Assembly: GCA_030651285.1 (NCBI GenBank)
Contig: JAUSCN010000013.1
Location: 28,448 to 92,447, forward strand
Direction of reading: 5' to 3'
Length of the DNA: 64,000 bases
Origin: a bacterium
Lineage (GTDB): Bacteria > Patescibacteriota > Minisyncoccia > Phycocordibacterales > Phycocordibacteraceae
Shown: one piece after another, positions 1 to 64,000 of the stretch
How positions within the stretch are numbered: the stretch's first letter is position 1
Layout: each line of letters begins with the position of its first letter
Position numbers and translations under genes: made by a program
Notes under the pieces: model-generated
Databases searched by the model: none
The model's input: only the letters and a program-made list of their open reading frames with translations
Told to the model about the DNA's origin: nothing

Positions 1-1688
1 TTCCTTACCTTATCAAACTCCACACACAGGAAATCAGGGTTTCAGGAAAATCGAGCGGAATCCTATACGGACTTTCTGCAGCCGGAAGTATCTTCGGTAC
101 ATTCTTAATCGGACTATTCATCCTCCCTCAATTCCAATACGGGATAGCTCTTGCAGGTATCGTACTGCTACTTGTGCCCGGGGCATTCCTGCTAAACGTA
201 CGTTGGCAATATACCGCGATCACGATGACCATCTCCATCCTATTGTTATTAGGATTCACCCCGCCGGATTTTGTCTTGTATAAGCATCGTATTTTTTCTG
301 ACGGCAGGATAAAGAGCGACATGTCTGAATGGAAAAAGCTTGCCGACAGAACAAGCATATTCAGCCGCTTACAGGTATACGAAGGCACTGAGCTGGAATC
401 AAAAAAACCACTTCGGTTCCTATTGGTAAACGGCGAGATTCATTCAGCTTCATATCTCGATAGTAATGAATTGGTATTTGCATATGCGCACTACAATCGC
501 TTGGGCGGACATTTCAATCCTGCAGCTAAACGTGCCCTCCTTATCGGAGGCGGGGCGTATTCGTATGCGAATTATTTCCTAACCGACACGCCCTTATATG
601 ACACCGAGAAAGTGTGGGAGTTGGCAGGGAATCTGTATCACAACAGCAAAACCATCACCCTACCTATTCTATTTTCGTATGATTCCACAAGGAGAGACGA
701 GAAACCGTCTCTCGTATACGAGTCGAGCACAAAACCAATCGGGCGACAGATAGAAGGATCGCTCAATCATCTTGAGGCGAACAATCAAATGCCCGGGGAC
801 CGTGTGGTAGTGAAAGAAGCTGACATATTGGATACCAGCTTTACCATCTCTACAGGCTATGTACACATTCATGAAACGAGCGACGACGGCACACCGGGCC
901 GAGTAATAAGCGCTGACATTCCTGTCAAGGACTATATGCAACGACCTCGAGCCATTATTGGGAAAAGTCAGCTTATTTCTGGAAAAAACAAGGACGTTAT
1001 TGTCCGTCTCGACCGAACAGCAAAAGAGGGTGAGGTGCTGTACCCGATGCTTCATCGCGACAATGGCAACGGGCATTTTGATGAATTCCTGCTTGATGGA
1101 TACGAGCAGATCGAAGGACTGGATGTCGTAGAGATCGATCCGCGCACGACAGAACTTTCGGAGAAATTTTTTCACCTGAATCGCCAGGACCCGCGACTCC
1201 GCATTTTTCATGAAGATGGTCGCACATACTTGAACCATTCAACGGATACGTACGACATTATTTACCTTGACGCGTTCCAGAGTTTCTATGGAGTGCCATG
1301 GCAGCTGACGACTGCCGAGGCGACGAAAAAACTTTTTACCATGCTAAATGACAACGGTATCGTGATCGCAAATGTTCCCGCAGCTTTGAAAGGAACATAT
1401 AGCGGTTTTTTCCAAGCGGAGTTCAAGACATACCAATCAGTGTTTCCTGAAGTGCGCGCATACGCAGTCACTTCACCCAAAGAAGAAGAAACGGTTCAGA
1501 ACATCATCTTGGTAGCTTTTAAGAATGAGGAGACGATTCGCACATCACCCAACGACAATTCAGAGATTGCTGACCAGCTGACGCACCGATGGTATGGATC
1601 AATAGATCCGAAGACTCCGATTCTGACCGATGATTTCGCTCCTACTGATTACTTTGCAAGCACGTTCGTTAATCTGCACTCGCTCTAA
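1..1688 (+). CDS. membrane-anchored spermidine-synthase-like SAM-dependent transferase, 5' end off-window
   Basis: The frame of ORF 174..1688 (GTG) stays open back to nt 3, giving hydrophobic segments (GILYGLSAAGSIFGTFLIGLFILP). Aminopropyltransferase/class-I MTase-like motifs are LLIGGGAYS, DVVEIDP and DIIYLDAF..PWQLTT. About 190 aa are inserted between the first two motifs. Confidence 0.7.
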   Translation, partial: PYLIKLHTQEIRVSGKSSGILYGLSAAGSIFGTFLIGLFILPQFQYGIALAGIVLLLVPGAFLLNVRWQYTAITMTISILLLLGFTPPDFVLYKHRIFSDGRIKSDMSEWKKLADRTSIFSRLQVYEGTELESKKPLRFLLVNGEIHSASYLDSNELVFAYAHYNRLGGHFNPAAKRALLIGGGAYSYANYFLTDTPLYDTEKVWELAGNLYHNSKTITLPILFSYDSTRRDEKPSLVYESSTKPIGRQIEGSLNHLEANNQMPGDRVVVKEADILDTSFTISTGYVHIHETSDDGTPGRVISADIPVKDYMQRPRAIIGKSQLISGKNKDVIVRLDRTAKEGEVLYPMLHRDNGNGHFDEFLLDGYEQIEGLDVVEIDPRTTELSEKFFHLNRQDPRLRIFHEDGRTYLNHSTDTYDIIYLDAFQSFYGVPWQLTTAEATKKLFTMLNDNGIVIANVPAALKGTYSGFFQAEFKTYQSVFPEVRAYAVTSPKEEETVQNIILVAFKNEETIRTSPNDNSEIADQLTHRWYGSIDPKTPILTDDFAPTDYFASTFVNLHSL

Positions 1689-2283
1689 CCTCTTCAAGAT
1701 GAGGAGTCAGATATATGTATAGACTGAAAAGAAGAATCGCTGCGCTAAGGGCATAGAGAATGTGGGGGACCGTGAAAAATGGTACGAGGATATAGCTCGT
1801 ACCAAATACACCAACGACACTTCCGGCAGTGGTGAGCGCATATAGATCACCATGAGTCCGTCCGATCGAATCAAGGCTTTTTACAAAAACACGGATCACA
1901 TAGACGGTGAGCGCACTCAGGAACGTGATGGGCACTAAGAACAAAAGTGTTGCCCCAACAATCGCGCCGATACCATACGAGACATTAGGAGCGACAATAC
2001 TCATGATGCCGCGAAGAGTCGGTATGAGGGCGATGTATGCGCTCGCTGCTGCTGCGAGCCATACAAGCACTTCTTTTTTTTGAATCCGGTCCGCAAGGAC
2101 ACCCCCTCCATAGTACCCAACAACACTCCCGAACAGAGGAATACCGACTACTGCAGCCCATACAGGAACCGTCGATCCTACATAGGGTGCCAAGATCCGG
2201 ATCCCAAGAATCTCAAGAGCGAGGGTCGCGAACCCTGAAATGAAGAGCAGCATTTTTATTTCTGTCGATCGTTCATGAGACAT
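1669..2283 (-). CDS. polytopic membrane protein resembling the membrane module of fused spermidine-synthase-like proteins
   Basis: 204-aa ORF that is almost entirely TM helices (LLFISGFATLALEILGIRILAPYVGSTVPVWAAVVG..). It converges on the upstream gene and overlaps it by 20 nt. Confidence 0.55.
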   Translation of the reverse strand: MSHERSTEIKMLLFISGFATLALEILGIRILAPYVGSTVPVWAAVVGIPLFGSVVGYYGGGVLADRIQKKEVLVWLAAAASAYIALIPTLRGIMSIVAPNVSYGIGAIVGATLLFLVPITFLSALTVYVIRVFVKSLDSIGRTHGDLYALTTAGSVVGVFGTSYILVPFFTVPHILYALSAAILLFSLYIYLTPHLEEVRASAD

Positions 2284-2341
2284 CGTGCCGGCAATTATAC
2301 ACGCATGCGAATTATTTTCTGCGGTTATTTTGAGACGGGTT

Positions 2342-4246
2342 CTAGAAATAGATCACATCCGCACCAGACTCGTCATACAACAATAGCGAGTTATCAATAT
2401 CTGCGAGGAATGATGATGGCTCTGCGGCAAAGTCAGTACCATAGATCTTGCGGACACGGGCAAGCGTCAGGAACAATCGCTCTTTCGCACGTGTCACTGC
2501 CACATAAAAAAGTCGGCGCTCTTCTTCCTCGTCGCGATCTTTCTCACCTCCCATACCTTGATGAGGGAACAATCCTTCTTCCATACCACTCACGAACACG
2601 GTACCGAACTCAAGACCTTTTGCTGCATGCACCGTCATGAGCGTCACACCCACTTTCTCGCCTTGATCAAGCTCGTCCTGATCTCCGGCAAGCGCGGACT
2701 CTGCAAGAAATGCAGAAATGCCTTCCTTGCCCGGCGTTCCGTCGTGTCGTGTCGCGACCGATGCGAGCTCCTCAACGTTTTCAAAACGCTCGCGATCCTC
2801 AGTATTTCCTTCTTCGACAAGCGCCCGGCGCAATCCACTCTTCTCAATGACGAGCTTCACAAACTCAGAAGGCGTGAGTGAATCCGTTGCCAGCGAAAGC
2901 TCGTTAATGAGCGATTCGAATTGTTCGACTTTTGAAAGTTCCCCTGCACGAAGTTGTGATCGCTGTCCAGCGGCAAGTTTACCGAGCGTTACCTTACCGA
3001 TGCCGCGAGGAGGAGACGCGGCAGCACGCAATTTGTCAGCCTCACGCGAAGGCTCCATCGCGAGTCGCATCCATGCAAGAGCATCTTTCACTTCTTTGCG
3101 TGCAAAGAAGTGCGTACCAAGAAGTCGGTATGGGACACCTGCACGGAGCAACCCCTCCTCAAGAGCGCGTGACTGAAAATTTGTGCGGAACAATATCGCA
3201 ACGTCTTCTGGACGCGTGCCACTTCTCATCAATTCTCGTATTTTTTTTGCTATCCAATACGCTTCCGTCTCGGCAGATCGCGCCATATGTATCATGATCG
3301 GCTCTCCCTCCTCGCGCTCTGTCGTCGAATATTTTTCCTTACGATTCTTATTCTTTTCTATGATCCCATTCGCCGCATCGACCAAATTCTTGGTCGATCG
3401 ATAATTGCGTTCCAGGATGATCGTTTGTGACTCGGGATATTTCTTGTCGAATTCGAGCAGGTTTTCGATCGTTGCACCGCGCCATGTATAAATTGTCTGA
3501 TCTATATCCCCCACAACGAACAAGTTCTTGTGCTTCGCTGCAAGAATATTTGCGAGACGCCCCTGCAGCGCATTCGTGTCTTGGTACTCATCGATATGCA
3601 CATAGCGCCAACGGTCCTGAGCCTGCACACGCACATCTGCATGCTCTTCGAGAAGCTTGAGAGGGAGCGAGATGAGGTCGTCGAAGTCAAGCGCCTTTTC
3701 TGCCTGAAGCGTCTTCTCGTACCGAAGCCATACTTCTGAGACAATGCGTGGACCGAACCCCGAGCGAGAATATTTTTCATAGAACTCATTCGCGCGCATA
3801 CCCTCCCCTTTCGCGCGGGAGATACGCCCGAGCACTGCCCGCGGAGAAAGCTCCTTTGTTTCGACATCGAGCGCCTTGAGTGCCGTTGCGATCGCCTTTT
3901 CGGAGTCATCGCGGTCATACACACTGAAAAAGCGCGGGATGCCTATCGCTTTCCCATAACTCTCCAGCAGTTCGCGCCCCAGACCATGAAAAGTTGCAAT
4001 GAAAGGTGTGGCACTATCCTCTCCAAGTACCAGACGGACTCGCTCCCGCATCTCACGAGCAGCTTTGTTCGTAAATGTGACAGCAAGAATCTCTAACGCG
4101 GGAACCCCTTCGCGTATAAGGTGGTAGATTCGTGTCGTCAGTACCTTTGTTTTCCCGCTACCCGCACCAGCAAGTACAGAAATCGGCCCATCTTTTGCAA
4201 GAACAGCACCCCTTTGTGCAGCATTCAGATTATCGAGATAATTCAC
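2342..4246 (-). CDS. pcrA: UvrD/PcrA/Rep-family ATP-dependent DNA helicase
   Basis: Walker A AGAGSGKTKVLTTRI, followed by DEYQDTN, TFHGLG and VHAAKGLEF motifs in SF1 helicase order. Confidence 0.9.
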   Translation of the reverse strand: MNYLDNLNAAQRGAVLAKDGPISVLAGAGSGKTKVLTTRIYHLIREGVPALEILAVTFTNKAAREMRERVRLVLGEDSATPFIATFHGLGRELLESYGKAIGIPRFFSVYDRDDSEKAIATALKALDVETKELSPRAVLGRISRAKGEGMRANEFYEKYSRSGFGPRIVSEVWLRYEKTLQAEKALDFDDLISLPLKLLEEHADVRVQAQDRWRYVHIDEYQDTNALQGRLANILAAKHKNLFVVGDIDQTIYTWRGATIENLLEFDKKYPESQTIILERNYRSTKNLVDAANGIIEKNKNRKEKYSTTEREEGEPIMIHMARSAETEAYWIAKKIRELMRSGTRPEDVAILFRTNFQSRALEEGLLRAGVPYRLLGTHFFARKEVKDALAWMRLAMEPSREADKLRAAASPPRGIGKVTLGKLAAGQRSQLRAGELSKVEQFESLINELSLATDSLTPSEFVKLVIEKSGLRRALVEEGNTEDRERFENVEELASVATRHDGTPGKEGISAFLAESALAGDQDELDQGEKVGVTLMTVHAAKGLEFGTVFVSGMEEGLFPHQGMGGEKDRDEEEERRLFYVAVTRAKERLFLTLARVRKIYGTDFAAEPSSFLADIDNSLLLYDESGADVIYF

Positions 4247-4296
4247 TATCTGAATATACCCTAAAAACCGCTCTCCACAGGCATCCGAAGAGGTAG

Positions 4297-4324
4297 TTGA
4301 CTGTCAGTTTCATTAGCCTATACT
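4297..4324 (+). promoter_or_regulatory. sigma70-like promoter candidate for the LysM/M23 gene
   Basis: TTGACT, a 16-nt spacer, then TATACT, about 65 nt upstream of the ORF start in a divergent intergenic region. Confidence 0.45.
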
Positions 4325-4388
4325 CTGGGTATCGACTGATACGGAGGCAATCAAGAAATGGCTTATATACGTTGTATGTAAGCAATTT

Positions 4389-5558
4389 TTGTATGAGCAG
4401 ACACACCCAGAGTTTCCCTGTTTTCTTATCGCTTCACACCCAAAAACTTCCAGCTTGATGCCGCAAGACACGAGACTGGATATATATAAGGTACTTGAAC
4501 GATGCGCCCTGCTCATCGCAGGGTTCGCGATTATCACATTCGCCGTCGCTTCAATACCGAACCGTGCAAGCGCATTTTGGCCTTTTTCCACACTGAACGC
4601 AGACGCGGCGGTAGATACCTATATACCAAGCTCTACCACGCCAGTACTTATAGCGAGCGTGAATAGCAACCCAAACGCAGATGTTCCTATCAGCCTCACT
4701 ATTTCTGGAGATTCGGCTCTTATTCCCCATAGCGGACCAATCGGCACCATCACGGACATAGGCAACACACCTCCGCCAGACAGGATCTCAGTCTATGTAG
4801 TACGCCCGGGCGACACCCTCTCGGATATTGCAGGCATGTTCGGCGTTTCCGTAAATACCATCATCTGGGCAAACAATCTCACAAACGCCCGCGACGTGCA
4901 CCCAGGCGAAACGCTCGTCATCCTTCCTATTTCTGGCATTGAACGCACGATAGTTAAGGGAGACACCCTCAAATCGATTGCTAAGAAATACAACGCTGAT
5001 GCGGAAGAAATCGCTCAGTACAACGGTCTCGACCCCACAGAACCACTTGCCCTCAACTCAACCATCATCATCCCTGGCGGAGAATTTGCAGCGCCATCTG
5101 CGCCCGCAACCCAAAACAAGCGCAATCCACGCACGATTCGTGAGCCATATCTTGGCGGAGGAGGATCTGCTCAACCGGGCTACTATATGAACCCGATACC
5201 GGGCGGAATTATCACTCAGGGCCTCCACGGCTGGAACGGTATCGATATCGGTGCTGGCCGCGGCACACCGATTCATGCGGCCGCAGACGGCACTGTCATC
5301 ATCGCTCGCAACAATGGTGGATGGAACGGCGGATACGGAAACTATGTCGTTATCGCACATGAAAATGGAAGCCAGACCCTCTATTCGCACATGAAGAATG
5401 CGATCGTTTCTTCCGGACAGTATGTTTCAGCTGGTCAGACCATCGGCTATGTCGGCTCCACCGGACTATCAACGGGGCCACATCTTCACCTTGAAGTTCG
5501 CGGCGCGGCGAATCCTTTCCGAAACTGTACCGTCGGCACTGCCTGTTCACCGCAATAG
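4389..5558 (+). CDS. secreted LysM-repeat / M23 (LytM) peptidoglycan endopeptidase
   Basis: N-terminal TM anchor. Two LysM-like repeats (VRPGDTLSDIAGMFGVSVNTIIWANNL and KGDTLKSIAKKYNADAEEIAQYNGL). M23 motifs include HxxxD-type AADGTV and GPHLHLEV. The exact start is uncertain (alternative Met near 4458). Confidence 0.85.
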   Translation: MYEQTHPEFPCFLIASHPKTSSLMPQDTRLDIYKVLERCALLIAGFAIITFAVASIPNRASAFWPFSTLNADAAVDTYIPSSTTPVLIASVNSNPNADVPISLTISGDSALIPHSGPIGTITDIGNTPPPDRISVYVVRPGDTLSDIAGMFGVSVNTIIWANNLTNARDVHPGETLVILPISGIERTIVKGDTLKSIAKKYNADAEEIAQYNGLDPTEPLALNSTIIIPGGEFAAPSAPATQNKRNPRTIREPYLGGGGSAQPGYYMNPIPGGIITQGLHGWNGIDIGAGRGTPIHAAADGTVIIARNNGGWNGGYGNYVVIAHENGSQTLYSHMKNAIVSSGQYVSAGQTIGYVGSTGLSTGPHLHLEVRGAANPFRNCTVGTACSPQ

Positions 5559-5588
5559 TCTCTCCATACTGATTTTCAGTAAAAAATA

Positions 5589-5618
5589 ATCGCCAGCTCC
5601 TCCGGAGGAGCTGGCGAT
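5589..5618. terminator. 30-nt perfect palindrome, bidirectional terminator between convergent genes
   Basis: atcgccagctcctcc/ggaggagctggcgat, preceded by an A-run. Confidence 0.7.
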
Positions 5619-5641
5619 CGTGCAAGGCGGGATTTCTCCTG

Positions 5642-6001
5642 TCATTTAAATTTGATCTGACCGACACCCATATGAGCGTCAAATTGCTTTTGATACAACC
5701 TCCAGAATGTTTCCGCTTCTTGTTCAGAAATCACATGATCGCTATCCAGATCGGCCTTTACATACAGACTATAAATCACTCTCTCAAAATTTGGACCGTC
5801 CTTCACGTTTAAGACGATTTCCTGGTTCTTCTGAACTTTGTCCATAATTTCAACAGCTTTCCCTTGTCGCTCGAATTGGAAAGTGTCCCCGAGGAACATT
5901 TTCGTATCGACGAATGAGGGTTTCGAATTAAACGCAGCACATCCGGCAGCGAGAAATGCGAAAAACAACATCAGAACCAAACCAGCATGTCTTTTCATCA
6001 T
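5642..6001 (-). CDS. small lipoprotein with an EF-hand-like calcium-binding loop
   Basis: AGGAGG lies upstream of the internal MMKRH start. Lipobox LAAGC. The loop DLDSDHVISEQE fits DxDxDxxxxxxE. The start coordinate is good to about 1 nt. Confidence 0.6.
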   Translation of the reverse strand: MMKRHAGLVLMLFFAFLAAGCAAFNSKPSFVDTKMFLGDTFQFERQGKAVEIMDKVQKNQEIVLNVKDGPNFERVIYSLYVKADLDSDHVISEQEAETFWRLYQKQFDAHMGVGQIKFK

Positions 6002-6104
6002 TACTCCTCCTAATAAGATGGTGGATGATTCCCTGGAGAGAACGAAAACTTCAGCCCCCATTTATACCAACTTTTGACTCAAAAGTCAAAAGACTCAATC
6101 TCTG

Positions 6105-7682
6105 TCATTCGAATCCAAATAGTCCACGCGGGCGGTATTGAAGTGCTTCGTATACAAATGCGGGAGTGACGGGCTCGGACCCTGCAAGATCAGCGATCGT
6201 CCGAGCGACCCTCATAGTGCGATGGTAGCTCCGCGGAGAAAGATTGAGACGAGCAGCAGCATCTGCCAGAGCCTGTTTCGCCAGAGCGTCAAATCCGCTT
6301 TTTTCATCAAGATCTCGACCCGTGAGCGCAGCATTCGTTACTCCGTTCTTGCCAATGCGTGACCGCGCGCGTTCGCGCGCACGAATGACACGACTGCGAA
6401 CAGTCTCGGAAGATTCTCCTGTTGCAATGCCAGCGAGTGTCTCATGAGGAACGAGTGGGACTTCGACCCACAGATCGAGACGGTCCACAATAGGTCGAGA
6501 GATGCGGCGCGACTGTTTTGCAGCAGCGCGTATCGCTACCTGCGAATCGCCTGAGAGAGTATCTGCTGGATTCATCGCAGCGACGACCATGCAGTCAGCC
6601 GGAAACGTAATACTTGCGCGTGCGCGTGATACCGTCACTACACGATCCTCGAGAGGCTGCCTAAGTGCTTCAAGCGCACGAGACTCAAACTCAGGAAACT
6701 CATCGAGAAACAGCACGCCTTTGTGTGCCAAAGTAACTTCACCTGCTTTAGGAAACGCTCCGCCACCAACGATCGCGACATGAGAAACCGAATGGTGTGG
6801 TGATCGAAACGGCGGCCAATGCACTGCTTCACCTTCTTGAAGAAGGCCAGCGGTCGAGTGTATTGCGGTCACCTCAAGCGTCTCATCATCAGTCAGCGGA
6901 GGAAGAATGCCAGAAAGCGCGCGGGCAAGCATCGTCTTCCCCGTACCCGGAGGACCATGAAACACAATATTGTGACGTCCTGCAGCTGCAATTTCAAGTG
7001 CACGCTTCGCGCCTTCTTGCCCTTTCACATCCGCAAGATCAATAGCGACAGAAGGGACGGGAGATTGCCGATCACGAACGAGGCGTGATAATACTTTCTC
7101 CCCCTTCAAGTGCTCAATAAGCTCTCTAAGCGACTGCGGAGCATGTACGACAACACCGTCTGCGAGAAGCGCTTCGCGCACGTTTCCCGGCGGGACAAAC
7201 ATAGTCTTGATGCCACCACGTTTTGCAGCAAGCACTTGCGGAAGGACTCCGCGCACACTCCTTACCGTCCCATCAAGCGCGAGCTCACCGATAAACAACA
7301 CATCCTCGTTGTGCTGTTTTAGATCACCGACGGCGATGAGATACGCGACCGCAAGCGCAAGATCGTAGTGCGATCCCTCCTTCTTTATATCCGCAGGCGA
7401 CAATGAGAGAACAATGCGCTTGTTCTGCTGTTTCGGAGATTTGTATCCCGAATGCCTCACGGCAGCACTCACTCTATCGCGAGCCTCTTCTACGGATTTA
7501 TTGGCAAGACCGACTATTGAAAATGCGTGCAGTCCACGCGTAAGATCCGCCTCGACAATAACCATCTCGGCTGCGGAACCGACCGGCTGCGCAGCGAGCG
7601 TTTTCGCATATCCGATTTTCTGGAGCGGAGCAGGAGCAGAAGGCATATGAACCGACGGATGATTCGGTTTTGCCGCGGACAT
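6105..7682 (-). CDS. comM: YifB/ComM-family Mg-chelatase-like AAA+ ATPase
   Basis: Lon-like N-terminal domain, Walker [19 protein letters not shown], and a C-terminal ChlI-like tail. Confidence 0.9.
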
Positions 7683-7688
7683 GCTTGC

Positions 7689-8036
7689 TTATAGATGCTC
7701 GACGCAGGTAGTAGCAGCCGGATCTGCTTCAAGGCGTGCAACTTCTATGTCTTTAGTGCAGACCGAACACTTGCCATAGGTCCCCTTCTCGATCCGAGAA
7801 AGTGCCGCAAGGATAGTATCGTATCGCGCTTCGAGATCTGCGAGAATGGCCGTATTGCTTTCGCGACTCATGACTACATCTGCCTGATCAACGAGATCAG
7901 CCTCTACGCCGGTTTCAGACGGAATCGGCTCCCAATCTCCCGGAACACTAGGATTCTTACGGCCAACGCTGGCCATCTCAGCCTCCAATTTGGCTTTTTC
8001 TTCCTCTAGCCTGCTTTTGAACTGATCAGTTTTCAT
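7689..8036 (-). CDS. TraR/DksA-family C4 zinc-finger protein
   Basis: Coiled-coil N-terminus and CSVC..(17)..C-VEH zinc-finger layout. Confidence 0.75.
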   Translation of the reverse strand: MKTDQFKSRLEEEKAKLEAEMASVGRKNPSVPGDWEPIPSETGVEADLVDQADVVMSRESNTAILADLEARYDTILAALSRIEKGTYGKCSVCTKDIEVARLEADPAATTCVEHL

Positions 8037-8057
8037 AGCATGATAATACCAGAGATT

Positions 8058-9566
8058 TTACCGGGCCCGTGAGGTCGCAAGACGTTGCAGTATTTCTATG
8101 AATGCAGCAGTGTCCCGCGCAATAATGAGCGTCGTCTGATCCCAATAGCCATACACCATGACACCACTACCATCCGTATCGCGATATACACGTACGTCGT
8201 GATTAGCAACAACTTCATCGGTGAAATTTGTCGATTGAGCGGGCTTAACGACCGGAGCAATGGTAGGCCGAGCAACGGTTCTCGTCACCCTCGCTAGTGT
8301 CGTGACATCTGGAGTGCTTGACGCGATTCCTGAAACTTGAGCGGAGCGAAGCGGAAAAAGCTGACTAAGATGTTCCTGTATCGCTGGCTCCCATGAAAGC
8401 ATTCCTGAAAAAGTTTCGGCATAGGAATCGACTGAAAGTATGAAAAATGGACTTTGAGTCCCGCCAATGTTCACAATACCGGCCATGCTGCCGGCGACAT
8501 TTACATTGCGACGCAAGATATCAGGAGCGGACACATGCAGTGAAGAGAATACGCTTTCAGAATTGTCCGTCGATGATGCTGTATAGATGAGCCGGACGGA
8601 ACCGGGCATGAGCGGCCGCTCCATTGATTTGGTGATTGCTTCAAAGAGTTTCAGACCGACACCAGACACTTGTTCTCGATCATCGACGAATATCGGCGAA
8701 GAGACGGAGAACTGAAAGATAACAGGATGGAAATTGCTCAGATACCGCGTGTAGGCAAAATACATGCCAGTACCACTCAAGATAAGCAGCGCGATGCCTG
8801 CTGCGATATACAGACGACTACTGAGCGAGGTGGTTTTTTTCTCTGACGGAGTTATTTCTGGAGCTCCAGTTGCAGCATCTTGCTCTGCTGCAAGTACCGT
8901 AGCCGCTGAAGCATGTGTCTCTTTTACTTTATCTGAAAAATCTCCCAAATATGTCTTCACTGAAATAGGTACCGTCGACACCGGAGGAGCGGGAGGTACC
9001 ATGACTGACACTTCTTGTTTTGGTACTACGATCGGCATCTGTTCCAATGGAGATCCTGCAACGAGCCGTTCTGCTGGTACAGGTGTCGACATTGCTGCTG
9101 GAGCCGGCGCTGGAATCGTCCCACTCGACGCCATTGGCGCACCAGCACTCCGATTCACGACAATATTTTCCGGTATCACCGTGGCTTTTCGGAACAATGA
9201 AAGATCTGGAACACCTCCCTTCTTCAAGGTCTTCATGTCGCCCGAAAAAGTACGCACGTATTCTTCCGGATGGCCTTCAGGCTTTGCTGCGCCAACTTCT
9301 TTCGTACGCTCATCGAAAGAAGCTTTTACTGCCTCGGGAAGACCGCGAAACGTCGGGAATTCTTGTTTTCCATCCGCAGCGAGAGCATCGGTCTTACCCT
9401 GCTCCTGGACTACTGCAACTGACTGTTCTTTAGTGACAGTGAACGGAGTAAGGTCGGGCGTACCTCCCTTCTTGAGGATATCTATATCGCTCGAAAAGGT
9501 ACGAATGTATTTTTGTGATTCTTTTTTATCTGAAGATGCATTCGATGCATTTACATTCTCGTCCAT
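8058..9566 (-). CDS. hypothetical membrane protein with repeated Y[IV]RTFSxD..LKKGGxPDL motif
   Basis: 502-aa ORF. The motif occurs at aa 20-42 and 103-125, with a weaker copy near aa 204. A central TM helix (LYIAAGIALLILSGTGMYFAY) is followed by a C-terminal globular part. Confidence 0.6.
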   Translation of the reverse strand: MDENVNASNASSDKKESQKYIRTFSSDIDILKKGGTPDLTPFTVTKEQSVAVVQEQGKTDALAADGKQEFPTFRGLPEAVKASFDERTKEVGAAKPEGHPEEYVRTFSGDMKTLKKGGVPDLSLFRKATVIPENIVVNRSAGAPMASSGTIPAPAPAAMSTPVPAERLVAGSPLEQMPIVVPKQEVSVMVPPAPPVSTVPISVKTYLGDFSDKVKETHASAATVLAAEQDAATGAPEITPSEKKTTSLSSRLYIAAGIALLILSGTGMYFAYTRYLSNFHPVIFQFSVSSPIFVDDREQVSGVGLKLFEAITKSMERPLMPGSVRLIYTASSTDNSESVFSSLHVSAPDILRRNVNVAGSMAGIVNIGGTQSPFFILSVDSYAETFSGMLSWEPAIQEHLSQLFPLRSAQVSGIASSTPDVTTLARVTRTVARPTIAPVVKPAQSTNFTDEVVANHDVRVYRDTDGSGVMVYGYWDQTTLIIARDTAAFIEILQRLATSRAR

Positions 9567-9603
9567 TGCTCTCTATAGTAACGCACCAAACGGCACTTGC
9601 GGG

Positions 9604-10119
9604 TTATGCTCGTGACGTAATGGTGAATTTCTTAGGATCGTCGCACATATCGGTGAAAGCATGTGCTGCTTCTTTGAGCTTACCTGAAGAAGATTTCCCG
9701 AAAGAGATGACCTCTACCTGGCACCCTTCGTGCATATCGAGATACTGAATAAGCGGCACAAAATCGCCATCTCCCGTAACGAGCACGACCGTGTCGAGCT
9801 TTGGTGCAAGCTTCACCGCGTCGATCGCAAGACCGACATCCCAGTCGGCCTTCTTCGCACCGTCAGCAAACACCTGAAGGTCTTTCACTTTCGTTTCGAT
9901 ACCCATCTTCGTCAGCGCCTCGAAGAAATTCTTCTCTTCGCCTGCTTCCGTAGAGATCACATACGCAATCGCTCGCACAAGGACGCGCCCCCCGACCGCC
10001 TCTTCGAGGATCTTGCCGAAATTGACGCGCGCTTTATAGAGATGTTTCGCACTGTGATATAGGTTCTGCGTGTCGATAAAAACTCCTACTCGCTGTGCTG
10101 GATGCTTAATAACTGCCAT
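9604..10119 (-). CDS. NYN-domain (LabA-like) protein
   Basis: VGVFIDTQNLYHSAK near the N-terminus and LVTGDGDFVPL, arranged as in LabA/NYN nucleases. Confidence 0.75.
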   Translation of the reverse strand: MAVIKHPAQRVGVFIDTQNLYHSAKHLYKARVNFGKILEEAVGGRVLVRAIAYVISTEAGEEKNFFEALTKMGIETKVKDLQVFADGAKKADWDVGLAIDAVKLAPKLDTVVLVTGDGDFVPLIQYLDMHEGCQVEVISFGKSSSGKLKEAAHAFTDMCDDPKKFTITSRA

Positions 10120-10239
10120 AAAAATAGATACTTAATGCGCACAAAATAATAAAATGCAGCGGAATTACCGCTCCTTTCAATGATACCACCAGAAAGTATG
10201 CCCGAACGGGGCAAAGTGTACTAAACGAGAGAGATATCT

Positions 10240-10248
10240 CCCCCCCCC
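10240..10248. repeat. C9 (G9 on the minus strand) homopolymer in the rpsO-NYN spacer
   Basis: Nine consecutive C, 5 nt downstream of the rpsO stop on the coding strand. Confidence 0.9.
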
Positions 10249-10252
10249 TAGA

Positions 10253-10519
10253 CTACTTCTTCAAACCGAGCTTCTTCACGAGCGCGTTGTAGTTGCGCTT
10301 GTTGTTAGTCTCGAGATAGCGAAGATGACTGCGACGATCTGCGACCATCTGCAGGAGGCCACGGCGAGAATGAAAATCCTTCGGATTCTTCTTGAGGTGC
10401 TTTGTGAGCTCGTCAATCTGTCCTGAAAGAAGCGCGACCTGGACCTCTGGCGAGCCAGTGTCCGTATCGTGCCGAGCAGTGTTTTTCATGACTGCCGCCT
10501 TTTTCTTAGTGGTAAGCAT
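10253..10519 (-). CDS. rpsO: 30S ribosomal protein S15
   Basis: An internal Met gives an 88-aa protein (MLTTKKKAAV..GSPEVQVALLSGQIDELTKHLKKNPKDFHSRRGLLQMV..), which is collinear with S15. It ends in TAG. Confidence 0.93.
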   Translation of the reverse strand: MLTTKKKAAVMKNTARHDTDTGSPEVQVALLSGQIDELTKHLKKNPKDFHSRRGLLQMVADRRSHLRYLETNNKRNYNALVKKLGLKK

Positions 10520-10649
10520 GTAGACCCCTACCCTACCACGCCTTGCCATTATATGCAAGTCTCGCATAATCACGCCTTCTTATCTTCCCTACCCTTCAAG
10601 CCGAAGGTCGCACAATATAATACGAGGGACAGGATGCTACACTTTTCGT

Positions 10650-11549
10650 ATGGACACCGAGACAGCAAAACGCCAGTTTCTCGAGTACATTGAGATCGAA
10701 CGTGGGCGCGCTGTGAAGACTATTGAGAACTACGACCACTATCTCACGCGGTATTTCTCCCAAATGCGCATACAGAAAGTGGGCGATATAAGCGAACAGA
10801 GCATTCGGGAGTTTCGTCTCTGGCTGAACCGCCAATCAGGCACGAACAACGACCCAATGAAGCGCCGGACGCAGAATTACTACATGATCGCACTGCGCGC
10901 ATTCCTTAAATTCCTCCGGAAACGCGATATTCCCGCCATTTCTCCAGAAAAAATAGAGCTCGCGAAGCTTCCAGAGCGCCAAATTGATCTCATCACCCCT
11001 GCAGAGCTCCAACGCCTCTTGAAGACAGCTTCAGGTACTGAAGAGAAAGATCTTCGCAATACTGCCATGCTTGAACTCCTTTTCTCGACCGGACTGCGTG
11101 TTTCAGAGCTTTGCGCACTTGATACTGATCTCGATCTCACTCAGGACTCTTTTTCGATACGCGGGAAGGGCGACAAAGTTCGCGTTGTATTCGTCTCCCT
11201 TGCCGCAAAAAACACAGTATCTGCCTACTTAAAAACACGGAAAGACATGGTGGAGGCGCTTTTTGTAAACATTCCTCGCGGATCCTCAATGCCCACCCGC
11301 CTCACTCCCCGTTCCGTTGAGAGAATCATCAAAGAGTGCGCGATTAAAGCCGGCATTACGAAAAAGGTGACCCCGCACATCCTCCGCCATGCCTTTGCCA
11401 CAGACCTCCTTAACAATGGAGCTGATATCCGTTCAGTGCAGCAACTCCTCGGCCACGCTTCGATTAATACTACTCAGATCTATACCCACATCACCGACTC
11501 CCATCTACGCGAAATTCACAAAAAATTCCACGGCAAAGACCGCACATAA
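10650..11549 (+). CDS. xerC: tyrosine recombinase, XerC/XerD family
   Basis: SAM-like N-terminal domain. Catalytic-region motifs are ELLFSTGLRVSEL, HILRHAFATDLL and LLGHASINTTQIYTH. Confidence 0.88.
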   Translation: MDTETAKRQFLEYIEIERGRAVKTIENYDHYLTRYFSQMRIQKVGDISEQSIREFRLWLNRQSGTNNDPMKRRTQNYYMIALRAFLKFLRKRDIPAISPEKIELAKLPERQIDLITPAELQRLLKTASGTEEKDLRNTAMLELLFSTGLRVSELCALDTDLDLTQDSFSIRGKGDKVRVVFVSLAAKNTVSAYLKTRKDMVEALFVNIPRGSSMPTRLTPRSVERIIKECAIKAGITKKVTPHILRHAFATDLLNNGADIRSVQQLLGHASINTTQIYTHITDSHLREIHKKFHGKDRT

Positions 11550-11555
11550 ATCAGT

Positions 11556-11837
11556 TTATTCGCCAAATAGTTCCGAATGCGTACCGACATTAAGAATGGT
11601 AACGAGGTGCAATATATCGTCTTTCTCATATTGTACGAGGAGATTGAATCCGAGATGACACTCTCGAGATCCTGCAAGATCCCCTTGAAGTGCGTGGTCT
11701 TTGAAGTTAGCGGGTATTCTTTTGCAAAATATAAACAAGGACAGTAGTTCTCTGAACGTATCTTTTGGAAACGAGCCGCTCCGTCGAAGTCGCTTTAGTG
11801 CTTTTCGTGCACCTTGTGCATATGCGACGTCGTACAT
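11556..11837 (-). CDS. yafQ: type II toxin, YafQ/RelE-family mRNA interferase
   Basis: KDHALQGDLAGSRECHL..LLVQYEKDD..LVTILNVGTHSELFG is collinear with E. coli YafQ (recalled sequence). Confidence 0.8.
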   Translation of the reverse strand: MYDVAYAQGARKALKRLRRSGSFPKDTFRELLSLFIFCKRIPANFKDHALQGDLAGSRECHLGFNLLVQYEKDDILHLVTILNVGTHSELFGE

Positions 11838-11842
11838 ATGAA

Positions 11843-12118
11843 TTACGAAACGGCTTTTAGCGCCTCTTCGACAGTGCTGTATCGTTTGCCATACTTTTTA
11901 GCATATGCCATTTCGCGTAAAACGCGCGCTTCAAACTCAGGAGTGAATCCGTTCACGGTGCGCGGGGTAAATGGCATCGCTTTATCCTGTGCCACTCTGG
12001 TGAGGTACATATTGACACCCGTTGAGAGGTCGAGCCCCATACGCTTGAATACGCGCTGCGCCTCGCGTTTTATCGCTGCATCAGTTCGCACATTAAGAAT
12101 TGCTGTTTTTGTTGCCAT
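11843..12118 (-). CDS. dinJ: type II antitoxin, RelB/DinJ family
   Basis: N-terminal ribbon-helix-helix pattern ILNVRTDAAIKREAQRVFKRMGLDLSTGVNMYL. It lies 5 nt upstream of the toxin gene. Confidence 0.8.
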   Translation of the reverse strand: MATKTAILNVRTDAAIKREAQRVFKRMGLDLSTGVNMYLTRVAQDKAMPFTPRTVNGFTPEFEARVLREMAYAKKYGKRYSTVEEALKAVS

Positions 12119-12128
12119 ATCGACAGTA

Positions 12129-12141
12129 TATACAATGTATA
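12129..12141. promoter_or_regulatory. inverted repeat, candidate DinJ-YafQ operator
   Basis: tataca-a-tgtata, 11 nt upstream of the dinJ ATG. Confidence 0.3.
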
Positions 12142-12212
12142 CACAACTGCAAGAAAAGAGATATCACCAGTGGCCGCACTATTTCCGAATCCTTAAGCAG
12201 TAAGGGGGTTCT

Positions 12213-13169
12213 TTATTTGAGCATCCGTGTAACGAGCGCAATCATCTGCTCTTTCTTCTTTGGGTCGCTCTCGGCGATGAGGAGAGTGAGCGCGGTGAGC
12301 GCTGGCGGATTTATATTGCGACCATTCTTGCTTCGAGCCTTTCGTAGAAACTAAACAAACGAGAATGCTCCCGACCGTTTGTTACCGTCGGTGAAGGGAT
12401 GATTCTTCACCATGAAATACAGAAGGTGGGCAGCCTTCTCTTCAATGGTCTCGTACATAGCTTTCCCGCCAAACGATTGCATGACGTTTCCGACGATGCC
12501 TTCGATACTTCCTACAGCTCTCTCGTGCGCAAAAATCTCCGTCGCTTCGCCTCTTTTGAGAAGCTCGGAACGAAGACTTAGAATCGCTTCCGTCAGTTCC
12601 ACGCCAGTCAACTTGACCGCTTTTTTAGTGGACCCAACCGTTGTTAGAGTCTCTTTATCATACGCGTCAAGCGATATCCAAGTACTCGAGAATTCTTTAA
12701 TCAATTCCAATATCGCTTTTGGATCAAGAAGCACCTGTTCCGGCAAAAGCGACTGAATATCCGAAACGGATTTCATAAACGCATCGTAGTTCTTCGCAAT
12801 CTGCCTGCGATTTACGGTGTAGCCCTTGGTGATGTGCTCGCGCAGCGTCTTGGTCGCCCACTTTCTAAACTCTATGGCAATCTTTGAATTAGTTCGGTAG
12901 CCGATGCTTAAAATAATGTCGAGAGAATAAGCAGCGACCGGTTTGTCAGAATGTGCAATGTGCATTTTTTGCACATTGCTTTTTTCATCAATTTCTCCGT
13001 CTTTCAAGATATTCCTGATGTGTTTGGTTACAACCGACCGCTCCACACCGAACACATCGGCGATTTGCGCCTGTGTCGCCCAAAGCGTCTCGCGCGACAT
13101 ATCGCCACGGAACTCGATTGCGCCGTTCTTTGCCTGATATATGACCATGCCGGTATTCTTTTTTCCCAT
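12213..13169 (-). pseudogene. RhuM-like N-terminal domain fused to a Fic/Doc toxin domain, interrupted by an in-frame TAG at 12351-12353
   Basis: RhuM-type N-terminus (VIYQAKNGAIEFR..LWATQAQIADVFGV..LDIILSIGYRTNSKIAIEFRKWAT). The Fic/Doc motif HPFTDGNKRSGAFSFV is followed by TAG. The same frame then continues for 45 codons (FLRKARSKNGRNINPPALTALTLLIAESDPKKKEQMIALVTRMLK) to TAA at 12213. Confidence 0.75.
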
Positions 13170-13230
13170 ACGTTCATTCTACCTCACCCCAAAGAGGCGC
13201 GGCCTGCGGCCGCACCTCACACAAGCGAAA

Positions 13231-13249
13231 CCCCCGCGTGAGGCGGGGG
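13231..13249 (-). terminator. GC-rich hairpin between two minus-strand genes
   Basis: cccccgc-gtgag-gcggggg, flanked by the partly complementary acacaa/ttgtgt. Confidence 0.5.
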
Positions 13250-13278
13250 TTGTGTGTTACGAAAAAATGAATGTGCAG

Positions 13279-13875
13279 CTACATCCGGTGGATGTATGTC
13301 GCCTGAATCTCTTGAGCGATAGAAACACCGGAACGCAATCTTTTCACGCCGAGCTCTTGTAGGCTTTCAAGAGCATTCGCACGAGTGTCTATCAAGGTCA
13401 TCGGGGCACACATCGTGGGAGTCCGTTCGACAATTTCCAGAAATAGCCTTTTGGCGAGACCTTTCTGATTTTGCCGAACACATAACTCGGCGAATCGACA
13501 TAGTCCGAAGTATCCGAGCTTCCCCGGAGTGTCTGCCGTCTCGCTCGAGTAATATCTTCCGAGCTGTGGCGGATCATGAATAAGAAGAACCTTTTTCTTC
13601 CCATCCATGATTCCCAGGAAGAGTTCCATCGCTTCAGCCTCATGTCCTTGCTTGGCGAGACACAGAGCAAGCTTCTCCGAATAAGAACTCTTGCAGTTCA
13701 GCTTCCCGTCTTTCCCAACGACTGTCGCCAATTTGACGAGCAGATCTTCCAGATCACTCCGGCAGAACAATGGGTTCGAATCTTTGCCATACCCTATCTT
13801 CTTGAGCCAACGAGTAGTGAACAGGAACGGGTGACGAGACGAGACTTTTCGAATCGCCCGGGTGGTAGTTCCCAT
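13279..13875 (-). CDS. hypothetical protein, helical-repeat-like
   Basis: AAAGGAG lies 5 nt upstream of the internal ATG (MGTTTRAIRK..). No family was recognised. Two TPR-like helix pairs are present (EKLALCLAKQGHEAEAMELFLGI and FAELCVRQNQKGLAKRLFLEIVE). Confidence 0.5.
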   Translation of the reverse strand: MGTTTRAIRKVSSRHPFLFTTRWLKKIGYGKDSNPLFCRSDLEDLLVKLATVVGKDGKLNCKSSYSEKLALCLAKQGHEAEAMELFLGIMDGKKKVLLIHDPPQLGRYYSSETADTPGKLGYFGLCRFAELCVRQNQKGLAKRLFLEIVERTPTMCAPMTLIDTRANALESLQELGVKRLRSGVSIAQEIQATYIHRM

Positions 13876-14077
13876 GGGCACTCCTTTCCGATAAATATGA
13901 ATTTGTACTTATTTTGATTCTGGGTGGAATGTACCACAGATGTTTCTAGTGCAGCAGATTATTATTCTAAAACTTCACGGCTCTGTAGTCATCAAATTCG
14001 ACATCCATAAAGTCTGTCCTCATACCAGAATATCCTTCATTTAGAAAAAATGCTCCCGTTGCGAAGTCTTTAAGCAT

Positions 14078-15106
14078 TTACTCAATCTCTCTTATGCTGA
14101 ACAGTTTATATTCCGCGTCTTTAATCTCATCATTTCTTATAAACACGGAGGTGCCGGGCTCTAAAAGAATTTTATTTGCCGGGTAACCACATATTTTCTG
14201 GACATCTATCCCTGGATTGATCTGTGACCAATCGCCTCTGTCGGTATATTCCGCAACTTTTTCCCAAGCACCACCATTCTTTCCATCTGTTAAATCTCTA
14301 TGGAGCTCCAGCTTTACCGACCCCCCATCTGGGTTAGATTTTACGATAAACTTCACACCAATCCATACATTCGATGGCATGGATGCATCAACAGTATTCC
14401 ATTTCGTTTTGTGAGTCTCGCTCGGTTTATTCCTACTGTATGATCCTTCATGTATCAATTCCTTTTGGAATACGGCGCGCCCATCGTAAAGCAGTCTCCC
14501 GTAATACGTCGCACCGAAACAAGGATTTTCCTCTGTTGCATCCTGATGCTCGCTTCGTGCCCCAATGACAATACCCTGAGAACTTGTCGAGCCGTATTCC
14601 GACACCCGTTTCGCATAAATCGTGACCTCAACATTATTCCATTTTTTGTTTTTAGCAGGATCAAGAACATACATTCTCGGAGCATCGCCCTCTAGTCGAA
14701 CAGTACCGTCACCCTGAATGTACACAGCACCATCGCCACGAGAAACAAATTCACGATCAACAGGGTCACTGTCCCCACTATGCAAGGTCTTAGCTTTTTC
14801 TTTTGCCCATTTTGAGTACCAAACCCGACTATTTTCCTTTGTGGGATATAGCATTGCAATCCCATCGAAAGATAACGCGATCGTTGGTGTGATAACAGGC
14901 TTCGAAGGAAGTTTCTCTGGATCCTCTAACTCACCTGGCTCAATCGATAATACCGGCTCTGGTGCTACATTCTCGGAATTTGTGCCCAGTGACTCAGCTT
15001 TGAGATATAAAGCCCCCCAAACCACTACAATCAGAGCAATACCTACCCTTGCAAGGAATTTAATCCTTGAGCGCCTTAGCTCCCCCGACCTGTGAGGTTC
15101 ATCCAT
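14078..15106 (-). CDS. secreted/anchored beta-jelly-roll-like protein, possible polysaccharide lyase or binding protein
   Basis: N-terminal TM anchor (VGIALIVVVWGALYL). The beta-rich C-terminal part (WNNVEVTIYAKRV, GATYYGRLLYDGRAVFQKELIHEG, WIGVKFIV) looks like a ConA-like/PL fold. This is pattern recognition only. The gene overlaps the upstream gene by 31 nt. Confidence 0.5.
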   Translation of the reverse strand: MDEPHRSGELRRSRIKFLARVGIALIVVVWGALYLKAESLGTNSENVAPEPVLSIEPGELEDPEKLPSKPVITPTIALSFDGIAMLYPTKENSRVWYSKWAKEKAKTLHSGDSDPVDREFVSRGDGAVYIQGDGTVRLEGDAPRMYVLDPAKNKKWNNVEVTIYAKRVSEYGSTSSQGIVIGARSEHQDATEENPCFGATYYGRLLYDGRAVFQKELIHEGSYSRNKPSETHKTKWNTVDASMPSNVWIGVKFIVKSNPDGGSVKLELHRDLTDGKNGGAWEKVAEYTDRGDWSQINPGIDVQKICGYPANKILLEPGTSVFIRNDEIKDAEYKLFSIREIE

Positions 15107-18100
15107 CCGTCCAGTATAGTGGACCAGATTGTTCTTGGGAAACGAGACGACAAAATATCAAGTTTGAATTGAGCGGGAACAGCTTCGTGAAGAACGAATT
15201 CTGTCTGCGGAATGCCATTTCCCCTATCCAGTTCAGAAAGGGTCATAATTCTTATTCCCTGCCGCTTCATATCTTTAATGACAGTCTCGAAATCCCTCAA
15301 TGAAAATTCAGTATGTTGAGATGCTGGTCCCTTTGAAATTTTATGGAACATTAGGAATAGCGTCTGCTTATATTTTATTGCATCGCTAACAGCATTATGA
15401 GCATCTGTTGATTGTGCGGTATTACTGTACATACCAAACGTTCCTACTGCGAGCGAATCAGCAAACGGGAACGCTACAGGCACAGCAATGGTTGCTCGAG
15501 CGTATTTATAGTATTTGCCTATGATGGCTCGCGTAGAATTGTCGATGCTACCATCTGGATATACGTACCAGTTTGGAGCTGAATTGAGATCATTTTTGAT
15601 CAAGTAGTACAGCGCATCCATAACATCATTAGTAAAGCCCTCTATGTTATCTTCATGTACGTATTCAAGAACCGCATTCTTGTGGAGACTCGAGTGACTT
15701 ACCACATTCCACCCATACTCACTCTGGAGGGTTTTTAGATTATCCAATGTTAGATACCTCTTCGTATCAACGCTACCAGTCACCATTGCAACATTGCCTT
15801 TTACTCCGTACTTATTCATGATTTGAGCAGCATCCATCACCGATGCCCATCCATCATCAAAAACAATTACTGCGCGAGCCTCCTTTTGATCAGGAACTAA
15901 TCTAAATTCATGAATATTTACTTTTGCTACCTTACCCTGTTTCGCAGTTGCGACAATTTTAATTCCATCGACCTTAGACCAATCGAATGATGAATCCTTC
16001 TTTGTCCAATTACCCAATTCGACCTTCCTCAAGTCACCCTTAGCCACTCCGAAGTTGATCCACGTATTATTTCGATTGATGTCTTCTTCCGGATCAGGAA
16101 TAATCGACTTTACATTAAACTTGGCATAAGTTGCCCAATTATCATTGGAAAGATACAGATCAACGCCCTGCAGGCTGAAGATCCTATCGACCTTGAATTG
16201 GAAGTAGATGTTGTGATTCGACAAATCTAGATTGACTTTCTTCTCAATACCGAAATGTGAACCATCGGAAGCCGTGGTTATTCCAAGACTGTTTTCCTTC
16301 TGATTAACAGATAAGGATCCTCCAACTACTCCAGAAATGAATTCGCTTACCTCCTCCCATCCTATAGATGTATTTAGAGAATCAATCTGTTGTATTGATG
16401 AGTTACTCTGGTTTGCATCATAATTTTTCTTCACATCGATACTTCTCTCTACGTTCTCAGTTCTGTCTATTTTAACTGTATACTCACCTTTCTTTGTCGT
16501 AACTATTACAAGATTTTTATCCTGTCTGAAGGTTACATTAGCGGCATTTTGACCGATATTAATTGCAGTCACATAAGAAACACTGTTTCCTTTTTTTGCA
16601 TACGAAATCGAATGACATGGAATCGCTACTTTGTATTGAACTGAGCACTGTCCATCAAGTGGTTTCTGTTTATTTATTGCCGTACTCAACTTAAGACCAT
16701 CAGTGGCGAACTGTTTGATAGTTAGGGATTGCTTTGGATCAGAACCTTCCGCCTTGAGAGTTAAGCCGTCAGTGGTTACTCGAGCTCCTGGGAAGAGGTG
16801 GAACATCTGTTCATACGTATGCGGTGCAGAAGACTTGAGATTGTCCAACACAAGTACGGTGGAATCCTCGATTAATACTATTGCCCTCTCGTGAGAGACG
16901 CCATCATAAAGAATGTTTTGGCCAGACTGGTACACATAGCCATCCCCTTCTTCGAAAAATCCAGCGAAGACCTTTTTTGGCTGTGTACTTGATTCGAGAC
17001 CCGCCGACTGATCCTTACCGTCTACAACGACAGTATTGTGAGATCGTGTTCCATGGAAATATGAGCGGTATGACCCCTCTTCATACGTATAAAGACCCGC
17101 GTCCGGCATCAAAGCTATTCCCCCGCCAAAAAGATTGAAGCTGAGTGCGTCGAGATCGCTATGATTGGTTCTGTAATTCCCAACATCAAATATAACCTGT
17201 GTTTGATTTACATACCCATTCTTATTGTTCCAAGCAGACCTCATTATGGTTTGCCCGCCTGAGGGGTATCGAATATTCAGCTTTGCAGGCTTCTCACCCT
17301 CCTCGCCCTGCGTCAATACATACAACAGATCCGGACGTTTCTCTGCAATTTCCTTATAGAGACCAAATAGATTTATCTGCCTCGTAATAGAGGCACCGAC
17401 CGTCGACACCGACAGGTCAGGTTGCAACATATAGACGACGTAAGACACCATTTTATCTAGCTTTTCTTCCGAAAAACCATCTATCGTGAGGTTGTTCTGT
17501 TTTAGATATTTATTGATCTCCAAAAACTTTTCCAAAACATAGAGATGGTAGTACGGCGAATTTTCGACCAACACCCCATCCTCATCAATAATATTTGCCT
17601 GACTCTCAGCAATTCGCTTTGACGCCAATTTGTACCACGAATCTGCCCCCTTCATGTCGGGGAAATTAGCTGCCAAAAGGAAGAGTGCTGCAGCCTGATC
17701 GAGGCCATGGTTATAATCCTTCTCAAAATGAGTAGGGTCCGCCAGGAAGTTTCCATGAACCTTGAGCGACGCCAATATTTTCTTGTCTAACTCGGGTGAC
17801 AATTCATTTTTCTCACGCAACTTCGCCTGCACGCTTATGAGCGTCATGGCCCTAAATGCAACACCATGGTAGTCCCACGAATATTGGCCTTTTTGACCCT
17901 TATCTAGAAAAGACTCGGTGATCTGAATCAGATTATCCTTATACTCTGGCTTGCCAGTCTTCTGCCACGCAAAAAGAAGATTCCGTACAGGCTCTAGATT
18001 GTAATAATTAAAACGCCAATAAATATCAGAAAATGGATCTTCTTTCCAAGTTTGTTTATTTATCACTACGGGCTCGAATCGACTGATTTCGTATCTATTC

Positions 18101-18321
18101 TCGAGAATCCCATCTGCCACTCGAATATCTCCGGTTGCGATATTCGAGTAAATAATTTCCTTCCCATACACGATAGGATAGTCGTGATTCTGAATCATCT
18201 TGAGTATCTTGCTGCCCATCGGATACAGCAAAACAACGACTACCCCTATCAGGGTAACGATAAGTCCCAGATGAGCATGTTTCTTTTTTAGAAGAGCCAT
18301 AAATTTTAGCGTGTCCCCCAC
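15076..18321 (-). CDS. membrane-anchored heparinase II/III-like lyase fused to a CE4 (NodB) polysaccharide deacetylase
   Basis: 1081 aa. Heparinase II/III block NHSDLDALSFNLFGGGIALMPDAGLYTY..GTRSHNTVVVDGKDQ. C-terminal CE4 motifs VIVFDDGW and VSHSSLH. Overlaps the GT2 gene by 16 nt. Confidence 0.8.
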   Translation of the reverse strand: MGDTLKFMALLKKKHAHLGLIVTLIGVVVVLLYPMGSKILKMIQNHDYPIVYGKEIIYSNIATGDIRVADGILENRYEISRFEPVVINKQTWKEDPFSDIYWRFNYYNLEPVRNLLFAWQKTGKPEYKDNLIQITESFLDKGQKGQYSWDYHGVAFRAMTLISVQAKLREKNELSPELDKKILASLKVHGNFLADPTHFEKDYNHGLDQAAALFLLAANFPDMKGADSWYKLASKRIAESQANIIDEDGVLVENSPYYHLYVLEKFLEINKYLKQNNLTIDGFSEEKLDKMVSYVVYMLQPDLSVSTVGASITRQINLFGLYKEIAEKRPDLLYVLTQGEEGEKPAKLNIRYPSGGQTIMRSAWNNKNGYVNQTQVIFDVGNYRTNHSDLDALSFNLFGGGIALMPDAGLYTYEEGSYRSYFHGTRSHNTVVVDGKDQSAGLESSTQPKKVFAGFFEEGDGYVYQSGQNILYDGVSHERAIVLIEDSTVLVLDNLKSSAPHTYEQMFHLFPGARVTTDGLTLKAEGSDPKQSLTIKQFATDGLKLSTAINKQKPLDGQCSVQYKVAIPCHSISYAKKGNSVSYVTAINIGQNAANVTFRQDKNLVIVTTKKGEYTVKIDRTENVERSIDVKKNYDANQSNSSIQQIDSLNTSIGWEEVSEFISGVVGGSLSVNQKENSLGITTASDGSHFGIEKKVNLDLSNHNIYFQFKVDRIFSLQGVDLYLSNDNWATYAKFNVKSIIPDPEEDINRNNTWINFGVAKGDLRKVELGNWTKKDSSFDWSKVDGIKIVATAKQGKVAKVNIHEFRLVPDQKEARAVIVFDDGWASVMDAAQIMNKYGVKGNVAMVTGSVDTKRYLTLDNLKTLQSEYGWNVVSHSSLHKNAVLEYVHEDNIEGFTNDVMDALYYLIKNDLNSAPNWYVYPDGSIDNSTRAIIGKYYKYARATIAVPVAFPFADSLAVGTFGMYSNTAQSTDAHNAVSDAIKYKQTLFLMFHKISKGPASQHTEFSLRDFETVIKDMKRQGIRIMTLSELDRGNGIPQTEFVLHEAVPAQFKLDILSSRFPRTIWSTILDGWMNLTGRGS

Positions 18322-19659
18322 TTCGTATCATTGATACGAATGATGGCATACGGCATCTGCCAAATCATAACGACCGTGTAAAAAACTGAGAACAGAGGCA
18401 TAAGATACCAGTATCTTTCTTTCTGCATCAAAAATAGGTACCCGCCAAATAAAAATCCCATGGTGGTTACCCCAAAGATAAAGGCTATGAAAAAAGTCGG
18501 ATTCATAAGCATAATGCTCTTGAATATGACAAGGCCGACAACAATAGGACCTAAGGTGGGAAGAATAAGATTCGTATAAAATGCGGTGGCCGCCAATGGG
18601 TGCTTTCTCCAAATAAACTTGGCAGCCACAGACCCTTCTCGAATCCACGACTTCTTCCAGCGAAGCTGCTGTTTTAGGAATTTATTGTATTTTTCTGGAA
18701 CGATAGTTACAGCCCTTGCCGCCTGACAATATTCGACATCCCGAGTGCGAAGCACGAAATTTGTCAGACTCCTATCATCGCCAAACGTACTTCGTGTCCC
18801 CATGAACATCTGATTACGCCACTCGGCAATCACTGGCAAAACGGCATCCCTTCTGTACGCAGAAAAACAACCTGGGCAACAGGTCACTACCCCGAAAAAA
18901 CTTTCTGAAACCTTGAAGATATCGTACGATACTGCATATCGTATCGACTGCATTTTTGTCAAAAGATTTACTTGATGATTTGCAACTCCAGTATTTCCCG
19001 ACACAGCTCCGACACGCGGGTTTGCAAAATGGTGCACAAGGTGCCGAAGAGCGTCTCTCTTCAAGAAACTATCAGAATCTACGAAAACGATTATCTCATT
19101 TCTTGCAACAGAAACCCCTTCAGACATCGCTTCCCTTTTCCCTTTATTTACGCCCAGAGTAATCGCCTTAACCAGCTTCTCGCCAAAAAACTCACTCGCA
19201 CGCTGCATCTCAGCATAAGTCTTGTCGGTAGATCCATCATCAACAGCAATGCATTCCATTTCCGCTGGATAATCGGATTTCATGCATGTTTCTATCGTCT
19301 CAAAAATAGACTTCTCTTCATTTTTTCCAGCGATGATGAAGCTTACTTTAGGGTAATTGAAATTCGACAGGACATTTCCTGTATGGATATCCTTATCGTC
19401 ATAGAGAAAAGCGAGAGGGAGTCGCGAGAGTAGAAATACCCCCCCCCAGCAAGCTATAGATGTACCAAAAAATTAGTACCCCATCGCCAGTTTCCGTATT
19501 CAAGTAATATGCAACTTTATACAGAGAAATAAGGGACAGTATCGAAAAGAAAAGAAAGAATGCAGGAACAGATGAAATACCGCCAACAAAGCCGACATTT
19601 TTATCCACCGCAAATGGAGTAATTATGTGAGTAGGTTTATACGATGTATTTTGCTGCAT
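18306..19659 (-). pseudogene. processive GT2 polysaccharide synthase (hyaluronan-synthase/NodC-like), split by a frameshift at a G9 tract; possibly phase-variable rather than dead
   Basis: The N-terminal 86-aa two-TM ORF (19399..19659) stops 17 codons after the tract. The +1 frame is open from just 5' of the tract and reads ..VFLLSRLPLAFLYDDKD..YPKVSFIIAGKNEE..AVDDGSTDKT, then FVDSDS, GDDRSLTN, QQLRWKKSW and C-terminal TM helices. Removing one G gives a single 450-aa ORF. Confidence 0.8.
19439..19447. repeat. C9/G9 homopolymer inside the GT2 synthase gene (frameshift site)
   Basis: Nine consecutive C on the plus strand. On the coding strand the sequence reads ctG GGG GGG GGt. Confidence 0.9.
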
Positions 19660-19674
19660 GAGGGTAAATAAAAA

Positions 19675-19698
19675 GGCATGGAGACGTCTCCATGCCTG
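19675..19698. promoter_or_regulatory. 24-nt perfect palindrome in a divergent promoter region, candidate operator
   Basis: aggcatggagac/gtctccatgcct, between the GT2 gene start (19659, minus) and the xth start (19796, plus). Confidence 0.35.
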
Positions 19699-19795
19699 AC
19701 ATAATATGTATCATACAATCATACATATGTCAACTTTTTCATAAAAAATAGAAAATGCAGTGAAAAATGAGTTTTCTCTCTGATATAGTTCTCAT

Positions 19796-20563
19796 ATGAA
19801 AATCGTCTCCTGGAATGTAAACGGCCTACGCTCGCTCGCAAAGGATGGGTACTGGGAATCTTTTTTGAAAGGTACGAAACCCGACATATTTTGCCTACAA
19901 GAGACCAAAGCGAACCCGGAGCAAGTTTCAGAAGCAATGCTCTCCCCTCTTGGATTCCGATCGTTCTTTTCGTCGTGCCAAGTGAAAAAAGGCTATAGCG
20001 GCGTCGCTATTTACTCAAAAATCGAGCCATTAAAAGTAATTTATGGCATGGGAATAAAGGAGTTTGATCAGGAAGGGCGGCTTGTCGGGGCTGAATATGA
20101 GGACTTCTGGCTCATAAACGCGTACTTCCCTAACGGCGGGCAGGGCCCAGAACGACTCGACTACAAAATGCGTTTTTATGATGCTTTCCTCGCATTTGTA
20201 GAGAAACTGCGTAAGCAGAAACCAGTCATATTCTGTGGCGATGTGAATACCGCTCATGAGGAAATGGACCTCGCACGACCAAAAGAAAACTCAGATAACA
20301 CAGGATTCCTTCCCGAAGAGCGTGCATGGATAGACGAAGTGGTGAATGCTGGATATGTAGACTCCTTCCGCCACTTCTATCCACAAACGAAAGACGCCTA
20401 TACCTATTGGGATATGAAGACTCGTGCGCGCGACCGAAATGTAGGTTGGCGCATTGATTACTTCTTTGTCGCACAAGAATTTTTGAAACAATTAAAGAAG
20501 GCGGAAATTCATCCTGACATCTACGGTTCCGACCACTGCCCTCTTTCAATTACACTCTCTTAA
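19796..20563 (+). CDS. xth: exodeoxyribonuclease III
   Basis: MKIVSWNVNGLRS, LQETK, GDVNTAHEEMDL and SDHCP motifs. Confidence 0.92.
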   Translation: MKIVSWNVNGLRSLAKDGYWESFLKGTKPDIFCLQETKANPEQVSEAMLSPLGFRSFFSSCQVKKGYSGVAIYSKIEPLKVIYGMGIKEFDQEGRLVGAEYEDFWLINAYFPNGGQGPERLDYKMRFYDAFLAFVEKLRKQKPVIFCGDVNTAHEEMDLARPKENSDNTGFLPEERAWIDEVVNAGYVDSFRHFYPQTKDAYTYWDMKTRARDRNVGWRIDYFFVAQEFLKQLKKAEIHPDIYGSDHCPLSITLS

Positions 20564-20570
20564 AAGACAT

Positions 20571-20579
20571 TTATCCACA
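20571..20579 (+). promoter_or_regulatory. perfect DnaA-box consensus TTATCCACA
   Basis: Exact 9-mer, 8 nt after the xth stop. Confidence 0.4.
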
Positions 20580-20624
20580 GCGTGTCCTTTACATTGTCCT
20601 TTACTAGAATATCATCAGCAAAGG

Positions 20625-20860
20625 AGGAGAAGTTCTTTTCTAGATCTGTCAGCAAATATCAGTGTCGGCATCACAGTGCTTAGTCACAGGCCCCTGCCCA
20701 CGTCCGCGGCGATCCGCGTTTGAGTTATGGCGCATGGTGTTCCACGTGAAAGCGCAAGTGGTGCAAAAGAAAATAAAAACCACCCTCATTCTCGGGTTGG
20801 AGACCCCATCAAGTACGCCTCAGCTCCTTTTTGTCTCTAACCACCTTGGGTGGTTTTTTT
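20625..20860 (+). ncRNA. candidate small structured RNA of unknown class
   Basis: The spacer between convergent genes is 448 nt. It contains local hairpins (cgcgg-cgat-ccgcg). A possible closing helix pairs AAAGGAG (~20629) with CTCCTTT (~20824). It ends in a canonical rho-independent terminator. No RNase P, tmRNA or SRP motifs were recognised. Confidence 0.2.
20839..20860 (+). terminator. rho-independent terminator
   Basis: aaccacc-ttg-ggtggtt followed by a T-run. Confidence 0.7.
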
Positions 20861-21011
20861 GTTTCTAGAACTAGTCTCAAAAATAATAGCTGCGTTTTAA
20901 CCGCAGACTTTTCATACTCGACAGCACAGTGAGACATTGTACCCGCCAGTACGATGAAGCATCGCATTGAATGTTTCACGTATAACTTACTCTCGGCAGT
21001 GTCATTTTAAG

Positions 21012-22493
21012 TCAACAAACGTGGTGTTTTTCCATTATATGGCGTATTTCCTCATCTTCTGCAGACTCACGACGTTGTTTCCCTGCTTCCCCAAGCTTTC
21101 TAAGGTCCTCATCAGTCATTCCAAGCAGTTCCTCCGTGCGCTTATCGAGGTATTCCTCCGTATTCTTACCGGAATCATCAAGTATTTCCTCAAGAAGCGC
21201 GTTAAGCGTCCAACCTATTCTAGGGCCAGGTTTCACCTGAAACTTAGCCATCAGGCGTGTCCCGTCGGTCTTGAGCATGGTTACTGATATAGGGTCTCTG
21301 AGCGCCTGCTCGACCATAGCCTTATACTTCCTAAATCTAAACGGCTGTTCTTTTGGTCTCCCAGTTCCGATACGGTCGCATATACGGAGATTGAGCAAGT
21401 CCCATACATTCTCCTCTCCGACGTTCTTTATCATCCTTCGTACCGCAGATAGGGTAATCTGCTCAGGATCAGAGAAGAACATGTGCCAGCGAACCAATTT
21501 TACGACCTTTTCTATCGTTTCACGTGAAAAACGCATGTCTTCCAGAGCTTTCTTTGTTACACGTGAACCAACTACCTCATGGCCATGAAAGGTCCAGTCC
21601 TTCTTTTCATCGGACCATCGACGGGTCTCTGGCTTAGAGATGTCGTGATATAAGCCCGCGAGACGCAGATCGAAGCCCCATTCCTTATCTGCAGCATGCT
21701 GCATTGTGCGGAGATTATGCTCAAAGACGTCGTACGAGTGGGCCTGATTCTGTTCCACGCCAATACCGCGCATAAGATCTGGAACAATGAACTCGAGAAT
21801 TCCCAGTCTTTGCGACAAAAGAATCGCGCTCATTGGCTGTCTTGATTTCAGAATTCTTACGAACTCTTCACGAACTCTTTCACGTGAAACGTGGCTTAAA
21901 TGCTTGCTATTTTCGCTTATAGCCGCTGCAGTACCGCTATCTATACCAAACTCAAGCTCAGCAATGAGTCGAACGGCGCGGAGCATACGCAATGCATCTT
22001 CGTTAAAACGCTCTGAAGCATTGCCGACGGCGCGGATAAGTTTGTCCTTTATGTCTTTTTGACCCTCATAGGGATCTACGAACTGTCCTTTAGACTCATC
22101 CATCGCAATCGCATTGATAGTGAAGTCCCGACGAGCCAAGTCTTCGAGTAGGGAAGTGCCAAACTCAACCTTGTCTGGTCGACGCCTATCGGAATAGTCG
22201 GATTCGGTTCGGTAGGGAGTTATCTCGACAATACTTAGCCGAGGATCCTCGGAACCCGTCTTTACACCAACAGTACCGTAATCATTTTCATAGAAAGAGT
22301 CAGGAAATACGGCCTGAATCTGCTCTGGAGTCGCATTAGTGGTGAAATCCCAGTCTTTCGGCTCTCGACCGATAATCAGGTCACGGACACAGCCTCCGAC
22401 CAGATACGAGTCGAATCCGGCACCTCGAAGAGACCCGCCAACCTTTGTTATTTCGACTGGAATACGGTAATCCATGGCAGAATCGTAGCACAA
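21012..22493 (-). CDS. cca: CCA-adding tRNA nucleotidyltransferase with C-terminal HD domain
   Basis: GGCVRD..RDFTINA PolyA_pol head, followed by an HD-domain region (LYHDISKP). The start may be the Met at 22475. Confidence 0.88.
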   Translation of the reverse strand: MCYDSAMDYRIPVEITKVGGSLRGAGFDSYLVGGCVRDLIIGREPKDWDFTTNATPEQIQAVFPDSFYENDYGTVGVKTGSEDPRLSIVEITPYRTESDYSDRRRPDKVEFGTSLLEDLARRDFTINAIAMDESKGQFVDPYEGQKDIKDKLIRAVGNASERFNEDALRMLRAVRLIAELEFGIDSGTAAAISENSKHLSHVSRERVREEFVRILKSRQPMSAILLSQRLGILEFIVPDLMRGIGVEQNQAHSYDVFEHNLRTMQHAADKEWGFDLRLAGLYHDISKPETRRWSDEKKDWTFHGHEVVGSRVTKKALEDMRFSRETIEKVVKLVRWHMFFSDPEQITLSAVRRMIKNVGEENVWDLLNLRICDRIGTGRPKEQPFRFRKYKAMVEQALRDPISVTMLKTDGTRLMAKFQVKPGPRIGWTLNALLEEILDDSGKNTEEYLDKRTEELLGMTDEDLRKLGEAGKQRRESAEDEEIRHIMEKHHVC

Positions 22494-22536
22494 TACACCT
22501 GGTTTTTTCGCGCCCGTACCGTACTATGACATGTAC

Positions 22537-22608
22537 GCCCCGATGGTGAAACGGATATCACGCGACGCTTCGGACGTCGAATTCTGGGTTCGATTCCTGG
22601 TCGGGGCA
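22537..22608 (+). tRNA. tRNA-Arg (anticodon TCG)
   Basis: Hand-folded cloverleaf. Acceptor GCCCCGA/TCGGGGC, D stem GTGA/TCAC, anticodon stem CGACG/CGTCG with loop CTTCGGA, T loop TTCGATT (the T stem has two G-U pairs). No encoded CCA. Confidence 0.85.
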
Positions 22609-22649
22609 CTGGCAATACAAGCGGACGACATGCTACCATATCGCGCAGA

Positions 22650-22720
22650 GCGGGTATGGTTCAATGGTAGAACATCTGGTTGCCAATCAGATGATGGGAG
22701 TTCGATTCTCCCTACCCGCA
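22650..22720 (+). tRNA. tRNA-Gly (anticodon GCC)
   Basis: Acceptor GCGGGTA/TACCCGC, anticodon loop TTGCCAA, T arm GGGAG-TTCGATT-CTCCC. No encoded CCA. Confidence 0.9.
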
Positions 22721-22732
22721 CAGCGAGCATGT

Positions 22733-22766
22733 GAAACCTATCAAAGACTTATCTCTGATAGGTTTC
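22733..22766 (+). terminator. 11-bp perfect-stem hairpin downstream of the tRNA pair
   Basis: gaaacctatca-(12 nt)-tgataggtttc, with no clear T-run. Confidence 0.5.
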
Positions 22767-22816
22767 CGATGGAGTGCGTGCAGGTAAGTAGACTTGCCCA
22801 CACCGAGAGAGGTAAA

Positions 22817-22848
22817 TAGAAAAATGCTGGATATCCAGCATTTTTCTA
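22817..22848. terminator. 32-nt perfect palindrome, bidirectional terminator-like
   Basis: tagaaaaatgctggat/atccagcatttttcta. Confidence 0.55.
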
Positions 22849-22917
22849 TTTCGCCGAACGAAGTACGACCGCACTGAAAGTAGCGCACTAATACGTTGAG
22901 TACCCATGCTTCAAAGA

Positions 22918-23047
22918 TTATTCACTTCTCCACTATTCACAATTGCTGAATTTGTATTCAAATGCTGAAAAACGGCTTAATGACGCTATTTTTCATGTCT
23001 TTTCGCTATATGACATAAGTGGATAAACATGTTCATACTGTGGATAA
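22918..23047. promoter_or_regulatory. DnaA-box cluster in an AT-rich 340-nt spacer
   Basis: Two strong reverse-orientation boxes: agtggataa (23018-23026) and tgtggataa (23039-23047, perfect). Their starts are 21 nt apart. Three forward boxes with two mismatches each lie at 22918-22926, 22926-22934 and 22933-22941. Confidence 0.45.
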
Positions 23048-23081
23048 AAGACAGTGGGACTTTTAGCAAGTCTGTGAAATA

Positions 23082-23507
23082 GTGAGTAACCAGGCCACTT
23101 TTATAAAAGCCGTGAACGTTATTTCTAAAACTCATAGGGAAATAGGAACACTTGGGGAAGCTATAGCCGTGGAATATCTCAAAAGACATGGTTTCTCAGT
23201 TGTTGAGCAGAATGTTTCCCGAAAGACCGGTGAGATCGACATTGTCGCGAGAAACGGGGAAGTGCTACATTTCGTTGAAGTTAAGACGATTCTTACGGAA
23301 GAATTCCCAAAGGAAGGGGATATAGGGGATGCGTATGACCCTTCACTGAATCTCCATGAAACAAAAATTCGTAAGGTGGCACGCACAGGAGAATGGTATA
23401 CGCTTGAGAAGGGGTGGGAAGGAGAGTGGCAGGTAGACGGGTGCCTCGTGTGGATTCGACGGTCAGACGGCATGGCAAAAGTCCGCTACCTGCCACAAAT
23501 CGCGTAG
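23082..23507 (+). CDS. yraN: YraN-family (UPF0102) endonuclease-like protein
   Basis: GEAIAVEYLKRHGFSVVEQNV..GEIDIVARNGEVLHFVEVKT. GTG start as given in the ORF track. Confidence 0.8.
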   Translation: MSNQATFIKAVNVISKTHREIGTLGEAIAVEYLKRHGFSVVEQNVSRKTGEIDIVARNGEVLHFVEVKTILTEEFPKEGDIGDAYDPSLNLHETKIRKVARTGEWYTLEKGWEGEWQVDGCLVWIRRSDGMAKVRYLPQIA

Positions 23508-23527
23508 ATCTGTTACGATGCAAACAA

Positions 23528-23598
23528 CGGGCCGGAGTATGCCGGTAGTACATCTGCTTTGGGAGCAGACAGACCGAGTTCAATTCTCGGCGGCCCGA
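23528..23598 (+). tRNA. tRNA-Pro (anticodon TGG)
   Basis: Acceptor CGGGCCG/CGGCCCG (C1-G72), anticodon stem TCTGC/GCAGA with loop TTTGGGA, T arm CCGAG-TTCAATT-CTCGG. No encoded CCA. Confidence 0.88.
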
Positions 23599-23626
23599 CT
23601 AAATTACATAGAGCAAGTGAGCTAGG

Positions 23627-24751
23627 TCAGCGTGGCAAATTAGCCGTAAGGATTGCTTCGAGTGGTGATATTTTTGGTACGAAATCGGCGACAACTTCCA
23701 AGAGAGGTCTTGTCAGCAGGAGCTCGAGGGAGTTTCCCGTCTCACGAGCATACTCAGCGCGGATATACGAAGCAGTAATTGCGGAGAGGGTACGGGTGTC
23801 CGTCGCCCCCGAGACTGTACTGGTGGTGATAGTTGCGACTAGTGCGCCATCTACTGCACTAGCGACACCCCCGCCCGAGGACCCTTCCTGTGCAGCAGGT
23901 GATCCACCAAGAGAGAGAACATCGATGGTACTCGTCGCGAAGGTGAATATATCCTTCACGGAACCGAATACGACCGTCGGGAAGAGAAACGACTGTATCT
24001 GACTTGATTCAAGGAACTGAGCGCCGTATGAGGCAATGACGATCGGTGTTCCGAGCTGAATGGGCGTGAGCGCGAGTGAAACGGAGGGGAACAGGGAAGG
24101 AAGCGCTGAATTAGTCGCACTTCTTTCTATCGCAAGAAATGCGAAATCGTATTCGCCAGTTCCGGTCGGCGCATCCTGAGCGATGGCTGAGGAATTTTTT
24201 TTGATCCATTCAGGTGAAATGTAGATTGGCACAGCTTTGTAGCTATCTACCGCCGGACTGCCGGTACGGATCGTGCAAGAAACGCCACGATTGGCAAAAA
24301 GGAAATATTGGCCTATATGCGCATTCGTAAGAATGATGCCTTTCGGATCGACAAAGACGCCGCTACCGCTTATGGAGCGCAGTCCGCTGCCCGTAGGGGC
24401 ATAACAGAGGATATTTACGAGCGCGCCCCGCAGTGTTGCCGCAGCTGAGTCATATGAGGCCTGTGTCGCAACCCGAGCTACTGGGGGACCAGAGGAGGAG
24501 GTTTCAATGGGGGCAATTTGCACTTGTGCTGCCTTTTTATTTTTACTGGTGTTTTGCGTGGTCGTTGCTACTTCTTTAGCAGGAATTGTAGTGGGGACTG
24601 ACTCGACAGGAGACGTTGCGACCTCAAGCGCAGGAGTTGTTATGGCAGGCGATACGAACGCTTGAGAAGAAACCCAGTCACTTGAGATCGCTCCGGCAAA
24701 AATAACCAGTGCCAGAGCAGCGATCATGCCAATGTAGGACGTACGATTCAT
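23627..24751 (-). CDS. secreted trypsin-like (S1) serine protease
   Basis: Signal anchor, GSGVFVDPKGIILTNAHI (His block) and GSSGGGV (Ser block). Confidence 0.75.
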   Translation of the reverse strand: MNRTSYIGMIAALALVIFAGAISSDWVSSQAFVSPAITTPALEVATSPVESVPTTIPAKEVATTTQNTSKNKKAAQVQIAPIETSSSGPPVARVATQASYDSAAATLRGALVNILCYAPTGSGLRSISGSGVFVDPKGIILTNAHIGQYFLFANRGVSCTIRTGSPAVDSYKAVPIYISPEWIKKNSSAIAQDAPTGTGEYDFAFLAIERSATNSALPSLFPSVSLALTPIQLGTPIVIASYGAQFLESSQIQSFLFPTVVFGSVKDIFTFATSTIDVLSLGGSPAAQEGSSGGGVASAVDGALVATITTSTVSGATDTRTLSAITASYIRAEYARETGNSLELLLTRPLLEVVADFVPKISPLEAILTANLPR

Positions 24752-24832
24752 TCGTATACGCTAGCGCACAATCGTTCCAAAAAATAGGGTGGGACTTCGC
24801 GCAGAACCGATTTCCTGGTATCCTCGTCCTGA

Positions 24833-24903
24833 AGCGGGACTAGTTTAATGGTAGAACAGAAGGTTTCCAACCTTCTAGTGGGAGTTCGATTCTCCCGTCC
24901 CGC
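24833..24903 (+). tRNA. tRNA-Gly (anticodon TCC)
   Basis: Acceptor GCGGGAC/GTCCCGC, anticodon stem GAAGG/CCTTC with loop TTTCCAA, T arm GGGAG-TTCGATT-CTCCC. No encoded CCA. Confidence 0.9.
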
Positions 24904-24923
24904 ACAAATGACAGGGTTTTGAA

Positions 24924-24958
24924 ATGAAAATCGCGGCGCCAGAGGCGCCGCGATTTTC
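24924..24958. terminator. 16-bp perfect-stem bidirectional terminator between tRNA-Gly and hup
   Basis: tgaaaatcgcggcgcc-aga-ggcgccgcgattttca. Confidence 0.8.
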
Positions 24959-24971
24959 ATTTGAGAGAGCT

Positions 24972-25244
24972 TTATTTCACCGCATCCTTCAATGCCTTTG
25001 CGGCACGGAATTTCGCGGTGCGGGTAGCTGCGATACGGATCGTCTCGCCAGTGCGAGGATTGCGACCTTGGCGCGCTGGGCGTGCCTTCGTCGAGAAGAT
25101 GCCGAGACCTGCGATTGATACTTCATCGCCAGCCTTGAGGCCAGAAACGATAGAATCGATGACCGTCTCGACAGCGCGCTCGGCATCGGCCTTCGTCGAA
25201 CCGAGATTTCCGTGCACCTTGTCGACAATGTCTGCTTTATTCAT
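24972..25244 (-). CDS. hup: HU-family DNA-binding protein
   Basis: MNKADIVDKV..GLGIFSTKARPARQGRNPRTGETIRIAA.. Confidence 0.93.
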   Translation of the reverse strand: MNKADIVDKVHGNLGSTKADAERAVETVIDSIVSGLKAGDEVSIAGLGIFSTKARPARQGRNPRTGETIRIAATRTAKFRAAKALKDAVK

Positions 25245-25384
25245 GGATATCCGCTAATTACTAATCCCGCAGCCTATAGGAGCGGGTATGTGGGAAAGTA
25301 TAGAAAATGAGGCTTTTTTAGCAATAGGCCTTGCCAAGTCCGAGGGGATAGTGCGAAATCACATTTTGTACGCTTATACATAAC

Positions 25385-25413
25385 CCAACATGACGCTAAA
25401 GGCGTCATGTTGG
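25385..25413 (-). terminator. 12-bp stem hairpin downstream of rny
   Basis: ccaacatgacgc-taaag-gcgtcatgttgg. Confidence 0.6.
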
Positions 25414-25431
25414 TTGTATTCCAATCACTAT

Positions 25432-26961
25432 TTATCGCGCGAATTCTACTACTCGATTTTCTCTGATTACGTTTACTTTTATCTCACCCGGATATTTCAA
25501 TTCTTCCTGTATGCGCACCGCAATATCACGAGCCAGTGTATGCATCGCGATGTCTGAAATCTTGCCCGGGTTCACAAACACGCGTATCTCGCGCCCCGCA
25601 GCGATGGCGTACGCCTTTTCTACGCCTTCAAACGTAGCCGCAAGGCGCTCGAGGTCTCCCAGGCGCTCGAGATATCGCTCAACGGTGTCACGACGAGCTC
25701 CAGGACGTCCGCCAGACACCGCATCTGCCACCTGCACAAGGATGGATTCAGGTGTTTCATACGGATATTCCTCATGGTGCGACTGCATCGCCTGAATAAC
25801 ACGCTTATCGACTCCGAATTTCTCAAGGATCCGGCGACCGATCTCGACATGAGTTCCCTGTACTTCATGATCAACAGCCTTGCCTACATCATGAAGAAGA
25901 GCGCCCGCACGTGCAATAGCAGGGTCAGCACCAAGCTCAGTAGCAAGCATGCCGGCGATATGTGCCATTTCTACAGAGTGAGTAAGCACATTCTGGCCGT
26001 AGCTGGTGCGAAAATGCAGTCGCCCGAGAAGCATCGTAAGCTTCGGATCAAGTCCCACAACACCAGCTTCATATGCTGCAGCCTCTCCTTTCTGTTTCAC
26101 AATCTCTCCGATCTCCGCACGAGTCTTCTCCACCGTTTCCTCTATCTTGGTCGGCTGGATGCGTCCATCGACAATAAGCTTCTCAAGCGCTACTTTCGCA
26201 ATAGTGCGGCGGAGCGGGTCAAACGACGAGAGGGTTATGCGATCCGGAGCATCATCAATGATCATTTCAACGCCCGTGGCGCGCTCGAAAGCTTTGATAT
26301 TGCGCCCTTCCTTCCCAATTATCTTTCCCTTCATGTCTTCTGAAGGGAGGGGGACTGAAAACGACATGGTTTCAGCATTCACTGCATTCCCAAGCCGATG
26401 AATCGTACTAATGAGAATTGAGCGTGCTTTATCTTCAAGACGCTCGCGACCATGCGCCTCGAGTTTTTGTAGCCGGAGCAAAATCGCTTCCTCATGCACA
26501 CGCTCTATTTCAGAAAAAAGCTCTTCGCGCGCTTTGTCTTCAGAAAGATGCGCGATGCGCGAAAGATCTTTCGTGCGTTCCGCTACCAACTTCTCTGCCT
26601 CACTTCTGGTGCGCGACACCTCCTGCTCACGACCACGAACCTCGCTTTCTTTCTCGTCCAAATCTTGCTGACGAGTATCAAGAAACCCCTCTCTCGCAAC
26701 GATACGCTCTTCGCGCGCAGCAAGTTTTTCTTCACGATCCTCGACAGAAGCTAGGCGCTCCGTCTCAATAACCTCTCCGCGGAACTCTGCGTCTGCAATA
26801 ATCTTTGCTGCCTGCTCCTTGGCCTGAAGTAGTTTCCGCTTCGTATCGATCTCGACTGAACCGCGCTGCGCAAGACCAATAAGAACACGGAGCACATACC
26901 CGAGCGCAATTCCGCCTACGCCAGAAAGCGCAAGCATTATCAATATGATTTTGAGTGACAT
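25432..26961 (-). CDS. rny: ribonuclease Y
   Basis: N-terminal TM helix, long coiled coil, KH domain (GKIIGKEGRNIKAFE) and HD domain (LLHDVGKA). Confidence 0.93.
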   Translation of the reverse strand: MSLKIILIMLALSGVGGIALGYVLRVLIGLAQRGSVEIDTKRKLLQAKEQAAKIIADAEFRGEVIETERLASVEDREEKLAAREERIVAREGFLDTRQQDLDEKESEVRGREQEVSRTRSEAEKLVAERTKDLSRIAHLSEDKAREELFSEIERVHEEAILLRLQKLEAHGRERLEDKARSILISTIHRLGNAVNAETMSFSVPLPSEDMKGKIIGKEGRNIKAFERATGVEMIIDDAPDRITLSSFDPLRRTIAKVALEKLIVDGRIQPTKIEETVEKTRAEIGEIVKQKGEAAAYEAGVVGLDPKLTMLLGRLHFRTSYGQNVLTHSVEMAHIAGMLATELGADPAIARAGALLHDVGKAVDHEVQGTHVEIGRRILEKFGVDKRVIQAMQSHHEEYPYETPESILVQVADAVSGGRPGARRDTVERYLERLGDLERLAATFEGVEKAYAIAAGREIRVFVNPGKISDIAMHTLARDIAVRIQEELKYPGEIKVNVIRENRVVEFAR

Positions 26962-27078
26962 ACGCCCGTTGTATTAAGTCGTCCCGAACGACGGAACGGT
27001 TGGAAATTCTAAGAAAGGAAGATCTGCGAGACTGTCGGATTGGATGGTCGGCGAGGCAGTACCGGCTGACTGTATCAC

Positions 27079-27111
27079 AAAACGCCGCATGACACAGTCA
27101 TGCGGCGTTTT
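27079..27111. terminator. 15-bp perfect-stem bidirectional terminator downstream of clpP
   Basis: aaaacgccgcatgac-aca-gtcatgcggcgtttt. Confidence 0.75.
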
Positions 27112-27132
27112 GTCTCTAACACTCAAAATTCC

Positions 27133-27732
27133 CTAGAAAACCTTGTCGACGATGCCGTATTTCTTCGCCTCATCTGCCGTCATGAAGAAGTCGCGCTCGA
27201 CGTCTTTCTCGATCTTTGCGAGCGGCTGGTCGGAATTCTTCGCGAGGATCTTGTTCAGCACCGCGCGAAGCTTCAGGATCTGCTTCGCAGTGATCTCGAT
27301 ATCAGTCGCCTGACCCTCGGCACCACCATGCGGCTGATGAATCATCACTTCGGCATGAGGAAGAGCAAATCGCTTTCCTTTCTCGCCCGATGAGAGGAGG
27401 ATTGCCGCGCCGGACGCCGCCATACCGACGCAGACCGTCGAAACCGCTGGTTTGATATGATTCATCGTATCGACCATCGCAAGCGTTGCGGTGACCGAGC
27501 CGCCTGGAGAATTGATGTAGAGCGAAATATCCTTCTTAGGATCCTCTGCTTCGAGGAAAAGAAGCTGTGCGATGACGAGATTCGCAACGTCATCATCAAT
27601 AGGCCCCCCAAGGAAAACGACGCGTTCCTTGAGGAGACGGGAGTATATGTCATATGCGCGCTCGCCGAACTGGCTTTTCTCAACAACCATTGGGACGAGC
27701 ATCGAGGCGCGGAGCTGCATGTTGTTTTTCAT
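27133..27732 (-). CDS. clpP: ATP-dependent Clp protease proteolytic subunit
   Basis: [20 protein letters not shown].., [11 protein letters not shown] (Ser block) and MIHQP (His block). The start is set at the internal Met (MKNNMQL). Confidence 0.92.
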
Positions 27733-27808
27733 AGCGTTAAATGTATTACATTCTGCCGAACTCGGCCAGAATAACACGAAACCCCTTTCGGGGTTTCGTG
27801 AACTGAAC

Positions 27809-28000
27809 TTATTGAGCTTCTACCGCTGAAGGCGGAATATTATTCGTCTCAGCAACCCTCTTACCCCACGCATAGAAGGCACCCCCCACGACCATAAGCA
27901 CAATAACAACAATCGAGATGACAGCACCCCACGACTGCGCCTTCCGCGATGGTATTACAGGATTTACAGTAACGTTCTCCGAGGGCGTCTGTTCATTCAT
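27809..28000 (-). CDS. small single-pass membrane protein
   Basis: 63-aa ORF with one strong TM helix ([22 protein letters not shown]), tightly packed between clpP and ppa. Confidence 0.45.
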
Positions 28001-28003
28001 AGA

Positions 28004-28522
28004 TTACGTAACCTCAGTATACATCTTCCTCGAACGCTCGTATGCAGCTTCTGCTGCGGCACGGCCCTCAAATTCTCCTACGGTGACCTCTTTCTTCTGG
28101 ATCTGCTTATAGGTTGCGAAAAAGTGCGCGATTTCCTTCAAAACATGCTGATTCGCATCAGTAATATCTTTTACGGAAGCGTAGCGCGGGTCACCCGACG
28201 CGACGGCGATCACCTTTTCATCTGCCTCTCCTCCGTCGATCATGTGCATAATGCCGATTGGACGCACCGAAACGAGAATTCCAGGTGCAAGAGGATAGGT
28301 AGTGAGCACAACCACATCGAGCGCATCACCATCGTCCCAAAGCGTCTGCGGCACGAAGCCGTAGTCAAACGGGTAGTCCTGGGCGCTATGCATCACGCGA
28401 TCAAGTTTGATGATGCCAGTCTTCTTATCGATCTCATACTTATTATGAGATCCCTTCGGAATCTCGATAACCACATTCATTTCTTCCTTCGAACCTGGAT
28501 CAATATCGTGTAGCAAATTCAT
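28004..28522 (-). CDS. ppa: inorganic pyrophosphatase (family I)
   Basis: VVIEIPKGSHNKYEID.., DYGFVPQT, DGDALDVVVL. The start is set at MNLLHDI so that it does not overlap nusA. Confidence 0.92.
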   Translation of the reverse strand: MNLLHDIDPGSKEEMNVVIEIPKGSHNKYEIDKKTGIIKLDRVMHSAQDYPFDYGFVPQTLWDDGDALDVVVLTTYPLAPGILVSVRPIGIMHMIDGGEADEKVIAVASGDPRYASVKDITDANQHVLKEIAHFFATYKQIQKKEVTVGEFEGRAAAEAAYERSRKMYTEVT

Positions 28523-28550
28523 ATGCTCCGAGTATATCGCACTCCCACTA

Positions 28551-29912
28551 TTATTCGTCGGTTGCTTTGTCCCGATCTTCCTCTTTATCAGCAACAGTTT
28601 CATCGCTCGCGGGGAGCGCTGTCAGCTCTTCTTCTGCCGGGAGCGCGTTCTTTTCAGAACCACTGTCCGAAACGTTCTCGATGCTTTCAGTTGGCATAAC
28701 ACCCGCGGCTTCTGCTGGATCTTCATCATTTGGGACCACTGCGACGTTCTCGCCATCAGATTCTGCAATATCATTGCCGCCCGTGGAGACAATATCGATA
28801 TTCCAACCCGTAAGCTTCGCAGCTAGGCGCACGTTCTGTCCGCCACGGCCGATAGCGAGCGACTGCTCATCTTCAGATACGGTCACCATTGCACGATGAT
28901 CGTCTTCATTAAGAACAACCTCTGTCGGCGTAGCAGGGGAGAGAGCCTCCTTCACGAACTCACGAGCATCAGGATTCCACTCAATGATGTCGATGCGTTC
29001 GCCACCAAGCTCGCTCATCACGGTCGATACGCGTACGCCGCGCTGACCAACAAGAGAACCAACAGGGTCGATATGTGCATCGCGAGAAGCAAGTGCGATT
29101 TTTGTTCGGCTTCCCGGCTCACGCGCAAGCGCCTTTACTTCGATAGCACCCGAAGCAAGTTCTGGAGCCTCCTGCTCGAAAAGCTTCACCACGAACTGCG
29201 GATGAGCGCGCGAAAGGCGAAGATATACGCCACGGAAACCCTCATCTACCGCATAGAGATAAGCACGGATGCGCTCGCCCATGCGATAACGCTCTCCTGG
29301 AATCTGTTCCTCGTAAGGAATAATGCCAGTCGTACGACCAAGGTCGACGAAGATAGCGCCGCGCTCCATGCGCTGCACGATACCGCCGACGATCTGACCC
29401 TTTTTCTCTCCGAATTCCTCCATCATCGAGAGTTTCTCGGCCTCGCGCACCTTCTGTATGACTACCTGCTTAGCCGTCTGAGCCGCAATGCGACCGAAAT
29501 CATCCTGCTGCTCGAGAGGGAAGATGATGTCTTCGCCCACGCTTACGCCGCGCTTCATGCGCTTCGCGTCATCAATGAGGATATGCTTCTCAGAGTCAAA
29601 ACGAGGCAATTCACCCTCGGCGAGATACTCCTCTTCAGCATGGAATCCGTGAACATGATGCTCCTCTGGAATAACTTCATCAGGCGTAGGAAAACGCACC
29701 GTCGAGTCGTCTACGACGGTTTTTACCTGCTCAAAGGAGATAGTGCCGGAATTGAGGTCGAGTTTGGCACGTATGACCTGGCCGCGCTTGCCGTACTCGC
29801 GCTTATACGCGGTCGCCATTGCGCTTTCGATGGCCTCGATCATCGTGGCACGACTGATGCCACGATCTTCAAACTCTCCGAGCACTGCATTGATAGTCTT
29901 TAAATCAATCAT
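28551..29912 (-). CDS. nusA: transcription termination/antitermination factor NusA with an acidic C-terminal tail
   Basis: NusA N-terminal domain, S1 domain and two KH domains (GSRTKIALASRDAHIDPVGSLVGQRGVR and AIGRGGQNVRLAAKLTGW). The start is set at MIDLKTI. Confidence 0.92.
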   Translation of the reverse strand: MIDLKTINAVLGEFEDRGISRATMIEAIESAMATAYKREYGKRGQVIRAKLDLNSGTISFEQVKTVVDDSTVRFPTPDEVIPEEHHVHGFHAEEEYLAEGELPRFDSEKHILIDDAKRMKRGVSVGEDIIFPLEQQDDFGRIAAQTAKQVVIQKVREAEKLSMMEEFGEKKGQIVGGIVQRMERGAIFVDLGRTTGIIPYEEQIPGERYRMGERIRAYLYAVDEGFRGVYLRLSRAHPQFVVKLFEQEAPELASGAIEVKALAREPGSRTKIALASRDAHIDPVGSLVGQRGVRVSTVMSELGGERIDIIEWNPDAREFVKEALSPATPTEVVLNEDDHRAMVTVSEDEQSLAIGRGGQNVRLAAKLTGWNIDIVSTGGNDIAESDGENVAVVPNDEDPAEAAGVMPTESIENVSDSGSEKNALPAEEELTALPASDETVADKEEDRDKATDE

Positions 29913-30052
29913 ATGGAATATGTATGTCGCACTTTTTAATAAGAAAGTCCGCGGAGCGGACTTCACTTGCCGATTAGTATACCAGATGCTCGCAAAGCGT
30001 CAATAATCAGTGAAATTCGCATCTTGCGTGGGGCTGAGCACGGTATACTTTA

Positions 30053-31810
30053 TTGCATATGCACGTTTCGGAAGCTGAATTGAAAGAATTCATCATCGAT
30101 TCTGGTCTCGTCGCGAAAAAAGAAATTGACTCTGCTGCAGAAGAGGCGACAGAAAAGGGCCGATCTCTCGGTGACATTCTTGTTTCGCGCGGTTCTCTGA
30201 CCGAAGACGCCTTGCGCCGCATTCAGGCATACGTCCTCGGCATTCCTTTCGTAAACCTGAAAGACAGTCACATAGTTGTCGACACTCTTGCACTCATTCC
30301 GGAACCGATCGCACGCACGCACAACATCATCGCGTTCCGAAAGGAGAATGATTCGCTCGAAGTAGCGATGCTCGATGTTGATGACCTCGCCTCCATCGAC
30401 TCAGTACGCAAGAAGACCGGGCTCAAGATATTGCCACGCCTCACTGATACCGACAGTATCAAGTTTGCGCTTCTGCAATACCAGAAGTCGCTCAAAGACG
30501 AGTTCGGCGACATCATCTCAGCCGAAGCAGGGAAAATACGCATAGTCGCCAAGGACGGAAGCGATCCATCAGGAGAAGACCTTAAAAAAATGGCGGAAGA
30601 TCTGCCAATCATGCGCATCGTGGACACACTTCTGCGACACGCTATCGTGCAAGATGCGTCCGACATCCACATCGAACCAATGGAAAATGAAGTGCTCGTC
30701 CGCTACCGCATCGACGGCATTCTGCATGATGCAATGACACTCCCGAAAACCGCGGCAGCAGGCATCGTCGCCCGCATAAAGGTCCTCTCGAACCTGAAAC
30801 TCGACGAGAAGCGCCTCCCGCAAGATGGACGATTTAAAATGGAGACTGAGGCTGATCAAGTTTCGTTTCGCGTGTCGATGCTTCCTACATTCTTCGGAGA
30901 AAAAACTGTGATGCGTCTCCTGCGAGAGACCGCCGGAGAAGGCTTCACGCTCGACGCACTCGGGCTCCATGGCGAAAGCATGGAACGCATCCATCACGCA
31001 CTCAAACAGACGACAGGCATTATTCTCATCTCAGGACCGACTGGCTCCGGAAAGACGACAACGCTCTACACGATGCTCGACATCCTCAACAAGCCGGATG
31101 TAAACATCTCGACGGTCGAAGACCCGATCGAATACCAGATGAAGCGTGTCAATCAGACGCAAGTAAATCCGCAAATAGGATTCACCTTCGCAAACGGACT
31201 TCGATCACTCGTGCGCCAGGACCCGGACATTATCATGGTGGGGGAGATCCGCGACAGCGAAACAGCCTCGCTCGCGATCAACGCCGCTCTCACTGGCCAC
31301 CTCGTGCTCTCCACCATCCACACGAACAGCGCTGCTGGAGCTATTCCGCGCCTCATCGACATGGGCGTCGAACCGTTCCTCCTCGCATCTACCATACGCG
31401 TCGTCGTGGGACAGCGTCTTGTGCGCAGACTTTGTGAAAGCAAAGAGGCATACAACCTCGATAAGGCGCCGCGCGCAAAAATCGCGAGCGATGAAGAGTT
31501 CGAGACAGCATTCCGCGCGCTCGAGGAAGAGAAGATTATCAAGAAAAACACTGCCCTTGATGACATTCCTTTCTACCGACCGGTTGCCACGGCAGATTGC
31601 CCAGATGGTTACAAGAGTCGTATTGGTATCCACGAAGTACTCACCGTTTCTCCAGCAATACGCGAGATCATGCTTCGCTCGAGCACAACCGATGCTCTCG
31701 AAGCACAAGCAAAGAAAGAGGGAATGCTCACAATGTTCGAGGACGGTCTCTACAAAGCAGCGCGCGGCATAACAAGTGTCGAGGAAGTTCTTCGCGCCAT
31801 CAGCGAATAA
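30053..31810 (+). CDS. pilB: GspE/PilB-family type IV pilus assembly ATPase
   Basis: GSPII_E N-terminal domain, Walker A GPTGSGKTTT, Asp/His boxes, and a C-terminal tetracysteine-like region. Confidence 0.9.
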   Translation: MHMHVSEAELKEFIIDSGLVAKKEIDSAAEEATEKGRSLGDILVSRGSLTEDALRRIQAYVLGIPFVNLKDSHIVVDTLALIPEPIARTHNIIAFRKENDSLEVAMLDVDDLASIDSVRKKTGLKILPRLTDTDSIKFALLQYQKSLKDEFGDIISAEAGKIRIVAKDGSDPSGEDLKKMAEDLPIMRIVDTLLRHAIVQDASDIHIEPMENEVLVRYRIDGILHDAMTLPKTAAAGIVARIKVLSNLKLDEKRLPQDGRFKMETEADQVSFRVSMLPTFFGEKTVMRLLRETAGEGFTLDALGLHGESMERIHHALKQTTGIILISGPTGSGKTTTLYTMLDILNKPDVNISTVEDPIEYQMKRVNQTQVNPQIGFTFANGLRSLVRQDPDIIMVGEIRDSETASLAINAALTGHLVLSTIHTNSAAGAIPRLIDMGVEPFLLASTIRVVVGQRLVRRLCESKEAYNLDKAPRAKIASDEEFETAFRALEEEKIIKKNTALDDIPFYRPVATADCPDGYKSRIGIHEVLTVSPAIREIMLRSSTTDALEAQAKKEGMLTMFEDGLYKAARGITSVEEVLRAISE

Positions 31811-31812
31811 TC

Positions 31813-33027
31813 ATGAAATTCCGAGCAAAAATACGAAAGGGCGGCGCTGATGAGTACACGAAAATCATCGAGGCGCCTTCCCGTTTTGCCGTATACGAAC
31901 AAGTACAGAAGGAAGGCGGCTTCGTAGTCGAACTCACGGAGGGGGATGGACGACTTAGACTTCCATCGTGGCTGTATTACAGCATCGGGACGGGCATCAA
32001 GCGCACCGAGATAATCCGTCTAGCAAAAAATCTCTCAGCAATGCTTGGTGCAGGTCTTGCTCTCTCACGCGCGCTTTCAGTCATCGAGCGGCAATCAAGC
32101 AACAAGCACCTGAAAACCGTCGTCACGGATATTTCCGAATCGATCAAGAAAGGCACATCATTCCATGCTGCCCTGGGAAAGTATCCAAAGGTGTTCCCGG
32201 CGCTTTTTGTCGCAATGGTTCGAGCCGGAGAAGAATCCGGATCGCTTTCTGATTCGCTCACGATAATCGGCGTCCAAATGGAGCGCTCCGAAGAGCTTAT
32301 ACGCAAGGTTAAAGGCGCGATGATCTATCCGTCGATCGTGATATCAGCAGTCCTCATCGTCGCAGTTCTGATGCTCATATTTGTCGTACCAACACTCACG
32401 AAGACATTTACTCAGCTCGGGGTGCAAGTACCTCTTGCAACGCGCGTTATCGTAGCCATTTCAAATTTTATGGCCGAGAACGTGATGGTAGTTTTCTTAG
32501 GGCTCGTTTCACTCATAATCGGCGGCATTGCATTCGTCCGCTCAAAAGAGGGGAGCGCAATCGTGCTTTCAACCTCTCTGTACATACCTATTATCGGAGA
32601 GCTTGTGCGAGAGACCTTCGCGGCTCGCGCATCACGCACAATCTCCTCGCTTCTTGCGTCGGGAGTACCGGTCCTTGATGCGCTCGCCATCACCAAAGAA
32701 GTCGTGCATGCTGGAGCATTCGCGAAAGTAGTTTCCGAAGCTGAGGAGCGCGTAAAAAAGGGGGAGCCGCTGTCTTCAGCATTTGTCGAACATTCAAAGC
32801 TCTACCCGATCCTGATGGGCGACATGCTCTCAGTGGGAGAGGAGACCGGAAAGGTCGCAGAAATGCTCCGACAGGTCGCAGAATTCTATGAGGCGGACGT
32901 CGCCGAGAGGACAAAAGACCTCTCTACCATCATCGAACCAATCCTCATGCTCGTCATCGGTTCATTCGTCGGCATCTTTGCAGTCTCGATGATCGCTCCG
33001 ATCTACTCGCTCTCCTCTGCCTTCTGA
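31813..33027 (+). CDS. pilC: GspF/PilC-family platform protein
   Basis: Two T2SS-F repeats with 3 TM helices. ATG lies 3 nt after the pilB stop. The longer track ORF from 31597 overlaps pilB and was trimmed. Confidence 0.9.
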   Translation: MKFRAKIRKGGADEYTKIIEAPSRFAVYEQVQKEGGFVVELTEGDGRLRLPSWLYYSIGTGIKRTEIIRLAKNLSAMLGAGLALSRALSVIERQSSNKHLKTVVTDISESIKKGTSFHAALGKYPKVFPALFVAMVRAGEESGSLSDSLTIIGVQMERSEELIRKVKGAMIYPSIVISAVLIVAVLMLIFVVPTLTKTFTQLGVQVPLATRVIVAISNFMAENVMVVFLGLVSLIIGGIAFVRSKEGSAIVLSTSLYIPIIGELVRETFAARASRTISSLLASGVPVLDALAITKEVVHAGAFAKVVSEAEERVKKGEPLSSAFVEHSKLYPILMGDMLSVGEETGKVAEMLRQVAEFYEADVAERTKDLSTIIEPILMLVIGSFVGIFAVSMIAPIYSLSSAF

Positions 33028-33028
33028 T

Positions 33029-33412
33029 ATGCACCTATCTCGCGGATTCTCGCTCATAGAAGTCACGGTTACGATCTTCATCGTTGGAATCCTGCTCCTT
33101 CTTCTCCAGGCAGTACTGCAGAGCAGCGTGCTCGTGCGCACAACGAAAAGCCAAGGGATCGCGCTTACTATTACCCGCAACGAGCTTGAGATACTGCGCG
33201 CCAGCGGCTATGCAGCCCTCCCACCAAGCGGCTCATTCTCAAACAGCCTCTTGAGCACGGTTCCTTCGGCAACAACGACACTCACAGTGAGTACTTACAA
33301 TGCCGGGACGAAACAGGTGATTGTGAGTGTCATCTGGAGAGAGCCGGGATCATCCGCTTCGAGCACCGTATCGCTCTCCACGCTTATCACTCACACTGGC
33401 GGACTTCCATGA
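33029..33412 (+). CDS. prepilin-type (type IV pilin-like) protein
   Basis: RG/FSLIEV cleavage-methylation motif with Glu+5, followed by a hydrophobic helix. Confidence 0.8.
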   Translation: MHLSRGFSLIEVTVTIFIVGILLLLLQAVLQSSVLVRTTKSQGIALTITRNELEILRASGYAALPPSGSFSNSLLSTVPSATTTLTVSTYNAGTKQVIVSVIWREPGSSASSTVSLSTLITHTGGLP

Positions 33413-33978
33413 CACTCACCCCCGCAAAGACAGCTCGCGCTTTCACACTTATCGAGACCGTGATCGTCGTCACGATCAGCGCCATCATGTTTACCACCAT
33501 TAGTGTCCTGATATACGACCTCAACAAGACTTCTGAATATCAGCAAACCGTCCTTCAGTCATCCGGCTCAGCAAGCGCGCTCGTAAAAGAAATAGAGTCC
33601 TTAGCTCTTCCGGCTGATGCTGTGCTCCAAACGCACACGTTTTCGGGCATAACCCGCACATCCACTTCGACCACACTCGTCCTTGAAATACCTTCCATCG
33701 ACAGCTCGGGAAACATCGTGCCGAGCGCGCATGACTATGCCGCCTTTTACACTGCGGGGACAGATGCGTATCGCATTCTTGAGGCAAATGCTTCGAGCCA
33801 GCGTGTCTCTGGCACAAAAAAACTCAGTTCCACGGTGAACTCGCTAACATTCTCTTATAATAATACTGACTTCTCTCAAGTAGACACTGTCATCGTCGAT
33901 GCGCAGATGCGGGCCCAGGTTAAGCAGGAACTCATCTATGATCACCGGCAACAGCAAATCCGCCTACGCAATCACTAA
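33409..33978 (+). CDS. prepilin-type (type IV pilin-like) protein
   Basis: A/FTLIETVIVV motif. ATGA overlap with the upstream gene. Confidence 0.75.
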   Translation: MTLTPAKTARAFTLIETVIVVTISAIMFTTISVLIYDLNKTSEYQQTVLQSSGSASALVKEIESLALPADAVLQTHTFSGITRTSTSTTLVLEIPSIDSSGNIVPSAHDYAAFYTAGTDAYRILEANASSQRVSGTKKLSSTVNSLTFSYNNTDFSQVDTVIVDAQMRAQVKQELIYDHRQQQIRLRNH

Positions 33979-33987
33979 TCCATTTAT

Positions 33988-35322
33988 ATGCGCCACACTT
34001 CCCGCACAGCAGCCCTAAACCAAGGCTATATCCTTGTATTAGCCCTCGTATTCCTCGGCATTTTTTTCACAGCGTCCGCAGCATATCTGAATTTCGTGAC
34101 CACATCGGCACGAAGTGCACGAGTAGATATCGCACAATCGCAAGCACTCGCGATCGCTGAAGCAGGCATGAACAAGGCTGTGTACCAGCTGAACCAAAAC
34201 CCTTCATACACCGGAGAGACCAACACCACATTCGGGGAAGGGGTATTTACCGTAACCGTTTCGAATATAAACTCCGTCACCAAACGAGTCACGGCGACAG
34301 GATATGTACCAAACAGCACGAACCCTACGGCGACAAAAACCATCAAGGCAGATGTGGGCATTAACGGTGCTGTCGTGTCGTTTCGCTACGGAGTTCAGGC
34401 GGGAATGGGAGGATTTTCGCTCGAAAATACTTCTTCCATAACGGGAAACGTATACTCTGGCGGATCCGTCATTGGGAGTAGTCAGAACTATATATATGGT
34501 GATGTCATCTCAGCAGGACCAAGCGGGGTCGTGTATGGCATCCATGCAACAAGTTCAGTGTACGCTCATACTATTGGAAATACTTCTAAAACCACCATCG
34601 TCGATAAAAACGCCTACTACGCAACAAGTAAAGTGAACACCACAGTAGGGGGAACTTCGTATCCAAACAGCCCCGACCAGGCAACTACATCATTACCGAT
34701 CTCAGATGCACAGATCGCGGAATGGGAGACTATAGCCGCCAATGGCGGCACCGCAGCGTGCTCGAGTGGTTCCTATGCCATTTTGTCTGGTGCCGTAAGT
34801 CTTGGGCCCGTAAAAATCCCTTGCAACCTGACCATCAGCGGTACTTCCGTAGTGACACTGAACGGACACGTTTGGGTTACGGGAAATATCATCATTCAAA
34901 ACTCTGCTGTGGTGAAAATAGCACCATCTTTGGGTGCCGAAAACATCACCATCATCGCTGACAATCCTTCAAACAGACTTACCAGCAGCACAATAGCTGT
35001 AAAAAATACGGCTAGCTTTCAAGGCTCAGGAACGGCTGGCTCATTTATTCTACTCGTCTCTCAGAACAACAGTGCCGAGAACGGAGGCTCAGTCAATGCT
35101 ATTGAATTAGAGAACAGCGTTTCGGCAATGATCGCGTATGCGGCTCACGGACTTATCCCGCTCGAGAACACTGTTTCTCTGAAAGAAGTCACAGCGTATA
35201 AGATCACTTTGAAAAACTCAGCTAACGTACGGTACGACACCGGACTTATAAGCACCGTGTTCGATTCTGGACCAGGCGGAAGCTGGAGCTTCATTCCTGG
35301 CACCTACGCGATTACACGGTAG
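33988..35322 (+). CDS. PilX-N-like large minor pilin / tip protein with beta-helix-like repeats
   Basis: N-terminus GYILVLALVFLGIFFTASAAYL..AQSQALAIAEAGMNKAV. The C-terminus is rich in repetitive G/S/T/V strands. Confidence 0.6.
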   Translation: MRHTSRTAALNQGYILVLALVFLGIFFTASAAYLNFVTTSARSARVDIAQSQALAIAEAGMNKAVYQLNQNPSYTGETNTTFGEGVFTVTVSNINSVTKRVTATGYVPNSTNPTATKTIKADVGINGAVVSFRYGVQAGMGGFSLENTSSITGNVYSGGSVIGSSQNYIYGDVISAGPSGVVYGIHATSSVYAHTIGNTSKTTIVDKNAYYATSKVNTTVGGTSYPNSPDQATTSLPISDAQIAEWETIAANGGTAACSSGSYAILSGAVSLGPVKIPCNLTISGTSVVTLNGHVWVTGNIIIQNSAVVKIAPSLGAENITIIADNPSNRLTSSTIAVKNTASFQGSGTAGSFILLVSQNNSAENGGSVNAIELENSVSAMIAYAAHGLIPLENTVSLKEVTAYKITLKNSANVRYDTGLISTVFDSGPGGSWSFIPGTYAITR

Positions 35323-35392
35323 GGTATAGTCCTCCCCATCTGTCGAAATCTGCAGCCCACGGAATATTCCGCAGGCTGCTATACTTTCTTTT

Positions 35393-36136
35393 ATGCTTAT
35401 AGTCGCAAACTGGAAAGCCTACGTTGAAGATATAAAGAAAGCTAAGAGTCTTGTCGCGACGAGCAAGAAACTTGCTCGCACGACAGATGTAAGCGTCGTT
35501 CTTGCTCCGCCTTCACCACTTCTTGGGATTCTCGCTGAGAAAAATAAATCAAAAGTCGCCTTTTCAGCACAAGATGTTTCCGTTACAACTGGCGGAGCAC
35601 AGACAGGGGAAGCGACTGCCCAAGCATACGCGGCTGCCGGAGCAACGTACGCAATCATTGGTCATTCTGAACGACGAGCGAAGGGCGATACGAACGAGCT
35701 CATTTCTCAAAAGCTGGCGCACGCGATCGCTCACGGCCTAACTCCAATCCTCTGTATCGGCGAACAGGAACGCGATGGGGAAGGGCGCTACCTCTCTGTC
35801 GTGCGTGAAGAGATCACTCTCGCGATCGAATCGCTCATGCCGAAAGAGCGTGCAAAAGTCATCATTGCTTACGAACCCTTGTGGGCGATAGGCAAGACAG
35901 CCGCTGAAGCAATAACTTCTGCTGACCTTGGGGAGATGGTGCTCTATATAAGGAAAGTGCTCGCGGAACTGCTTCCTGGGAAGAGCTCGGGGCATTCCCT
36001 CGTACTCTACGGGGGCTCGGTCGAGCCAGGCAATATCCGCCCGCTCGCAGGAAGCTCTGGAGTAGATGGATTCCTCGTAGGACATGCATCAGTCGACCCT
36101 GCCGCCTTTTCACTTATCGTAAAAAATCTTATCTAA
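35393..36136 (+). CDS. tpiA: triosephosphate isomerase
   Basis: ANWK, IGHSERR and AYEPLWAIGTG-like (AYEPLWAIGKT) motifs. Confidence 0.93.
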   Translation: MLIVANWKAYVEDIKKAKSLVATSKKLARTTDVSVVLAPPSPLLGILAEKNKSKVAFSAQDVSVTTGGAQTGEATAQAYAAAGATYAIIGHSERRAKGDTNELISQKLAHAIAHGLTPILCIGEQERDGEGRYLSVVREEITLAIESLMPKERAKVIIAYEPLWAIGKTAAEAITSADLGEMVLYIRKVLAELLPGKSSGHSLVLYGGSVEPGNIRPLAGSSGVDGFLVGHASVDPAAFSLIVKNLI

Positions 36137-36143
36137 ATACATC

Positions 36144-37307
36144 ATGCGTACCGTCCGCGACATCAAGGTCTTTGAAAATATTCCTATTCTCGTCCGCGCA
36201 GCACTGAATGTCCCGATTGAGAACGGCGAAGTTACTAACGACTACCGTTTACGCCGCGCATTGCCGACCATCAAATTCCTATCTGAGCGTGGCGCAAAAG
36301 TCATACTCATAAGCCATTTAGGGGAGCAGGGGACGGAGACACTTGAGCCGGTCGCACGAGCGCTCGGGAAACTCATTACGGGTGTGACGTTTTTCGGAGA
36401 GACCGCAGGGGAGCGCACTCGCGGAGCAGTACGCAGTCTTCCAGCAGGAGGCATTCTTATGCTCGAAAACCTGCGCCGCGACAAGCGCGAGCAGTCGAAC
36501 GATCCATCATTTGCGAGCGAGCTTGCCGCCCTCGCTGATATTTTTGTTGAGGATTCTTTTGACACCTGCCATCGAGAACACGCTTCAATAGTAGGAGTTC
36601 CAAAACTTCTCCCTTCCTACGCTGGCCTCCTTCTTGAAGATGAAGTGCGCGAGCTCGAAGGTGCACGCACACCCGAACATCCGGCTCTTGCCATCATCGG
36701 CGGAGCTAAGTTCAGTACCAAGGAAGGAGTCCTCACGACACTGCTTGAGAAATACGATCATGTGTTTGTCGGGGGTGCGCTCGCAAATGATTTCCTCAAA
36801 GCTTCAGGGCAGGAAGTAGGGAAGTCGCTCACGTCAAATGCCGACGAAGCTGCTGTGAAGAAGCTTCTTACCAACCCGAAGCTCGTACTACCGATTGATT
36901 CGCGAGTCGTGCCAGTAGACATCATCACCGCCATGAACGCGCATATGGAGGCGCGAGTAGCACATGCCGGAGAAGTACACGCAGACGACGTCATTCTCGA
37001 TCATGGCCCGGGCACAGCAGTACTCATTTCTGAACTCGCAAAGAAAGCAAAAACCGTCCTTTGGAACGGACCTCTCGGAAACTACGAACATGGATTCGTC
37101 GACGCAACTGATTATTTTGCACATGCGATTGCGCACTCAGATGCGCACACAATAGTCGGGGGAGGCGACACAATAGCGTCGATCGAGAAACTCGGACTCC
37201 TGTCACGGCTCTCATTCGTCTCCACTGGCGGAGGAGCGATGCTCGACTACCTAGCCTACGGAACACTTCCGGGCATCGAAGCGCTCGACGCTCATCCGAT
37301 AGTCTGA
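36144..37307 (+). CDS. pgk: phosphoglycerate kinase
   Basis: RAALNVP, SHLG, GGAKFSTK and STGGGA motifs. Confidence 0.93.
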   Translation: MRTVRDIKVFENIPILVRAALNVPIENGEVTNDYRLRRALPTIKFLSERGAKVILISHLGEQGTETLEPVARALGKLITGVTFFGETAGERTRGAVRSLPAGGILMLENLRRDKREQSNDPSFASELAALADIFVEDSFDTCHREHASIVGVPKLLPSYAGLLLEDEVRELEGARTPEHPALAIIGGAKFSTKEGVLTTLLEKYDHVFVGGALANDFLKASGQEVGKSLTSNADEAAVKKLLTNPKLVLPIDSRVVPVDIITAMNAHMEARVAHAGEVHADDVILDHGPGTAVLISELAKKAKTVLWNGPLGNYEHGFVDATDYFAHAIAHSDAHTIVGGGDTIASIEKLGLLSRLSFVSTGGGAMLDYLAYGTLPGIEALDAHPIV

Positions 37308-37702
37308 CGAATCTTTTCGGCAAGAAGAGCCGCGTCGCGAGACGCGGTTTCTTTTTGCTCCCAGAATGAAAACTCATTTCGGTCGTGACGCGGAATAATA
37401 TGGAAGTGGAGATGAAACACAATCTGTCCTGCTGCCGCTTCATGGTTAGAATTTATATGCACGCCATGTGCGCCGACCGCGTCACGCACCGCTGGAGCGA
37501 TTTTGCGCACAGTACGCATAACCGCCGCAAGAGTCTTGTCGTCTACATCAAAAATATTTCGTACTGGCTTTTTTGGGATCACAAGCGTGTGGCCAGGTGC
37601 GACGGGTTTCACATCGAGGAACGCGAGAGTCTCGGCATCTTCGTACACAATATCGGCAGGGATTTCCCGCCGGACGATTTTCGTAAAAATGGTGTCTTCC
37701 AT
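37292..37702 (-). CDS. HIT-family nucleotide hydrolase
   Basis: IFTKIVRREIPA.., and histidine triad HLHFHIIP. The start is set at MEDTIF. It overlaps the pgk 3' end by 16 nt. Confidence 0.88.
   Translation of the reverse strand: MEDTIFTKIVRREIPADIVYEDAETLAFLDVKPVAPGHTLVIPKKPVRNIFDVDDKTLAAVMRTVRKIAPAVRDAVGAHGVHINSNHEAAAGQIVFHLHFHIIPRHDRNEFSFWEQKETASRDAALLAEKIRQTIG
37330..37356 (+). terminator. rho-independent terminator of pgk embedded in the convergent HIT gene
   Basis: ccgcgtc-gcga-gacgcgg followed by tttcttttt. Confidence 0.6.
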
Positions 37703-37727
37703 CTCGCAAGTATACAATGTGCAGCAC

Positions 37728-39470
37728 ATGTTTCCGCTCCACGACCCGCTCAACGAAGAGCTAAGAAAAGAACTTTCGGCGCATGATGATCTAACCGCCG
37801 CACTTCTTGCTCGTCGCGGTATTTCCAAAAAAGAAGATGCTGAAAAGTTCCTGAATCCTTCATACGATCTGCATCTATACGATCCGCTTCTCATGATCGA
37901 TATGAAAAAAGCTGCGGACCGTTTTTCTCGTGCGATTCTTTCAGGAGAAAAAATTGCGGTATGGAGCGACTATGACTGTGACGGAATTCCAGGCGGCGTC
38001 CTGCTTCATGACTTCCTGAAAAAAGCTGGCGCGAATTTTGAAAATTATATTCCGCATCGACACGAGGAAGGGTACGGCATGAACGTGAGCGGCATAGAAA
38101 AACTCGCAAAAAATGGAGCGACTCTTGTCGTCACCGTAGATTCCGGCATCACCGATACTGAACCTGTCGCGCGTGCAAATGAACTCGGTATAAATGTGAT
38201 TATCACCGACCATCACCTTCCCGGAGAAAAATTACCGAATGCGTTCGCGGTCGTAAATCCAAACGCGCGCGACGATGAAACGTATCCGTTCCGCGCACTG
38301 TGCGGATCAGGTGTCGCATGGAAACTCGTGTGCGCGACACTTGCGGTCGCACCAGCACTTCGCGAACGCGTGCCAGAAGGATGGGAGAAGTGGCTGCTCG
38401 ATATGGTCGGACTCGCAACAATCGCCGACATGGTTCCGCTTGTTGATGAGAACAGACTGCTCGCAACCTACGGACTTAGGGTCATGCGCAAATCGCCGCG
38501 CCTCGGTCTTCAGAAAATGTGCCGCGGCATGCGCGTAGAGCAGCGCAATATCACCGAAGACGATGTTGGTTTCATGATCGCCCCACGAGTAAACGCAGCG
38601 AGCCGGATGGGCGATGCGCGCGACGCATTTCAACTCTTCACGACTCTCAATGAGAGTGAGGCTGACATGCTTTCGAAGAAAATGGAGAAGGCGAATCGAA
38701 CTCGGAAAGCGGAGTCCGGAGCGATCACTCGCGCGGTACACACACGATTGAAAGAGCGCGGAGAAATTCGCAGTGTAATCGCACTTGGCGATCCAGAGTG
38801 GCGGCCGGCACTTCTCGGACTCGTTGCAAACACGATCGCAGACGAATATGAACGGCCAGTCTTCTTGTGGGGAAGGGAGGGAAACATGCGCCTCAAGGGA
38901 TCAGTGCGGAGTGGCGGTGCGACACACATCATGGAGCTCATGCGCGCGACAGAGAAAGCGTTCGTCGAATTCGGCGGGCATGCAGCCGCAGGCGGTTTCA
39001 CTGTGCAAGATACAGAAGTTTTCTTTCTTGAAGACCGACTCGTCGAGGCGCACGAGAAAATACGAAATGGAGAAAAGAACGGAAACGATCTTGCACTGCG
39101 GGCTGATGCGGACATCTTTCCACATGAAGTATCAAACACTCTGCTCACAAAGATCGAAAAGCTCTCCCCGTTTGGCATGCAAAACCCAAAACCAGTGTTT
39201 CTGATGCGAGAGGTCGTAGTACGCGAGATTTCACGCTTCGGGAAAGGAGAGGAGCACCTGAAGTTAAAAATAATTTCATCGAACGGAGACGGGCGCACGA
39301 TTGATGCGGTCACTTTTTTCGCAAAAGGCTCGCTCGCGCGAATGGCCACATCTATAAAAACGGGTGGACTCGTTCACCTACTCGCACACCTTGAGCGCGA
39401 CACATTTTCACGCGGCAACCCCGTCCGTTTGCGACTACTCGATATTCGCGACGCGAATCCCAAACACTAG
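37728..39470 (+). CDS. recJ: single-stranded-DNA-specific exonuclease RecJ
   Basis: DHH motifs DYDCDG, VTVDSG and ITDHH, plus a DHHA1 region GGHAAAGG. The start is set at MFPLHDPL. Confidence 0.9.
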   Translation: MFPLHDPLNEELRKELSAHDDLTAALLARRGISKKEDAEKFLNPSYDLHLYDPLLMIDMKKAADRFSRAILSGEKIAVWSDYDCDGIPGGVLLHDFLKKAGANFENYIPHRHEEGYGMNVSGIEKLAKNGATLVVTVDSGITDTEPVARANELGINVIITDHHLPGEKLPNAFAVVNPNARDDETYPFRALCGSGVAWKLVCATLAVAPALRERVPEGWEKWLLDMVGLATIADMVPLVDENRLLATYGLRVMRKSPRLGLQKMCRGMRVEQRNITEDDVGFMIAPRVNAASRMGDARDAFQLFTTLNESEADMLSKKMEKANRTRKAESGAITRAVHTRLKERGEIRSVIALGDPEWRPALLGLVANTIADEYERPVFLWGREGNMRLKGSVRSGGATHIMELMRATEKAFVEFGGHAAAGGFTVQDTEVFFLEDRLVEAHEKIRNGEKNGNDLALRADADIFPHEVSNTLLTKIEKLSPFGMQNPKPVFLMREVVVREISRFGKGEEHLKLKIISSNGDGRTIDAVTFFAKGSLARMATSIKTGGLVHLLAHLERDTFSRGNPVRLRLLDIRDANPKH

Positions 39471-39607
39471 AGCCGTGAGTTTGAGCGGTGAGAAACGTGT
39501 TGGCTCGGAAGGCGACGACCCGAGAGTGAAGTGCCGCGCTAGCCAGGCGCGGGCGGCGCACGGTTCGCGATCGCACAAACTCAAAGCATCTTGCTATACT
39601 GCCCCTC

Positions 39608-40027
39608 ATGCATTTTACGATTCATGCCGACGGCGGCGCACGAGGTAACCCAGGACCAGCAGGGGCGGGCGCGATGATCCGTGACGAACTCGGAAACTCG
39701 GTCGCAAGCGTCTCAAAATTTCTCGGTCACCGCACCAACAATTTCGCCGAGTACGAGGCAGTCATCCTCGCATTTGAAGAGCTCGCAAAACTCGTCCCCC
39801 AAGCGAAGAGGGGAGCAACGAATGTTTCCGTGAAGCTCGACAGCGAGCTGATCGTGAAGCAGATGAACGGCGTCTACAAGATAAAACACCCCGTCATGAA
39901 AGCGCAGTACGCGCGACTCATTCAGGCCGGAGCGGCATTCGGTAAGATCACGTTCACGCACGTCTTCCGTGCCGAGAACTCCGACGCCGACACCCTCGCC
40001 AACGAAGCGATGGATCGTGGAGAGTAA
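39608..40027 (+). CDS. rnhA: ribonuclease HI family protein
   Basis: IHADGGARGNPGPAG, NNFAEYEAVILA and NSDADTLAN (DEDD layout). Confidence 0.85.
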   Translation: MHFTIHADGGARGNPGPAGAGAMIRDELGNSVASVSKFLGHRTNNFAEYEAVILAFEELAKLVPQAKRGATNVSVKLDSELIVKQMNGVYKIKHPVMKAQYARLIQAGAAFGKITFTHVFRAENSDADTLANEAMDRGE

Positions 40028-40046
40028 CATGTACGCATAATCCTTA

Positions 40047-40154
40047 ATGAGGATGAGTTTTCCTGTCCTTATTGTTTCAGGATTTACGAGCGAGGTGTTT
40101 CTCTGCTCACTTTTCGAAACTAGACTTTCTAAAAATACTGGGTTAGGTTACTAG
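40047..40154 (+). pseudogene. degenerate copy of the comEC 5' end (35-codon remnant ORF)
   Basis: By hand alignment, 40047-40115 matches 40463-40531 at 53 of 69 positions. MRMSFPVLIVSGFTSEVFLCSLF compares with MPMGFLIVIVSGFASGVFLRSLF. Confidence 0.6.
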
Positions 40155-40186
40155 CGGAATAAGCCTTAATCAAAGGAGGTGCTGGC

Positions 40187-40423
40187 ATGGGAACTTGCGC
40201 TTGTGGGCATTCTTCAAATAAATTTCCGATGTATCTTATGATCATCGGGTTTGAGAGACGTTTTTTACCACTGCCGGATGCTGGGAGAATGTTCGATGCA
40301 GGACATATCAAAGTCAGTATCGGAAATCTAGTTCTCGAAATTAATCACTCTGTTCGGGACATCACATCCGAAGAAGTGACTAAAATATCTGAGGCCGCTG
40401 ACAGGTACAGCGCCAGTAAGTGA
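40187..40423 (+). CDS. hypothetical small protein (78 aa)
   Basis: Strong SD AAAGGAGGTG lies 5 nt before the ATG. No family was recognised. The gene sits between the comEC remnant and comEC. Confidence 0.5.
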   Translation: MGTCACGHSSNKFPMYLMIIGFERRFLPLPDAGRMFDAGHIKVSIGNLVLEINHSVRDITSEEVTKISEAADRYSASK

Positions 40424-40462
40424 TCTTTCCGATGCCGGTTCAGAAATTGTATTTGGTACGAT

Positions 40463-41965
40463 ATGCCAATGGGTTTTCTGATCGTCATCGTTTCAGGATT
40501 TGCGAGCGGAGTATTTCTCCGCTCGCTTTTCATTTTTACCTGGCAGCCAGTTTTGTTTGTATTACTCCTTGCAGCACTTCTGAGTGCTGCGGCATTTTTG
40601 AAGCCGCGCCTTGCGTACTCGCTTGGCGCGGCTTTCTGTATTTTTCTTGCGTTCGGAATGTTGCGCGCAACATTTACCGATACCCCCTTACCGAGCACGT
40701 TCGCAAAAGATCTGCGGCATCGAGTTTCGTATGAAGGCATCGTCGTTTCTGACCCTGATATTCGCGACGCGAATCAACGCATCACGATCGAAATTACGAA
40801 CGGTGGCGAATCTACGATTATGCTTGCGATCGCTCCGAGAGATCCGAAAGTATCAGTCGGCGATACGGTGCGCGTTTCAGGAACACTTACTCTTCCCGAG
40901 GACTTTACTGAAAACGGACGGACGTTTCATTACAAAAAATATTTAGAGAAAGATGGTATTCGCTTTATACTCAATTTCGCATATGTGCGAGTAACTGAAG
41001 AAGCTCTATGGTATTCAGTTCCAGCATTTTTCGCACGATTGAAACACTCCTTTCTCGACGGACTCACTGTCACACTTCCGGAACCATACGCATCGCTTGC
41101 GGGCGGTATCGTGATAGGAGGGAAGTCCGGACTCGGGAACGAACTCAAAGATGACTTCGTCCGCTCCGGCCTTGTGCAGATCATCGTCCTTTCTGGCTAC
41201 AACATCATGATCATTGCAGAATGGATCATGATCGCTCTCATGCACACGAAACTGCCGAGACGCATGAGTATCGTCGCTGGAGGAATCGCAATACTTTTGT
41301 TCGTCGGCATCGCAGGAGCTTCAGCTACTGCAATCCGCGCAGCACTCATGGCACTCATCGCGTTATATGCGAGAGCGACTGCACGCACCTACACTGCCGG
41401 GCGCGCACTTCTTCTTATTGTCCTCCTGATGCTTGTTTGGAACCCACTCTATCTCATGTACGATCCCGGATTCAGTCTCTCAGTCGCAGCAACAGCCGGT
41501 CTTATCTGGCTCGCGCCTCGTATAGAAACATTCCTGCCATTCCTGAAAAACGAATTCTGGAAGAGCGCGATCGCTACGACACTTGCCGCTCAAATTGCTG
41601 TGCTGCCACTTCTTTTATATGACACGGGAAACTTGTCGCTCGTCGCGCTCCCAGCAAACCTGCTTGCCATGCCGATCGTACCAATCGCAATGGGACTTTC
41701 CGCAATCGCTGGTTTTGCAGGAATATTGTTCGGCGGTTTCGCTCCTCTACTTGGGGTCATGCTCGCTCTACCGGCTTATGCCGCGAGCTGGTACCTGATA
41801 ACTCTCGCGAGTGAGTCTTCCGCACTTCCTTTCGCGGCGTTTACGCTCCCACCGTTCCCATTCTGGCTTGTGCCAGTGGCGTATGTAGTTTTACTTTATT
41901 TTGCCTCTTCGAAACGTTTTTCGACTACACCCCAGTTGATATTAGAGAAGAATGCATCAATATAA
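40463..41965 (+). CDS. comEC: ComEC/Rec2 DNA internalisation channel (DUF4131 + competence domains, no MBL domain)
   Basis: OB-like N-terminal region (RVSGTLTLPEDF), then a polytopic Competence domain (LVQIIVLSGYNIMII, multiple TM helices). Confidence 0.85.
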   Translation: MPMGFLIVIVSGFASGVFLRSLFIFTWQPVLFVLLLAALLSAAAFLKPRLAYSLGAAFCIFLAFGMLRATFTDTPLPSTFAKDLRHRVSYEGIVVSDPDIRDANQRITIEITNGGESTIMLAIAPRDPKVSVGDTVRVSGTLTLPEDFTENGRTFHYKKYLEKDGIRFILNFAYVRVTEEALWYSVPAFFARLKHSFLDGLTVTLPEPYASLAGGIVIGGKSGLGNELKDDFVRSGLVQIIVLSGYNIMIIAEWIMIALMHTKLPRRMSIVAGGIAILLFVGIAGASATAIRAALMALIALYARATARTYTAGRALLLIVLLMLVWNPLYLMYDPGFSLSVAATAGLIWLAPRIETFLPFLKNEFWKSAIATTLAAQIAVLPLLLYDTGNLSLVALPANLLAMPIVPIAMGLSAIAGFAGILFGGFAPLLGVMLALPAYAASWYLITLASESSALPFAAFTLPPFPFWLVPVAYVVLLYFASSKRFSTTPQLILEKNASI

Positions 41966-42486
41966 TTTTTCTTCTCCGCAGGAACATAGTCCACCATAAA
42001 TGCGTGTTCCCATAGATCGAGTGCGAGAATAATCGGAAGACCTGAAAGCTGACCAAGTTCGTGATCATTTACGAAAACCGTATGTAGCGTATGTGCACTC
42101 GGGTCAGCATAAACGACAACCCAGCCAATGCCACGACTTCCTGCAACCTCCTTTATATGAGTGATGATGTCCTGGTTTCCATATTTTTCTGCAACCAATC
42201 TTCCAAAAGTGCTATCGGCAACAATCGGAACAGAACCACCTTCGAATTGCGAGAAGTAGTATTCATGCATGCGCATGCCGTCGAATTCAAACGCAAAACG
42301 GCGGCGCAATTCTGAAACCATGTACGGATCGAGCTCAAGCTGTCCGGAACGAACGGCTGCCAGCTTCTCCATAATGAAGTTCGTATGCTTCACATATCCC
42401 TCATACAGTGCGAGGTGCACTTTGACCTGCTTTTCTGAGATCCCATTGAGTGCGGAGATATTGAATGATTTTGTTGGGTATGTCAT
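41896..42486 (-). CDS. sodA: Fe/Mn superoxide dismutase
   Basis: HLALYEGYV.., and the DLWEHAF signature. The start is set at MTYPTKSF. The 3' end overlaps comEC by 70 nt. Confidence 0.88.
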   Translation of the reverse strand: MTYPTKSFNISALNGISEKQVKVHLALYEGYVKHTNFIMEKLAAVRSGQLELDPYMVSELRRRFAFEFDGMRMHEYYFSQFEGGSVPIVADSTFGRLVAEKYGNQDIITHIKEVAGSRGIGWVVVYADPSAHTLHTVFVNDHELGQLSGLPIILALDLWEHAFMVDYVPAEKKNYIDAFFSNINWGVVEKRFEEAK

Positions 42487-42503
42487 GCGATAAAATCTAG
42501 CAC

Positions 42504-43091
42504 ATGAAGGAAAAACCGCCGATGAGCGCCTATGATCTTCTTGTGCTTGCACTTATCGTAGGGAACTTATTCTTCTACACAACACTATTCGCACCCACCA
42601 AGCTCCGAGTCGCCGTCCTAGATGTCGGGAAGGAGGGGAGAGTAGTTCTCATAAAAAGCCCGGGAGGTAGTGTCGTACTCGTTAATGCCGGCCCAGACGC
42701 AAGTATTCTTCGCGCTCTCGGTACAGAAATGCCTCCCTGGCAACGGAAAATCGACGCGGTACTGTTTACAGAGACATCTGTAACGGCGGCGGCGGGCCTA
42801 CCTGCAGCGCTCGAACGCTACCAAATAGGGGTATTGATACGCCCTGCCGCACAGGGAACACGAAGCACTGAAGCACTTATTAGAGCAGTGGGTACTAAAC
42901 ATAACCTAAAACAGGTCATTATGGGACCCAGAATGAGTCTGGATCTTGGCGATAAAACAAGTATTTCTACCCCTTCACCCGGAGGAATCGTCATTTCTTA
43001 TAAGAAAACGGTGCTCCGTATAACGAAAAACACGCCTTCCGGCGCATTTTCCTCTGATGGAGAGACCCTGGAGAGGGTTACACCGTATTAA
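42504..43091 (+). CDS. stand-alone ComEC-type metallo-beta-lactamase-like domain with degenerate metal motifs
   Basis: A TM helix is followed by RVAVLDVGKEGRVVLIKSPGGSVVLVNAGPD, which follows the ComEC MBL pattern (FLDVGQGD..). The HxHxDH position reads TETSVT. Confidence 0.6.
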   Translation: MKEKPPMSAYDLLVLALIVGNLFFYTTLFAPTKLRVAVLDVGKEGRVVLIKSPGGSVVLVNAGPDASILRALGTEMPPWQRKIDAVLFTETSVTAAAGLPAALERYQIGVLIRPAAQGTRSTEALIRAVGTKHNLKQVIMGPRMSLDLGDKTSISTPSPGGIVISYKKTVLRITKNTPSGAFSSDGETLERVTPY

Positions 43092-43330
43092 ATAACACCG
43101 GCTTTCTTCAAGGCGGCGAAAGCGCCGTTCTTCTTGATGGTCTTAAGACCCTTCACGGAGACGTCGATAACGATAGTCTTTTTGAGTTCGGGCACGTAAA
43201 TGCGGCGTTTCTGGAGGTTTGCCTTACGACGAACCTTGCCGGTCGGGTTAAATTGGGTTGCGCGGGTACGGTTAGAATAGCGCCCACCGACTTGAGTGCT
43301 CTTTCCAGTGATTTCGCAGGCTCGTGCCAT
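43088..43330 (-). CDS. rpmB: 50S ribosomal protein L28
   Basis: MARACEITGKSTQVGGRYSN.. Confidence 0.9.
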   Translation of the reverse strand: MARACEITGKSTQVGGRYSNRTRATQFNPTGKVRRKANLQKRRIYVPELKKTIVIDVSVKGLKTIKKNGAFAALKKAGVI

Positions 43331-43369
43331 AGTTCCCGCATGGTAGCATAGGTTACGAAACCAGCAAAC

Positions 43370-43996
43370 ATGGACACCATTTTAAGCCTTGTCATCCTTA
43401 TTCTTTCAGTTATCGCGCACGAAGTAGCCCACGGCTACGCCGCAAACTCCCTCGGCGACCCGACCGCGCGCCTTGCGGGCCGCCTCACCCTCAACCCACT
43501 CCCACATATCGACCTCATGGGTTCGATTATTCTCCCCATACTTCTCATCTCGACTCATTCTCCGATCCTTTTTGGATGGGCAAAGCCAGTACCCTATAAT
43601 CCGTACAACCTCAGAAGTCAGCGCTGGGGCGAGGCCCTTGTTGCGGTCGCTGGAAGTGCAACAAATCTGCTCCTAGCCATCGTTTTCGGTCTCATTGTGC
43701 GTTTCGGCTCGAATATCGGGATTAGTGAGACGACCCTCGTGCTTGCCGCGACTATCAGCTTCATAAACCTTTTCCTTGGGCTTTTTAACCTCATTCCGTT
43801 TCCACCGCTCGATGGCTTCACCGCACTCCGCACAGCGCTCCCATGGCACCTTTCGGCACCCTTGCATCAACTTGAACACAAAGTGCACTCTGCTGGAGTA
43901 ATATCGCTCATCCTCTTCCTCATTATTTTTTCCTATATTTTTGCGGGACCATTCTTCACCTTTGTCCGCTGGATCTTCGGAATGATTGTGGGGTAG
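43370..43996 (+). CDS. M50-family (site-2 protease-like) membrane metalloprotease
   Basis: HEVAHG (HExxH) in the first TM helix and NLIPFPPLDG in a later TM helix. Confidence 0.85.
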   Translation: MDTILSLVILILSVIAHEVAHGYAANSLGDPTARLAGRLTLNPLPHIDLMGSIILPILLISTHSPILFGWAKPVPYNPYNLRSQRWGEALVAVAGSATNLLLAIVFGLIVRFGSNIGISETTLVLAATISFINLFLGLFNLIPFPPLDGFTALRTALPWHLSAPLHQLEHKVHSAGVISLILFLIIFSYIFAGPFFTFVRWIFGMIVG

Positions 43997-44097
43997 GGGG
44001 CGACAGGGAATTGATTAGCGACCCCGCTCCCTATTGTCCACTACGTACGTGCTATTGGTGCACGAAACAGGAAGACGCGACTGCTATACTGAAGCAG

Positions 44098-44520
44098 ATG
44101 GAGTATCACGTTCCGCAGTTCATCGAAGTCGAAGATAAGATCGTCGGACCTCTCACTCTCCGACAATTCATCTACCTTGCCGGAGCGGGTGGGTTCTGTG
44201 TCGTCTTCTTCGTGTACCTACCAGCTATTGCTGCATTCCTCCTCTCTGCCCCGATGGTGGGTCTTGCGGCGGCGCTCGCTTTTTATAAAGTAAACGGAAA
44301 ATCGTTCATCGAGATACTCGAGGCCGGATTTAATTACTACACAGGAGCGAAGCTTTTTCTCTGGATGCATCACGAACCAAAAAAGGAAGATCCAAGTCTT
44401 GCGGTCGCCGCCGCCACTGCAGCAGAAAAAGCGGCCCAGAAGCGCACTGCTCAGAAGCTTACGCGCGGCAAACTGACAGAGCTCGCATGGTCGCTCGATA
44501 TTAAGTCGCCACAACGATAA
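44098..44520 (+). CDS. PrgI-family (VirB3-like) T4SS membrane protein
   Basis: YHVPQFIEVEDKIVGPLTLRQFIYLAGAG followed by two TM helices. The start is set at the ATG (MEYHVPQF). Confidence 0.7.
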   Translation: MEYHVPQFIEVEDKIVGPLTLRQFIYLAGAGGFCVVFFVYLPAIAAFLLSAPMVGLAAALAFYKVNGKSFIEILEAGFNYYTGAKLFLWMHHEPKKEDPSLAVAAATAAEKAAQKRTAQKLTRGKLTELAWSLDIKSPQR

Positions 44521-44521
44521 T

Positions 44522-45160
44522 ATGGCCACCAAGCAAGCAGCTAGCCCTACTCAGCAGTTCGTACCGGTCAAAGAAATCCGGAATGGCGTCATTATTCTCA
44601 AAGACGGCGGCTATCGAGGCATACTCATGTGCTCTTCAATCAATTTTGGACTCAAGTCAGCTGATGAACAGCACGCGATTACGCTCGGCTTCCAAAATTT
44701 CCTCAATACGCTCGATTTCTCAATACAGATCTTAGTGAATTCGCGCAAAATGGACCTGCGCCCGTATATTTCTCTCCTTGAAACCAAAGCGGCTGATCAA
44801 AGGACAGAACTTATGCGAATCCAGTTGCGAGAATATATCGAATTCGTGCGCTCTTTCGCGGACCAAGCAAACATCATGACCAAATCGTTCTATGTCATCG
44901 TGCCATATGCACCACACGTCTCTGCTACCAAAGCAGTCGGGTTCTTGCAAAAGAAAAATGTCGCAGCTGAAAAAGCGGCTGCCCAAACTTCATTTGAACA
45001 GGATCGCGCACAACTTGAACAGCGCCTCTCGCTCGTTGCGGGTGGACTTGCTGGTACTGGCGTACGAGCAGTTCCGCTCGGCACCGAAGAAGTCATCGAG
45101 CTCCTGTACCGCTCATTCAACCCAGGAGAGCTCGAAAACCCGATCCACCTAGACGCGTAA
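44522..45160 (+). CDS. T4SS-associated protein resembling the extreme N-terminal region of Gram-positive VirB4/TraE-type ATPases
   Basis: FVPVKEIRNGVIILKDGGYRGILMCSSINFGLKSADEQ..FQNFLNTLDFSIQILV. It is in the same reading frame as the next gene, separated only by TAA plus two codons. Confidence 0.55.
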   Translation: MATKQAASPTQQFVPVKEIRNGVIILKDGGYRGILMCSSINFGLKSADEQHAITLGFQNFLNTLDFSIQILVNSRKMDLRPYISLLETKAADQRTELMRIQLREYIEFVRSFADQANIMTKSFYVIVPYAPHVSATKAVGFLQKKNVAAEKAAAQTSFEQDRAQLEQRLSLVAGGLAGTGVRAVPLGTEEVIELLYRSFNPGELENPIHLDA

Positions 45161-45166
45161 TACCCT

Positions 45167-46987
45167 ATGTCACTACTCGACTTTCTAAACGGCAAGAAAA
45201 AAGAGGAGTTTTCGGCAATAATGCCGGTACTACCTAAAGATATTTATAAACAAGGCTCTCTCGACCTTGTTGATACTATCGCTCCGGCAGCACTCAAAAT
45301 AAGTTCGCGGGAAATCGAACTTGGTGAGAAGTTTGCTCGCGTCTTCTACACGGTCTCCTATCCGCGATTCCTTTCAGACAGCTGGTTCTCTCCCGTCATC
45401 AACCTCGACAAGGTACTCGATATTTCCATATTCATCCATCCAATAGAAACTGAGACTGCTCTCCGTGCTTTCCAGAAGAAAGTCGCTGAGGTACAGAGCC
45501 AGATTAGCGAACGCGAATCGAAAGGGCTCGTGCGCGACCCATTACTTGATACTGCTTACCAAGATCTCGAGAATCTGCGCGACAACCTGCAACAGGCACA
45601 GGAAAAACTATTCGATGTTGGACTCTACCTTGCGCTCTATGGCGATTCGAAAGAAGAGATTGAGAAGACAGAAGGGGACATCCGCGGCATACTCGACGCG
45701 AAGCTTGTGTACACCAAACCAGCCCTCTTTCAGCAAGAGCAAGGATTCCGTACCTGCCTCCCGCTCGGCACTGACGAACTCCTTGTGAATTCGAAACTAG
45801 ACTCCTCGCCGCTCTCGTCGATCTTTCCATTTGTCTCGTTTGACCTCACAAGCGATCGCGGCATCCTGTACGGCATCAACCGCCATAACTCTTCACTCAT
45901 CCTCTTCGACCGCTTCTCGCTCGAAAACTACAATTCCGTCATCTTCGCTAAGTCCGGTTCCGGTAAAAGCTATGCGACGAAACTCGAGCTTCTGCGATCA
46001 CTCATGTTTGGCACCGACATCATCGTGATCGATCCAGAGCGAGAGTATGAGCAGCTCGCAGAAGCGACAGGTGGTCGATCATTCCACATATCCCTGTCAT
46101 CGATGCATCATATAAATCCTTTCGACCTCCCACCGGTCAGGGAAGATGAGGATCCGAAAGACATTCTCCGCTCCAACATCATCGCACTCGTCGGACTCTT
46201 CCGCATCATGCTTTCCGGTCTTTCTCCGGAGGAGGACGCGATTATCGATCGTGCCATCAGCGAGACATATGCGCTCAAAGATATTACTGGTGACAGTGAC
46301 TTCACGGGCGCAGAACCACCAACACTCTCAGACTTCGAACAGGTGCTCTCCGGAATGGAGGGGAGCGAATCACTCGTCGAGCGTCTCTCAAAATACACGC
46401 GTGGTACGTGGGCAGGATTCCTCAACCAGCCAACAAACATCAATCTCGATCAGCAGTTCGTCGTCTTCTCAGTACGCGACATGGAGGACGAACTCAAGCC
46501 GGTCGCGATGTACATCATTACGCACTATATATGGAATGCCGTACGCCACGACCTCAGAAAGCGTCTACTCGTCATCGATGAAGCATGGTGGATGATGAAA
46601 AGCGAAGACACCGCTTCCTTCCTCTACTCAGTCGCGAAGCGTGGCCGCAAATACTATCTGGGTGTCTGCACCATTACTCAGGACGTCGAAGACTTCCTCA
46701 AGAGTCCGTACGGGCGTCCGATCCTTACGAACTCATCGCTGCAACTACTTCTCAAACAATCTCCGACGACAATCGACGTCCTGCAACAAACCTTCAACCT
46801 GACCGATGAGGAAAAATATCTCCTGCTTGAGGCTGGAGTGGGGGAAGGACTCTTCTTCGCAGGACTGAAGCATGTGGCTATCAAGATAGTCGCAAGCTAC
46901 ACGGAAGACCAGATCATCACCTCAGACCCTTCCCAAGTCCTTGCGATAAAGCAGGAGAAGGATCGCCATGCCTCCTCGCAGAATTAA
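45167..46987 (+). CDS. virB4: VirB4/TraC-family T4SS ATPase
   Basis: N-domain pattern IAPAALKISSREIELGEKFARVFYTVSYPRF, Walker A AKSGSGKSY and Walker B LLVIDEAWW. Confidence 0.88.
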   Translation: MSLLDFLNGKKKEEFSAIMPVLPKDIYKQGSLDLVDTIAPAALKISSREIELGEKFARVFYTVSYPRFLSDSWFSPVINLDKVLDISIFIHPIETETALRAFQKKVAEVQSQISERESKGLVRDPLLDTAYQDLENLRDNLQQAQEKLFDVGLYLALYGDSKEEIEKTEGDIRGILDAKLVYTKPALFQQEQGFRTCLPLGTDELLVNSKLDSSPLSSIFPFVSFDLTSDRGILYGINRHNSSLILFDRFSLENYNSVIFAKSGSGKSYATKLELLRSLMFGTDIIVIDPEREYEQLAEATGGRSFHISLSSMHHINPFDLPPVREDEDPKDILRSNIIALVGLFRIMLSGLSPEEDAIIDRAISETYALKDITGDSDFTGAEPPTLSDFEQVLSGMEGSESLVERLSKYTRGTWAGFLNQPTNINLDQQFVVFSVRDMEDELKPVAMYIITHYIWNAVRHDLRKRLLVIDEAWWMMKSEDTASFLYSVAKRGRKYYLGVCTITQDVEDFLKSPYGRPILTNSSLQLLLKQSPTTIDVLQQTFNLTDEEKYLLLEAGVGEGLFFAGLKHVAIKIVASYTEDQIITSDPSQVLAIKQEKDRHASSQN

Positions 46988-47627
46988 TCCGCCGCCCGAA
47001 GTGATGACCTGGGGGAAATCCTCAGCGATTCTTGCGGTTTCGGTATCAGCCATCTTCGACACGCTTCGTATAGCATGTGGATTCCTGTGGCTTTTTGGCC
47101 CTGCGCTTGCCGGAATCTATTGCCAACAGAAACTTGGCGGCGCATTAGGAGAGACGATAGCCACAGCGGTCTGTGCCACTGGCGCAACAACACTTGGGGT
47201 CACCGCATCTCCTGTATTCATGCTTTTTGGCACAGTCTTAGCTATAGCTATGGGCATTTTCGGATGGCTGATTGTTATAGCCATAATCATCTTCACGAAC
47301 GAGCGCCTTATGAAAGAGAATTTCAGTCATGTTTTCTGGCTTGCAGGAAGCCTTCTCGTGAGCGAGATACCTATCATCGGATCGATACCAGCTCTCACTG
47401 CCACTGTCATCAAACTGTATTCCGACCAAATAAAGAGAGATAAAGAAATGCTGCAAACATACGAGGCTGATATCGTAGCAGCCAAACAAGAAGAGCGCGA
47501 TCAGCACACCGCACTACTTTTCCAGATGCAGAATGCGCGAACACAAGAGGCGCAAGAAGCAGCGTATGAGAAACAGGCCGAGAAGGAAGCGGAGGAAATC
47601 CCCGACGAGATGCGTATGGCCGCATAA
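46968..47627 (+). CDS. hypothetical polytopic membrane protein with charged coiled-coil tail (possible VirB6 analogue)
   Basis: About four TM helices followed by a Q/E/K-rich tail. It overlaps virB4 by 20 nt. Confidence 0.55.
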   Translation: MPPRRINPPPEVMTWGKSSAILAVSVSAIFDTLRIACGFLWLFGPALAGIYCQQKLGGALGETIATAVCATGATTLGVTASPVFMLFGTVLAIAMGIFGWLIVIAIIIFTNERLMKENFSHVFWLAGSLLVSEIPIIGSIPALTATVIKLYSDQIKRDKEMLQTYEADIVAAKQEERDQHTALLFQMQNARTQEAQEAAYEKQAEKEAEEIPDEMRMAA

Positions 47628-47656
47628 CCGCACCGTGCAGGCTATATACTAGAGAC

Positions 47657-48643
47657 ATGCGCTTCATTATTTTCGCAGCTCTCTTGATTCTCACGCTTCC
47701 TGTTTCTGTCAGTGCACAATCTTTTGGGGGATCCATGGACGCCACTCCGTTTACGCTTTCTGTAAACCCGCAATATCCAGAACCGTACAGCGATGCTGTC
47801 ATCTCTCCGCTTTCAAACTCGCTCGATCTTGCAAACTCGACCATGACCGTCTCAGTAGGAGGAAAGATCATCCATAAAGGCACTGCACAACCTATCGCCA
47901 TAAAGACTGGCAAAGCGGGAAGCGTCACGACAGTAAAAGTCACCATCTCCTCGGGGGGTATAACCAACAGCGAATCCCTCTATATACAGCCCCAGGATGT
48001 CGTCCTGATCGCAGAACCTATTTCATCAGCGCCGCCACTATACCCCGGCAAATCGCTCGTGCCCCTAGAAGGGAGTGTGCGAGTTGTTGCTGTAGCGAAT
48101 TTCAGAGATGCTCGCGGAGGCATACTCAAGCCATCTACGCTTTCTTACGCATGGGCGGTAGACAATACTCAGATCGCAAGCGCGTCAGGCATCGGAAGAT
48201 CATCACTCCTGGTAGCGTCACCCCTCCAATACCGCGCTCGATCTGTTTCTGTTACAGTCACGAGCCAGAACGGCACCCTCGTCGGCGGCGCGGCGATCTC
48301 GCTCACCTCTCAGGAACCACTGGTGCGCATCTACCGGAACGATCCTCTGTTAGGTATCCGTTTTGACCATGCGCTTTTCGGAGAATATGCCATCGCAGGA
48401 GCGGAGACTACACTGTACGGCGCGCCGTTTTCTTTCCCTACCACCACCGGCGCGCCGTTCCTTGATTGGAATCTGAACGGAGCAAGGGCCCAGACAGGTA
48501 ATTCCATAACTCTGCGCCCATCTGGAAGCGGGGAAGGGGACGCTTCGCTCACACTTTCCGCATCTTCAGATACCTCTGCCGCAGCAATCGCAGACCTTAC
48601 CCTCCTATTCGGTAAGAGCGCCACATCTCTCTTTGGCCTATGA
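47657..48643 (+). CDS. hypothetical secreted protein
   Basis: Signal peptide MRFIIFAALLILTLPVSVSAQ. Beta-rich, with no family recognised. Confidence 0.55.
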   Translation: MRFIIFAALLILTLPVSVSAQSFGGSMDATPFTLSVNPQYPEPYSDAVISPLSNSLDLANSTMTVSVGGKIIHKGTAQPIAIKTGKAGSVTTVKVTISSGGITNSESLYIQPQDVVLIAEPISSAPPLYPGKSLVPLEGSVRVVAVANFRDARGGILKPSTLSYAWAVDNTQIASASGIGRSSLLVASPLQYRARSVSVTVTSQNGTLVGGAAISLTSQEPLVRIYRNDPLLGIRFDHALFGEYAIAGAETTLYGAPFSFPTTTGAPFLDWNLNGARAQTGNSITLRPSGSGEGDASLTLSASSDTSAAAIADLTLLFGKSATSLFGL

Positions 48644-49365
48644 CCCTCATTAAAAATCTCAATCATCGTATGACGCGCAAAAATACGACCCTCACTTCTC
48701 GCGAAATAACGCTATTTCTGCTCGTATTAGTTCCCGTACTGCTTTTCGGACTCTCGCCCGCAGCTTCTGCTCAAGGATTTGTTCCTCTTGCTCCGATACC
48801 GAACCTCACCGACACACAGTCTACTGGAGGCGGGCTCGCAGTATTCTTCAACAATCTCTACAAATACCTCATTGGCCTTGCTGCGACCCTTGCAGTGATC
48901 CAGATCATCCGAAGCGGCATTGAGATCGCTTGGAACCAAGACGATGTCAGCAAGATGAAAGATGATAAAGGGAAAATCTACAATGCAATCGCTGGACTTG
49001 CTTTGGTACTTTCGCCCGCGCTAGTCTTTTCCATTATCAATCCACAGATTTTGGACCTCTCGATCAGTCTTGCGCCGATCGATCTTTCCGTAAGATCAGC
49101 AACGCCAGCGCCGACACCCGAAGGACTGAATAAGACTAGCTCTATGACCGGACAGCGGTCGAATCTAGCCCCCGCAAATATGAACGGAGCTGGTCGAAGC
49201 AATAACATGTACACAGATCCTGCTTCTATCCCGAATGGACAATGGTGCTATACCCAAGAAACAACATTTGTCTGCCTTCCTGACCAAAGCGGCTGCGACA
49301 ATATGTACAGATTCGCAGGAGCTTCAGCAACGGGATCTTGCAGGCAATACCCAATTACGAATTAA
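48640..49365 (+). CDS. VirB2/TrbC-like T4SS pilin with a Cys-containing C-terminal extension
   Basis: Signal/TM region, then AQGFVPLAPIPNL, followed by two hydrophobic helices (LIGLAATLAVIQIIRSG and IAGLALVLSPALVFSIINP). This is typical of the CPR T4SS-pilin family, from recollection. There is an extra tail of about 100 aa with 4 Cys. Confidence 0.6.
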   Translation: MTLIKNLNHRMTRKNTTLTSREITLFLLVLVPVLLFGLSPAASAQGFVPLAPIPNLTDTQSTGGGLAVFFNNLYKYLIGLAATLAVIQIIRSGIEIAWNQDDVSKMKDDKGKIYNAIAGLALVLSPALVFSIINPQILDLSISLAPIDLSVRSATPAPTPEGLNKTSSMTGQRSNLAPANMNGAGRSNNMYTDPASIPNGQWCYTQETTFVCLPDQSGCDNMYRFAGASATGSCRQYPITN

Positions 49366-49371
49366 AATCCT

Positions 49372-50571
49372 ATGCGCCGCACACTTATCATCGCCTCGAT
49401 TGTTCTAGTCTCTCTCGGGATCGGGATTGCTGTATATTATTTCCTCCTTCCAAGCTCACCAGAGACGACCGGCACACCCACTGACAATCCATTGCCAGTA
49501 GCAGGGAATAGGACTCCAACCCCCGGAGAGATCGCTGCAGGAAATTCTGGCACTAGCGAAAGTCCCACCTCCGTTTCAGCTCGACTCGTCAAAATAACAC
49601 CTGGACCCGTCGCGCTCGGCGAAGCTGTCCTAGACATAAAAGCTGCTGCGGCAAGCTCTTCACCGGAAGTCGCCATCAATTTCGTCGAGCAACAGAGCGG
49701 AAACATCTATTCTTATCGAACAAGGGAAGGGACGCTCACACGCACCTCGAACAAAACCATACCTGGTATTGCGACCGCAGCTTGGCTCCCGAATGGAAAG
49801 ACGGTATTTGCTCGCTACCTTTCAGGAACCGATTTTTCTACTACTAACACCTACGCACTTCACTCAGATGGTTCGGAGGGATTCTTCTTGCCTCAGGACC
49901 TTGCAGGTATAGCTGTTTCCTCCACAAGCATCCTCATGCTTGCTTCTGGGTCTAATGGGTCCTCTGCTTCTCTCGCACGCACCGACGGATCACGTGCCAC
50001 GACATTATTCACGACACCTCTTTCCGCATTACGTGTCACATTTGCAGGCAAAAATCAGTACCTTGCATTTACGAAGCCTGCCGCGACGCTCGCTGGAAGC
50101 GCGTATCTCGTCGATAGCTCTGGGAACTTCTCTCGCGTCGCGGGTCCAGAGAACGGCCTCACCGCCCTTGCGAGCCCGTCAGGGAAGTGGGTACTCGTAA
50201 GCACTGTTTCAGAGGGGGCAATGAGCATGAAGCTCGTAAACACAGCAACAGGCGACACTACCCCTCTTCCTGTCGCTACCATCACCGACAAATGCATATG
50301 GACTACCGATGAGACCACTATCTACTGCGGAATCCCTAAAAACCCTGCTCCTGGGAAAAACTATCCTGACGATTGGTATCAAGGAGCCGTGGCGTTCTCG
50401 GACCGGATATGGAAAATTCAAGTTTCCGGCCGCTATGCGCAACTAGTGCTCGACTTTACAGCTGAAGCAAAAACGTCCCTCGACGCGGAATCCCTTGCCA
50501 TCAACCCTTCTGGAACTACGCTCGTATTTGTAAACAAGAACGACGGATCTCTTTGGTCGTATCAACTCTGA
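49372..50571 (+). CDS. hypothetical anchored protein, beta-propeller-like
   Basis: TM anchor, a P/T-rich linker, and repetitive beta-strand segments reminiscent of TolB-like propellers. Confidence 0.5.
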   Translation: MRRTLIIASIVLVSLGIGIAVYYFLLPSSPETTGTPTDNPLPVAGNRTPTPGEIAAGNSGTSESPTSVSARLVKITPGPVALGEAVLDIKAAAASSSPEVAINFVEQQSGNIYSYRTREGTLTRTSNKTIPGIATAAWLPNGKTVFARYLSGTDFSTTNTYALHSDGSEGFFLPQDLAGIAVSSTSILMLASGSNGSSASLARTDGSRATTLFTTPLSALRVTFAGKNQYLAFTKPAATLAGSAYLVDSSGNFSRVAGPENGLTALASPSGKWVLVSTVSEGAMSMKLVNTATGDTTPLPVATITDKCIWTTDETTIYCGIPKNPAPGKNYPDDWYQGAVAFSDRIWKIQVSGRYAQLVLDFTAEAKTSLDAESLAINPSGTTLVFVNKNDGSLWSYQL

Positions 50572-51296
50572 TCCGAAGTTAGCACCGTGCGCCGTACGTG
50601 CCATTCCTGTATCGCACCTGCGATGTTCGTAGTGATGAAGTACAGCGCGATTGCGCTAGAAGTCGTATAGGAAATGACCCCTATAAGGAAAGGGAAGACG
50701 TATTTGAGCTGCATGCCCATGACTTTCTGAAAATCCGCCTGCATCCCACTACCGCTCGGAGCGGCTTTCATCGTCCCCTGAAGGGCCATATGAGCCTGTA
50801 AGAACTGCGTGAGGCCCGCCACAATAGCCAGAATGAGGCTTTTCCCCATTATTGATATGAATCCTAGGAACAGGAGCGATACGGAACCAGGAACCGGTGT
50901 AAATGAATAAAGTCGAGCGGTATTAATCATCGTAAACGGCTCATACAGAAAGACCCAATACAGAGCGAGAAGGACTGGGATCTGGATAAACACCGTAAGG
51001 ATGCTCGAAAACGGATTTACTTTCTCTTCTCGATAGAGTGCGAGGGTTTCTAGAGCCTCTTTTTCCTTATCGCCCTTATATTTTTCCTTCAATGCTTTCA
51101 ATTTTGGCTCTAGATTCTTCATCGCAAGCTGTGTGCGGGCTGCAGAGAGCGAAAATGGTAGCAGCACGACCCGAATGACAATAGTGAGGAGGATAACAGC
51201 AACACCAACATCAGAGCCTGGGACGAGCGCTACGAGCGCTACGAGCGCGTTGTAAATCGGGTCATAGAAAAATGCGTGGAAGAAAGTTGATATCAC
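50562..51296 (-). CDS. yidC: membrane protein insertase YidC (short form)
   Basis: Five-TM layout with the lysine-rich KLKALKEKYKGDKEK loop and a syntenic position next to rnpA. Confidence 0.85.
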   Translation of the reverse strand: MISTFFHAFFYDPIYNALVALVALVPGSDVGVAVILLTIVIRVVLLPFSLSAARTQLAMKNLEPKLKALKEKYKGDKEKEALETLALYREEKVNPFSSILTVFIQIPVLLALYWVFLYEPFTMINTARLYSFTPVPGSVSLLFLGFISIMGKSLILAIVAGLTQFLQAHMALQGTMKAAPSGSGMQADFQKVMGMQLKYVFPFLIGVISYTTSSAIALYFITTNIAGAIQEWHVRRTVLTSDQS

Positions 51297-51310
51297 AGAC
51301 GTATTGTACG

Positions 51311-51622
51311 TTACTGGTTAATTTTAGAAAGGAGAGTGCCAAGCTCCTCCTTAATGTCCTTGTATTGTATATCTTTTACCGACGCTTTGGGAAAAATGAT
51401 GAGGGAGGTTGGGTGGGGAAGGGACTTTAACGCCGCAAGTACGCGGCGCTTTATCAGATGCCTCGTTACTGAGAGGCGCGCTACTTTCTTTGGGACGATG
51501 ACAGCGAAGCCCCTCCCTTCTTTAGGGAGGACTGCGGTGAAGTGTTTAGACGAGACCCGACGGCCCGCCGGGAGGGCGGCGGAGATATATTCACGAGAAA
51601 GTCGCTCTCGGCGCGGAAACAC
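51311..51622 (-). CDS. rnpA: ribonuclease P protein component
   Basis: Basic 103-aa protein (VIVPKKVARLSVTRHLIKRR) immediately downstream of rpmH. Confidence 0.85.
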   Translation of the reverse strand: MFPRRERLSREYISAALPAGRRVSSKHFTAVLPKEGRGFAVIVPKKVARLSVTRHLIKRRVLAALKSLPHPTSLIIFPKASVKDIQYKDIKEELGTLLSKINQ

Positions 51623-51628
51623 AGAAGA

Positions 51629-51766
51629 TTACACTGCGAGCTTCGCTCGACCAATACGGCGGCGGCCCTGCAAAATCTTGCGTCCTGAGCTGGTTTTCTT
51701 GCGTGCGAGGAACCCGTGCGTTGTTGCGCGCTTTCGTTTCTTCGGCTGATAGGTCCTTTTCGACAT
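51629..51766 (-). CDS. rpmH: 50S ribosomal protein L34
   Basis: Hand translation gives [45 protein letters not shown]. At 45 aa it falls below the ORF-track cut-off. Confidence 0.92.
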
Positions 51767-51866
51767 GGTGGATGAAAAGATTAGGTTGTGCACATGATAC
51801 TAACAGGTTCTCCACGAAACGCCAGTGTGGCTTGTCTATATAAGGAAGCGTATACTCCAAAGCATT

Positions 51867-53219
51867 ATGAACAAAGGAGATCCTCGTGAACTTTGGGAAT
51901 ACGTTCTTACTCAAGTCGAACTTTCAATATCACCCGCTAATTTCAATACTTGGTTTCGTAATAGTTTCATTACAAAGATAACTGAGGACGGGGTAGTGCA
52001 CATCGGCGTACCCAGCCAGTTCTTTAAGGATTGGTATTTGAAAAAGTTCAACACAATGCTCCTGAAGATCATTCGGGATGTCTCCTATGAGTTCAGAAAT
52101 ATCGAATATTCGATAGTGAAAGATGAAAATCGTAAGGTACAGAAGGAAATTAAGCTCCCTAAAGGGGCTATGGAACTCCCGCTTGAGGATTTTTATATAA
52201 ATAAGAGCGATAACCTCAATCCTCGCTACACATTTGATACATTCGTCATCGGCTCATTCAACAATCTTGCTTACACCGCCGCACAAGCCGCCCTAGAGCG
52301 TCCAGGAATTACCTACAATCCATTATTTATCTATGGTGATACAGGAAGAGGGAAGACTCACCTTATCCAGGCTATAGGGAATCAATACAAGAAATTGTAT
52401 CAGGGGAGAAAAGTCTTCTATCTCACCTCAGAAAAATTCGTTGTTGATTATACTGATTCGGTGCAAGCTGGTTCAGCAAACCGATTTAAGGATAAATATC
52501 GCCAATACGACCTCCTCATCATGGATGATATTCAATTCCTCTCCAAGAAAGAAAAGACTCAGGAGGAGCTTTTCCACCTCTTCAACGCTCTCTACGATAC
52601 AAATAAGCAAATCATCTTTTCTTCTGATCGAGCTCCAGCGGCTATCCCAGACATCGCAGACCGCCTCAAGGGTCGCCTCGCTAGTGGAATGACAGTGGAT
52701 ATTAGTGAACCTGACCCAGAGTCTCGTATGGCTATAGTGCGTAAAAAAGCCGCCTCTCATGGGGTGATTCTGTCAGATGAAGTGGTTGATTACGTCGCTA
52801 CAACTATGAATGGTTCCATACGAGAATTAGAGGGTATGGTGAATAGTATTATCTGTCATGCTCAAGTAAAGGGTGCTGCTCCTGATATAGCTGAAGTACG
52901 CCAATCTCTCCGCTCATTCACACGCCCTCAAAAGAATATTTCAGTGAAGAATGTCGTCGACAAGGTTGCTGAATTCTACGGAATCGATGAGGAGAGTATT
53001 TATGAGAAGACTCGCCGTAGGGAAGTCGTACGTCCTCGGCAGATAATCATGTATCTTCTTCGTGAGGATTTTCATATTTCCTATCCGACTATTGGTACAA
53101 AACTTGGTGGTCGCGACCACACGACGGTTATCCACTCCTGTGAAAAAATAAAGCGTGAAATCATTGTGGATAGCGAGTTATCACAAGAGATCCAAAATAT
53201 CCGCACCCTACTTGTATGA
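51867..53219 (+). CDS. dnaA: chromosomal replication initiator DnaA
   Basis: ATG-start form MNKGDPRELWEYVL.. It carries AAA+ Walker A GDTGRGKTHL, LLIMDDIQF, and the domain IV motif TLGGRDHTTVIHSCEKI. Confidence 0.93.
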   Translation: MNKGDPRELWEYVLTQVELSISPANFNTWFRNSFITKITEDGVVHIGVPSQFFKDWYLKKFNTMLLKIIRDVSYEFRNIEYSIVKDENRKVQKEIKLPKGAMELPLEDFYINKSDNLNPRYTFDTFVIGSFNNLAYTAAQAALERPGITYNPLFIYGDTGRGKTHLIQAIGNQYKKLYQGRKVFYLTSEKFVVDYTDSVQAGSANRFKDKYRQYDLLIMDDIQFLSKKEKTQEELFHLFNALYDTNKQIIFSSDRAPAAIPDIADRLKGRLASGMTVDISEPDPESRMAIVRKKAASHGVILSDEVVDYVATTMNGSIRELEGMVNSIICHAQVKGAAPDIAEVRQSLRSFTRPQKNISVKNVVDKVAEFYGIDEESIYEKTRRREVVRPRQIIMYLLREDFHISYPTIGTKLGGRDHTTVIHSCEKIKREIIVDSELSQEIQNIRTLLV

Positions 53220-53330
53220 TGTTTATACGTTCTATATCAACATATTGTTTAGAATCTAAGAATCAAAATAGTGAGCAGGTACGCTTTATTTTAAGTTTAT
53301 CCACTTATCAACAGCCCTAATAGAATCCGT
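53220..53330. promoter_or_regulatory. candidate oriC segment (dnaA-dnaN spacer)
   Basis: AT-rich 111-nt spacer with abutting DnaA-box-like 9-mers TTATCCACT (53297-53305) and TTATCAACA (53305-53313). A further TGTGGATAG lies at 53165-53173 inside the dnaA 3' end. Confidence 0.5.
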
Positions 53331-54431
53331 ATGATCATTTCAATTGAAAAAAAGAAATTCGGAGAAGCTGTGCATACGGTCTCAAGATTCGCTGAACGTA
53401 AGAGTGCAACTCTTCCAGTACTCTCAGCAATACTTCTTATAGCGGGTGATGATGGTATAAAAATGCGCGCTACAAATCTTGAGACAGGTATTGATCTTAA
53501 GATCGATGGGGAATGCACTACAAAAGGTGTTGTTGCTATCCCAGCGACCGTATTACAGCAAATAGCGAGTTCCTTCACTCAAGAAGGGAAGATACTCCTG
53601 GAGCATAATGGAGATATTCTTTCTATAACAAGCGGAAATAGTAAAAGTTCTATTAAGACGGTCCCATATGAGGATTTCCCAACAATTCCTTTCCCTGAGA
53701 ATCCCAAGAACAAAATAGAGCTTCCTGGAGTATTACTTCGCTCTCTTTTTACTACCATCGCCCCATGTGCATCCTCCTCTACTGTGCGTCCAGAACTGGC
53801 GAGTATCTATCTATCTATTGAAGGTGGGGTGTTAACTGCGGTAACAACTGACTCCTTTAGGCTTGCTGAGAAAAAAATACCTCTCATGAATAAAGGGATT
53901 CAAGGGAAGTTTTTGATTCCCGCAAAAAATGCTCTTGATATAGCTCAAGCCATTCCAGATACAGACATTACGGTCTCATTTGATGAGCATCAATGTGCGT
54001 TCGTAAGTGATGCTGGAATGCTTGTGTCGAGACTTACAAATGCGGTATACCCTGATTATCGCCAAATCATACCTAAAGAATCAGCTGTCGAAGCAACTGT
54101 TCTTAGAAAGGATTTCGAAAACTCACTTAAACGAACGACTATATTCTCGGATTCATTCCAGAAAGTAAAAATGAGTTTTGATCCTAAGAAGAATCAATTT
54201 TCTCTCTTCGCTCGAAATACTGACATTGGAGAATCCTCTGAAACAATTTCAGCGCATATATCAGGAGACTCTCTCGAGCTTTCATTTAACCACCGCTACT
54301 TATCCGCTGTATTAGCGCTCACACAAGCAGAAAGTATATCTCTAAGTGCGGCTGGTATCGGCCGACCACTCATTATTAAAGGGGTTGGGGATACATCACT
54401 TCTATATTTAGTTTCTCCAATGAATCAATAG
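53331..54431 (+). CDS. dnaN: DNA polymerase III beta sliding clamp
   Basis: Three-domain 366-aa protein. It carries the ATNLE and TDSFRLA motifs and sits in the expected position after dnaA. Confidence 0.92.
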   Translation: MIISIEKKKFGEAVHTVSRFAERKSATLPVLSAILLIAGDDGIKMRATNLETGIDLKIDGECTTKGVVAIPATVLQQIASSFTQEGKILLEHNGDILSITSGNSKSSIKTVPYEDFPTIPFPENPKNKIELPGVLLRSLFTTIAPCASSSTVRPELASIYLSIEGGVLTAVTTDSFRLAEKKIPLMNKGIQGKFLIPAKNALDIAQAIPDTDITVSFDEHQCAFVSDAGMLVSRLTNAVYPDYRQIIPKESAVEATVLRKDFENSLKRTTIFSDSFQKVKMSFDPKKNQFSLFARNTDIGESSETISAHISGDSLELSFNHRYLSAVLALTQAESISLSAAGIGRPLIIKGVGDTSLLYLVSPMNQ

Positions 54432-54445
54432 TATAGAATTTGATA

Positions 54446-56572
54446 CTATAAAGCATTCTGATGAGTTGCATACCAATTTGCGATTCCATATTCCCAATAA
54501 TCGAACTGAGGATCTCTCGATGGATCTATAAGAGCAGGACCTTGAGGGTTATTTTTGTCAGTCCAATATAAGAGACTATGAGGAATTATGTTTCCTTGAG
54601 GGTCGGGTATATGCCAATCTCCTCGGAATATTAGAGAAGTCGATGAAGCAATTACACTCGGTTCACCGAAATATGTCTTTGGATATTTTGAGATCGCGTA
54701 CGCCATTGCCTCGTGCCACATGGGAGCTGTGATATATCCTGCGATAGACTTCACCATTGGGCTGTTGTCATTATTTCCTGACCACACACCTATCGCGACA
54801 GAGGGAGTATATCCGACCACCCAAGCATCACGGGTATCATTCGTTGTGCCTGTCTTTACTGCGACGTCGTATCCAGGGAAAGAAAGGGGAGAGTTGAGGG
54901 GGTATTCTGGGAATCGAGCGTATGCATCAGAGAGTATTGTGGAGATATCTCGTGCAGTCTGTATAGGTATTACACGTGACTGTTGAGGGGAGAATTGAGT
55001 AAGTATATTTCCTGAAGAGTCATATACCTCAAGTATGCCGGTAGGAGTGTTTTTCACTCCATCATTTGCGAATGTCGCGTATGCGCTGGTGAGATCAAGA
55101 AGTCGCACCTCGCCGCCTCCAAGAACGAGTGTGAGTCCGTACTGGTTAGGATCTCCGAGGGTGGAGAGACCAAATGATTTTGCGAGATTTATAGCATTCT
55201 GAATTCCTACAAGATAGAGGACTTTAATAGCGGGAATGTTTATTGATTGTGCGAGGGCAGTCTTAAAAGTCATTGGGCCGCGAAAGATGTCATCGAAGTT
55301 CGAAGGCGCGTAACAAGGAGGAGTGTTGTTTGTAATGTCCGACGGCTTACATGCCGTTGAGAACTGAGTTTGTGTGTCGAATATGACCGTATCACGCGTG
55401 TATCCGCGCGTGAGAGCGAGGGAATACACAATAGGTTTCATAGTGGACCCTGGTTGTCGGGACGCAAGTGCGGCGTTGTATTGGCCGTCGATAGCTTTAT
55501 CAAAGAAGTCTCGTGATCCAACCATAGCGAGGATTTGCCCAGTTGATGGATCTATAGCGATAAGAGATGCGTTGGATGCATTGAATTTCTTTACGTTTTC
55601 AAGGGCATATTTATTCACAATGGATTCAGCTTTTACTTCAAGATCAGAGTCGAGAGTGGTGATCACTTTCAAACCGGAAGTGAGAGATTGGGGGCCATAC
55701 ATCTCCTCGAGCTGGTTGAGGATATAGAACACAAAATGCGGAGCAACTATAGAGGTATGCCCTGTCGGAGAGAAAGAAACTTTTTCAGACCTAGCTGCTG
55801 TATAGGTGGTGTCATCTATGAATCCGAGTGTGCGCATCCTCTCCAGTACTAAATCTTTACGAGCTGTGAGTTCGTTTTGGTGGATCCCGTATGGGGAGTA
55901 GTAAGAAGGGGCTTGGATCATCGCAGCGAGATATGCAGCTTGAGCGAGAGAAAGATCTTTTGCTGGTTTGCCGAAATAGGATTCCGCTGCCGCCTCTACA
56001 CCATAGAGGGTGCCTCCGTATGGAATGTTATTCAAATACGTCTCAAGAATCTGATTCTTCGAATATGCCTGCTCAAGTTTTATAGCGAGCATCCACTCAT
56101 TTATTTTCCGAGTAATGCTCTTTTTGTGTGTGAGAAGCTCGATCTTCACCACTTGTTGAGTGATGGTAGATCCTCCTTGAGACAGGCCGACACCAAGTGC
56201 GTCAGCTAGTATGGCGCGAATGATCGAAGTGAGACGGATGCCGCCATGTTCATAGAAACTCGAATCCTCGATGGCAATAGTCGCGTTTATTGTGTTCGGC
56301 GATACGGAAGAAAGGGGAATGACATTGCGCTTCGCATCCCGGTTGTAGTCGTATAAGAGGACTTGCCCGGTACGATCATAGATCTTCGTCGATTGATCGA
56401 CCTGTCGAGAAGAGAAGGAGTTTATATCTGGAACGGGGGTTATAGCAACAGAAAGCAGGATTCCTCCACCTATGAGGAATCCTGCTCCTAGGAAAACAAG
56501 AATGACCGCGAGTACCGTGTGTCGCCGAGAGTTGTGATGCTGGGAAGACATGGTTTGTATGCTACCACGCAT
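54446..56572 (-). CDS. class A penicillin-binding protein (glycosyltransferase + transpeptidase)
   Basis: GT51 motifs EDSSFYEHGGI and GGSTITQQ. Transpeptidase motifs STMKP, SxN and KTGT. Confidence 0.9.
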   Translation of the reverse strand: MRGSIQTMSSQHHNSRRHTVLAVILVFLGAGFLIGGGILLSVAITPVPDINSFSSRQVDQSTKIYDRTGQVLLYDYNRDAKRNVIPLSSVSPNTINATIAIEDSSFYEHGGIRLTSIIRAILADALGVGLSQGGSTITQQVVKIELLTHKKSITRKINEWMLAIKLEQAYSKNQILETYLNNIPYGGTLYGVEAAAESYFGKPAKDLSLAQAAYLAAMIQAPSYYSPYGIHQNELTARKDLVLERMRTLGFIDDTTYTAARSEKVSFSPTGHTSIVAPHFVFYILNQLEEMYGPQSLTSGLKVITTLDSDLEVKAESIVNKYALENVKKFNASNASLIAIDPSTGQILAMVGSRDFFDKAIDGQYNAALASRQPGSTMKPIVYSLALTRGYTRDTVIFDTQTQFSTACKPSDITNNTPPCYAPSNFDDIFRGPMTFKTALAQSINIPAIKVLYLVGIQNAINLAKSFGLSTLGDPNQYGLTLVLGGGEVRLLDLTSAYATFANDGVKNTPTGILEVYDSSGNILTQFSPQQSRVIPIQTARDISTILSDAYARFPEYPLNSPLSFPGYDVAVKTGTTNDTRDAWVVGYTPSVAIGVWSGNNDNSPMVKSIAGYITAPMWHEAMAYAISKYPKTYFGEPSVIASSTSLIFRGDWHIPDPQGNIIPHSLLYWTDKNNPQGPALIDPSRDPQFDYWEYGIANWYATHQNAL

Positions 56573-56587
56573 CCCGTAATCATCAGT

Positions 56588-56746
56588 TTAGTAATCTTTT
56601 TCTTCTTCCTCACTAAGGCCAACACCTCCCCGCATCTCCCCCTCTTCATCAAGACTGAACTCACTTTCTTCATCATCAAGCAGATCATCTTCCTCCTCTT
56701 CCGTGAGGGGATCGAAGCCTGAAATCATCTCATCTTCTTCATTCAT
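56588..56746 (-). CDS. possible 52-aa highly acidic protein
   Basis: Hand translation gives MNEEDEMISGFDPLTEEEEDDLLDDEESEFSLDEEGEMRGGVGLSEEEEKDY. It lies directly upstream of the PBP gene and has no homology support. Confidence 0.3.
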   Translation of the reverse strand: MNEEDEMISGFDPLTEEEEDDLLDDEESEFSLDEEGEMRGGVGLSEEEEKDY

Positions 56747-56846
56747 AGATTATGAATATCGTTAAAATCTAACCCTGGTTCGGGAATGGGTATATTGAAA
56801 CAAATTTTTTTATCATGCAACACCCACGTGGGTGTCTTGGTGTGGA

Positions 56847-57323
56847 TTAAGGGCGTGAGAGTCCAGAAGCAAGTGCGGCTATACCGATCGCTATAGCATC
56901 GAGCTCATCATCAAGGCGCTTTCTTTTGGGGAGTGTGACAAGTCGAGGAACCATGTTTTCAATATCAGATTTGCTCGCACGGCCATGGCCAGTGACTGCA
57001 ATTTTCACTTGTTGAGGGGTACATTCGATCACAGGAAGGGAAGCGATACCTGCGATAGCAAGTATCGCGCCGCGAGCTTCCGCAACACCTAGTGCGGTCT
57101 TCTTATTCGTACTGAAGAAGAGGGATTCTATCGCGAGTGCGTCGGGGGCATATTTCTTGATCGCAGCAGAAACAGATGTCGCCACTGTCGCGAGACGCTT
57201 CTCACGGGCTCCTTTTTCGGGAAGGACACAATCACTCATAATAAGTGAGGGTCGTGATGGATTTCCTTCGATAATAGCGATACCGAGACGATCGTACCCG
57301 GGATCAATCGCCAGTATTCTCAT
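56847..57323 (-). CDS. ruvC: crossover junction endodeoxyribonuclease RuvC
   Basis: MRILAIDPGYDRLGIAII.., with the start set at this Met. Confidence 0.88.
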   Translation of the reverse strand: MRILAIDPGYDRLGIAIIEGNPSRPSLIMSDCVLPEKGAREKRLATVATSVSAAIKKYAPDALAIESLFFSTNKKTALGVAEARGAILAIAGIASLPVIECTPQQVKIAVTGHGRASKSDIENMVPRLVTLPKRKRLDDELDAIAIGIAALASGLSRP

Positions 57324-57858
57324 ATCCGCGAGCATTTGTGAACACTTGCTGCACATCATCATGCTCGTCGAGCGCTTCGAGAATCGTACCGAGACGAATC
57401 TCATCATCGCCAGAGATTTCGACGAGCGGTTCATTCGGAATGTATTCATTGCCAGCCTTCGTGAACGCCCAGCTTGCTGCACCAGGAGAGGCGAGTTCGA
57501 CTCCTTGCAGCACGAGCAAATGCTTTACCTCCTGTGTGGTGCGATTCTTATTGTCGGTGAGAGCGTCAATGAGGATGGCGACGCCTCCAGGCCCGTATGC
57601 TTCATATACGACCTGTTCAAGATTGCCCGAATCCTTCGACGCTCCCTTTGCGACTGCGCGCTCGATATTTTCCTTGGGCATGTTCGCTGCTTTTGCGCGA
57701 GCGATTACCGCGGAGAGCCCAGGTGCCGAAACGAGTCCATTCGCTTTCTTTGATTCGAGAGCGATGAGTCGCGCGAATCGGGAAAACACGCGGCTTCGTG
57801 TGGCGTCAGTCACTGCCTTCTGCCGTTTTATCTGTGCCCATTTACTGTGTCCAGACAT
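57304..57858 (-). CDS. yebC: YebC/PmpR-family regulator (compact, 184 aa)
   Basis: MSGHSKWAQIKRQKA.. and YEAYGPGGVAILIDALTDNKNRT. It is about 50-60 aa shorter than the E. coli YebC I recall. Confidence 0.85.
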   Translation of the reverse strand: MSGHSKWAQIKRQKAVTDATRSRVFSRFARLIALESKKANGLVSAPGLSAVIARAKAANMPKENIERAVAKGASKDSGNLEQVVYEAYGPGGVAILIDALTDNKNRTTQEVKHLLVLQGVELASPGAASWAFTKAGNEYIPNEPLVEISGDDEIRLGTILEALDEHDDVQQVFTNARGYENTGD

Positions 57859-57900
57859 AAGAATAGTTTATTACTAGAAGCGTACAGGAACTCAGTCTAC

Positions 57901-58887
57901 CTATGCTTCGCCCGTAAGAAAAGAGCGACCTTTTGGAGACAGTACGCGCCCGCGAGAGGATCGTTCGATAAATCCGAGGCGAAGTAGGTAGGGCTCATAC
58001 ACATGCTCCACAGTGTCGGGGTCTTCATGCAGAGACGCCGCGAGCGCGCGGACGCCCGCCGGGCCTCCACGGAAACTCTTCAGGAGAGTGTCGAGGTAGC
58101 GACGATCGTCTTTGGTAAGGCCGAGAGTATCGATGCCGAACAGCTCACACGCCTCGTCGCAGAGAGCGGCAGACAATGGGCGCCCATGCACTTCAGAGAA
58201 GTCGCGGACGCGCTTCAAGAGAGCGTTTGCGAGACGTGGGGTTGCGCGGCTTCGTGCCGCGATGCGTTCGATGACCTCTTCGGGCGCCGACAGGTTTAAG
58301 AGAGATGCCGAGCGGCGGATAATGTCTCGCAGGTCTTCATCATTATAGAAATCAAGCTGATAAGTTCCGCCGCCGAATCGTGAACGGAGTGGTCCAGAAA
58401 GTTCTGCGATGCGCGTCGTTGCTCCGACGAGGGTGAAGGAGGGTAGTGCGAGCTCAATGGTGCGGGCGGAAGGTCCTTTCCCGAGGATGATATCGAGATG
58501 GCCTGACTCAAGCGCTGGGTACAGAAGCTCTTCGATTTTTCTCGGGAGGCGATGTATCTCATCGATAAAGAGAACAGTATTCGGTTCGAGGTTGGTAAGT
58601 ATCGCCGCGAGGTCGCCCGAGCGCTCGATAGCCACACCAGACGTAGATTTCAAAGGGGATTGAAGTGTTGTCGCGACAAGGTGGGCGAGGGTCGTCTTTC
58701 CGACACCTGGAGGGCCGTAGAAAAGAATGTGCTCGGGCATGCTTCCGCGCTTCTTTGCGGCATCGATCGCGATTCGCACGTTGGCTTTTACTTGTTTTTG
58801 CCCAACATACTCGTCCCATTCCGATGGTCGGAGCGCTGCGTCGAGCGACTTCACAAGAGGGAGCAAGTCTTCCGAGGGGGTTGACAT
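57901..58887 (-). CDS. ruvB: Holliday junction branch migration helicase RuvB
   Basis: Walker A GPPGVGKTTLA, FIDEIHRL, and a winged-helix C-terminus. Confidence 0.93.
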   Translation of the reverse strand: MSTPSEDLLPLVKSLDAALRPSEWDEYVGQKQVKANVRIAIDAAKKRGSMPEHILFYGPPGVGKTTLAHLVATTLQSPLKSTSGVAIERSGDLAAILTNLEPNTVLFIDEIHRLPRKIEELLYPALESGHLDIILGKGPSARTIELALPSFTLVGATTRIAELSGPLRSRFGGGTYQLDFYNDEDLRDIIRRSASLLNLSAPEEVIERIAARSRATPRLANALLKRVRDFSEVHGRPLSAALCDEACELFGIDTLGLTKDDRRYLDTLLKSFRGGPAGVRALAASLHEDPDTVEHVYEPYLLRLGFIERSSRGRVLSPKGRSFLTGEA

Positions 58888-58931
58888 AAAATAGGATGGT
58901 GCTAGTATATTAACATAGTTTCGGCGGTTCG

Positions 58932-59219
58932 TTATTGACCAAGGGAAGGTGGGTCAATAACGGGCTCTCTTAGATCCTTTTCATACTCCTCTAGGCAAGG
59001 CTTGACGGCTTCGGACGTTTCCCCAAGGATTTTGTGGTTTATTACTTCGGTAATGAGGCTGCGGAACTCCTCAGGTGTCTCGTCTACCCCGCGTAATGCG
59101 GGTTTTTGCCTGGGGGAGTATGGATGGGATTTTTTCAGATAAACGTACGTAGTGGTGCGCCGTGCGCTATCTCGGAATGTCGACGGTTGAGAGGACTTCG
59201 GAGAGGGAGGTGTCGCCAT
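58932..59219 (-). CDS. hypothetical protein (weak call)
   Basis: 95-aa ORF that fills the gap between pilB-like and ruvB. Its 5' part overlaps the pilB-like 3' end by 53 nt, so the true start may lie further downstream. No family was recognised. Confidence 0.25.
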   Translation of the reverse strand: MATPPSPKSSQPSTFRDSARRTTTYVYLKKSHPYSPRQKPALRGVDETPEEFRSLITEVINHKILGETSEAVKPCLEEYEKDLREPVIDPPSLGQ

Positions 59220-60837
59220 TCAGGGCTTTGATGATTCCATCTTGTGCCATAGTGAGATATCCCTGCTTTGCCGCAGCTTTTGCGATTTCGTTTTCAGGCG
59301 GGTTTTCCCGCAGAAAGTTTGCGAGCTCGTCATCCATGAATATTGCTTCGTACAATCCGACGCGCCCTTTGTATCCGGTCTCGGCCTCGCTTGTTGGAGC
59401 AGGCTCCCAGACCGTCTCAATCTTTTCAGGAATCAGGGTCTTGTCAGCAAGCGGTTCGAATACTTTCGCGATCATCTGCTTTTCGTCCGCAGTGAGCGGC
59501 CGTTCTTTTTTCTGGTTTGGGTCTAGCTTACGCACGAGACGCTGGGCCATCGACACGGTAACTGCGGAACCGAAGGATTTCGGATCTGCACCAAGGTCGA
59601 CAAGGCGAGGGAAGGTGCCGGCCGCATTGTTTGTGTGAAGGGTGGAGAATACAAAGTGTCCGGTGAGCGCTGCTTGGATGGCGATGTTAGTCGTTTCCTG
59701 GTCGCGAATTTCGCCAACCATGATGATGTCTGGGTCTTGCCGCACGATCGACTTGAGTCCTTCGGCAAACGTATACGTCTCTCCTGAGACTTGGGTCTGT
59801 ACGATGCCGTCGAGGTGGTACTCCACAGGGTCTTCGATGGTGATGATCTTTATCTCCGGGGAGTGAATCTCACGGAGGAATGAATACAGGGTAGTCGTTT
59901 TTCCGCTTCCAGTAGGGCCAGTCGTAAGAAGCATGCCGTTCGGGCGGCGGATTTCCGTCTCAAGACGAGCGAGGAGTTTCGGGGGGATGCCAAGTTCCTT
60001 GTAGGAAACCTTGGTCGCCTCGGGGTCGAGAATACGCATCACGATTGACTCACCAAAGTTGCCTGGGATGAACGATACACGCATCTCGATTTGACTCGTT
60101 CCTTTTTCGATACTGAAACGGCCGTCTTGTGCTCGGTTAGTAACATTGAGCTTCATTCCCGAGAGGAGTTTTATACGTGAGTTGAGTAGGTGATAGGTCT
60201 GAGCATCAAATGAATACAGCTCAGAAAGAAGTCCATCGATGCGCAATCGAAGGACTGTTTTTCCCTCGCTCGGCTCGAAGTGTATGTCGGATGCGCGAAG
60301 AGCGAACGCTCCCGCGAGTACGAGCTCGAATGTGCGCGAAACGCGCTCAAGAGCTTTCAAGGCGGCTGTGCTTTCCAGCTCTTGTAGGAGTTTTTTTCGT
60401 GGCTCGGCTGCTTGGGATATGTTTGCAAGGATTTCTGGGGCAACAACGAAGACGCCTGGCTTCGATTGTGTGGTGGTAGTAAGGTCGCTGTAGCGCGCAA
60501 GCAGTTTATCAAGGCTTTTCCTTGAAACGAGATATTTCTGGATCTCGAATCCTCGCTCCGCGAGATCTTCGAGAAGTTTCGGAAGCGCAGTGTTATTTGG
60601 ATTATGAATCGCAAGAGACAGTACTTTCGCAGCTTTCATGAATGCGGCTGCCTCAGCAGTATGGGCGACTTCTTCAGGGACGACACGAAGCGCATCGACA
60701 TCAACTTCTTTGAGCGAGAGGTCGATGTAAGACATGCTGTATTTCTCGGAGAGAATTTGTGCAATATCTTCTTCTTCGTGCTCGCGCACCTGCGCGAGCT
60801 TTGTTTTTTCGTGCTCAGTATCAAAAGGGAGATCCAT
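59167..60837 (-). CDS. second GspE/PilB-family secretion/pilus ATPase
   Basis: GSPII_E N-terminal domain, Walker A GPTGSGKTTT, VGEIRD and TGHFVFSTLHTN. The start is set at MDLPFDTE. Confidence 0.88.
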   Translation of the reverse strand: MDLPFDTEHEKTKLAQVREHEEEDIAQILSEKYSMSYIDLSLKEVDVDALRVVPEEVAHTAEAAAFMKAAKVLSLAIHNPNNTALPKLLEDLAERGFEIQKYLVSRKSLDKLLARYSDLTTTTQSKPGVFVVAPEILANISQAAEPRKKLLQELESTAALKALERVSRTFELVLAGAFALRASDIHFEPSEGKTVLRLRIDGLLSELYSFDAQTYHLLNSRIKLLSGMKLNVTNRAQDGRFSIEKGTSQIEMRVSFIPGNFGESIVMRILDPEATKVSYKELGIPPKLLARLETEIRRPNGMLLTTGPTGSGKTTTLYSFLREIHSPEIKIITIEDPVEYHLDGIVQTQVSGETYTFAEGLKSIVRQDPDIIMVGEIRDQETTNIAIQAALTGHFVFSTLHTNNAAGTFPRLVDLGADPKSFGSAVTVSMAQRLVRKLDPNQKKERPLTADEKQMIAKVFEPLADKTLIPEKIETVWEPAPTSEAETGYKGRVGLYEAIFMDDELANFLRENPPENEIAKAAAKQGYLTMAQDGIIKALNGDTSLSEVLSTVDIPR

Positions 60838-60881
60838 GAAATGTAATGATAGCAGACTCGGAAATAGGGTAGGAGTGGCAC

Positions 60882-60911
60882 TTGACAATATGTAATATAT
60901 GGTAGTATAAT
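60882..60911 (+). promoter_or_regulatory. consensus sigma70 promoter
   Basis: TTGACA, an 18-nt spacer, then TATAAT. A DnaA-box-like TGTGGATAG (60915-60923) lies just downstream. Confidence 0.55.
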
Positions 60912-60962
60912 TTATGTGGATAGTTTTCTGCCAATTCCAACATCCGAACGAAAGGAGGGCGT

Positions 60963-61424
60963 ATGCCTAAAAGCATAGTCACGGTTCTTGCGGTGTACGT
61001 CTTGGCACTTCTTAGTGGGTGCGACACTCTGCATCCGCTGCAGGCGGTGCCGCACATCGAGGTGATTACGAGCCCTTCACAACAGTTGTATTGCAAATCA
61101 CCCATGATCTGGAAAGTGCGCGAAAGCTCCGGTGAGCGACAGGCAGTTTGCGAGGAGTTTGGGTACTCTCCGCCGCCTCTAGTGGATTACAAGACAGTGG
61201 CAGAGGAGTTAAAGCAGCTCCCGAACTTCAGGGAAGTATCTAAAGTTTCCCAGGTGTTCTGTCGGTGTCCTGGTGCGTGGGAGATCAGGAACGACCCGAA
61301 AGGTCAGGAGGGTACTTCGAAGGTTGCGGTAGTATGTCGTCTCCCTGATCGCTCAATGGTGGGTTGGTATTGGGGCTGGGGTGGTTGGTGGGCGTACCCC
61401 GGATATGGAATGTATCGGTATTGA
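60963..61424 (+). CDS. lipoprotein with a Trp/Gly/Tyr-rich C-terminal tail
   Basis: SD AAAGGAGGG, lipobox LLSGC, four further Cys, and the tail GWYWGWGGWWAYPGYGMYRY. Confidence 0.6.
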   Translation: MPKSIVTVLAVYVLALLSGCDTLHPLQAVPHIEVITSPSQQLYCKSPMIWKVRESSGERQAVCEEFGYSPPPLVDYKTVAEELKQLPNFREVSKVSQVFCRCPGAWEIRNDPKGQEGTSKVAVVCRLPDRSMVGWYWGWGGWWAYPGYGMYRY

Positions 61425-61431
61425 GGGGTAT

Positions 61432-61477
61432 GCGCCCCTTCTCAAAGTCTAAACGGCTTTGAGAAGGGGCGCTTTTT
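61432..61477 (+). terminator. rho-independent terminator (16-bp stem + T-run)
   Basis: gcgccccttctcaaag-(9 nt)-ctttgagaaggggcgc followed by ttttt. Confidence 0.8.
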
Positions 61478-61503
61478 CATTTTCAGCGGTACAATTGTTC
61501 TTA

Positions 61504-61938
61504 ATGGAGAAGACGATTCGCACTCTCGATGACCTTGAGGCGGAAGCTGTGTTTTTTGTACACACACTCTCGCCAGGCACTAAGGCGACGCTCGTTACAC
61601 TTTCTGGAGAGCTTGGCGCAGGGAAGACGGCGTTTACCAAAGCGGTTGCGCGCGCTCTTGGCGTCGAGGAAACCGTAAGCAGTCCGACGTTCGTACTTGA
61701 AAAAATATATCTACTCCCAGATGATCAGTCTTTCAAGCGACTGATACATATCGACGCGTATCGGCTCGAAAAGGGGAGCGAGCTTGCTCCACTCGGTTTC
61801 GATGAGTTCATGCAGGATTCCGGAAATCTTATTTTGCTGGAGTGGCCAGGAAAGGTGGCTGATGCTCTTCCGGTTCCATCAAAAAAACTTTCGTTCACCG
61901 TGCAGCCTGATGGCGCGCGCACTATTTCATATGACTAA
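61504..61938 (+). CDS. tsaE: tRNA t6A37 biosynthesis ATPase TsaE
   Basis: GELGAGKTAFTKAVARALGV..SPTF and HIDAYRL. The start is set after the terminator. Confidence 0.85.
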   Translation: MEKTIRTLDDLEAEAVFFVHTLSPGTKATLVTLSGELGAGKTAFTKAVARALGVEETVSSPTFVLEKIYLLPDDQSFKRLIHIDAYRLEKGSELAPLGFDEFMQDSGNLILLEWPGKVADALPVPSKKLSFTVQPDGARTISYD

Positions 61939-64000
61939 AAGTTTTCTTGGAAGAAAACGAATCGTTCTACTAGATACTCATGCCATTGTTCACCGTGCCT
62001 ATCATGCGCTCGCATCAGCGGAATTAACTGGTCCGACCGGCGCCCCGACTGGCGCACTGTATGGTCTTGTTACGATGCTGCTCAAGATCATCACCGACCT
62101 GAAGCCTGATTACATCGCGGCATGCTTTGATTTGCCGAAGCCGACCATTCGCCATGAAGCGTTCGAGGGATACAAAGGGACGCGCACAAAGACAGACGAC
62201 GCTCTTGCGCTCCAGCTTCAGGAGTCGCGCAAAGTGTTCGAAGCGTTCTCAATCCCGATGTATGAACGAGAGGGATTTGAGGCAGACGATCTTCTTGGTA
62301 CCATCGCGCACGAATTGAGGGAAGAGGGTGTCGACGTCATCATCGCATCTGGAGATATGGACATGCTGCAGCTCGTCGATGACGAACGTGTTCGTGTTTT
62401 CACGCTGAAAAAGGGCATCAATGACACTATTTTATATGACGAGGGGAAGGTCGTAGAACGATTTGGTTTTAAGCCGCCACTCATTCGAGATTTGAAAGGA
62501 ATTATGGGCGATCCGTCCGATAACATAAAAGGAGTGCCAGGTGTTGGTGAGGGAAGCGCCCTCAAGTTGATCCAGAAATATGGAGATCTAGAAAGTATCT
62601 ACAAGACTCTCAAAAAGAAAGGTGTCGAGACAGTCGCAAAAGAAGTGGGTATCCAAAAGCGCTATGTACAGCTCGTCTTAGATAATGAGGAAGAGGCGAT
62701 CTTTTCTAAATCACTCGCAACGATACGCCTAGATGCGCCGATCGCGTTCACGCTTCCTGAACGTTCATGGCGCGATACTGCAGCACTACAGAAAGTGCTG
62801 TCGATGTGTGATGATTTCGGGTTCCGCTCATTGCGAGATCGTGTGCAGAAGATTTTTGCGAATACGGCCAGCGATGGGGAAGAGAATATTGTGTACGAAG
62901 AGATGGTCCCTGAAGAGGTGGACCCTGTAGCTCTTACGGAAGCGAAAGTGATGCTCTGGCTCATTTCCTCTGAGTTCACGAACCCGTCGCTCGACGACAT
63001 CCTTGCGTTCACGAAGAAGCGCGTGTTCGTTGATGCTCGTGTCGAGCTCGAAAAGCAGTTATCTCTAATGGGAAAGGTGCGGGATGTGTATGAGCACATA
63101 GAAAGATTGCTCATCCCAGTCATTCACAAGATGGAGTCGCGCGGCATACTTGTCGATCCGAATGTGCTCGACGCCCTGGCTAGGAAATATACTGTTGAAC
63201 TTGAGTCGCTTGAGAAGCGTATCTATAAAGCCGCCGGACGAGAATTCAATGTGAACTCTCCTAAGCAGCTCGGCGAAGTGCTTTTCGATGAGCTGAAAAT
63301 TATTCCTGAGCGACAGAAGAAGACCGCGGGAGGGCAGCGTTCGACTCGCGAAAGCGAGCTCGAGAAGATACGTGATATGCATCCGGTCATCGGCGACATT
63401 CTTGAGTATCGAGAGCTCAAGAAGCTTCTTTCTACGTACATCGAGAATCTGCCGCCTCTACTCGACGCGGAACATCGCTTGCATGCTGAATTTCTCCAGA
63501 CAGGCACCACGACCGGCCGTATGGCGAGCCAGAGTCCGAACCTGCAGAACATTCCGCTCCATTCGGAACGGGGAAGGGCGATACGGCACGCATTCGTAGC
63601 TTCAAAAGATTTTACGCTCGTTGCACTCGACTATTCGCAGATAGAGTTGCGGCTTGCAGCGATTCTCTCTGGCGACGAAAAACTTTGTGCGATATTCAGA
63701 AGCGGCAGAGACGTGCATCAAGAAGTTGCCGCGCAGGTATTTCATGTTGCGCCTAGTGAGGTCGATGCGGAGATGCGCCGACGGGCGAAGATTATTAACT
63801 TTGGCATCTTGTATGGCATGGGCGTGAACGCGCTCCGTCAACAGCTCGGTTCGACGACAGCAGAAGCGCATCAATACCTCGAGGAATATTTCACCACGTT
63901 CAAGACGCTTTCAGAATATCTTGAGAGCACCAAAGGTTTTGCGAGAAAACACGGATATACCGAAACGCTCTTCGGTCGCCGCCGCCAGTTTCCAGAAATG
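61931..64000 (+). CDS. polA: DNA polymerase I, 3' end off-window
   Basis: ATG at 61931 overlaps the tsaE stop, and the frame stays open for 690 codons to the window edge. 5'-nuclease motifs are LLDTHAIVHRAY and GDPSDNIKGVPGVG. Polymerase motifs are LVALDYSQIELR and TLFGRRRQFPE. The ORF is absent from the track because it has no stop. Confidence 0.9.
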   Translation, partial: MTKSFLGRKRIVLLDTHAIVHRAYHALASAELTGPTGAPTGALYGLVTMLLKIITDLKPDYIAACFDLPKPTIRHEAFEGYKGTRTKTDDALALQLQESRKVFEAFSIPMYEREGFEADDLLGTIAHELREEGVDVIIASGDMDMLQLVDDERVRVFTLKKGINDTILYDEGKVVERFGFKPPLIRDLKGIMGDPSDNIKGVPGVGEGSALKLIQKYGDLESIYKTLKKKGVETVAKEVGIQKRYVQLVLDNEEEAIFSKSLATIRLDAPIAFTLPERSWRDTAALQKVLSMCDDFGFRSLRDRVQKIFANTASDGEENIVYEEMVPEEVDPVALTEAKVMLWLISSEFTNPSLDDILAFTKKRVFVDARVELEKQLSLMGKVRDVYEHIERLLIPVIHKMESRGILVDPNVLDALARKYTVELESLEKRIYKAAGREFNVNSPKQLGEVLFDELKIIPERQKKTAGGQRSTRESELEKIRDMHPVIGDILEYRELKKLLSTYIENLPPLLDAEHRLHAEFLQTGTTTGRMASQSPNLQNIPLHSERGRAIRHAFVASKDFTLVALDYSQIELRLAAILSGDEKLCAIFRSGRDVHQEVAAQVFHVAPSEVDAEMRRRAKIINFGILYGMGVNALRQQLGSTTAEAHQYLEEYFTTFKTLSEYLESTKGFARKHGYTETLFGRRRQFPEM

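Follow-up and report, generated by a model that had tools for sequence, protein, structure and literature searches.

Three tightly packed minus-strand genes in a 64,000-nt stretch of patescibacterial DNA (the whole stretch analysed, hereafter the window) probably encode a new variety of synthase-dependent exopolysaccharide system, contingency switch included. According to the ORF calls, they comprise a GT2 synthase (here 'type A'), a lyase–CE4 deacetylase fusion and a ConA-like protein (Table 1). We lean towards reading the module as a self-contained, horizontally exchanged, synthase-dependent surface polysaccharide system with a built-in on/off switch. A first-pass annotation had described a compact three-gene locus for an acidic polymer in a reduced, CPR-like genome. 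The three-gene minus-strand locus is confirmed by ORF coordinates, motifs and Pfam matches, and a patescibacterial host is supported, whereas on synthase clade, uronate, the state of the synthase gene, secretion and rarity that reading proved unsupported or overstated.

Table 1. Coordinates of the cassette, its domains, putative signals and junction in the window.
Feature	Position	Strand	Remarks
Replaced low-GC segment	14000..19790	.	strain-variable
Remnant ORF, 36 aa	13967..14077	(-)	equals a C-terminus encoded in the sister-strain cassette
Third gene, ConA-like, 342 aa	14078..15106	(-)	
Lyase–deacetylase fusion, 1081 aa	15076..18321	(-)	predicted bifunctional, extracytoplasmic modifying enzyme
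CE4 deacetylase domain, ~aa 801-1081	15079..15921	(-)	PF01522, 34.6 bits
Middle beta-sandwich, ~aa 601-800	15922..16521	(-)	W772, F779, W781 invariant
Lyase module, ~aa 45-600	16522..18189	(-)	(alpha/alpha) toroid + antiparallel beta-sheet, heparinase III (PL12)-like
GT2 synthase gene	18306..19659	(-)	split in window allele: 86-aa + 325-aa ORFs
Synthase catalytic/C-terminal ORF, 325 aa	18306-19283	(-)	
Synthase N-terminal ORF, 86 aa	19399-19659	(-)	hydrophobic N-terminal segments
G9 homopolymer, coding strand (C9 on + strand)	19439-19447	(-)	candidate slipped-strand phase-variation tract
Terminator-like hairpin, 10 bp (6 GC), then T-run	19674..19697	(-)	z = -4.0
Promoter-like TTGACA-N17-TACATA	19705..19733	(-)	upstream of synthase; putative function

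Cassette layout and exchange

The gene overlaps of 16 and 31 nt reported earlier fared differently. The 31-nt overlap between the third gene and the fusion is solid, and the gene calls of a separate assembly (L007) concur, whereas the 16-nt overlap between fusion and synthase hinges on a GTG start of the fusion. Gene callers start it at an ATG 7 codons downstream, giving 1074 aa and a 5-nt gap to the synthase. Close gene coupling holds under either start and in homologous loci, which supports the earlier view of one operon-like module. Two orthologous cassettes, L001 and L093, also keep the promoter-like element, which the consensus scanner did not list. The terminator-like hairpin stops 14 nt ahead of the synthase ATG; its counterpart in L001 is weaker, and none is evident in L093.

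The atypical composition, from which horizontal acquisition had been suspected, is borne out by computed values. The segment has a GC content of 0.425 against 0.501 in the rest of the window (z = -4.2 versus same-size windows), and the tetranucleotide profile of the locus correlates at 0.58 with that of the remaining window, versus about 0.9 elsewhere; the sole other low-GC zone, at 51-55 kb, is the replication origin region with dnaA/dnaN. Cassette replacement shows acquisition directly: in a sister strain (L005), whose flanks are 99.9% identical, the same site holds another polysaccharide cassette, of 7.4 kb, with a GT2 of type A, a CE4 and no lyase, and the locus is therefore swappable. The remnant ORF, which equals the C-terminus of the last gene (296 aa) of that cassette, marks the left recombination junction. 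The cassette lies between xth and a toxin-antitoxin/integrase region, in what we take to be a replaceable slot; because the sister strain carries a different one, we propose a locus comparable in behaviour to capsule-type serotype loci. The same gene order (GT2, fusion, ConA-like) occurs with different flanks at L002-L004, L014-L016 and L093. The wider module family is common across phyla (Patescibacteria, Actinomycetota, Myxococcota and archaea), and the module is not a peculiarity of one reduced genome.

The synthase, its partners and their product

By sequence, the synthase is assigned to the processive GT2 enzymes of the HAS/NodC/chitin-synthase group. Every signature motif proposed earlier was found (VDDGSTD, VDSDSF, FGDDRSLTN and QQLRWKKSWIRE), and the Pfam matches are Glycos_transf_2 and Chitin_synth_2. 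Motifs and PDB matches support a HAS-type rather than a PgaC/BcsA-type enzyme: GDDR..LTN, KSWxRE and the terminal WGTR are HAS-like, where NodC has GEDRHLTI and WLSR, and the best PDB matches are XlHAS1 (3.5e-29) and CvHAS (2e-24), with BcsA chains absent among them. NodC is the top NCBIfam model at 170 bits (cut-off 550 bits), and PgaC_IcaA scores 131 bits (cut-off 422 bits); identities are 30.6% to Bacillus anthracis HasA and 24-27% to NodC. A place inside the HAS clade was not supported. In the tree, the synthase falls outside HAS and NodC in a separate clade (94% bootstrap) with a Paenibacillus GT2, its nearest cultivated relative (41% identity).

The fusion consists of an N-terminal membrane helix, a PL12-like lyase, a beta-sandwich linker, possibly carbohydrate-binding, and a CE4 deacetylase; AF2 models of the fusion and the third protein reach pLDDT 90-91. 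Its Pfam matches (Hepar_II_III_N 63 bits, Hepar_II_III_C 100 bits, Polysacc_deac_1 34.6 bits) all exceed the curated cut-offs. The heparinase II/III module is genuinely PL12-like in fold, with 4mmi, 4mmh, 5jmd and 4fnv as top Foldseek matches (E about 1e-28), and its structural neighbours are all uronate C5 lyases or epimerases. In the alignment, its catalytic Asn/Tyr/His triad N204/Y258/H387 corresponds to N240/Y294/H424 of 4MMH, which are named in PMC12088678. The triad and many arginines are invariant in 60 homologous fusion proteins, including the window branch. Identity to characterised PL12 enzymes is 17-19%, and the HepC equivalog model gives 91 bits (cut-off 700 bits). The CE4 motifs (FDD 821-823, HSSLH 876-880, R942 and H993) are intact and likewise invariant in the 60 homologues. 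The third protein has a membrane helix (aa 9-40), a linker and a ConA-like (L-type-lectin-like) jelly roll, and is strongly conserved at R144, E160, Y164, R184, H187, Y201 and other residues. It had been described as a secreted jelly-roll protein; the jelly roll stands, but the N-terminal helix of ~32 residues looks like a membrane anchor.

We propose that the membrane GT2 would polymerise UDP-HexNAc and probably a UDP-uronate as well; by homology with CvHAS and XlHAS, it would extrude the chain via its own transmembrane channel. Judging from its conserved catalytic residues, the anchored fusion would act on the nascent chain outside the membrane, where the CE4 domain would strip some N-acetyl groups and the PL12-like domain would cleave, or possibly C5-epimerise, at uronates and so control chain length and release. 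The anchored ConA-like protein would bind or handle the polymer at the surface, a role suggested by its fold and conservation and by the fact that in Solirubrobacterales it is fused to the lyase.

The uronate of the previously proposed acidic HexNAc/uronate polymer is inferred, because the cassette and the 64-kb window hold no UDP-sugar dehydrogenase. New indirect support comes from relatives: an NDP-sugar 6-dehydrogenase (TIGR03026) is present in 27 of the 79 related loci, usually directly upstream of the GT2, and the best models of these linked enzymes are UDP-ManNAc dehydrogenase and TviB (UDP-GlcNAc 6-dehydrogenase), not UDP-glucose dehydrogenase. An acidic polymer from the dehydrogenase-less window version is plausible. 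A possible though rather unlikely alternative is a neutral, chitin-like product, cationic and chitosan-like after CE4 action and free of uronic acid, with the PL12-like domain serving for binding or an unrecognised activity. It would fit the lack of an NDP-sugar dehydrogenase in any type A Patescibacteria cassette, or within 8-10 kb at the other type A loci of Patescibacteria, and the lyase-free cassette of the sister strain. Around the type A GT2 of Paenibacillus lie only two CE4 genes and one GH18, a neighbourhood that suggests a chitin-like product and counts against an acidic one, as does the distinctness of the synthase clade from proven HAS enzymes; NodC, the best NCBIfam match, pairs with the CE4 enzyme NodB. 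However, the lyase triad and many arginines have stayed invariant even in the window branch, uronate C5 is the site of action of every structural neighbour, and the GDDR/WGTR motifs are HAS-type, not the GEDR/WLSR of NodC. GH18, moreover, is part of the module in some relatives: in Solirubrobacterales, where a dehydrogenase precedes the type A GT2s, GH18 and a ConA–lyase fusion share one operon.

A G8/G9 tract in the synthase gene

The synthase gene is frameshifted (+1) at the G9 run, so no polymer is expected from the window allele as it stands. G8 would restore the frame as CTG GGG GGG GTA (L-G-G-V); with one G removed, a 450-aa ORF results that ends in WGTR and is 86% identical to P0001 over 100% of its length. 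This is the best match in the protein collection, from which an in-frame version of the exact window synthase is missing.

The tract looks, from allele comparison, like a probable slipped-strand on/off switch rather than decay, because G8 and G9 recur among relatives and dN/dS between two off (G9) alleles is low (0.063 at dS 1.7). G9 is also found in L007, a separate Logan assembly that may share a sampling project with the window and is thus not fully independent, and at the same codon, out of frame, in L093, from another project, whose synthase is 82% identical. At that codon, L094 has G8 and is in frame and intact. Type B GT2s provide an independent pair (L017 with G9, broken; L041 with G8, intact), and the L001 synthase has a G8 elsewhere, also in frame. 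Of the five G/C runs of at least 8 in 454 kb of low-GC loci, four lie inside the GT2 gene, which accounts for 7% of bases (P = 1.2e-4). Lying close to the start of the synthase gene, the tract would gate the whole pathway (G8 on, G9 off), and the window genome would be in the off state. We found no report of poly-G contingency tracts in Patescibacteria or related uncultured lineages in the literature.

It is improbable that the gene is simply decaying or that the homopolymer was misassembled or misread. Homopolymers are hot spots of mutation and of error, the exact window synthase is recorded only in the off form, and two pattern scans of JGI metagenomes returned no tract-length variants; yet the G9 recurs in the separate assembly and in the orthologue from another project, both synthase halves are otherwise intact and under the constraint given above, two GT2 types that are unrelated to each other have G8/G9 pairs at homologous sites, such tracts are concentrated in the synthase gene, and the two downstream genes are intact. 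We give just as little credence to a tuned rather than switched-off gene, in which programmed transcriptional slippage or +1 ribosomal frameshifting decodes G9 into a low set level of full-length synthase. Long homopolymers do promote RNA polymerase slippage, and G9 recurs at one position in two divergent lineages where purifying selection is strong, but the in-frame G8 alleles at the same sites (L094, L041) mean that tract length is not fixed, and no stimulatory element was identified, albeit without a systematic search.

Comparison with known systems

The lyase shares its fold and Asn/Tyr/His triad with PL12 heparinase III (Pedobacter HepC, 4MMH; Bacteroides BT4657, 5JMD), from which it differs in being membrane-anchored, CE4-fused and set in a biosynthetic rather than catabolic context. 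That the fusion and lectin-like proteins serve to attack or feed on host or foreign glycans (e.g. a host capsule) and stand only incidentally beside the synthase is very improbable: many Patescibacteria are epibiotic and the characterised PL12 matches (heparinase III/heparan-sulfate lyase HepC) are degradative, but synteny and overlap with the GT2 are strict across phyla, including Actinomycetota and Myxococcota loci on multi-megabase contigs or complete genomes of lineages we take to be free-living, a precursor-supplying dehydrogenase lies in the same operons, and both proteins are anchored in the membrane next to the synthase.

As a surface polysaccharide system, the module most resembles several synthase-dependent loci in part. 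With class I HAS loci (Streptococcus hasABC; Bacillus pXO1 hasACB; the CvHAS and XlHAS1 structures) it shares a single membrane GT2, some 420-450 aa long, that carries DxD, GDDR..LTN, QxxRW-KSxxRE and terminal WGTR and, in relatives, a sugar 6-dehydrogenase beside the synthase, comparable to hasB. Unlike them, its synthase forms the separate clade described above, the window cassette has neither hasB nor hasC, and HA loci have no fused lyase–CE4 or lectin-like partner. The PNAG (PgaABCD/IcaADBC) and Pel (PelA) systems likewise combine a synthase with one extracytoplasmic CE4/polymer-cleaving fusion protein (PgaB, CE4+GH153, with pgaB adjoining pgaC; PelA, GH166+CE4), whereas here the cleaving role is assigned to a PL12-like lyase instead of a glycoside hydrolase, and PgaD/IcaD and an outer-membrane porin are absent from the window locus. 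The proposed role of the fusion parallels those of PgaB, PelA, AlgL and BcsZ. In NodABC, a GT2 of the same superfamily lies beside a CE4 (nodB-nodC), but the synthase scores far under the NodC cut-off at low identity, and NodC makes short oligomers without a lyase or lectin partner. Alginate (Alg8 + AlgL) is an acidic synthase-dependent polymer with an operon-encoded lyase acting on its own product, and its precursor is supplied by AlgD, of the same dehydrogenase family as in the module's relatives; AlgL, however, is a PL5, Alg8 belongs to a different GT2 branch, CE4 is absent, and export proceeds by a Gram-negative envelope apparatus.

The proposed switch has its closest parallels in contingency loci, such as the poly-C tract in Neisseria meningitidis siaD and the poly-G tracts of capsule and LOS genes in Campylobacter jejuni. 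As in these, the ORF for a surface-polysaccharide polymerase contains a frame-toggling G/C tract, here of 8-9; the difference lies in the setting, Patescibacteria and related uncultured lineages, where switching is proposed from the comparison of alleles across loci.

Reading frames and the poly-G tract of the synthase gene

The two ORFs at the head of the cassette (86 and 325 aa) are two halves of one synthase gene, split by a frameshift in a run of nine G. Removal of one G yields a 450-aa protein with no further defect, which matches an intact homologue of 450 aa (P0001) along its whole length at 86% identity. The first-pass annotation described three minus-strand genes overlapping by 16 and 31 nt. 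The 31-nt overlap, between the fusion protein and the third protein, is confirmed, while the 16-nt overlap between synthase and fusion protein exists only with a GTG start; the ATG seven codons later, preferred by gene callers, leaves a 5-nt gap instead. An exact look-up of the 1081-aa GTG-start protein returned no record, and the protein collection holds the 1074-aa ATG form. Upstream of the synthase start lies a conserved promoter-like TTGACA-N17-TACATA and, just downstream of it in the 5' leader, a strong terminator-like hairpin with a T-run, 14 nt before the start codon. A weaker version of this hairpin is present in one locus with a related cassette (L001), and none is evident in another (L093). 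Possible roles of the hairpin are attenuation, 5' stabilisation and protein binding as a palindrome; no riboswitch was found in the leader with Rfam at a permissive threshold, which returned only sub-threshold, chance-level matches.

Features of the window and of the alternative cassette found at the same site in a sister strain
Feature	Position	Strand	Remarks
Second G/C run of at least 8	10240-10248		C9 on plus strand, G9 on minus strand; non-coding
Ribosomal protein S15 gene	10253-10519	minus	
Tyrosine recombinase	10650-11549		Directly left of swapped segment; also in sister strain
RelB antitoxin	11843-12118		Left of swapped segment; also in sister strain
RhuM/Fic-Doc protein	12351-13169		Left of swapped segment; also in sister strain
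Unannotated gene, 198-200 aa	13279-13881		Left of swapped segment; also in sister strain
Third protein, 342-aa ORF	14078-15106	minus	ORF call
Fusion protein, 1081-aa ORF	15076-18321	minus	ORF call
Catalytic/C-terminal synthase half, 325-aa ORF	18306-19283	minus	ORF call
N-terminal synthase half, 86-aa ORF	19399-19659	minus	ORF call
Poly-G tract of synthase	19439-19447		C9 on plus strand, G9 on coding strand
5'-leader hairpin	19674-19697	minus	
Low-GC zone	51825-56572		dnaA, dnaN, class A PBP gene
Alternative cassette	L005 2523-9762		GCA_030646265.1 JAUSNI010000005.1; also in L006
Alternative cassette, gene 1			GtrA
Alternative cassette, gene 2			679-aa double GT2: extra N-terminal GT2 domain and type A synthase
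Alternative cassette, gene 3			767-aa CE4 protein
Alternative cassette, gene 4			PMT_2 (GT-C) protein
Alternative cassette, gene 5			296 aa; distant ConA-like relative of third gene (hhalign probability 91%)

The in-frame form of the tract is G8 (CTG GGG GGG GTA, Leu-Gly-Gly-Val). L093, which comes from another sequencing project and whose synthase is 82% identical once repaired, carries G9 and the same frameshift at the same codon site, and a further locus (L094, 77% identical) has G8 at this site in an intact 440-aa gene. More distant synthase orthologues have no tract there, and in L001 an in-frame G8 falls at another Gly-Gly-Val site. Among synthases of a second kind (type B), the one in L017 has G9 and is broken, with a single deletion restoring 483 codons, and that in L041, 74% identical to it, is intact with G8 at the homologous site. 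Five G/C runs of at least eight occur in 454 kb of non-redundant low-GC sequence, four of them within the synthase gene that makes up 7% of the bases (P = 1.2e-4, post hoc test). The two G9 alleles of the window and L093 are separated by a dS of 1.7 with a dN/dS of 0.063, indicating that the synthase has been under purifying selection throughout this divergence, unlike an old pseudogene. The locus thus combines an intra-ORF homopolymer, frame-toggling lengths in relatives and purifying selection, as contingency loci do, and the simplest reading is a candidate slipped-strand contingency tract caught in its on and off lengths. Weaker explanations are programmed slippage on G9 and a plain error at the tract. 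JGI metagenome contigs gave no matches with tract-length variants at either the window site or the L017/L041 site.

The only other G/C run of at least eight in the window is found some 5 nt past the stop codon of the ribosomal protein S15 gene. The dehydrogenase gene in a Saccharimonadales cassette also contains an in-frame G8 (GAG GGG GGG GTC; L079 6121-6128), possibly another switch point of the pathway.

Exchange of cassettes at one chromosomal site

The protein encoded by the neighbouring xth gene is identical in three other assemblies, among which one contig (L007) has the same cassette as the window, G9 run included, and two (L005 and L006) carry another cassette there. The flanks of the window and L005 are 99.9% identical; the left boundary of the divergent segment is near 14000, and the right one immediately precedes the start codon of xth. 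Downstream of the window's third gene, 36 aa of the last gene of the alternative cassette persist as a remnant. The C-terminal half of the double GT2 encoded by the alternative cassette is 42% identical to the window synthase, and the GtrA, N-terminal GT2 and GT-C trio of that cassette resembles extracellular polymer-decorating systems. The GC content of both cassettes is lower than that of the genome, with a GC z of -4.2 and a tetranucleotide r of 0.58 for the window cassette. Replacement between near-identical flanks and the low GC of both cassettes directly support horizontal exchange, and the horizontal acquisition proposed from a few hand-counted lines is borne out by the computed composition, the other cassette and the remnant junction. 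That strains within a species have alternative polysaccharide cassettes at one site implies that hosts, phages or predators exert diversifying pressure.

A second low-GC zone at 51-55 kb was considered as another island and rejected, as it consists of dnaA/dnaN beside a PBP gene. Because dnaA/dnaN and the cumulative GC skew minimum (about 49-53 kb) coincide there, the chromosomal replication origin probably lies in the window.

Enzymes encoded by the cassette

The synthase matches Glycos_transf_2 and Chitin_synth_2 in Pfam. All four signature motifs quoted in the first-pass annotation are found in it, and its VDSDSF, FGDDRSLTN, QQLRWKKSWIRE and KWGTR are of the hyaluronan synthase (HAS) type. 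The best PDB matches are the class I hyaluronan synthases XlHAS1 (3.5e-29) and CvHAS (2e-24), followed by chitin synthases (1e-11), and BcsA is absent among these matches. In an alignment with B. anthracis HasA, three NodC, PgaC, XlHAS1 and CvHAS, the synthase shares GDDR-LTN, KSWxRE and a terminal WGTR with the HAS enzymes, whereas NodC has GEDRHLTI and WLSR. Identity with NodC (169.8 bits against the cut-off of 550 of the NCBIfam equivalog TIGR04242) and with the PgaC/IcaA PNAG synthase (130.8 against 422.3, TIGR03937) was rejected; the motifs differ in both cases, and scores so far under the cut-offs place the synthase in neither family. In a neighbour-joining distance tree (275 columns, 500 bootstraps, unrooted splits, few references), it forms its own 94%-supported clade with other Patescibacteria sequences, the synthase of the alternative cassette in L005 and a Paenibacillus GT2, with neither placement of this clade relative to HAS and NodC well supported (53% against 39%). 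The proposed HAS/NodC-type assignment is therefore sustained at the level of motifs and best structural matches, with the synthase placed outside the HAS clade.

Two CvHAS residues that touch the GlcA carboxylate, K177 and R341 (PMC12988647), align with conserved residues of the window synthase. NodC keeps them too (GKR, QxxRW), so these positions do not discriminate the product. The HasA operon partner hasB (UDP-glucose 6-dehydrogenase), with or without hasC, occurs neither in the cassette nor in the 64-kb window, and tblastn of this window with the HasB of B. anthracis pXO1 gave noise only. The HAS operon of pXO1 includes such a dehydrogenase (hasA-galU-dehydrogenase, L009 3959-7409, used as reference); in PLSDB, pXO1 hasA appears only as a predicted-resistance-gene feature (97.93% identity), with no CDS in the gene table. 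The closest cultivated relative of the synthase is a GT2 on a Paenibacillus cellulositrophicus plasmid (L008 8368-10245), whose N-terminal extension has RxxxR and DxSxxG-like motifs and looks PilZ-like by eye in the alignment. This putative PilZ domain, if true, would place a CE4/GH18-associated polymer under c-di-GMP control.

The fusion protein matches Hepar_II_III_N (63 bits) and Hepar_II_III_C (100 bits) over the Pfam cut-offs. In its AF2 model (pLDDT 89.9), a membrane helix at the N-terminus is followed by an alpha/alpha toroid with a beta-sheet, then by a beta-sandwich and finally by a CE4 barrel. Foldseek places PL12 heparinase III first (4mmi/4mmh/5jmd/4fnv, E 5e-29 to 1e-26, TM (target) 0.65-0.70), followed by PL39, PL15, PL17, PL35, PL33, PL21 and dermatan-sulfate epimerase, and all of these matches of the lyase module abstract the C5 proton of uronate. 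In heparinase III, catalysis involves Asn240 (neutralising), Tyr294 and His424 (4MMH numbering; PMC12088678), which align to N204, Y258 and H387 of the fusion protein, all three invariant in 60 homologues. The heparinase II/III module read from sequence is thus present, with the PL12 fold and the catalytic Tyr/His in place. Orthology of the lyase to HepC, which acts on heparan sulfate, was rejected (91 bits against the cut-off of 700 of the NCBIfam equivalog). The predicted CE4 deacetylase module also holds (PF01522, 34.6 bits against a cut-off of 23.1), and F821-D822-D823, H876/H880, R942 and H993 are invariant in the 60 homologues. We take the Asp-Asp, His-x3-His, Arg and catalytic His among them to be the CE4 motifs.

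The third protein is the most conserved of the three and has no match in Pfam, NCBIfam or a PDB sequence search. Its AF2 model (pLDDT 91) combines an N-terminal membrane helix with a ConA-like jelly roll, for which Foldseek returned ERGIC-53, VIP36 and legume lectins (L-type; E about 4e-6, TM (target) 0.35-0.50). As there are no sequence matches, this placement applies at the level of the fold. Likewise, hhalign found no significant sequence link between the third-gene family and the Laminin_G_3 protein of Actinomycetota cassettes, whose likeness is at fold level only.

Distribution across phyla, the predicted polymer and known systems

The order GT2, fusion protein and ConA-like gene recurs with unrelated flanks in contigs of Moranbacteria and other Patescibacteria. 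In a scan with each species represented by a single genome, at least 582 proteins related to the fusion or lyase protein were recovered. The complete fusion is found in numerous Patescibacteria lineages, in Actinomycetota and Acidobacteriota and in one alphaproteobacterial MAG, and the lyase without CE4 fusion in Solirubrobacterales, Myxococcota, Actinoplanes and archaea. The commonest layout in a tblastn synteny table is NDP-sugar 6-dehydrogenase (27 of 79 loci), GT2, lyase-(linker)-CE4 and ConA-like protein, and the dehydrogenase-first arrangement was confirmed by Pfam in an Actinomycetota MAG. Both synthase kinds, type A as in the window (GDDR, WGTR) and type B ((A/S)TDR, WxRG), partner the lyase, with the dehydrogenase found ahead of type B more often than of type A. 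The cassette-linked dehydrogenases belong to TIGR03026 and score higher with UDP-ManNAc and TviB (UDP-GlcNAc) 6-dehydrogenase models than with UDP-glucose dehydrogenase models, with no score reaching an equivalog cut-off. No dehydrogenase was found in the available flanks of the window's sub-branch, as in the window itself. Lyase homologues were also observed in archaeal MAGs labelled Methanosarcinales, Poseidoniales, Thaumarchaeota and Thalassarchaeaceae (L030, L036, L040, L075, L080, L082), accompanied by a type B GT2 and a dehydrogenase in L036 and L040 and by a dehydrogenase in L075.

Other arrangements include that of Actinoplanes (lyase, GT2, CE4, unannotated gene, second CE4) and an operon of Solirubrobacterales with a dehydrogenase, a type A GT2, a GH18 with fn3, a GH18 and a ConA-like domain fused to the lyase. 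The latter was seen in a MAG (L066 286-9803), where the PL12-like lyase shares one protein with a ConA-like (Laminin_G_3) and a Big_7 domain, and is similar in L067, L069, L072 and L092. This fusion ties the window's third gene functionally to the lyase, and the presence of GH18 in the same operon as a lyase of the uronate type suggests a polymer in which GlcNAc and uronate are mixed.

The cassette therefore encodes a HAS/NodC-type synthase, an intact CE4 and an intact uronate-type lyase site, from which we infer a chain with HexNAc that loses part of its N-acetyl groups outside the cell. The chances that this polymer contains uronate, and is thus acidic as first proposed, appear roughly even. 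The conserved lyase triad, the HAS-type motifs of the synthase and the dehydrogenase of relatives, type A synthase loci included, speak for uronate, whereas the window's sub-branch without the dehydrogenase and the Paenibacillus relative, partnered by CE4 and GH18 only, speak against it. The model scores of the dehydrogenases hint at a UDP-HexNAc-uronate donor in relatives; one may speculate that a single sugar there serves both deacetylase and lyase. The pairing of a HAS-type synthase with PL12/CE4, together with the UDP-HexNAc 6-dehydrogenase-like enzyme of relatives, possibly indicates a new polymer class.

Host-cell attachment defines the lifestyle of Patescibacteria and, to our knowledge, almost nothing is known about their surface glycans. 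As a candidate pathway for such glycans, the locus is compact and widely conserved and has clear catalytic residues. The searchable literature yielded no description of this module and none of phase variation by simple sequences in Patescibacteria, and the poly-G tract is apparently the first case of the latter. A paper on Actinoplanes missouriensis EPS was rejected as a precedent, its clusters being unrelated Wzx/Wzy and GtrA. More broadly, and with rather more doubt than confidence, we propose an undescribed pathway across phyla (optional NDP-HexNAc 6-dehydrogenase, HAS-like GT2, PL12-like lyase with CE4, ConA-like protein, sometimes GH18) that would make a new acidic amino-sugar coat, for example a partly de-N-acetylated GlcNAc/HexNAc-uronate chain, serotype-swappable and poly-G-switched in ultra-small epibionts. 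If true, this would amount to a capsule-like immune/phage-evasion or attachment switch, pathogen-style, in CPR bacteria.

A predicted processive membrane GT2 is co-encoded here with predicted extracytoplasmic modifying and cleaving enzymes, with gene overlaps and synteny across phyla, as in synthase-dependent exopolysaccharide systems. The PgaB and PelA systems follow the same logic with a synthase and a bifunctional deacetylase/cleaving enzyme, and the AlgL system with a synthase and a self-directed lyase. The window cassette differs from these in its HAS-type GT2 outside the HAS clade, its PL12-like lyase fused to CE4 and its ConA-like partner. Among synthase-dependent systems, the pairing of a HAS-type synthase and a CE4-fused PL12-type lyase is new.

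Follow-up and report, generated by a model that had tools for sequence, protein, structure and literature searches.

The window analysed here, a 64,000-nt stretch of a bacterial contig, contains a cassette of genes on its reverse strand in which a putative processive glycosyltransferase precedes a large fusion gene.

18306..19659, (-): upstream partner, a HAS/NodC/chitin-synthase-like processive GT2, assigned from profile and structure matches
15076..18321, (-): P0001, the whole ORF of the lyase-CBM-CE4 fusion, 1081 aa from a GTG at 18321
14078..15106, (-): P0003, downstream partner, a membrane-anchored beta-rich protein of 342 aa with no Pfam family

The fusion ORF is uninterrupted, with 1081 codons free of stops; starting at an alternative ATG at 18300, as in the database copy P0004, gives 1074 aa. 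The GT2 stop codon lies 5 nt before this ATG, or overlaps the GTG start, and the intact P0003 ORF shares 31 nt with the 3' end of the fusion gene; the junctions between the cassette genes are tight or overlapping. P0003 occupies the same position in the related loci L008 and L010. Terminator-like sites were not above chance in a consensus scan (6 found versus 5.2 expected from shuffled sequence).

The fusion protein was examined with Pfam, hydropathy analysis, an AlphaFold2 model (overall pLDDT 87.6) and Foldseek. Three Pfam domains were identified, each above its gathering score, and the following features were assigned.

Residues 59-315: Hepar_II_III_N (Pfam E 3.6e-17; 63.2 bits versus a cut-off of 22)
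Residues 351-534: Hepar_II_III_C (Pfam E 1.4e-28; 100.5 bits versus a cut-off of 24)
Residues 812-935: Polysacc_deac_1 (Pfam E 2.1e-8; 34.6 bits versus a cut-off of 23.1)
18214..18273, (-): predicted single N-terminal TM anchor (residues 17-36; Kyte-Doolittle 2.4; KKKH just before)
17302..18147, (-): (alpha/alpha) toroid of the heparinase II/III-like module (residues 59-340; Pfam, model, Foldseek)
17698-17715, (-): N204-H205 in the lyase toroid
17545-17559, (-): Y258 in the lyase toroid
16426..17274, (-): antiparallel beta-sandwich of the heparinase II/III-like module (residues 350-632; Pfam, model, Foldseek)
17149-17169, (-): H387 in the lyase beta-sandwich
15892..16359, (-): CBM-like beta jelly roll (residues 655-810; model pLDDT 90, structural matches, conservation)
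15202..15879, (-): CE4 (NodB-type) deacetylase domain (residues 815-1040; Pfam, model, motifs)
15847-15864, (-): FDDG with D822/D823, CE4 motif 1
15682-15696, (-): HSSLH with H876/H880, CE4 motif 2
15550-15567, (-): YVYPDG, at the position of CE4 motif 3
15340-15354, (-): LMFH with H993, CE4 motif 5
15079..15201, (-): C-terminal tail of two strands and an amphipathic helix (residues 1041-1081), poorly conserved

ORF, Pfam and hydropathy results thus agree with a sequence-only reading of this DNA, which had described an anchored 1081-aa protein joining a CE4 domain to a heparinase II/III-type module. That reading had also placed a beta-rich region of about 250 aa between the two; the region is real, but consists of two things, the remainder of the lyase beta-sandwich (to about residue 632) and the jelly roll at 655-810. 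The anchor region corresponds to a helix at residues 2-45 in the model. No other segment exceeded a hydropathy of 0.5 near the C-terminus, and the hydrophobicity of the tail is too low for a second anchor. From the sequence, the N-terminus is predicted to face inward and the C-terminus outward (N-in/C-out), which would put the ectodomain on the outer side of the membrane.

The best Foldseek matches of the model were the PL12 heparinase III structures 4MMI, 4MMH and 5JMD (E 2e-30 to 4e-29), which together with 4FNV gave target-normalised TM values of 0.63-0.71. As in PL12-like lyases, the model contains a toroid followed by an antiparallel beta-sandwich. In the lyase catalytic set an Asn is the neutraliser, while a Tyr and a His act as general base/acid. 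Alignment with 4MMH (offset +24) paired N204, Y258 and H387 with Asn240, Tyr294 and His424 of HepIII, residues whose roles are given in PMC12088678. Among 30 relatives H387 was present in 30/30 and N204 and Y258 each in 29/30, and R157, R236 and R361 of the lyase module were likewise invariant. The sequence-only reading had left the presence of catalytic residues in either domain to an alignment, and those of the lyase are in place.

Heparinase III was also the best PDB sequence match (E 7.7e-19), at an identity of 18-19%. An identity as the heparin-sulfate lyase HepC was rejected, as P0001 stayed far below the thresholds of the NCBIfam equivalogs NF045573 (91.1 bits, cut-off 700) and NF045572 (68.2 bits, cut-off 600). 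From these scores we conclude that P0001 is not a heparinase III orthologue. The two-domain fold and the Asn/Tyr/His set are common to P0001 and the PL12 enzymes of Pedobacter heparinus (4MMH) and Bacteroides thetaiotaomicron (5JMD, 4FNV), whereas HepC is secreted and catabolic and has neither a CBM-CE4 extension nor a synthase neighbour.

Sequence and model suggest that the module would probably cleave a uronic-acid polymer by beta-elimination. Lyases and C5-epimerases share C5 proton abstraction next to a neutralised carboxylate, and the two chemistries cannot be separated by sequence. The heparinase-like domain might instead be a uronate C5-epimerase, converting GlcA to IdoA alongside N-deacetylation of GlcNAc on the nascent chain and yielding a heparan- or dermatan-like polymer. 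Consistent with such an activity, besides the shared chemistry, the model also matched human dermatan sulfate epimerase 1 (6HZN; Foldseek E 3.3e-15), and the pairing of N-deacetylation with a C5-acting domain may recall heparan sulfate modification in animals. However, all closer sequence or structure matches were lyases (PL12, PL39, PL15, PL17, PL35, PL21 and PL33), the Asn/Tyr/His set fits that of lyases, and no sulfotransferase or other glycosaminoglycan-maturation gene was found among the recurrent neighbours. We therefore regard epimerisation as distinctly improbable.

The CE4 domain was predicted to form the (beta/alpha) barrel of its family, with an alternating strand-helix pattern over residues 816-1034 of the AlphaFold2 model. 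In CE4 enzymes motif 1, (T/V)FDDG, provides the catalytic base Asp and a metal Asp, motif 2, H(S/T)xxH, provides two metal His, and motif 5, LxH, provides the catalytic acid His; in the canonical motif 3, RxPY, the Arg positions the catalytic Asp. Both motifs picked out in the sequence-only reading were found, VFDDGW at residues 820-825 and HSSLH at 876-880, and motifs 1, 2 and 5 aligned with the CE4 structures 8QPG and 7AX7. No catalytic residue was missing: all five (D822, D823, H876, H880 and H993), as well as R942, were invariant in 30/30 relatives. The motif 3 position reads YVYPDG, lacking the Arg, a departure that counts against the proposed role of P0001, and 8QPG has the same variant. 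Judging from the sequence, the invariant R942, 20 residues downstream of YVYPDG, might substitute for this Arg. A separate canonical CE4 is encoded elsewhere in the same genome and could handle any peptidoglycan deacetylation.

The jelly roll (about 155 aa) resembles carbohydrate-binding modules, with a Z of 13.5 against CBM11 and of 13.2 against the HFTV1 turret protein. W772 and W781 in this module were invariant among relatives. A protein of 413 aa named 'prokaryotic polysaccharide deacetylase', which forms the turret of Haloferax tailed virus 1 (8QPG), matched the CBM-like and CE4 parts of P0001 together (Foldseek TM 0.71, 412 columns; phmmer E 6e-4), and the two proteins share FDD/IDD, HxxxH, YVYP(D/S)G and FH motifs. 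Unlike P0001, 8QPG is a virion decoration protein with neither a lyase module nor a membrane anchor.

The best structure matches of the upstream GT2 were hyaluronan synthases (8SMM, E 1.6e-29; 7SP6 and 8SNC, about 1e-24). It also scored 158 bits against the NodC profile, so a chitin-like backbone is an equally possible product. A search with the fusion protein against sequences clustered at 90% identity gave 149 significant hits, and the majority of these have all three of its domains. The fusion was present in none of 400 other sampled genomes of the phylum; a full-length copy in an actinobacterial contig of 66.7% GC (L021) indicates that it is not confined to CPR bacteria. Source annotations of the family go no further than 'hypothetical', 'heparinase II/III family' and 'polysaccharide deacetylase'. 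Full-text literature searches returned no published description of a lyase-CE4 fusion. The architecture recurs in metagenomes and appears uncharacterised, in line with the sequence-only reading, which had not recognised it as described.

A GT2 gene lies directly upstream in nine related loci (L008, L009, L010, L011, L012, L020, L021, L025 and L030), and in L017 and L019 a GT2 is found less than 5 kb away; linkage to an HAS-like GT2 was seen in CPR bacteria, DPANN archaea, Actinomycetota, Chloroflexota and others. Directly before the GT2, five loci (L010, L019, L021, L025 and L030) carry a gene of the UDP-glucose/GDP-mannose dehydrogenase family, and L010 also has a sugar nucleotidyltransferase downstream. 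The lyase and CE4 modules are encoded separately in some loci: lyase then CE4 as adjacent genes in L030, a DPANN archaeon, a CE4 gene then a lyase gene in L017, and a lyase gene then a Big_7-CE4 gene in L020. P0042 and P0052 have the order CE4-lyase-CBM-CE4, and in P0096 and L012 the same lyase subfamily is fused to a different CE4 type. As the fusion follows an HAS-like gene in many uncultured microbes, it most likely processes a self-made surface polymer.

The gene content of the sequenced organism complicates this picture. No UDP-sugar dehydrogenase (Ugd) was found in its genome (855 kb, 96.7% complete) or in that of L008, the closest relative with DNA, leaving a uronic acid substrate for the lyase unaccounted for in this clade. 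GlmS, GlmU and any PF00483 NTP_transferase were likewise not found in the genome that encodes P0001, while MurA was kept. All UDP-sugars must then come from elsewhere, which weakens the objection raised by the missing dehydrogenase. The same losses fit a dependent lifestyle in which P0001 would attack foreign glycans (host capsule, wall or environmental polyuronates) and its adjacency to a synthase would be incidental. Retention of the lyase residues in a clade unable to make UDP-uronic acids points the same way, and those proteins of this fold that have been characterised are lyases with a catabolic role. However, the GT2 gene is directly upstream across distant lineages, in overlapping or near-abutting arrangements that ugd joins in five loci, whereas a GT2 match was seen at just one of 62 heparinase-like loci of lower identity (22-29%), whose genes are presumably catabolic. 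Moreover, an anchor, rather than secretion, would keep the enzyme at the producing cell. We consider a role in attacking foreign glycans unlikely.

Instead, P0001 is probably a bifunctional enzyme, anchored in the membrane and acting outside the cytoplasm, that tailors a surface polysaccharide of the synthase-dependent type. From the observed composition, fold, catalytic residues, operon linkage and split or re-fused forms we infer how the protein is oriented, what it acts on, that both domains are active and in which order the steps occur. The HAS/NodC-like GT2 would polymerise and translocate a GlcNAc-containing chain, most likely an acidic GlcNAc/uronic-acid polymer in those relatives with a UDP-sugar dehydrogenase in the operon. 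The fusion protein, held at the membrane by its one N-terminal helix, would bind the emerging chain through the CBM-like module. The CE4 domain would then remove part of the N-acetyl groups, and the PL12-like domain would cut at uronic acid residues by beta-elimination for length control, release or clearance.

PgaB and PelA likewise join a deacetylase to a chain-cleaving domain in synthase-dependent exopolysaccharide operons (PMC5933820, PMC9384988). PgaB (E. coli/Bordetella PNAG) and PelA (Pseudomonas Pel) resemble the proposed enzyme in that a CE4-type metal-dependent deacetylase and a domain cleaving the same polymer are carried on one extracytoplasmic polypeptide, the gene for which adjoins the processive glycosyltransferase. 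They cleave with a GH153 or GH166 hydrolase, whereas P0001 has the PL12-like toroid plus beta-sandwich fold of a lyase, and no Pfam or NCBIfam match to GH153 or GH166 was found in P0001. The order of modules (cleaving-CBM-CE4) and the TM-helix anchor also differ, as does the polymer, which would probably be an acidic one and neither PNAG nor Pel. P0001 therefore appears to work like PgaB and PelA without being a member of either group. The suggestion of the sequence-only reading that the fusion is an analogue of these enzymes is strengthened by the GT2 adjacency, the dehydrogenase linkage and the adjacent separate lyase and CE4 genes, as a likeness of function and not homology.

The cleaving half finds a parallel in AlgL, a lyase of the Pseudomonas alginate biosynthesis operon that serves polymer homeostasis rather than catabolism (PMC8829089). 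Like the activity proposed for P0001, AlgL acts by beta-elimination within the biosynthetic operon of the uronic-acid polymer that it cuts, but it is a soluble, periplasmic, single-domain PL5 enzyme with no fused deacetylase, and P0001 adds a beta-sandwich absent from PL5. Membership in PL5 was rejected, as Alginate_lyase was absent from the Pfam matches of P0001 at E up to 0.01. By analogy, it is fairly likely that P0001 functionally combines AlgL with PgaB or PelA. To our knowledge, the synthase-dependent exopolysaccharide systems studied so far have a synthase with either a hydrolase-deacetylase (PgaB, PelA) or a stand-alone lyase (AlgL); in the present family a single anchored protein carries both a lyase-type domain and a deacetylase. 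Together with the link to an HAS-like enzyme, this suggests that organisms with poorly known cell surfaces and host contacts make a surface polymer not yet described, probably acidic and with part of its N-acetyl groups removed. The enzymes could be tools for tailoring glycosaminoglycan-like polymers.

The streptococcal has operon encodes the synthase HasA, the UDP-glucose dehydrogenase HasB and the pyrophosphorylase HasC. The cassettes resemble this operon and class I hyaluronan synthases in the HAS-like GT2, the ugd gene before it in relatives and the one nucleotidyltransferase downstream. They differ in that the has operon lacks a lyase or deacetylase gene, while the genome that encodes P0001 has no equivalent of hasB or hasC.

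In the sequenced genome a G9 run at 19439-19447 breaks the GT2 gene into two ORFs (19399..19659 and 18306..19472). This frameshift counts against the tailoring role here, and with the synthase out of frame the sequenced population probably does not run the polysaccharide pathway. Removal of one G restored a frame reading LLGGVFLLSRLP, which matches LLGGLFLISRLP of the intact L008 orthologue; such a frameshift would be expected from reversible slippage in a homopolymer. Alternatively, the cassette could be a decaying, horizontally acquired remnant in which the fusion ORF is intact yet functionless because the synthase is broken and a precursor pathway is lacking. The frameshift, the missing Ugd, a GC content of 0.42-0.43 at the locus versus about 0.50 in the flanks and the absence of the fusion from the other sampled genomes of the phylum accord with decay. 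Against it, the stop-free fusion ORF retains every catalytic residue, P0003 is intact and the GT2 frame is a single G away from that of its orthologue, making a remnant quite unlikely. It would also be a long shot that the cassette (an HAS-like GT2 and a lyase/epimerase-like plus N-deacetylase enzyme, with or without Ugd) yields a glycosaminoglycan-like polymer of prokaryotes, whose N-deacetylation, and perhaps C5-epimerisation, would take place outside the cell. As the present genome is missing all known enzymes of UDP-sugar synthesis, the coat would here be produced from host-supplied nucleotide sugars and switched on and off by poly-G slippage in the synthase gene. Such a pathway would parallel, in microbes, the way in which heparan sulfate maturation begins.

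The lyase–CE4 fusion is encoded by an uninterrupted open reading frame specifying 1081 aa from a GTG start; starting instead from an ATG at 18300 yields the 1074-aa version found in the protein database. It lies between two other minus-strand genes, in a tightly packed group of three:

18306-19659, minus strand, processive GT2 glycosyltransferase (HAS/NodC-like synthase)
15076-18321, minus strand, lyase–CBM–CE4 fusion
14078-15106, minus strand, P0003, a 342-aa membrane-anchored, beta-rich protein

Only 5 nt separate the GT2 stop codon from the fusion ATG, and P0003 overlaps the end of the fusion gene by 31 nt. Pfam searches of the fusion identified three domains, all above the gathering score. 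An AlphaFold2 model built with 30 relatives as input was confident (mean pLDDT 87.6, pTM 0.72) and shows the segments listed below.

Domains and modelled segments of the fusion
Residues 59-315, Hepar_II_III_N (Pfam, E 3.6e-17)
Residues 351-534, Hepar_II_III_C (Pfam, E 1.4e-28)
Residues 812-935, Polysacc_deac_1 (Pfam, E 2.1e-8)
Fusion start, N-terminal helix (AlphaFold2)
Residues about 59-340, (alpha/alpha) toroid (AlphaFold2)
Residues about 350-632, beta-sandwich (AlphaFold2)
Residues about 655-810, separate beta jelly roll (AlphaFold2)
Residues about 815-1040, (beta/alpha) barrel (AlphaFold2)
C-terminus, short tail (AlphaFold2)

Residues 17-36, preceded by KKKH, are hydrophobic and are the sole candidate for a membrane span; at the C-terminus the helix is amphipathic rather than hydrophobic. 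The frame, the three domains and this one N-terminal span thus agree with the sequence-only reading, which had proposed a single anchored protein of 1081 aa joining a heparinase II/III module to a CE4 domain. The two motifs it had named, VFDDGW and HSSLH, lie at residues 820-825 and 876-880.

The best Foldseek matches of the toroid and beta-sandwich were PL12 heparinase III structures (4MMI, 4MMH, 5JMD and 4FNV; E 2e-30 to 4e-26), followed by PL39, PL15, PL17, PL35, PL33 and PL21 lyases. Human dermatan sulfate epimerase 1 also matched the lyase module (E 3e-15). It is quite improbable, in our estimate, that the heparinase-like domain is a C5-epimerase instead of a lyase. A phmmer alignment placed N204, Y258 and H387 at Asn240, Tyr294 and His424 of Pedobacter heparinase III (4MMH, chain numbering +24), which serve that enzyme as neutraliser and general base/acid (PMC12088678). 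Among 30 relatives of 31-79% identity, N204 and Y258 were each kept in 29 and H387 in all, and R157, R236 and R361 were invariant. The CE4 residues D822, D823, H876, H880, R942 and H993 were likewise invariant in the 30 relatives. Both halves of the protein therefore look catalytically competent, as judged from conserved residues, and the concern that catalytic residues of either domain might be missing from an alignment is not borne out for the residues named. The fusion is not a HepC orthologue, as its score of 91 bits falls short of the cut-off of 700.

A beta-rich stretch of about 250 aa had been described between the two catalytic domains. The stretch is real; in the model it is not a single unknown region. 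The jelly roll, which reached a pLDDT of 90 when modelled alone, resembles carbohydrate-binding modules (CBM11, Z 13.5, rmsd 2.8 Å over 142 residues; many other CBMs, Z 9-12), so that the stretch is made up of the end of the lyase sandwich and a CBM-like module. Taken as a single unit, the half formed by the CBM-like and CE4 domains (residues 655-1040, window 15202-16359) matched a viral protein, the 413-aa turret protein of Haloferax tailed virus 1 (8QPG). The same half also matched proteins of about 400 aa that stand alone (P0172, P0236, P0242 and P0250). Motifs 1, 2 and 5 of the CE4 domain align with CE4 structures, and motif 3 is non-canonical, with YVYPDG in place of RxPY; 8QPG is likewise non-canonical there. 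This half is homologous as a unit to the viral capsid turret protein and to the free-standing proteins. By homology the fusion joins a distant PL12-like lyase to a CE4 whose subtype is 8QPG-like.

The upstream gene scored 158 bits with NodC and 79 bits with Chitin_synth_2, and its best solved-structure matches were hyaluronan synthases (8SMM, E 1.6e-29). A run of nine G residues at 19439-19447 (minus strand) splits this gene, so that its N-terminal membrane part and its catalytic part are read in different frames. Removal of one G gives the frame LLGGVFLLSRLP, which matches the intact orthologue LLGGLFLISRLP at L008, the closest relative with available DNA. We give little weight to the possibility that the fusion is an idle remnant in this genome.

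The gene context of relatives was taken from GTDB genome contigs by tblastn and ORF clustering. A HAS-like GT2 gene directly precedes the lyase gene at nine loci.

Loci with a GT2 gene directly before the lyase gene (taxa as labelled)
L008, L009, L010, L025, CPR bacteria
L011, Dehalococcoidia
L012, Gammaproteobacteria, 28.7% GC
L020, Chloroflexia
L021, Streptosporangiaceae, 66.7% GC
L030, DPANN Iainarchaeum

At L017 and L019 the GT2 gene lies within 5 kb of the lyase gene, with two GH18 genes intervening at L019. Of the 62 loci whose heparinase-like genes are all distant ones (22-29% identity), one gave a GT2 match. A UDP-glucose/GDP-mannose dehydrogenase family gene directly precedes GT2 at L010, L019, L021, L025 and L030, an arrangement that recalls streptococcal hasAB in its operon logic; L010 also carries a sugar nucleotidyltransferase gene downstream. 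The lyase and CE4 domains occur as neighbouring separate genes at L030 (lyase then CE4), L017 (CE4 then lyase) and L020 (lyase then Big_7-CE4). Two metagenome proteins of about 1530 aa (P0042 and P0052) have a second CE4 at the N-terminus, giving the order CE4–lyase–CBM–CE4. In P0096 and at L012 the same lyase subfamily (44-46% identity) is joined to a different CE4, barely alignable to that of the fusion (E 0.06 and 2e-5, respectively). That the same partners have repeatedly been fused, split and exchanged beside the same synthase argues strongly, on comparative grounds, that the synthase, lyase and CE4 activities share one substrate.

The domain make-up, the fold, the conserved residues and the gene linkage are direct results, and from them we infer the topology, the substrate and both activities of the fusion as follows. 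GT2 would extrude a GlcNAc-containing, probably acidic chain, on which the anchored ectodomain would act: the CBM-like module would bind the chain, the CE4 domain would remove part of its N-acetyl groups and the PL12-like domain would cleave it at uronic acid residues. We consider this mechanism as a whole reasonably probable. That the enzyme is instead aimed at foreign glycans seems unlikely. The GH18 genes of L019 may be a sign that the polymer has beta-1,4-GlcNAc linkages. That locus (L019:2047-9836, from a Solirubrobacterales MAG) encodes, in this order, a Ugd fusion, GT2, two chitinase-like GH18 proteins and a LamG, Big_7 and heparinase-like protein without CE4.

The source organism's own assembly (855 kb, 96.7% complete) was searched for a UDP-sugar dehydrogenase (Ugd) with a family model, a relative's protein and local tblastn and HMM searches. 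None was found there, nor in the L008 genome. By itself, this result would speak against uronic acid in the polymer of this clade. However, GlmS, GlmU and any PF00483 (sugar-1-phosphate) nucleotidyltransferase were equally not found in the assembly, even though it does encode MurA and a GT2 synthase that uses UDP-sugars. Known routes thus appear to give the organism no UDP-sugar or other nucleotide sugar, and for this reason we rejected the absence of Ugd as a decisive test of whether the polymer contains uronic acid. The assembly also holds a second, canonical CE4.

A word-indexed protein search with the fusion returned 149 proteins (E up to 0.001), and most of the 120 matches listed share its three Pfam domains. 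All have generic names, and to judge by their source names they come from Paceibacteria, Magasanikbacteria, Falkowbacteria and other Patescibacteria. With a limit of E 1e-30, an exhaustive search of 50%-identity representatives found 490 proteins. Several dozen of them extend over residues about 50-1056; of the rest, many cover the lyase only or CBM–CE4 only. Whole-protein searches of 400 other sampled genomes of the phylum found no full-length fusion, the matches being to the CE4 region only, so within the genomes searched it is a sparse accessory trait and not a phylum marker.

In function, the nearest known systems are of two kinds: PgaB and PelA, whose synthase operons encode a deacetylase combined with a cleaving domain (PMC5933820, PMC9384988), and AlgL, a lyase whose gene belongs to a biosynthetic operon (PMC8829089). 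The cleaving domain of the fusion is not homologous to theirs. The impression that a lyase replacing the hydrolase was undescribed held up: full-text literature searches found no paper dealing with a heparinase II/III–CE4 fusion, nor any on HAS-like synthases of CPR bacteria. CE4 enzymes are mentioned in a paper on heparosan N-deacetylases (PMC13353177) and in a Nealsonbacteria preprint, neither of which describes the present architecture. The fusion is a real, well-conserved and unstudied protein with two predicted enzymatic activities, by which it would be a variant within a known class, the enzymes that process polysaccharides in synthase-dependent systems.

The GC content of the locus (window 14001-20000) is 42-43% versus about 50% in the flanks, and the locus adjoins toxin-antitoxin genes and a truncated RhuM-Fic/Doc gene (12351-13169). 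Both features are consistent with horizontal acquisition of the three genes. P0003 had no Pfam or NCBIfam match, and a lead to PF14099 polysaccharide lyases (score 0.90, 14% of members) was too weak to assign a function. Its translation is coupled to that of the fusion, and it is kept after the fusion at L008 and L010. Its relatives in the Atlas fall into unnamed jelly-roll clusters, the nearest mostly from Nitrososphaerota. Among the relatives of the fusion itself, P0135 has an added C-terminal LamG domain.

What the first reader, a model, noticed from the sequence alone, without database searches (positions are those of the whole stretch)
19399..19470. G9 homopolymer splits the polysaccharide synthase: candidate slipped-strand phase-variation switch
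On the coding strand the tract reads ctG GGG GGG GGt. With 9 G, the 86-aa two-TM N-terminal ORF stops 17 codons later. The +1 frame is open from just upstream of the tract and runs straight into the GT-A domain (..VFLLSRLPLAFLYDDKD..PKVSFIIAGKNEE..).

Loss of one G, or gain of two, restores one 450-aa synthase with the N-terminal TM pair expected for HAS/NodC-type enzymes. Poly-G tracts in surface-polysaccharide genes are a classic contingency-locus mechanism. Finding one in this kind of genome would be notable.
Basis: partly seen in the sequence, partly recalled or inferred. Interest (0 to 1): 0.75.

Follow-up and report, generated by a model that had tools for sequence, protein, structure and literature searches.

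The report
Poly-G on/off switch in polysaccharide synthase
A run of nine G's breaks the reading frame of a hyaluronan-synthase-like gene in an ultra-small groundwater bacterium. Comparison with relatives shows the run is a conserved, slippage-prone tract found both in frame (8 G) and out of frame (9 G), which fits a reversible genetic on/off switch for a surface sugar polymer, here caught in the off state.

Summary
C9 on the + strand at 19439-19447 (G9 on the coding strand) splits a 450-aa GT2 processive synthase into an 86-aa ORF and a downstream frame. Removing one G, or adding two, restores the gene.

The tract is not an assembler error. A separate Logan assembly is identical over 5.4 kb, G9 included.

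The gene is not an old pseudogene. All family-invariant residues are kept. dN/dS is 0.05 against a relative (L048) that carries the same G9, although synonymous sites are near saturation.

A third lineage (L049) has G8 in frame at the same codons. Other relatives encode the same Leu-Gly-Gly-Val peptide without a tract. Two further lineages carry in-frame G8 tracts at other Gly-Gly-Val sites of the same gene.

A second G9 in the window is G7 in a 99.3%-identical sibling strain. It is the only indel in 11.7 kb.

The synthase lies on a 5.7-kb island that the sibling strain replaces with another glycan cassette.

Best reading (about 0.6): a slipped-strand contingency locus in the OFF phase, in a Patescibacteria (Paceibacteria/Kaiserbacteria-like) genome. 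Switching within one population is untested. Recoding at the G run, or a very recent inactivation, remain possible. It is a new member of a known kind.

The parts
19439..19447 (-). G9 homopolymer (C9 on the + strand). It is the putative slipped-strand switch and lies in codons 71-73 (Gly-Gly-Val/Gly) of the synthase, inside TM helix 2.
   Evidence: Orthologous tracts are G9 in L048 and G8 in L049.
19399..19659 (-). N-terminal ORF as read with G9: 86 aa, made of TM1, half of TM2 and a 13-residue out-of-frame tail. This is the OFF-phase product.
   Evidence: The start MQQNT.. is conserved in L047 and L048.
18306..19472 (-). Downstream frame of the synthase: the rest of TM2, the GT-A domain and the C-terminal membrane domain ending WGTR. 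It is open throughout and joins the N-terminal ORF when the tract is G8 or G11.
15076..18321 (-). Operon partner of 1081 aa: N-terminal TM anchor, heparinase II/III-like lyase domains and a CE4 polysaccharide deacetylase. Its start overlaps the synthase stop by 16 nt.
   Evidence: The same pairing is seen in L048, L201 and L053.
14078..15106 (-). Third gene of the module: 342 aa, one N-terminal TM anchor and no Pfam family. It is conserved at the same length in L048.
14044..19778 (.). Strain-variable glycan island of 5,735 bp holding the three genes above. A sibling strain replaces it with a 7,384-bp cassette: GtrA, a 679-aa double GT2, CE4, PMT_2 and a 296-aa gene.
19674..19697 (-). Perfect 10-bp hairpin followed by a U-run, 14 nt upstream of the synthase ATG. 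It is a terminator-like element in the 5' leader and its function is unknown.
   Evidence: z = -5.3. No Rfam match.
10240..10248 (-). Second G9 tract. It is intergenic, 4 nt after the rpsO stop and about 120 nt upstream of a NYN-domain gene. It serves as an internal control for tract mutability.
   Evidence: It is G7 in the sibling strain and is the only indel in 11,659 aligned bp.

Best explanation
The G run is a hypermutable simple-sequence tract inside the coding sequence of a class-I hyaluronan-synthase-like, membrane-embedded GT2 polysaccharide synthase.

Proposed mechanism. Slipped-strand mispairing during replication changes the number of G's.
- With G8 (or G11), the full 450-aa enzyme is made: two N-terminal TM helices, the GT-A domain and the C-terminal channel-forming helices.
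- With G9, translation stops 16 codons after the tract begins and no functional synthase is made. The downstream lyase/deacetylase genes may also be under-expressed through polarity.

The sequenced population is in the OFF phase.

Consequence. The switch gives a Patescibacteria cell line heritable but reversible on/off control of an exopolysaccharide, probably GlcNAc-containing and partly de-N-acetylated. The polymer is encoded on a strain-variable glycan island.

What is shown and what is inferred:
- Shown: the tract, its frame consequences, ON and OFF alleles among orthologs, purifying selection, conservation of the tract, and tract-length change between near-identical strains at a second G run.
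- Inferred: reversibility within a population, its rate, its adaptive role (phage or host-attachment bet-hedging) and the polymer's identity.
For: 1. The frame logic is verified.

2. The gene is otherwise intact. It keeps the DSD, GDDR, QQxRW and WGTR motifs and every family-invariant column. Pfam hits are GT2 and Chitin_synth_2. Hyaluronan synthases are the best PDB sequence hits, at E = 3.5e-29. They are also the best fold matches for the AF2 model of the 86%-identical ortholog (pLDDT 88, TM 0.68-0.74).

3. Orthologous site:
- window: CTG GGG GGG GGT, G9, OFF
- L048 (82% aa identity, different run): TTG GGG GGG GGT, G9, OFF
- L049 (74%): TTG GGG GGG GTA, G8, ON
- L047, L050, L001, L199, L201: the same or a near-identical Gly-Gly peptide with no tract.

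4. Selection. Window versus L048, both OFF, gives dS 1.87, dN 0.090 and dN/dS 0.048 after the tract, and 0.15 before it. The OFF lineages show no excess dN against outgroups.

5. The tract is conserved against synonymous saturation. Only 33 of 127 four-fold sites are identical in the three tract lineages. Of 20 conserved Gly columns, only the two tract codons are GGG in all three. The tree shows the tract lineages are paraphyletic.

6. Recurrence. In-frame G8 tracts occur at two other Gly-Gly-Val sites of the gene, in L047/L135 and in L146/L147. In 218 kb of loci carrying CPR-type synthases, all six G/C runs of 8 or more lie inside the synthase gene, which is 21% of the sequence, and all are G on the coding strand.

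7. Mutability in this organism. The other G9 (10240-10248) is G7 in a 99.3%-identical strain. It is the only gap among 79 differences in 11,659 bp.

8. It is not an assembler artefact. Logan contigs L053 and L204 match the window 100% over 5,404 and 9,091 bp with no gaps, including both G9 tracts.

9. Context. The gene sits on an accessory glycan island that is swapped between strains. This is the kind of locus where contingency switches are known (PMC4965091, PMC8437040, PMC4117637).
Against: - No ON (G8) allele of this species was found. The window and the Logan contig are both G9 and probably derive from the same run, SRR13727527; a truncated NCBI CDS (P0124, 354 aa) is consistent with a third OFF copy, but its contig could not be retrieved to check the tract.
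- Two of the three tract-bearing lineages are OFF with the same length (G9). This would also fit a fixed, recoded frameshift.
- No read-level heterogeneity could be examined.
- Mismatch-repair status of this genome is unknown. MutS/MutL absence has been reported for Saccharibacteria only (PMC8406219).
- The island is accessory, so loss of function might simply be tolerated.
Confidence: 0.6

Rival explanations
1. Recoding rather than DNA switching. G9 is a fixed allele, and full-length synthase is produced at a low, set level. This happens either because RNA polymerase slips on the nine-G template (deleting one G or adding two) or because ribosomes shift +1 on GGG-GGG-GG. The tract would then act as an expression attenuator, like the ancient homopolymer frameshifts kept in reduced endosymbiont genomes.
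For: - The same G9 out-of-frame state occurs in two lineages separated by dS of about 1.9, with dN/dS of 0.05 on both sides of the tract.
- A run of 9 matches the length at which transcriptional realignment becomes possible (homopolymers of 8 or more; PMC3711429).
- A P-site tRNA-Gly can re-pair perfectly after a +1 slip within the run. This follows directly from the sequence.
- The genome is reduced, and no ON allele of this species was found.
Against: - L049 has G8 in frame, and most orthologs have no tract. The out-of-frame state is therefore not a conserved feature of the gene.
- There is no significant or conserved RNA structure downstream of the tract (z = -0.3 to -0.7).
- The codon following in the zero frame is GGT, which is not a rare or hungry codon.
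- Documented bacterial slippage sites are A/T runs (PMC3711429; my recollection of Wagner et al. 1990 is that G runs did not slip in E. coli).
Confidence: 0.12
2. Recent non-adaptive knockout. The G8 tract is simply a mutational weak spot. In this strain, and independently in L048, a +1 slip has inactivated an accessory gene that is on its way to being lost. There is no selected switching function.
For: - The gene lies on an accessory island that a 99.3-99.6%-identical sibling strain lacks altogether.
- None of 80 related species has the synthase next to xth.
- Both assemblies of the species that could be examined are OFF.
- NCBI annotates a truncated 354-aa CDS.
Against: - There is no second lesion in 1.35 kb. 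dN/dS is 0.05-0.06 and the OFF lineages show no acceleration.
- Two independent OFF lineages would both have to be very young knockouts.
- The tract itself is kept at saturated synonymous sites.
- New G8 tracts have arisen at two other sites of the same gene. That is hard to explain if such tracts were only a liability.
Confidence: 0.18
3. Sequencing or assembly artefact. The true sequence is G8 and the extra G was introduced by homopolymer miscalling or polishing.
For: Homopolymers are the classic site of indel errors. Only one sample is known to carry this species' island.
Against: - A different assembler (Logan) gives G9 from the raw run and agrees with the window at every one of 14.5 kb compared, with no gaps.
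- A different lineage from a different run also has G9, while a run of the same project gives G8.
- The only indel against the sibling strain in 16.4 kb is at the other G tract, so the assembly is not indel-prone.
Confidence: 0.05

Closest known systems
Campylobacter jejuni polyG/polyC contingency loci in capsule and LOS biosynthesis genes (PMC4965091, PMC8437040, PMC5808241)
   Same: An intragenic G run of 8-9 lies in a surface-glycan biosynthesis gene. A change of one G toggles between a full-length and a truncated product. ON and OFF lengths are seen among related genomes. The locus sits in a strain-variable glycan cluster. In C. jejuni, the link to phage receptor variation is known.
   Different: - The host is a free-living or episymbiotic groundwater Patescibacterium, not an animal pathogen.
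- Only two G/C runs of 9 occur in 64 kb, against 29 tracts per 1.6-Mb genome in C. jejuni.
- The switched gene is the processive synthase itself, not a modifying transferase.
- Switching rates and within-population variants have not been measured here.
Neisseria meningitidis siaD poly-C capsule switch (my recollection of Hammerschmidt et al. 1996; not retrieved here)
   Same: A homopolymer inside the polymerising enzyme of a surface polysaccharide turns the whole polymer on or off by slipped-strand mispairing.
   Different: The enzyme family (polysialyltransferase), the phylum and the ecology all differ. The Neisseria switch is experimentally proven.
Staphylococcus aureus icaC tetranucleotide-repeat phase variation of PNAG (PMC4117637)
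   Same: On/off variation of a GlcNAc-based exopolysaccharide made by a GT2 synthase plus a CE4 deacetylase operon, through repeat slippage in an operon gene.
   Different: The repeat there is a 4-nt unit in the accessory gene icaC. Here it is a mononucleotide run in the synthase itself.
Ancient homopolymer frameshifts rescued by transcriptional slippage in Blochmannia/Buchnera (Tamas 2008 and Wernegreen 2010, recalled; discussed in PMC3017870) and Citrobacter tssM (PMC4256274)
   Same: A frameshift at a homopolymer is retained in diverged lineages of a reduced genome while the gene stays under purifying selection.
   Different: Those tracts are poly(A/T). Here the tract is poly(G), an in-frame G8 ortholog exists, and no RNA data are available.
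Class I hyaluronan synthases (Chlorella virus HAS 7SP6, Xenopus HAS1 8SMM), and NodC/chitin synthases
   Same: The architecture matches: two N-terminal TM helices, a GT-A domain with DxD, GDD and QxxRW motifs, and a C-terminal TM bundle ending WGTR. Sequence E-value is 3.5e-29 and fold TM-score is about 0.7 over nearly the full length.
   Different: Identity is only about 22%. Scores against the NodC and PgaC NCBIfam models are far below cut-off. The product is unknown. The partner is a heparinase-like lyase fused to a CE4 deacetylase, which resembles PgaB/PelA logic rather than known HAS operons.

Membership tests
SSR-mediated phase-variable (contingency) locus | A simple-sequence repeat of slippage-prone length (polyG/C of 7 or more in the C. 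jejuni criteria, PMC4965091) lies within the ORF or promoter. | tested here: met
   G9 at 19439-19447 lies inside codons 71-73.
SSR-mediated phase-variable (contingency) locus | A change of repeat number toggles between a full-length (ON) and a truncated (OFF) product. | tested here: met
   G8 gives 450 aa, G9 gives 86 aa and G11 gives 451 aa.
SSR-mediated phase-variable (contingency) locus | Tract-length polymorphism, with both ON and OFF states, among strains or related genomes. | tested here: met
   G9 in the window and in L048, G8 in L049. Within the species itself, the two assemblies examined (window and Logan contig) are both G9.
SSR-mediated phase-variable (contingency) locus | The gene is otherwise intact and under purifying selection. 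| tested here: met
   dN/dS is 0.05-0.15 between the two OFF lineages, and all invariant residues are kept.
SSR-mediated phase-variable (contingency) locus | The tract is demonstrably hypermutable in this organism. | tested here: inconclusive
   This is shown for the second G run, which is G9 versus G7 and the only indel in 11.7 kb between strains. It is not shown for the synthase tract itself.
SSR-mediated phase-variable (contingency) locus | High-frequency, reversible switching within a clonal population, with a phenotypic change. | not testable with these tools
   This needs raw reads, amplicons or cultures.
Programmed recoding (transcriptional realignment or +1 ribosomal frameshift) | The out-of-frame arrangement and shift site are conserved across orthologs. 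| tested here: not met
   L049 is in frame with G8. L047, L050, L001, L199 and L201 have no tract.
Programmed recoding (transcriptional realignment or +1 ribosomal frameshift) | Stimulatory elements are present (a downstream RNA structure or a slow codon). | tested here: not met
   Downstream folds score z = -0.3 to -0.7 and are not conserved. The next codon, GGT, is not rare.
Class I HAS / NodC / chitin-synthase-type processive GT2 synthases | A GT-A domain with DxD, a (G/E)DD catalytic motif, QxxRW and a C-terminal WGTR. | tested here: met
   D194-S-D196, G293-D-D-R296, Q330-Q-L-R-W334 and W447-G-T-R450 are invariant. Pfam PF00535 and PF03142 score above cut-off.
Class I HAS / NodC / chitin-synthase-type processive GT2 synthases | A membrane-integrated fold with N-terminal TM helices and a C-terminal channel-forming bundle. 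| tested here: met
   The AF2 model of the 86%-identical P0001 has pLDDT 88. Its best folds are XlHAS1 and CvHAS, with TM 0.68-0.74 over 420-480 columns. Hydropathy agrees.
NodC (TIGR04242) or PgaC/IcaA (TIGR03937) equivalogs | A score above the NCBIfam curated cut-off. | tested here: not met
   NodC scores 170 bits against a cut-off of 550. PgaC scores 131 against 422.
Hyaluronan synthase in the strict sense | The product is alternating GlcA-GlcNAc. | not testable with these tools
   Only JGI's automatic name 'hyaluronan synthase' and about 22% identity to solved HAS structures are available.

The most novel reading that the evidence does not exclude
G9 is not an 'off' allele but the working allele. 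Two lineages separated by saturated synonymous divergence keep the same +1 frameshift under strong purifying selection. This could be because full-length synthase is made by RNA-polymerase slippage or +1 ribosomal slippage on a poly-G run. That would be a recoding mechanism so far documented in bacteria essentially only for A/T runs, and never in Patescibacteria. It would set a low, noisy expression level for a surface polymer.
Probability: 0.12. Interest if true: 0.75.

Novelty: new member of a known kind. Interest (0 to 1): 0.55.

Why it matters
Patescibacteria (CPR) are thought to live attached to host cells. They are exposed to phages, yet almost nothing is known about how they vary their surface.

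I found no report of simple-sequence phase variation in this radiation. The nearest is a hypervariable 9-mer repeat gene in a Gracilibacterium (PMC6851277).

A poly-G switch in the polymerising enzyme of an exopolysaccharide has three notable properties here:
- it is kept across deeply diverged lineages;
- it has been re-invented at three Gly-Gly-Val sites of the same gene;
- it sits on a strain-swapped glycan island.

This would mean that contingency loci, a strategy described mainly in host-adapted pathogens, also operate in ultra-small groundwater bacteria.

It also gives a directly testable handle. Counting G8/G9 alleles in existing read sets and time series would link polymer on/off states to host or phage dynamics.

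There is a practical point too. Automatic annotation currently records the gene as a truncated CDS, so the capacity is hidden in MAG surveys.

Tried and rejected
- **Pattern scan.** A degenerate pattern spanning the tract with G7-G11 found 0 hits in the JGI metagenome contigs.
- **Protein-guided scan.** The same collection gave 64 relatives, but no new tract-bearing lineage at site 1.
- **ON allele of this species.**
  - The full-length search listed nothing closer than 86%.
  - A 141-aa junction query returned only the window's own 86-aa ORF. It missed known relatives, so it was insensitive.
- **NCBI contig.** Look-up of the contig that carries the 354-aa annotated fragment (P0124) found nothing on record.
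- **Split-gene reading.** I rejected the idea that the two ORFs work as separate subunits.
  - The downstream frame has no start codon before residue 126 in the window.
  - The upstream ATG used in L048's gene call is a stop-interrupted frame in the window.
- **Riboswitch or known RNA upstream.** No Rfam family reaches threshold.
- **Frameshift-stimulating RNA structure downstream.** None was found.
- **Promoter.** The sigma-70 consensus scan found no minus-strand promoter between xth and the synthase.
- **Long-read homopolymer noise.** Rejected, because the window is gap-free against short-read Logan contigs.
- **Mismatch-repair genes.** None occur among the larger window ORFs scanned. The window is only 64 kb, so this says nothing about the whole genome.

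Full report
**Observation**

The + strand has C9 at 19439-19447, so the minus, coding strand reads CTG GGG GGG GGT.
- An ORF starting at ATG 19659 encodes 86 aa and stops at 19399.
- The adjacent frame is open from 19472 to the stop at 18306-18308.
- Removing one G fuses the two into a 450-aa protein. Adding two gives 451 aa.
- In the downstream frame the first possible start codon is at 19283 (residue 126). No useful C-terminal protein can therefore be initiated independently.
- Hydropathy, and an AlphaFold model of the closest ortholog, place codons 71-73 in the middle of TM helix 2. The OFF peptide is TM1 plus a corrupted TM2.
- A first-order Markov model expects 0.078 G/C runs of 9 or more in this window. 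There are two, and none of length 7 or 8.

**What the gene is**

- The repaired protein matches Pfam Glycos_transf_2 and Chitin_synth_2.
- It scores far below the NCBIfam cut-offs for NodC and PgaC.
- Its best solved-structure relatives are hyaluronan synthases, Xenopus HAS1 at E = 3.5e-29 and Chlorella virus HAS.
- The AF2 model of P0001 (86% identical) has pLDDT 88 and pTM 0.87. It superposes on these HAS structures over nearly its full length, with TM 0.68-0.74.
- The DSD, GDDR, QQxRW and terminal WGTR motifs, and every column invariant in 17 and in 52 homologs, are intact in the window sequence.
- Homologs are overwhelmingly from Patescibacteria MAGs, and JGI auto-names them 'hyaluronan synthase'.
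- The next gene (15076-18321) overlaps the synthase stop. It is a 1081-aa membrane-anchored fusion of heparinase II/III-like lyase domains with a CE4 polysaccharide deacetylase.
- A 342-aa anchored protein without known domains follows.
- The synthase plus lyase/deacetylase pair recurs in relatives.
- By analogy with PgaC/PgaB and Pel, I infer a GlcNAc-containing, partly de-N-acetylated exopolymer. The product was not testable.

**Whose genome it is**

The window carries dnaA-dnaN, type IV pilus ATPases, ComEC and similar genes. The adjacent xth gene is at most 93% identical to MAGs labelled Kaiserbacteria, Paceibacterota or Parcubacteria.

**Is G9 real?**

- A Logan assembly of run SRR13727527 is 100% identical to window 15796-21199, including G9. 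A second Logan contig is identical over 9,091 bp, including the other G9.
- Against a sibling strain, 16.4 kb of alignment contains a single gap.
- The assembly is therefore not indel-noisy, and G9 is what the reads say, at least as the majority allele.

**Is it a pseudogene?**

- I corrected the frame and compared the gene with orthologs.
- Against L048, which also has G9, synonymous sites are near saturation (dS 1.87) while dN is 0.090. That gives dN/dS of 0.048 after the tract and 0.15 before it.
- Against the closest relative L047, dN/dS is 0.064.
- Neither OFF lineage shows excess nonsynonymous change relative to outgroups.
- There is no second lesion in the gene.

**The orthologous site**

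| Lineage | Sequence at the site | State |
|---|---|---|
| window | CTG GGG GGG GGT | G9, OFF |
| L048 (SRR22387923; 82% aa identity overall) | TTG GGG GGG GGT | G9, OFF |
| L049 (SRR22388054; 74%) | TTG GGG GGG GTA | G8, ON, 440-aa protein |
| L050 | CTA GGG GGA ATA | no tract |
| L047 / L135 | TTC GGC GGT CTT | no tract |
| L001 / L136 | CTT GGA GGA CTT | no tract |
| L199 | CTT GGA GGC GTA | no tract |
| L201 | CTT GGA GGT ATT | no tract |

- The L048 gene call (P0003) begins in the shifted frame just upstream of the tract, which is how the frameshift first showed up.
- A neighbour-joining tree gives ((window, L047) 100, L048) 99, with L049 outside. The tract lineages are therefore paraphyletic.
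- Among the three tract lineages, only 33 of 127 conserved four-fold sites share the same third base. Of 20 conserved Gly columns, only the two tract codons are GGG in all three.
- GGG is the least used Gly codon, at 18%.
- The tract is thus maintained against synonymous turnover while its length varies between 8 and 9.

**Recurrence**

- L047/L135, which lost the site-1 tract, carry an in-frame G8 107 codons downstream (TCG GGG GGG GTG, with Glu replaced by Gly).
- L146/L147, at 52% identity, carry an in-frame G8 at a third site (AAG GGG GGG GTA).
- In 34 loci (218.5 kb) with CPR-type synthases, all six G/C runs of 8 or more lie inside the synthase gene, which is 21% of the sequence. All are G on the coding strand.
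- In 1.18 Mb around xth in 80 related species there are only about six internal runs of 8 or more.

**Mutability in this organism**

- The second G9 (10240-10248) lies 4 nt after the rpsO stop. It is G9 in the window and in the SRR13727527 contig.
- It is G7 in GCA_030646265.1 (JAUSNI010000005.1) and in SRR13727526.
- Across window 2385-14043 the two strains differ by 79 substitutions and exactly one gap, which is this tract.

**Context**

- The sibling strain is 99.3-99.6% identical on both sides.
- It replaces window 14044-19778 (5,735 bp: synthase, lyase/deacetylase and the 342-aa gene) with a 7,384-bp cassette. That cassette encodes GtrA, a 679-aa double GT2, a CE4 deacetylase, a PMT_2 transferase and a 296-aa protein.
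- None of 80 related species has the synthase next to xth.
- The switch therefore sits in a strain-variable glycan island, as capsule and LOS switches do in C. jejuni (PMC4965091, PMC8437040).

**Mechanism and rivals**

- The data fit a slipped-strand contingency locus caught in the OFF phase (confidence about 0.6).
- Recoding on the G run is the most interesting alternative, at about 0.12.
  - For it: it would explain two G9 lineages under purifying selection.
  - Against it: the in-frame G8 ortholog, the absence of any downstream RNA structure, a non-rare following codon, and the A/T bias of known slippage sites (PMC3711429).
- A very recent, non-adaptive knockout of an accessory gene gets about 0.18. 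It is disfavoured by tract conservation and recurrence.
- An artefact gets about 0.05 and is disfavoured by the independent assemblies.

**Novelty**

- Homopolymer phase variation of surface-glycan genes is textbook in pathogens (PMC11868660).
- I found no report of it in CPR/Patescibacteria.
- MutS and MutL are reported absent from Saccharibacteria (PMC8406219). This is a lead for elevated slippage in parts of the radiation, but it was not tested for this genome.
- I file this as a new member of a known kind.
- The decisive test is read-level tract counting in the existing runs.

Noticed in passing
window 10240-10248 (minus strand): There is a second G9 tract, 4 nt after the rpsO stop and about 120 nt upstream of a NYN-domain gene. 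It is G7 in a 99.3%-identical sibling strain and is the only indel in 11,659 bp. Two other groundwater contigs (L205, L206) have a completely different 257-nt spacer without a tract.
   Followed up: yes
window 14044-19778: The whole synthase module is a 5.7-kb island. In GCA_030646265.1 and SRR13727526 it is replaced by a 7.4-kb cassette (GtrA, a 679-aa double GT2, a CE4 deacetylase, PMT_2 and a 296-aa protein) between identical flanks. This looks like capsule-locus-style cassette exchange in a Patescibacterium.
   Followed up: partly
window 19674-19697 (minus strand): A perfect 10-bp GC-rich hairpin plus U-run ends 14 nt before the synthase start codon (fold z = -5.3). It is terminator-like but sits in the 5' leader. 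There is no Rfam match, it is only partly conserved in L047, and it is absent in L048.
   Followed up: partly
L047:1136-1143 / L135:1294-1301; L146:4381-4388 / L147:1355-1362: In-frame G8 tracts occur at two other Gly-Gly-Val sites of orthologous synthase genes. One lineage lost the site-1 tract and has a new tract 107 codons downstream.
   Followed up: yes
window 1-2384: The alignment with the sibling strain stops at 2385, inside the 3' end of the UvrD-like gene. The leftmost 2.4 kb differs between strains. It includes a 504-aa spermidine-synthase-like/DUF7282 protein.
   Followed up: no
L127:16983-16992; L072:7418-7427; L100:16647-16655: Three long G/C runs occur in related Paceibacteria MAGs. 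A G10 sits directly upstream of an extended -10-like TGCTATAAT. C10 and C9 runs lie between a reverse-transcriptase-like ORF and a four-helix-bundle ORF.
   Followed up: no
JGI contig carrying P0126 and P0128 (cluster of P0005): Another ortholog is split into 339-aa and 102-aa pieces at the A-rich KFLK/QQLRWKK region. This is a different frameshift site, and it could be an assembly error or another slippage spot.
   Followed up: no
window 10650-13169: A XerC-like integrase, a RelB/YafQ toxin-antitoxin pair (seen in the L202 gene calls) and a RhuM/Fic protein lie between the second tract and the glycan island. This is a mobile-element-like neighbourhood.
   Followed up: no
window 51825-54431: dnaA and dnaN are present, so the replication origin is probably near 51-52 kb. 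The synthase is about 32 kb away on the minus strand, which would make it co-directional with a leftward fork.
   Followed up: no
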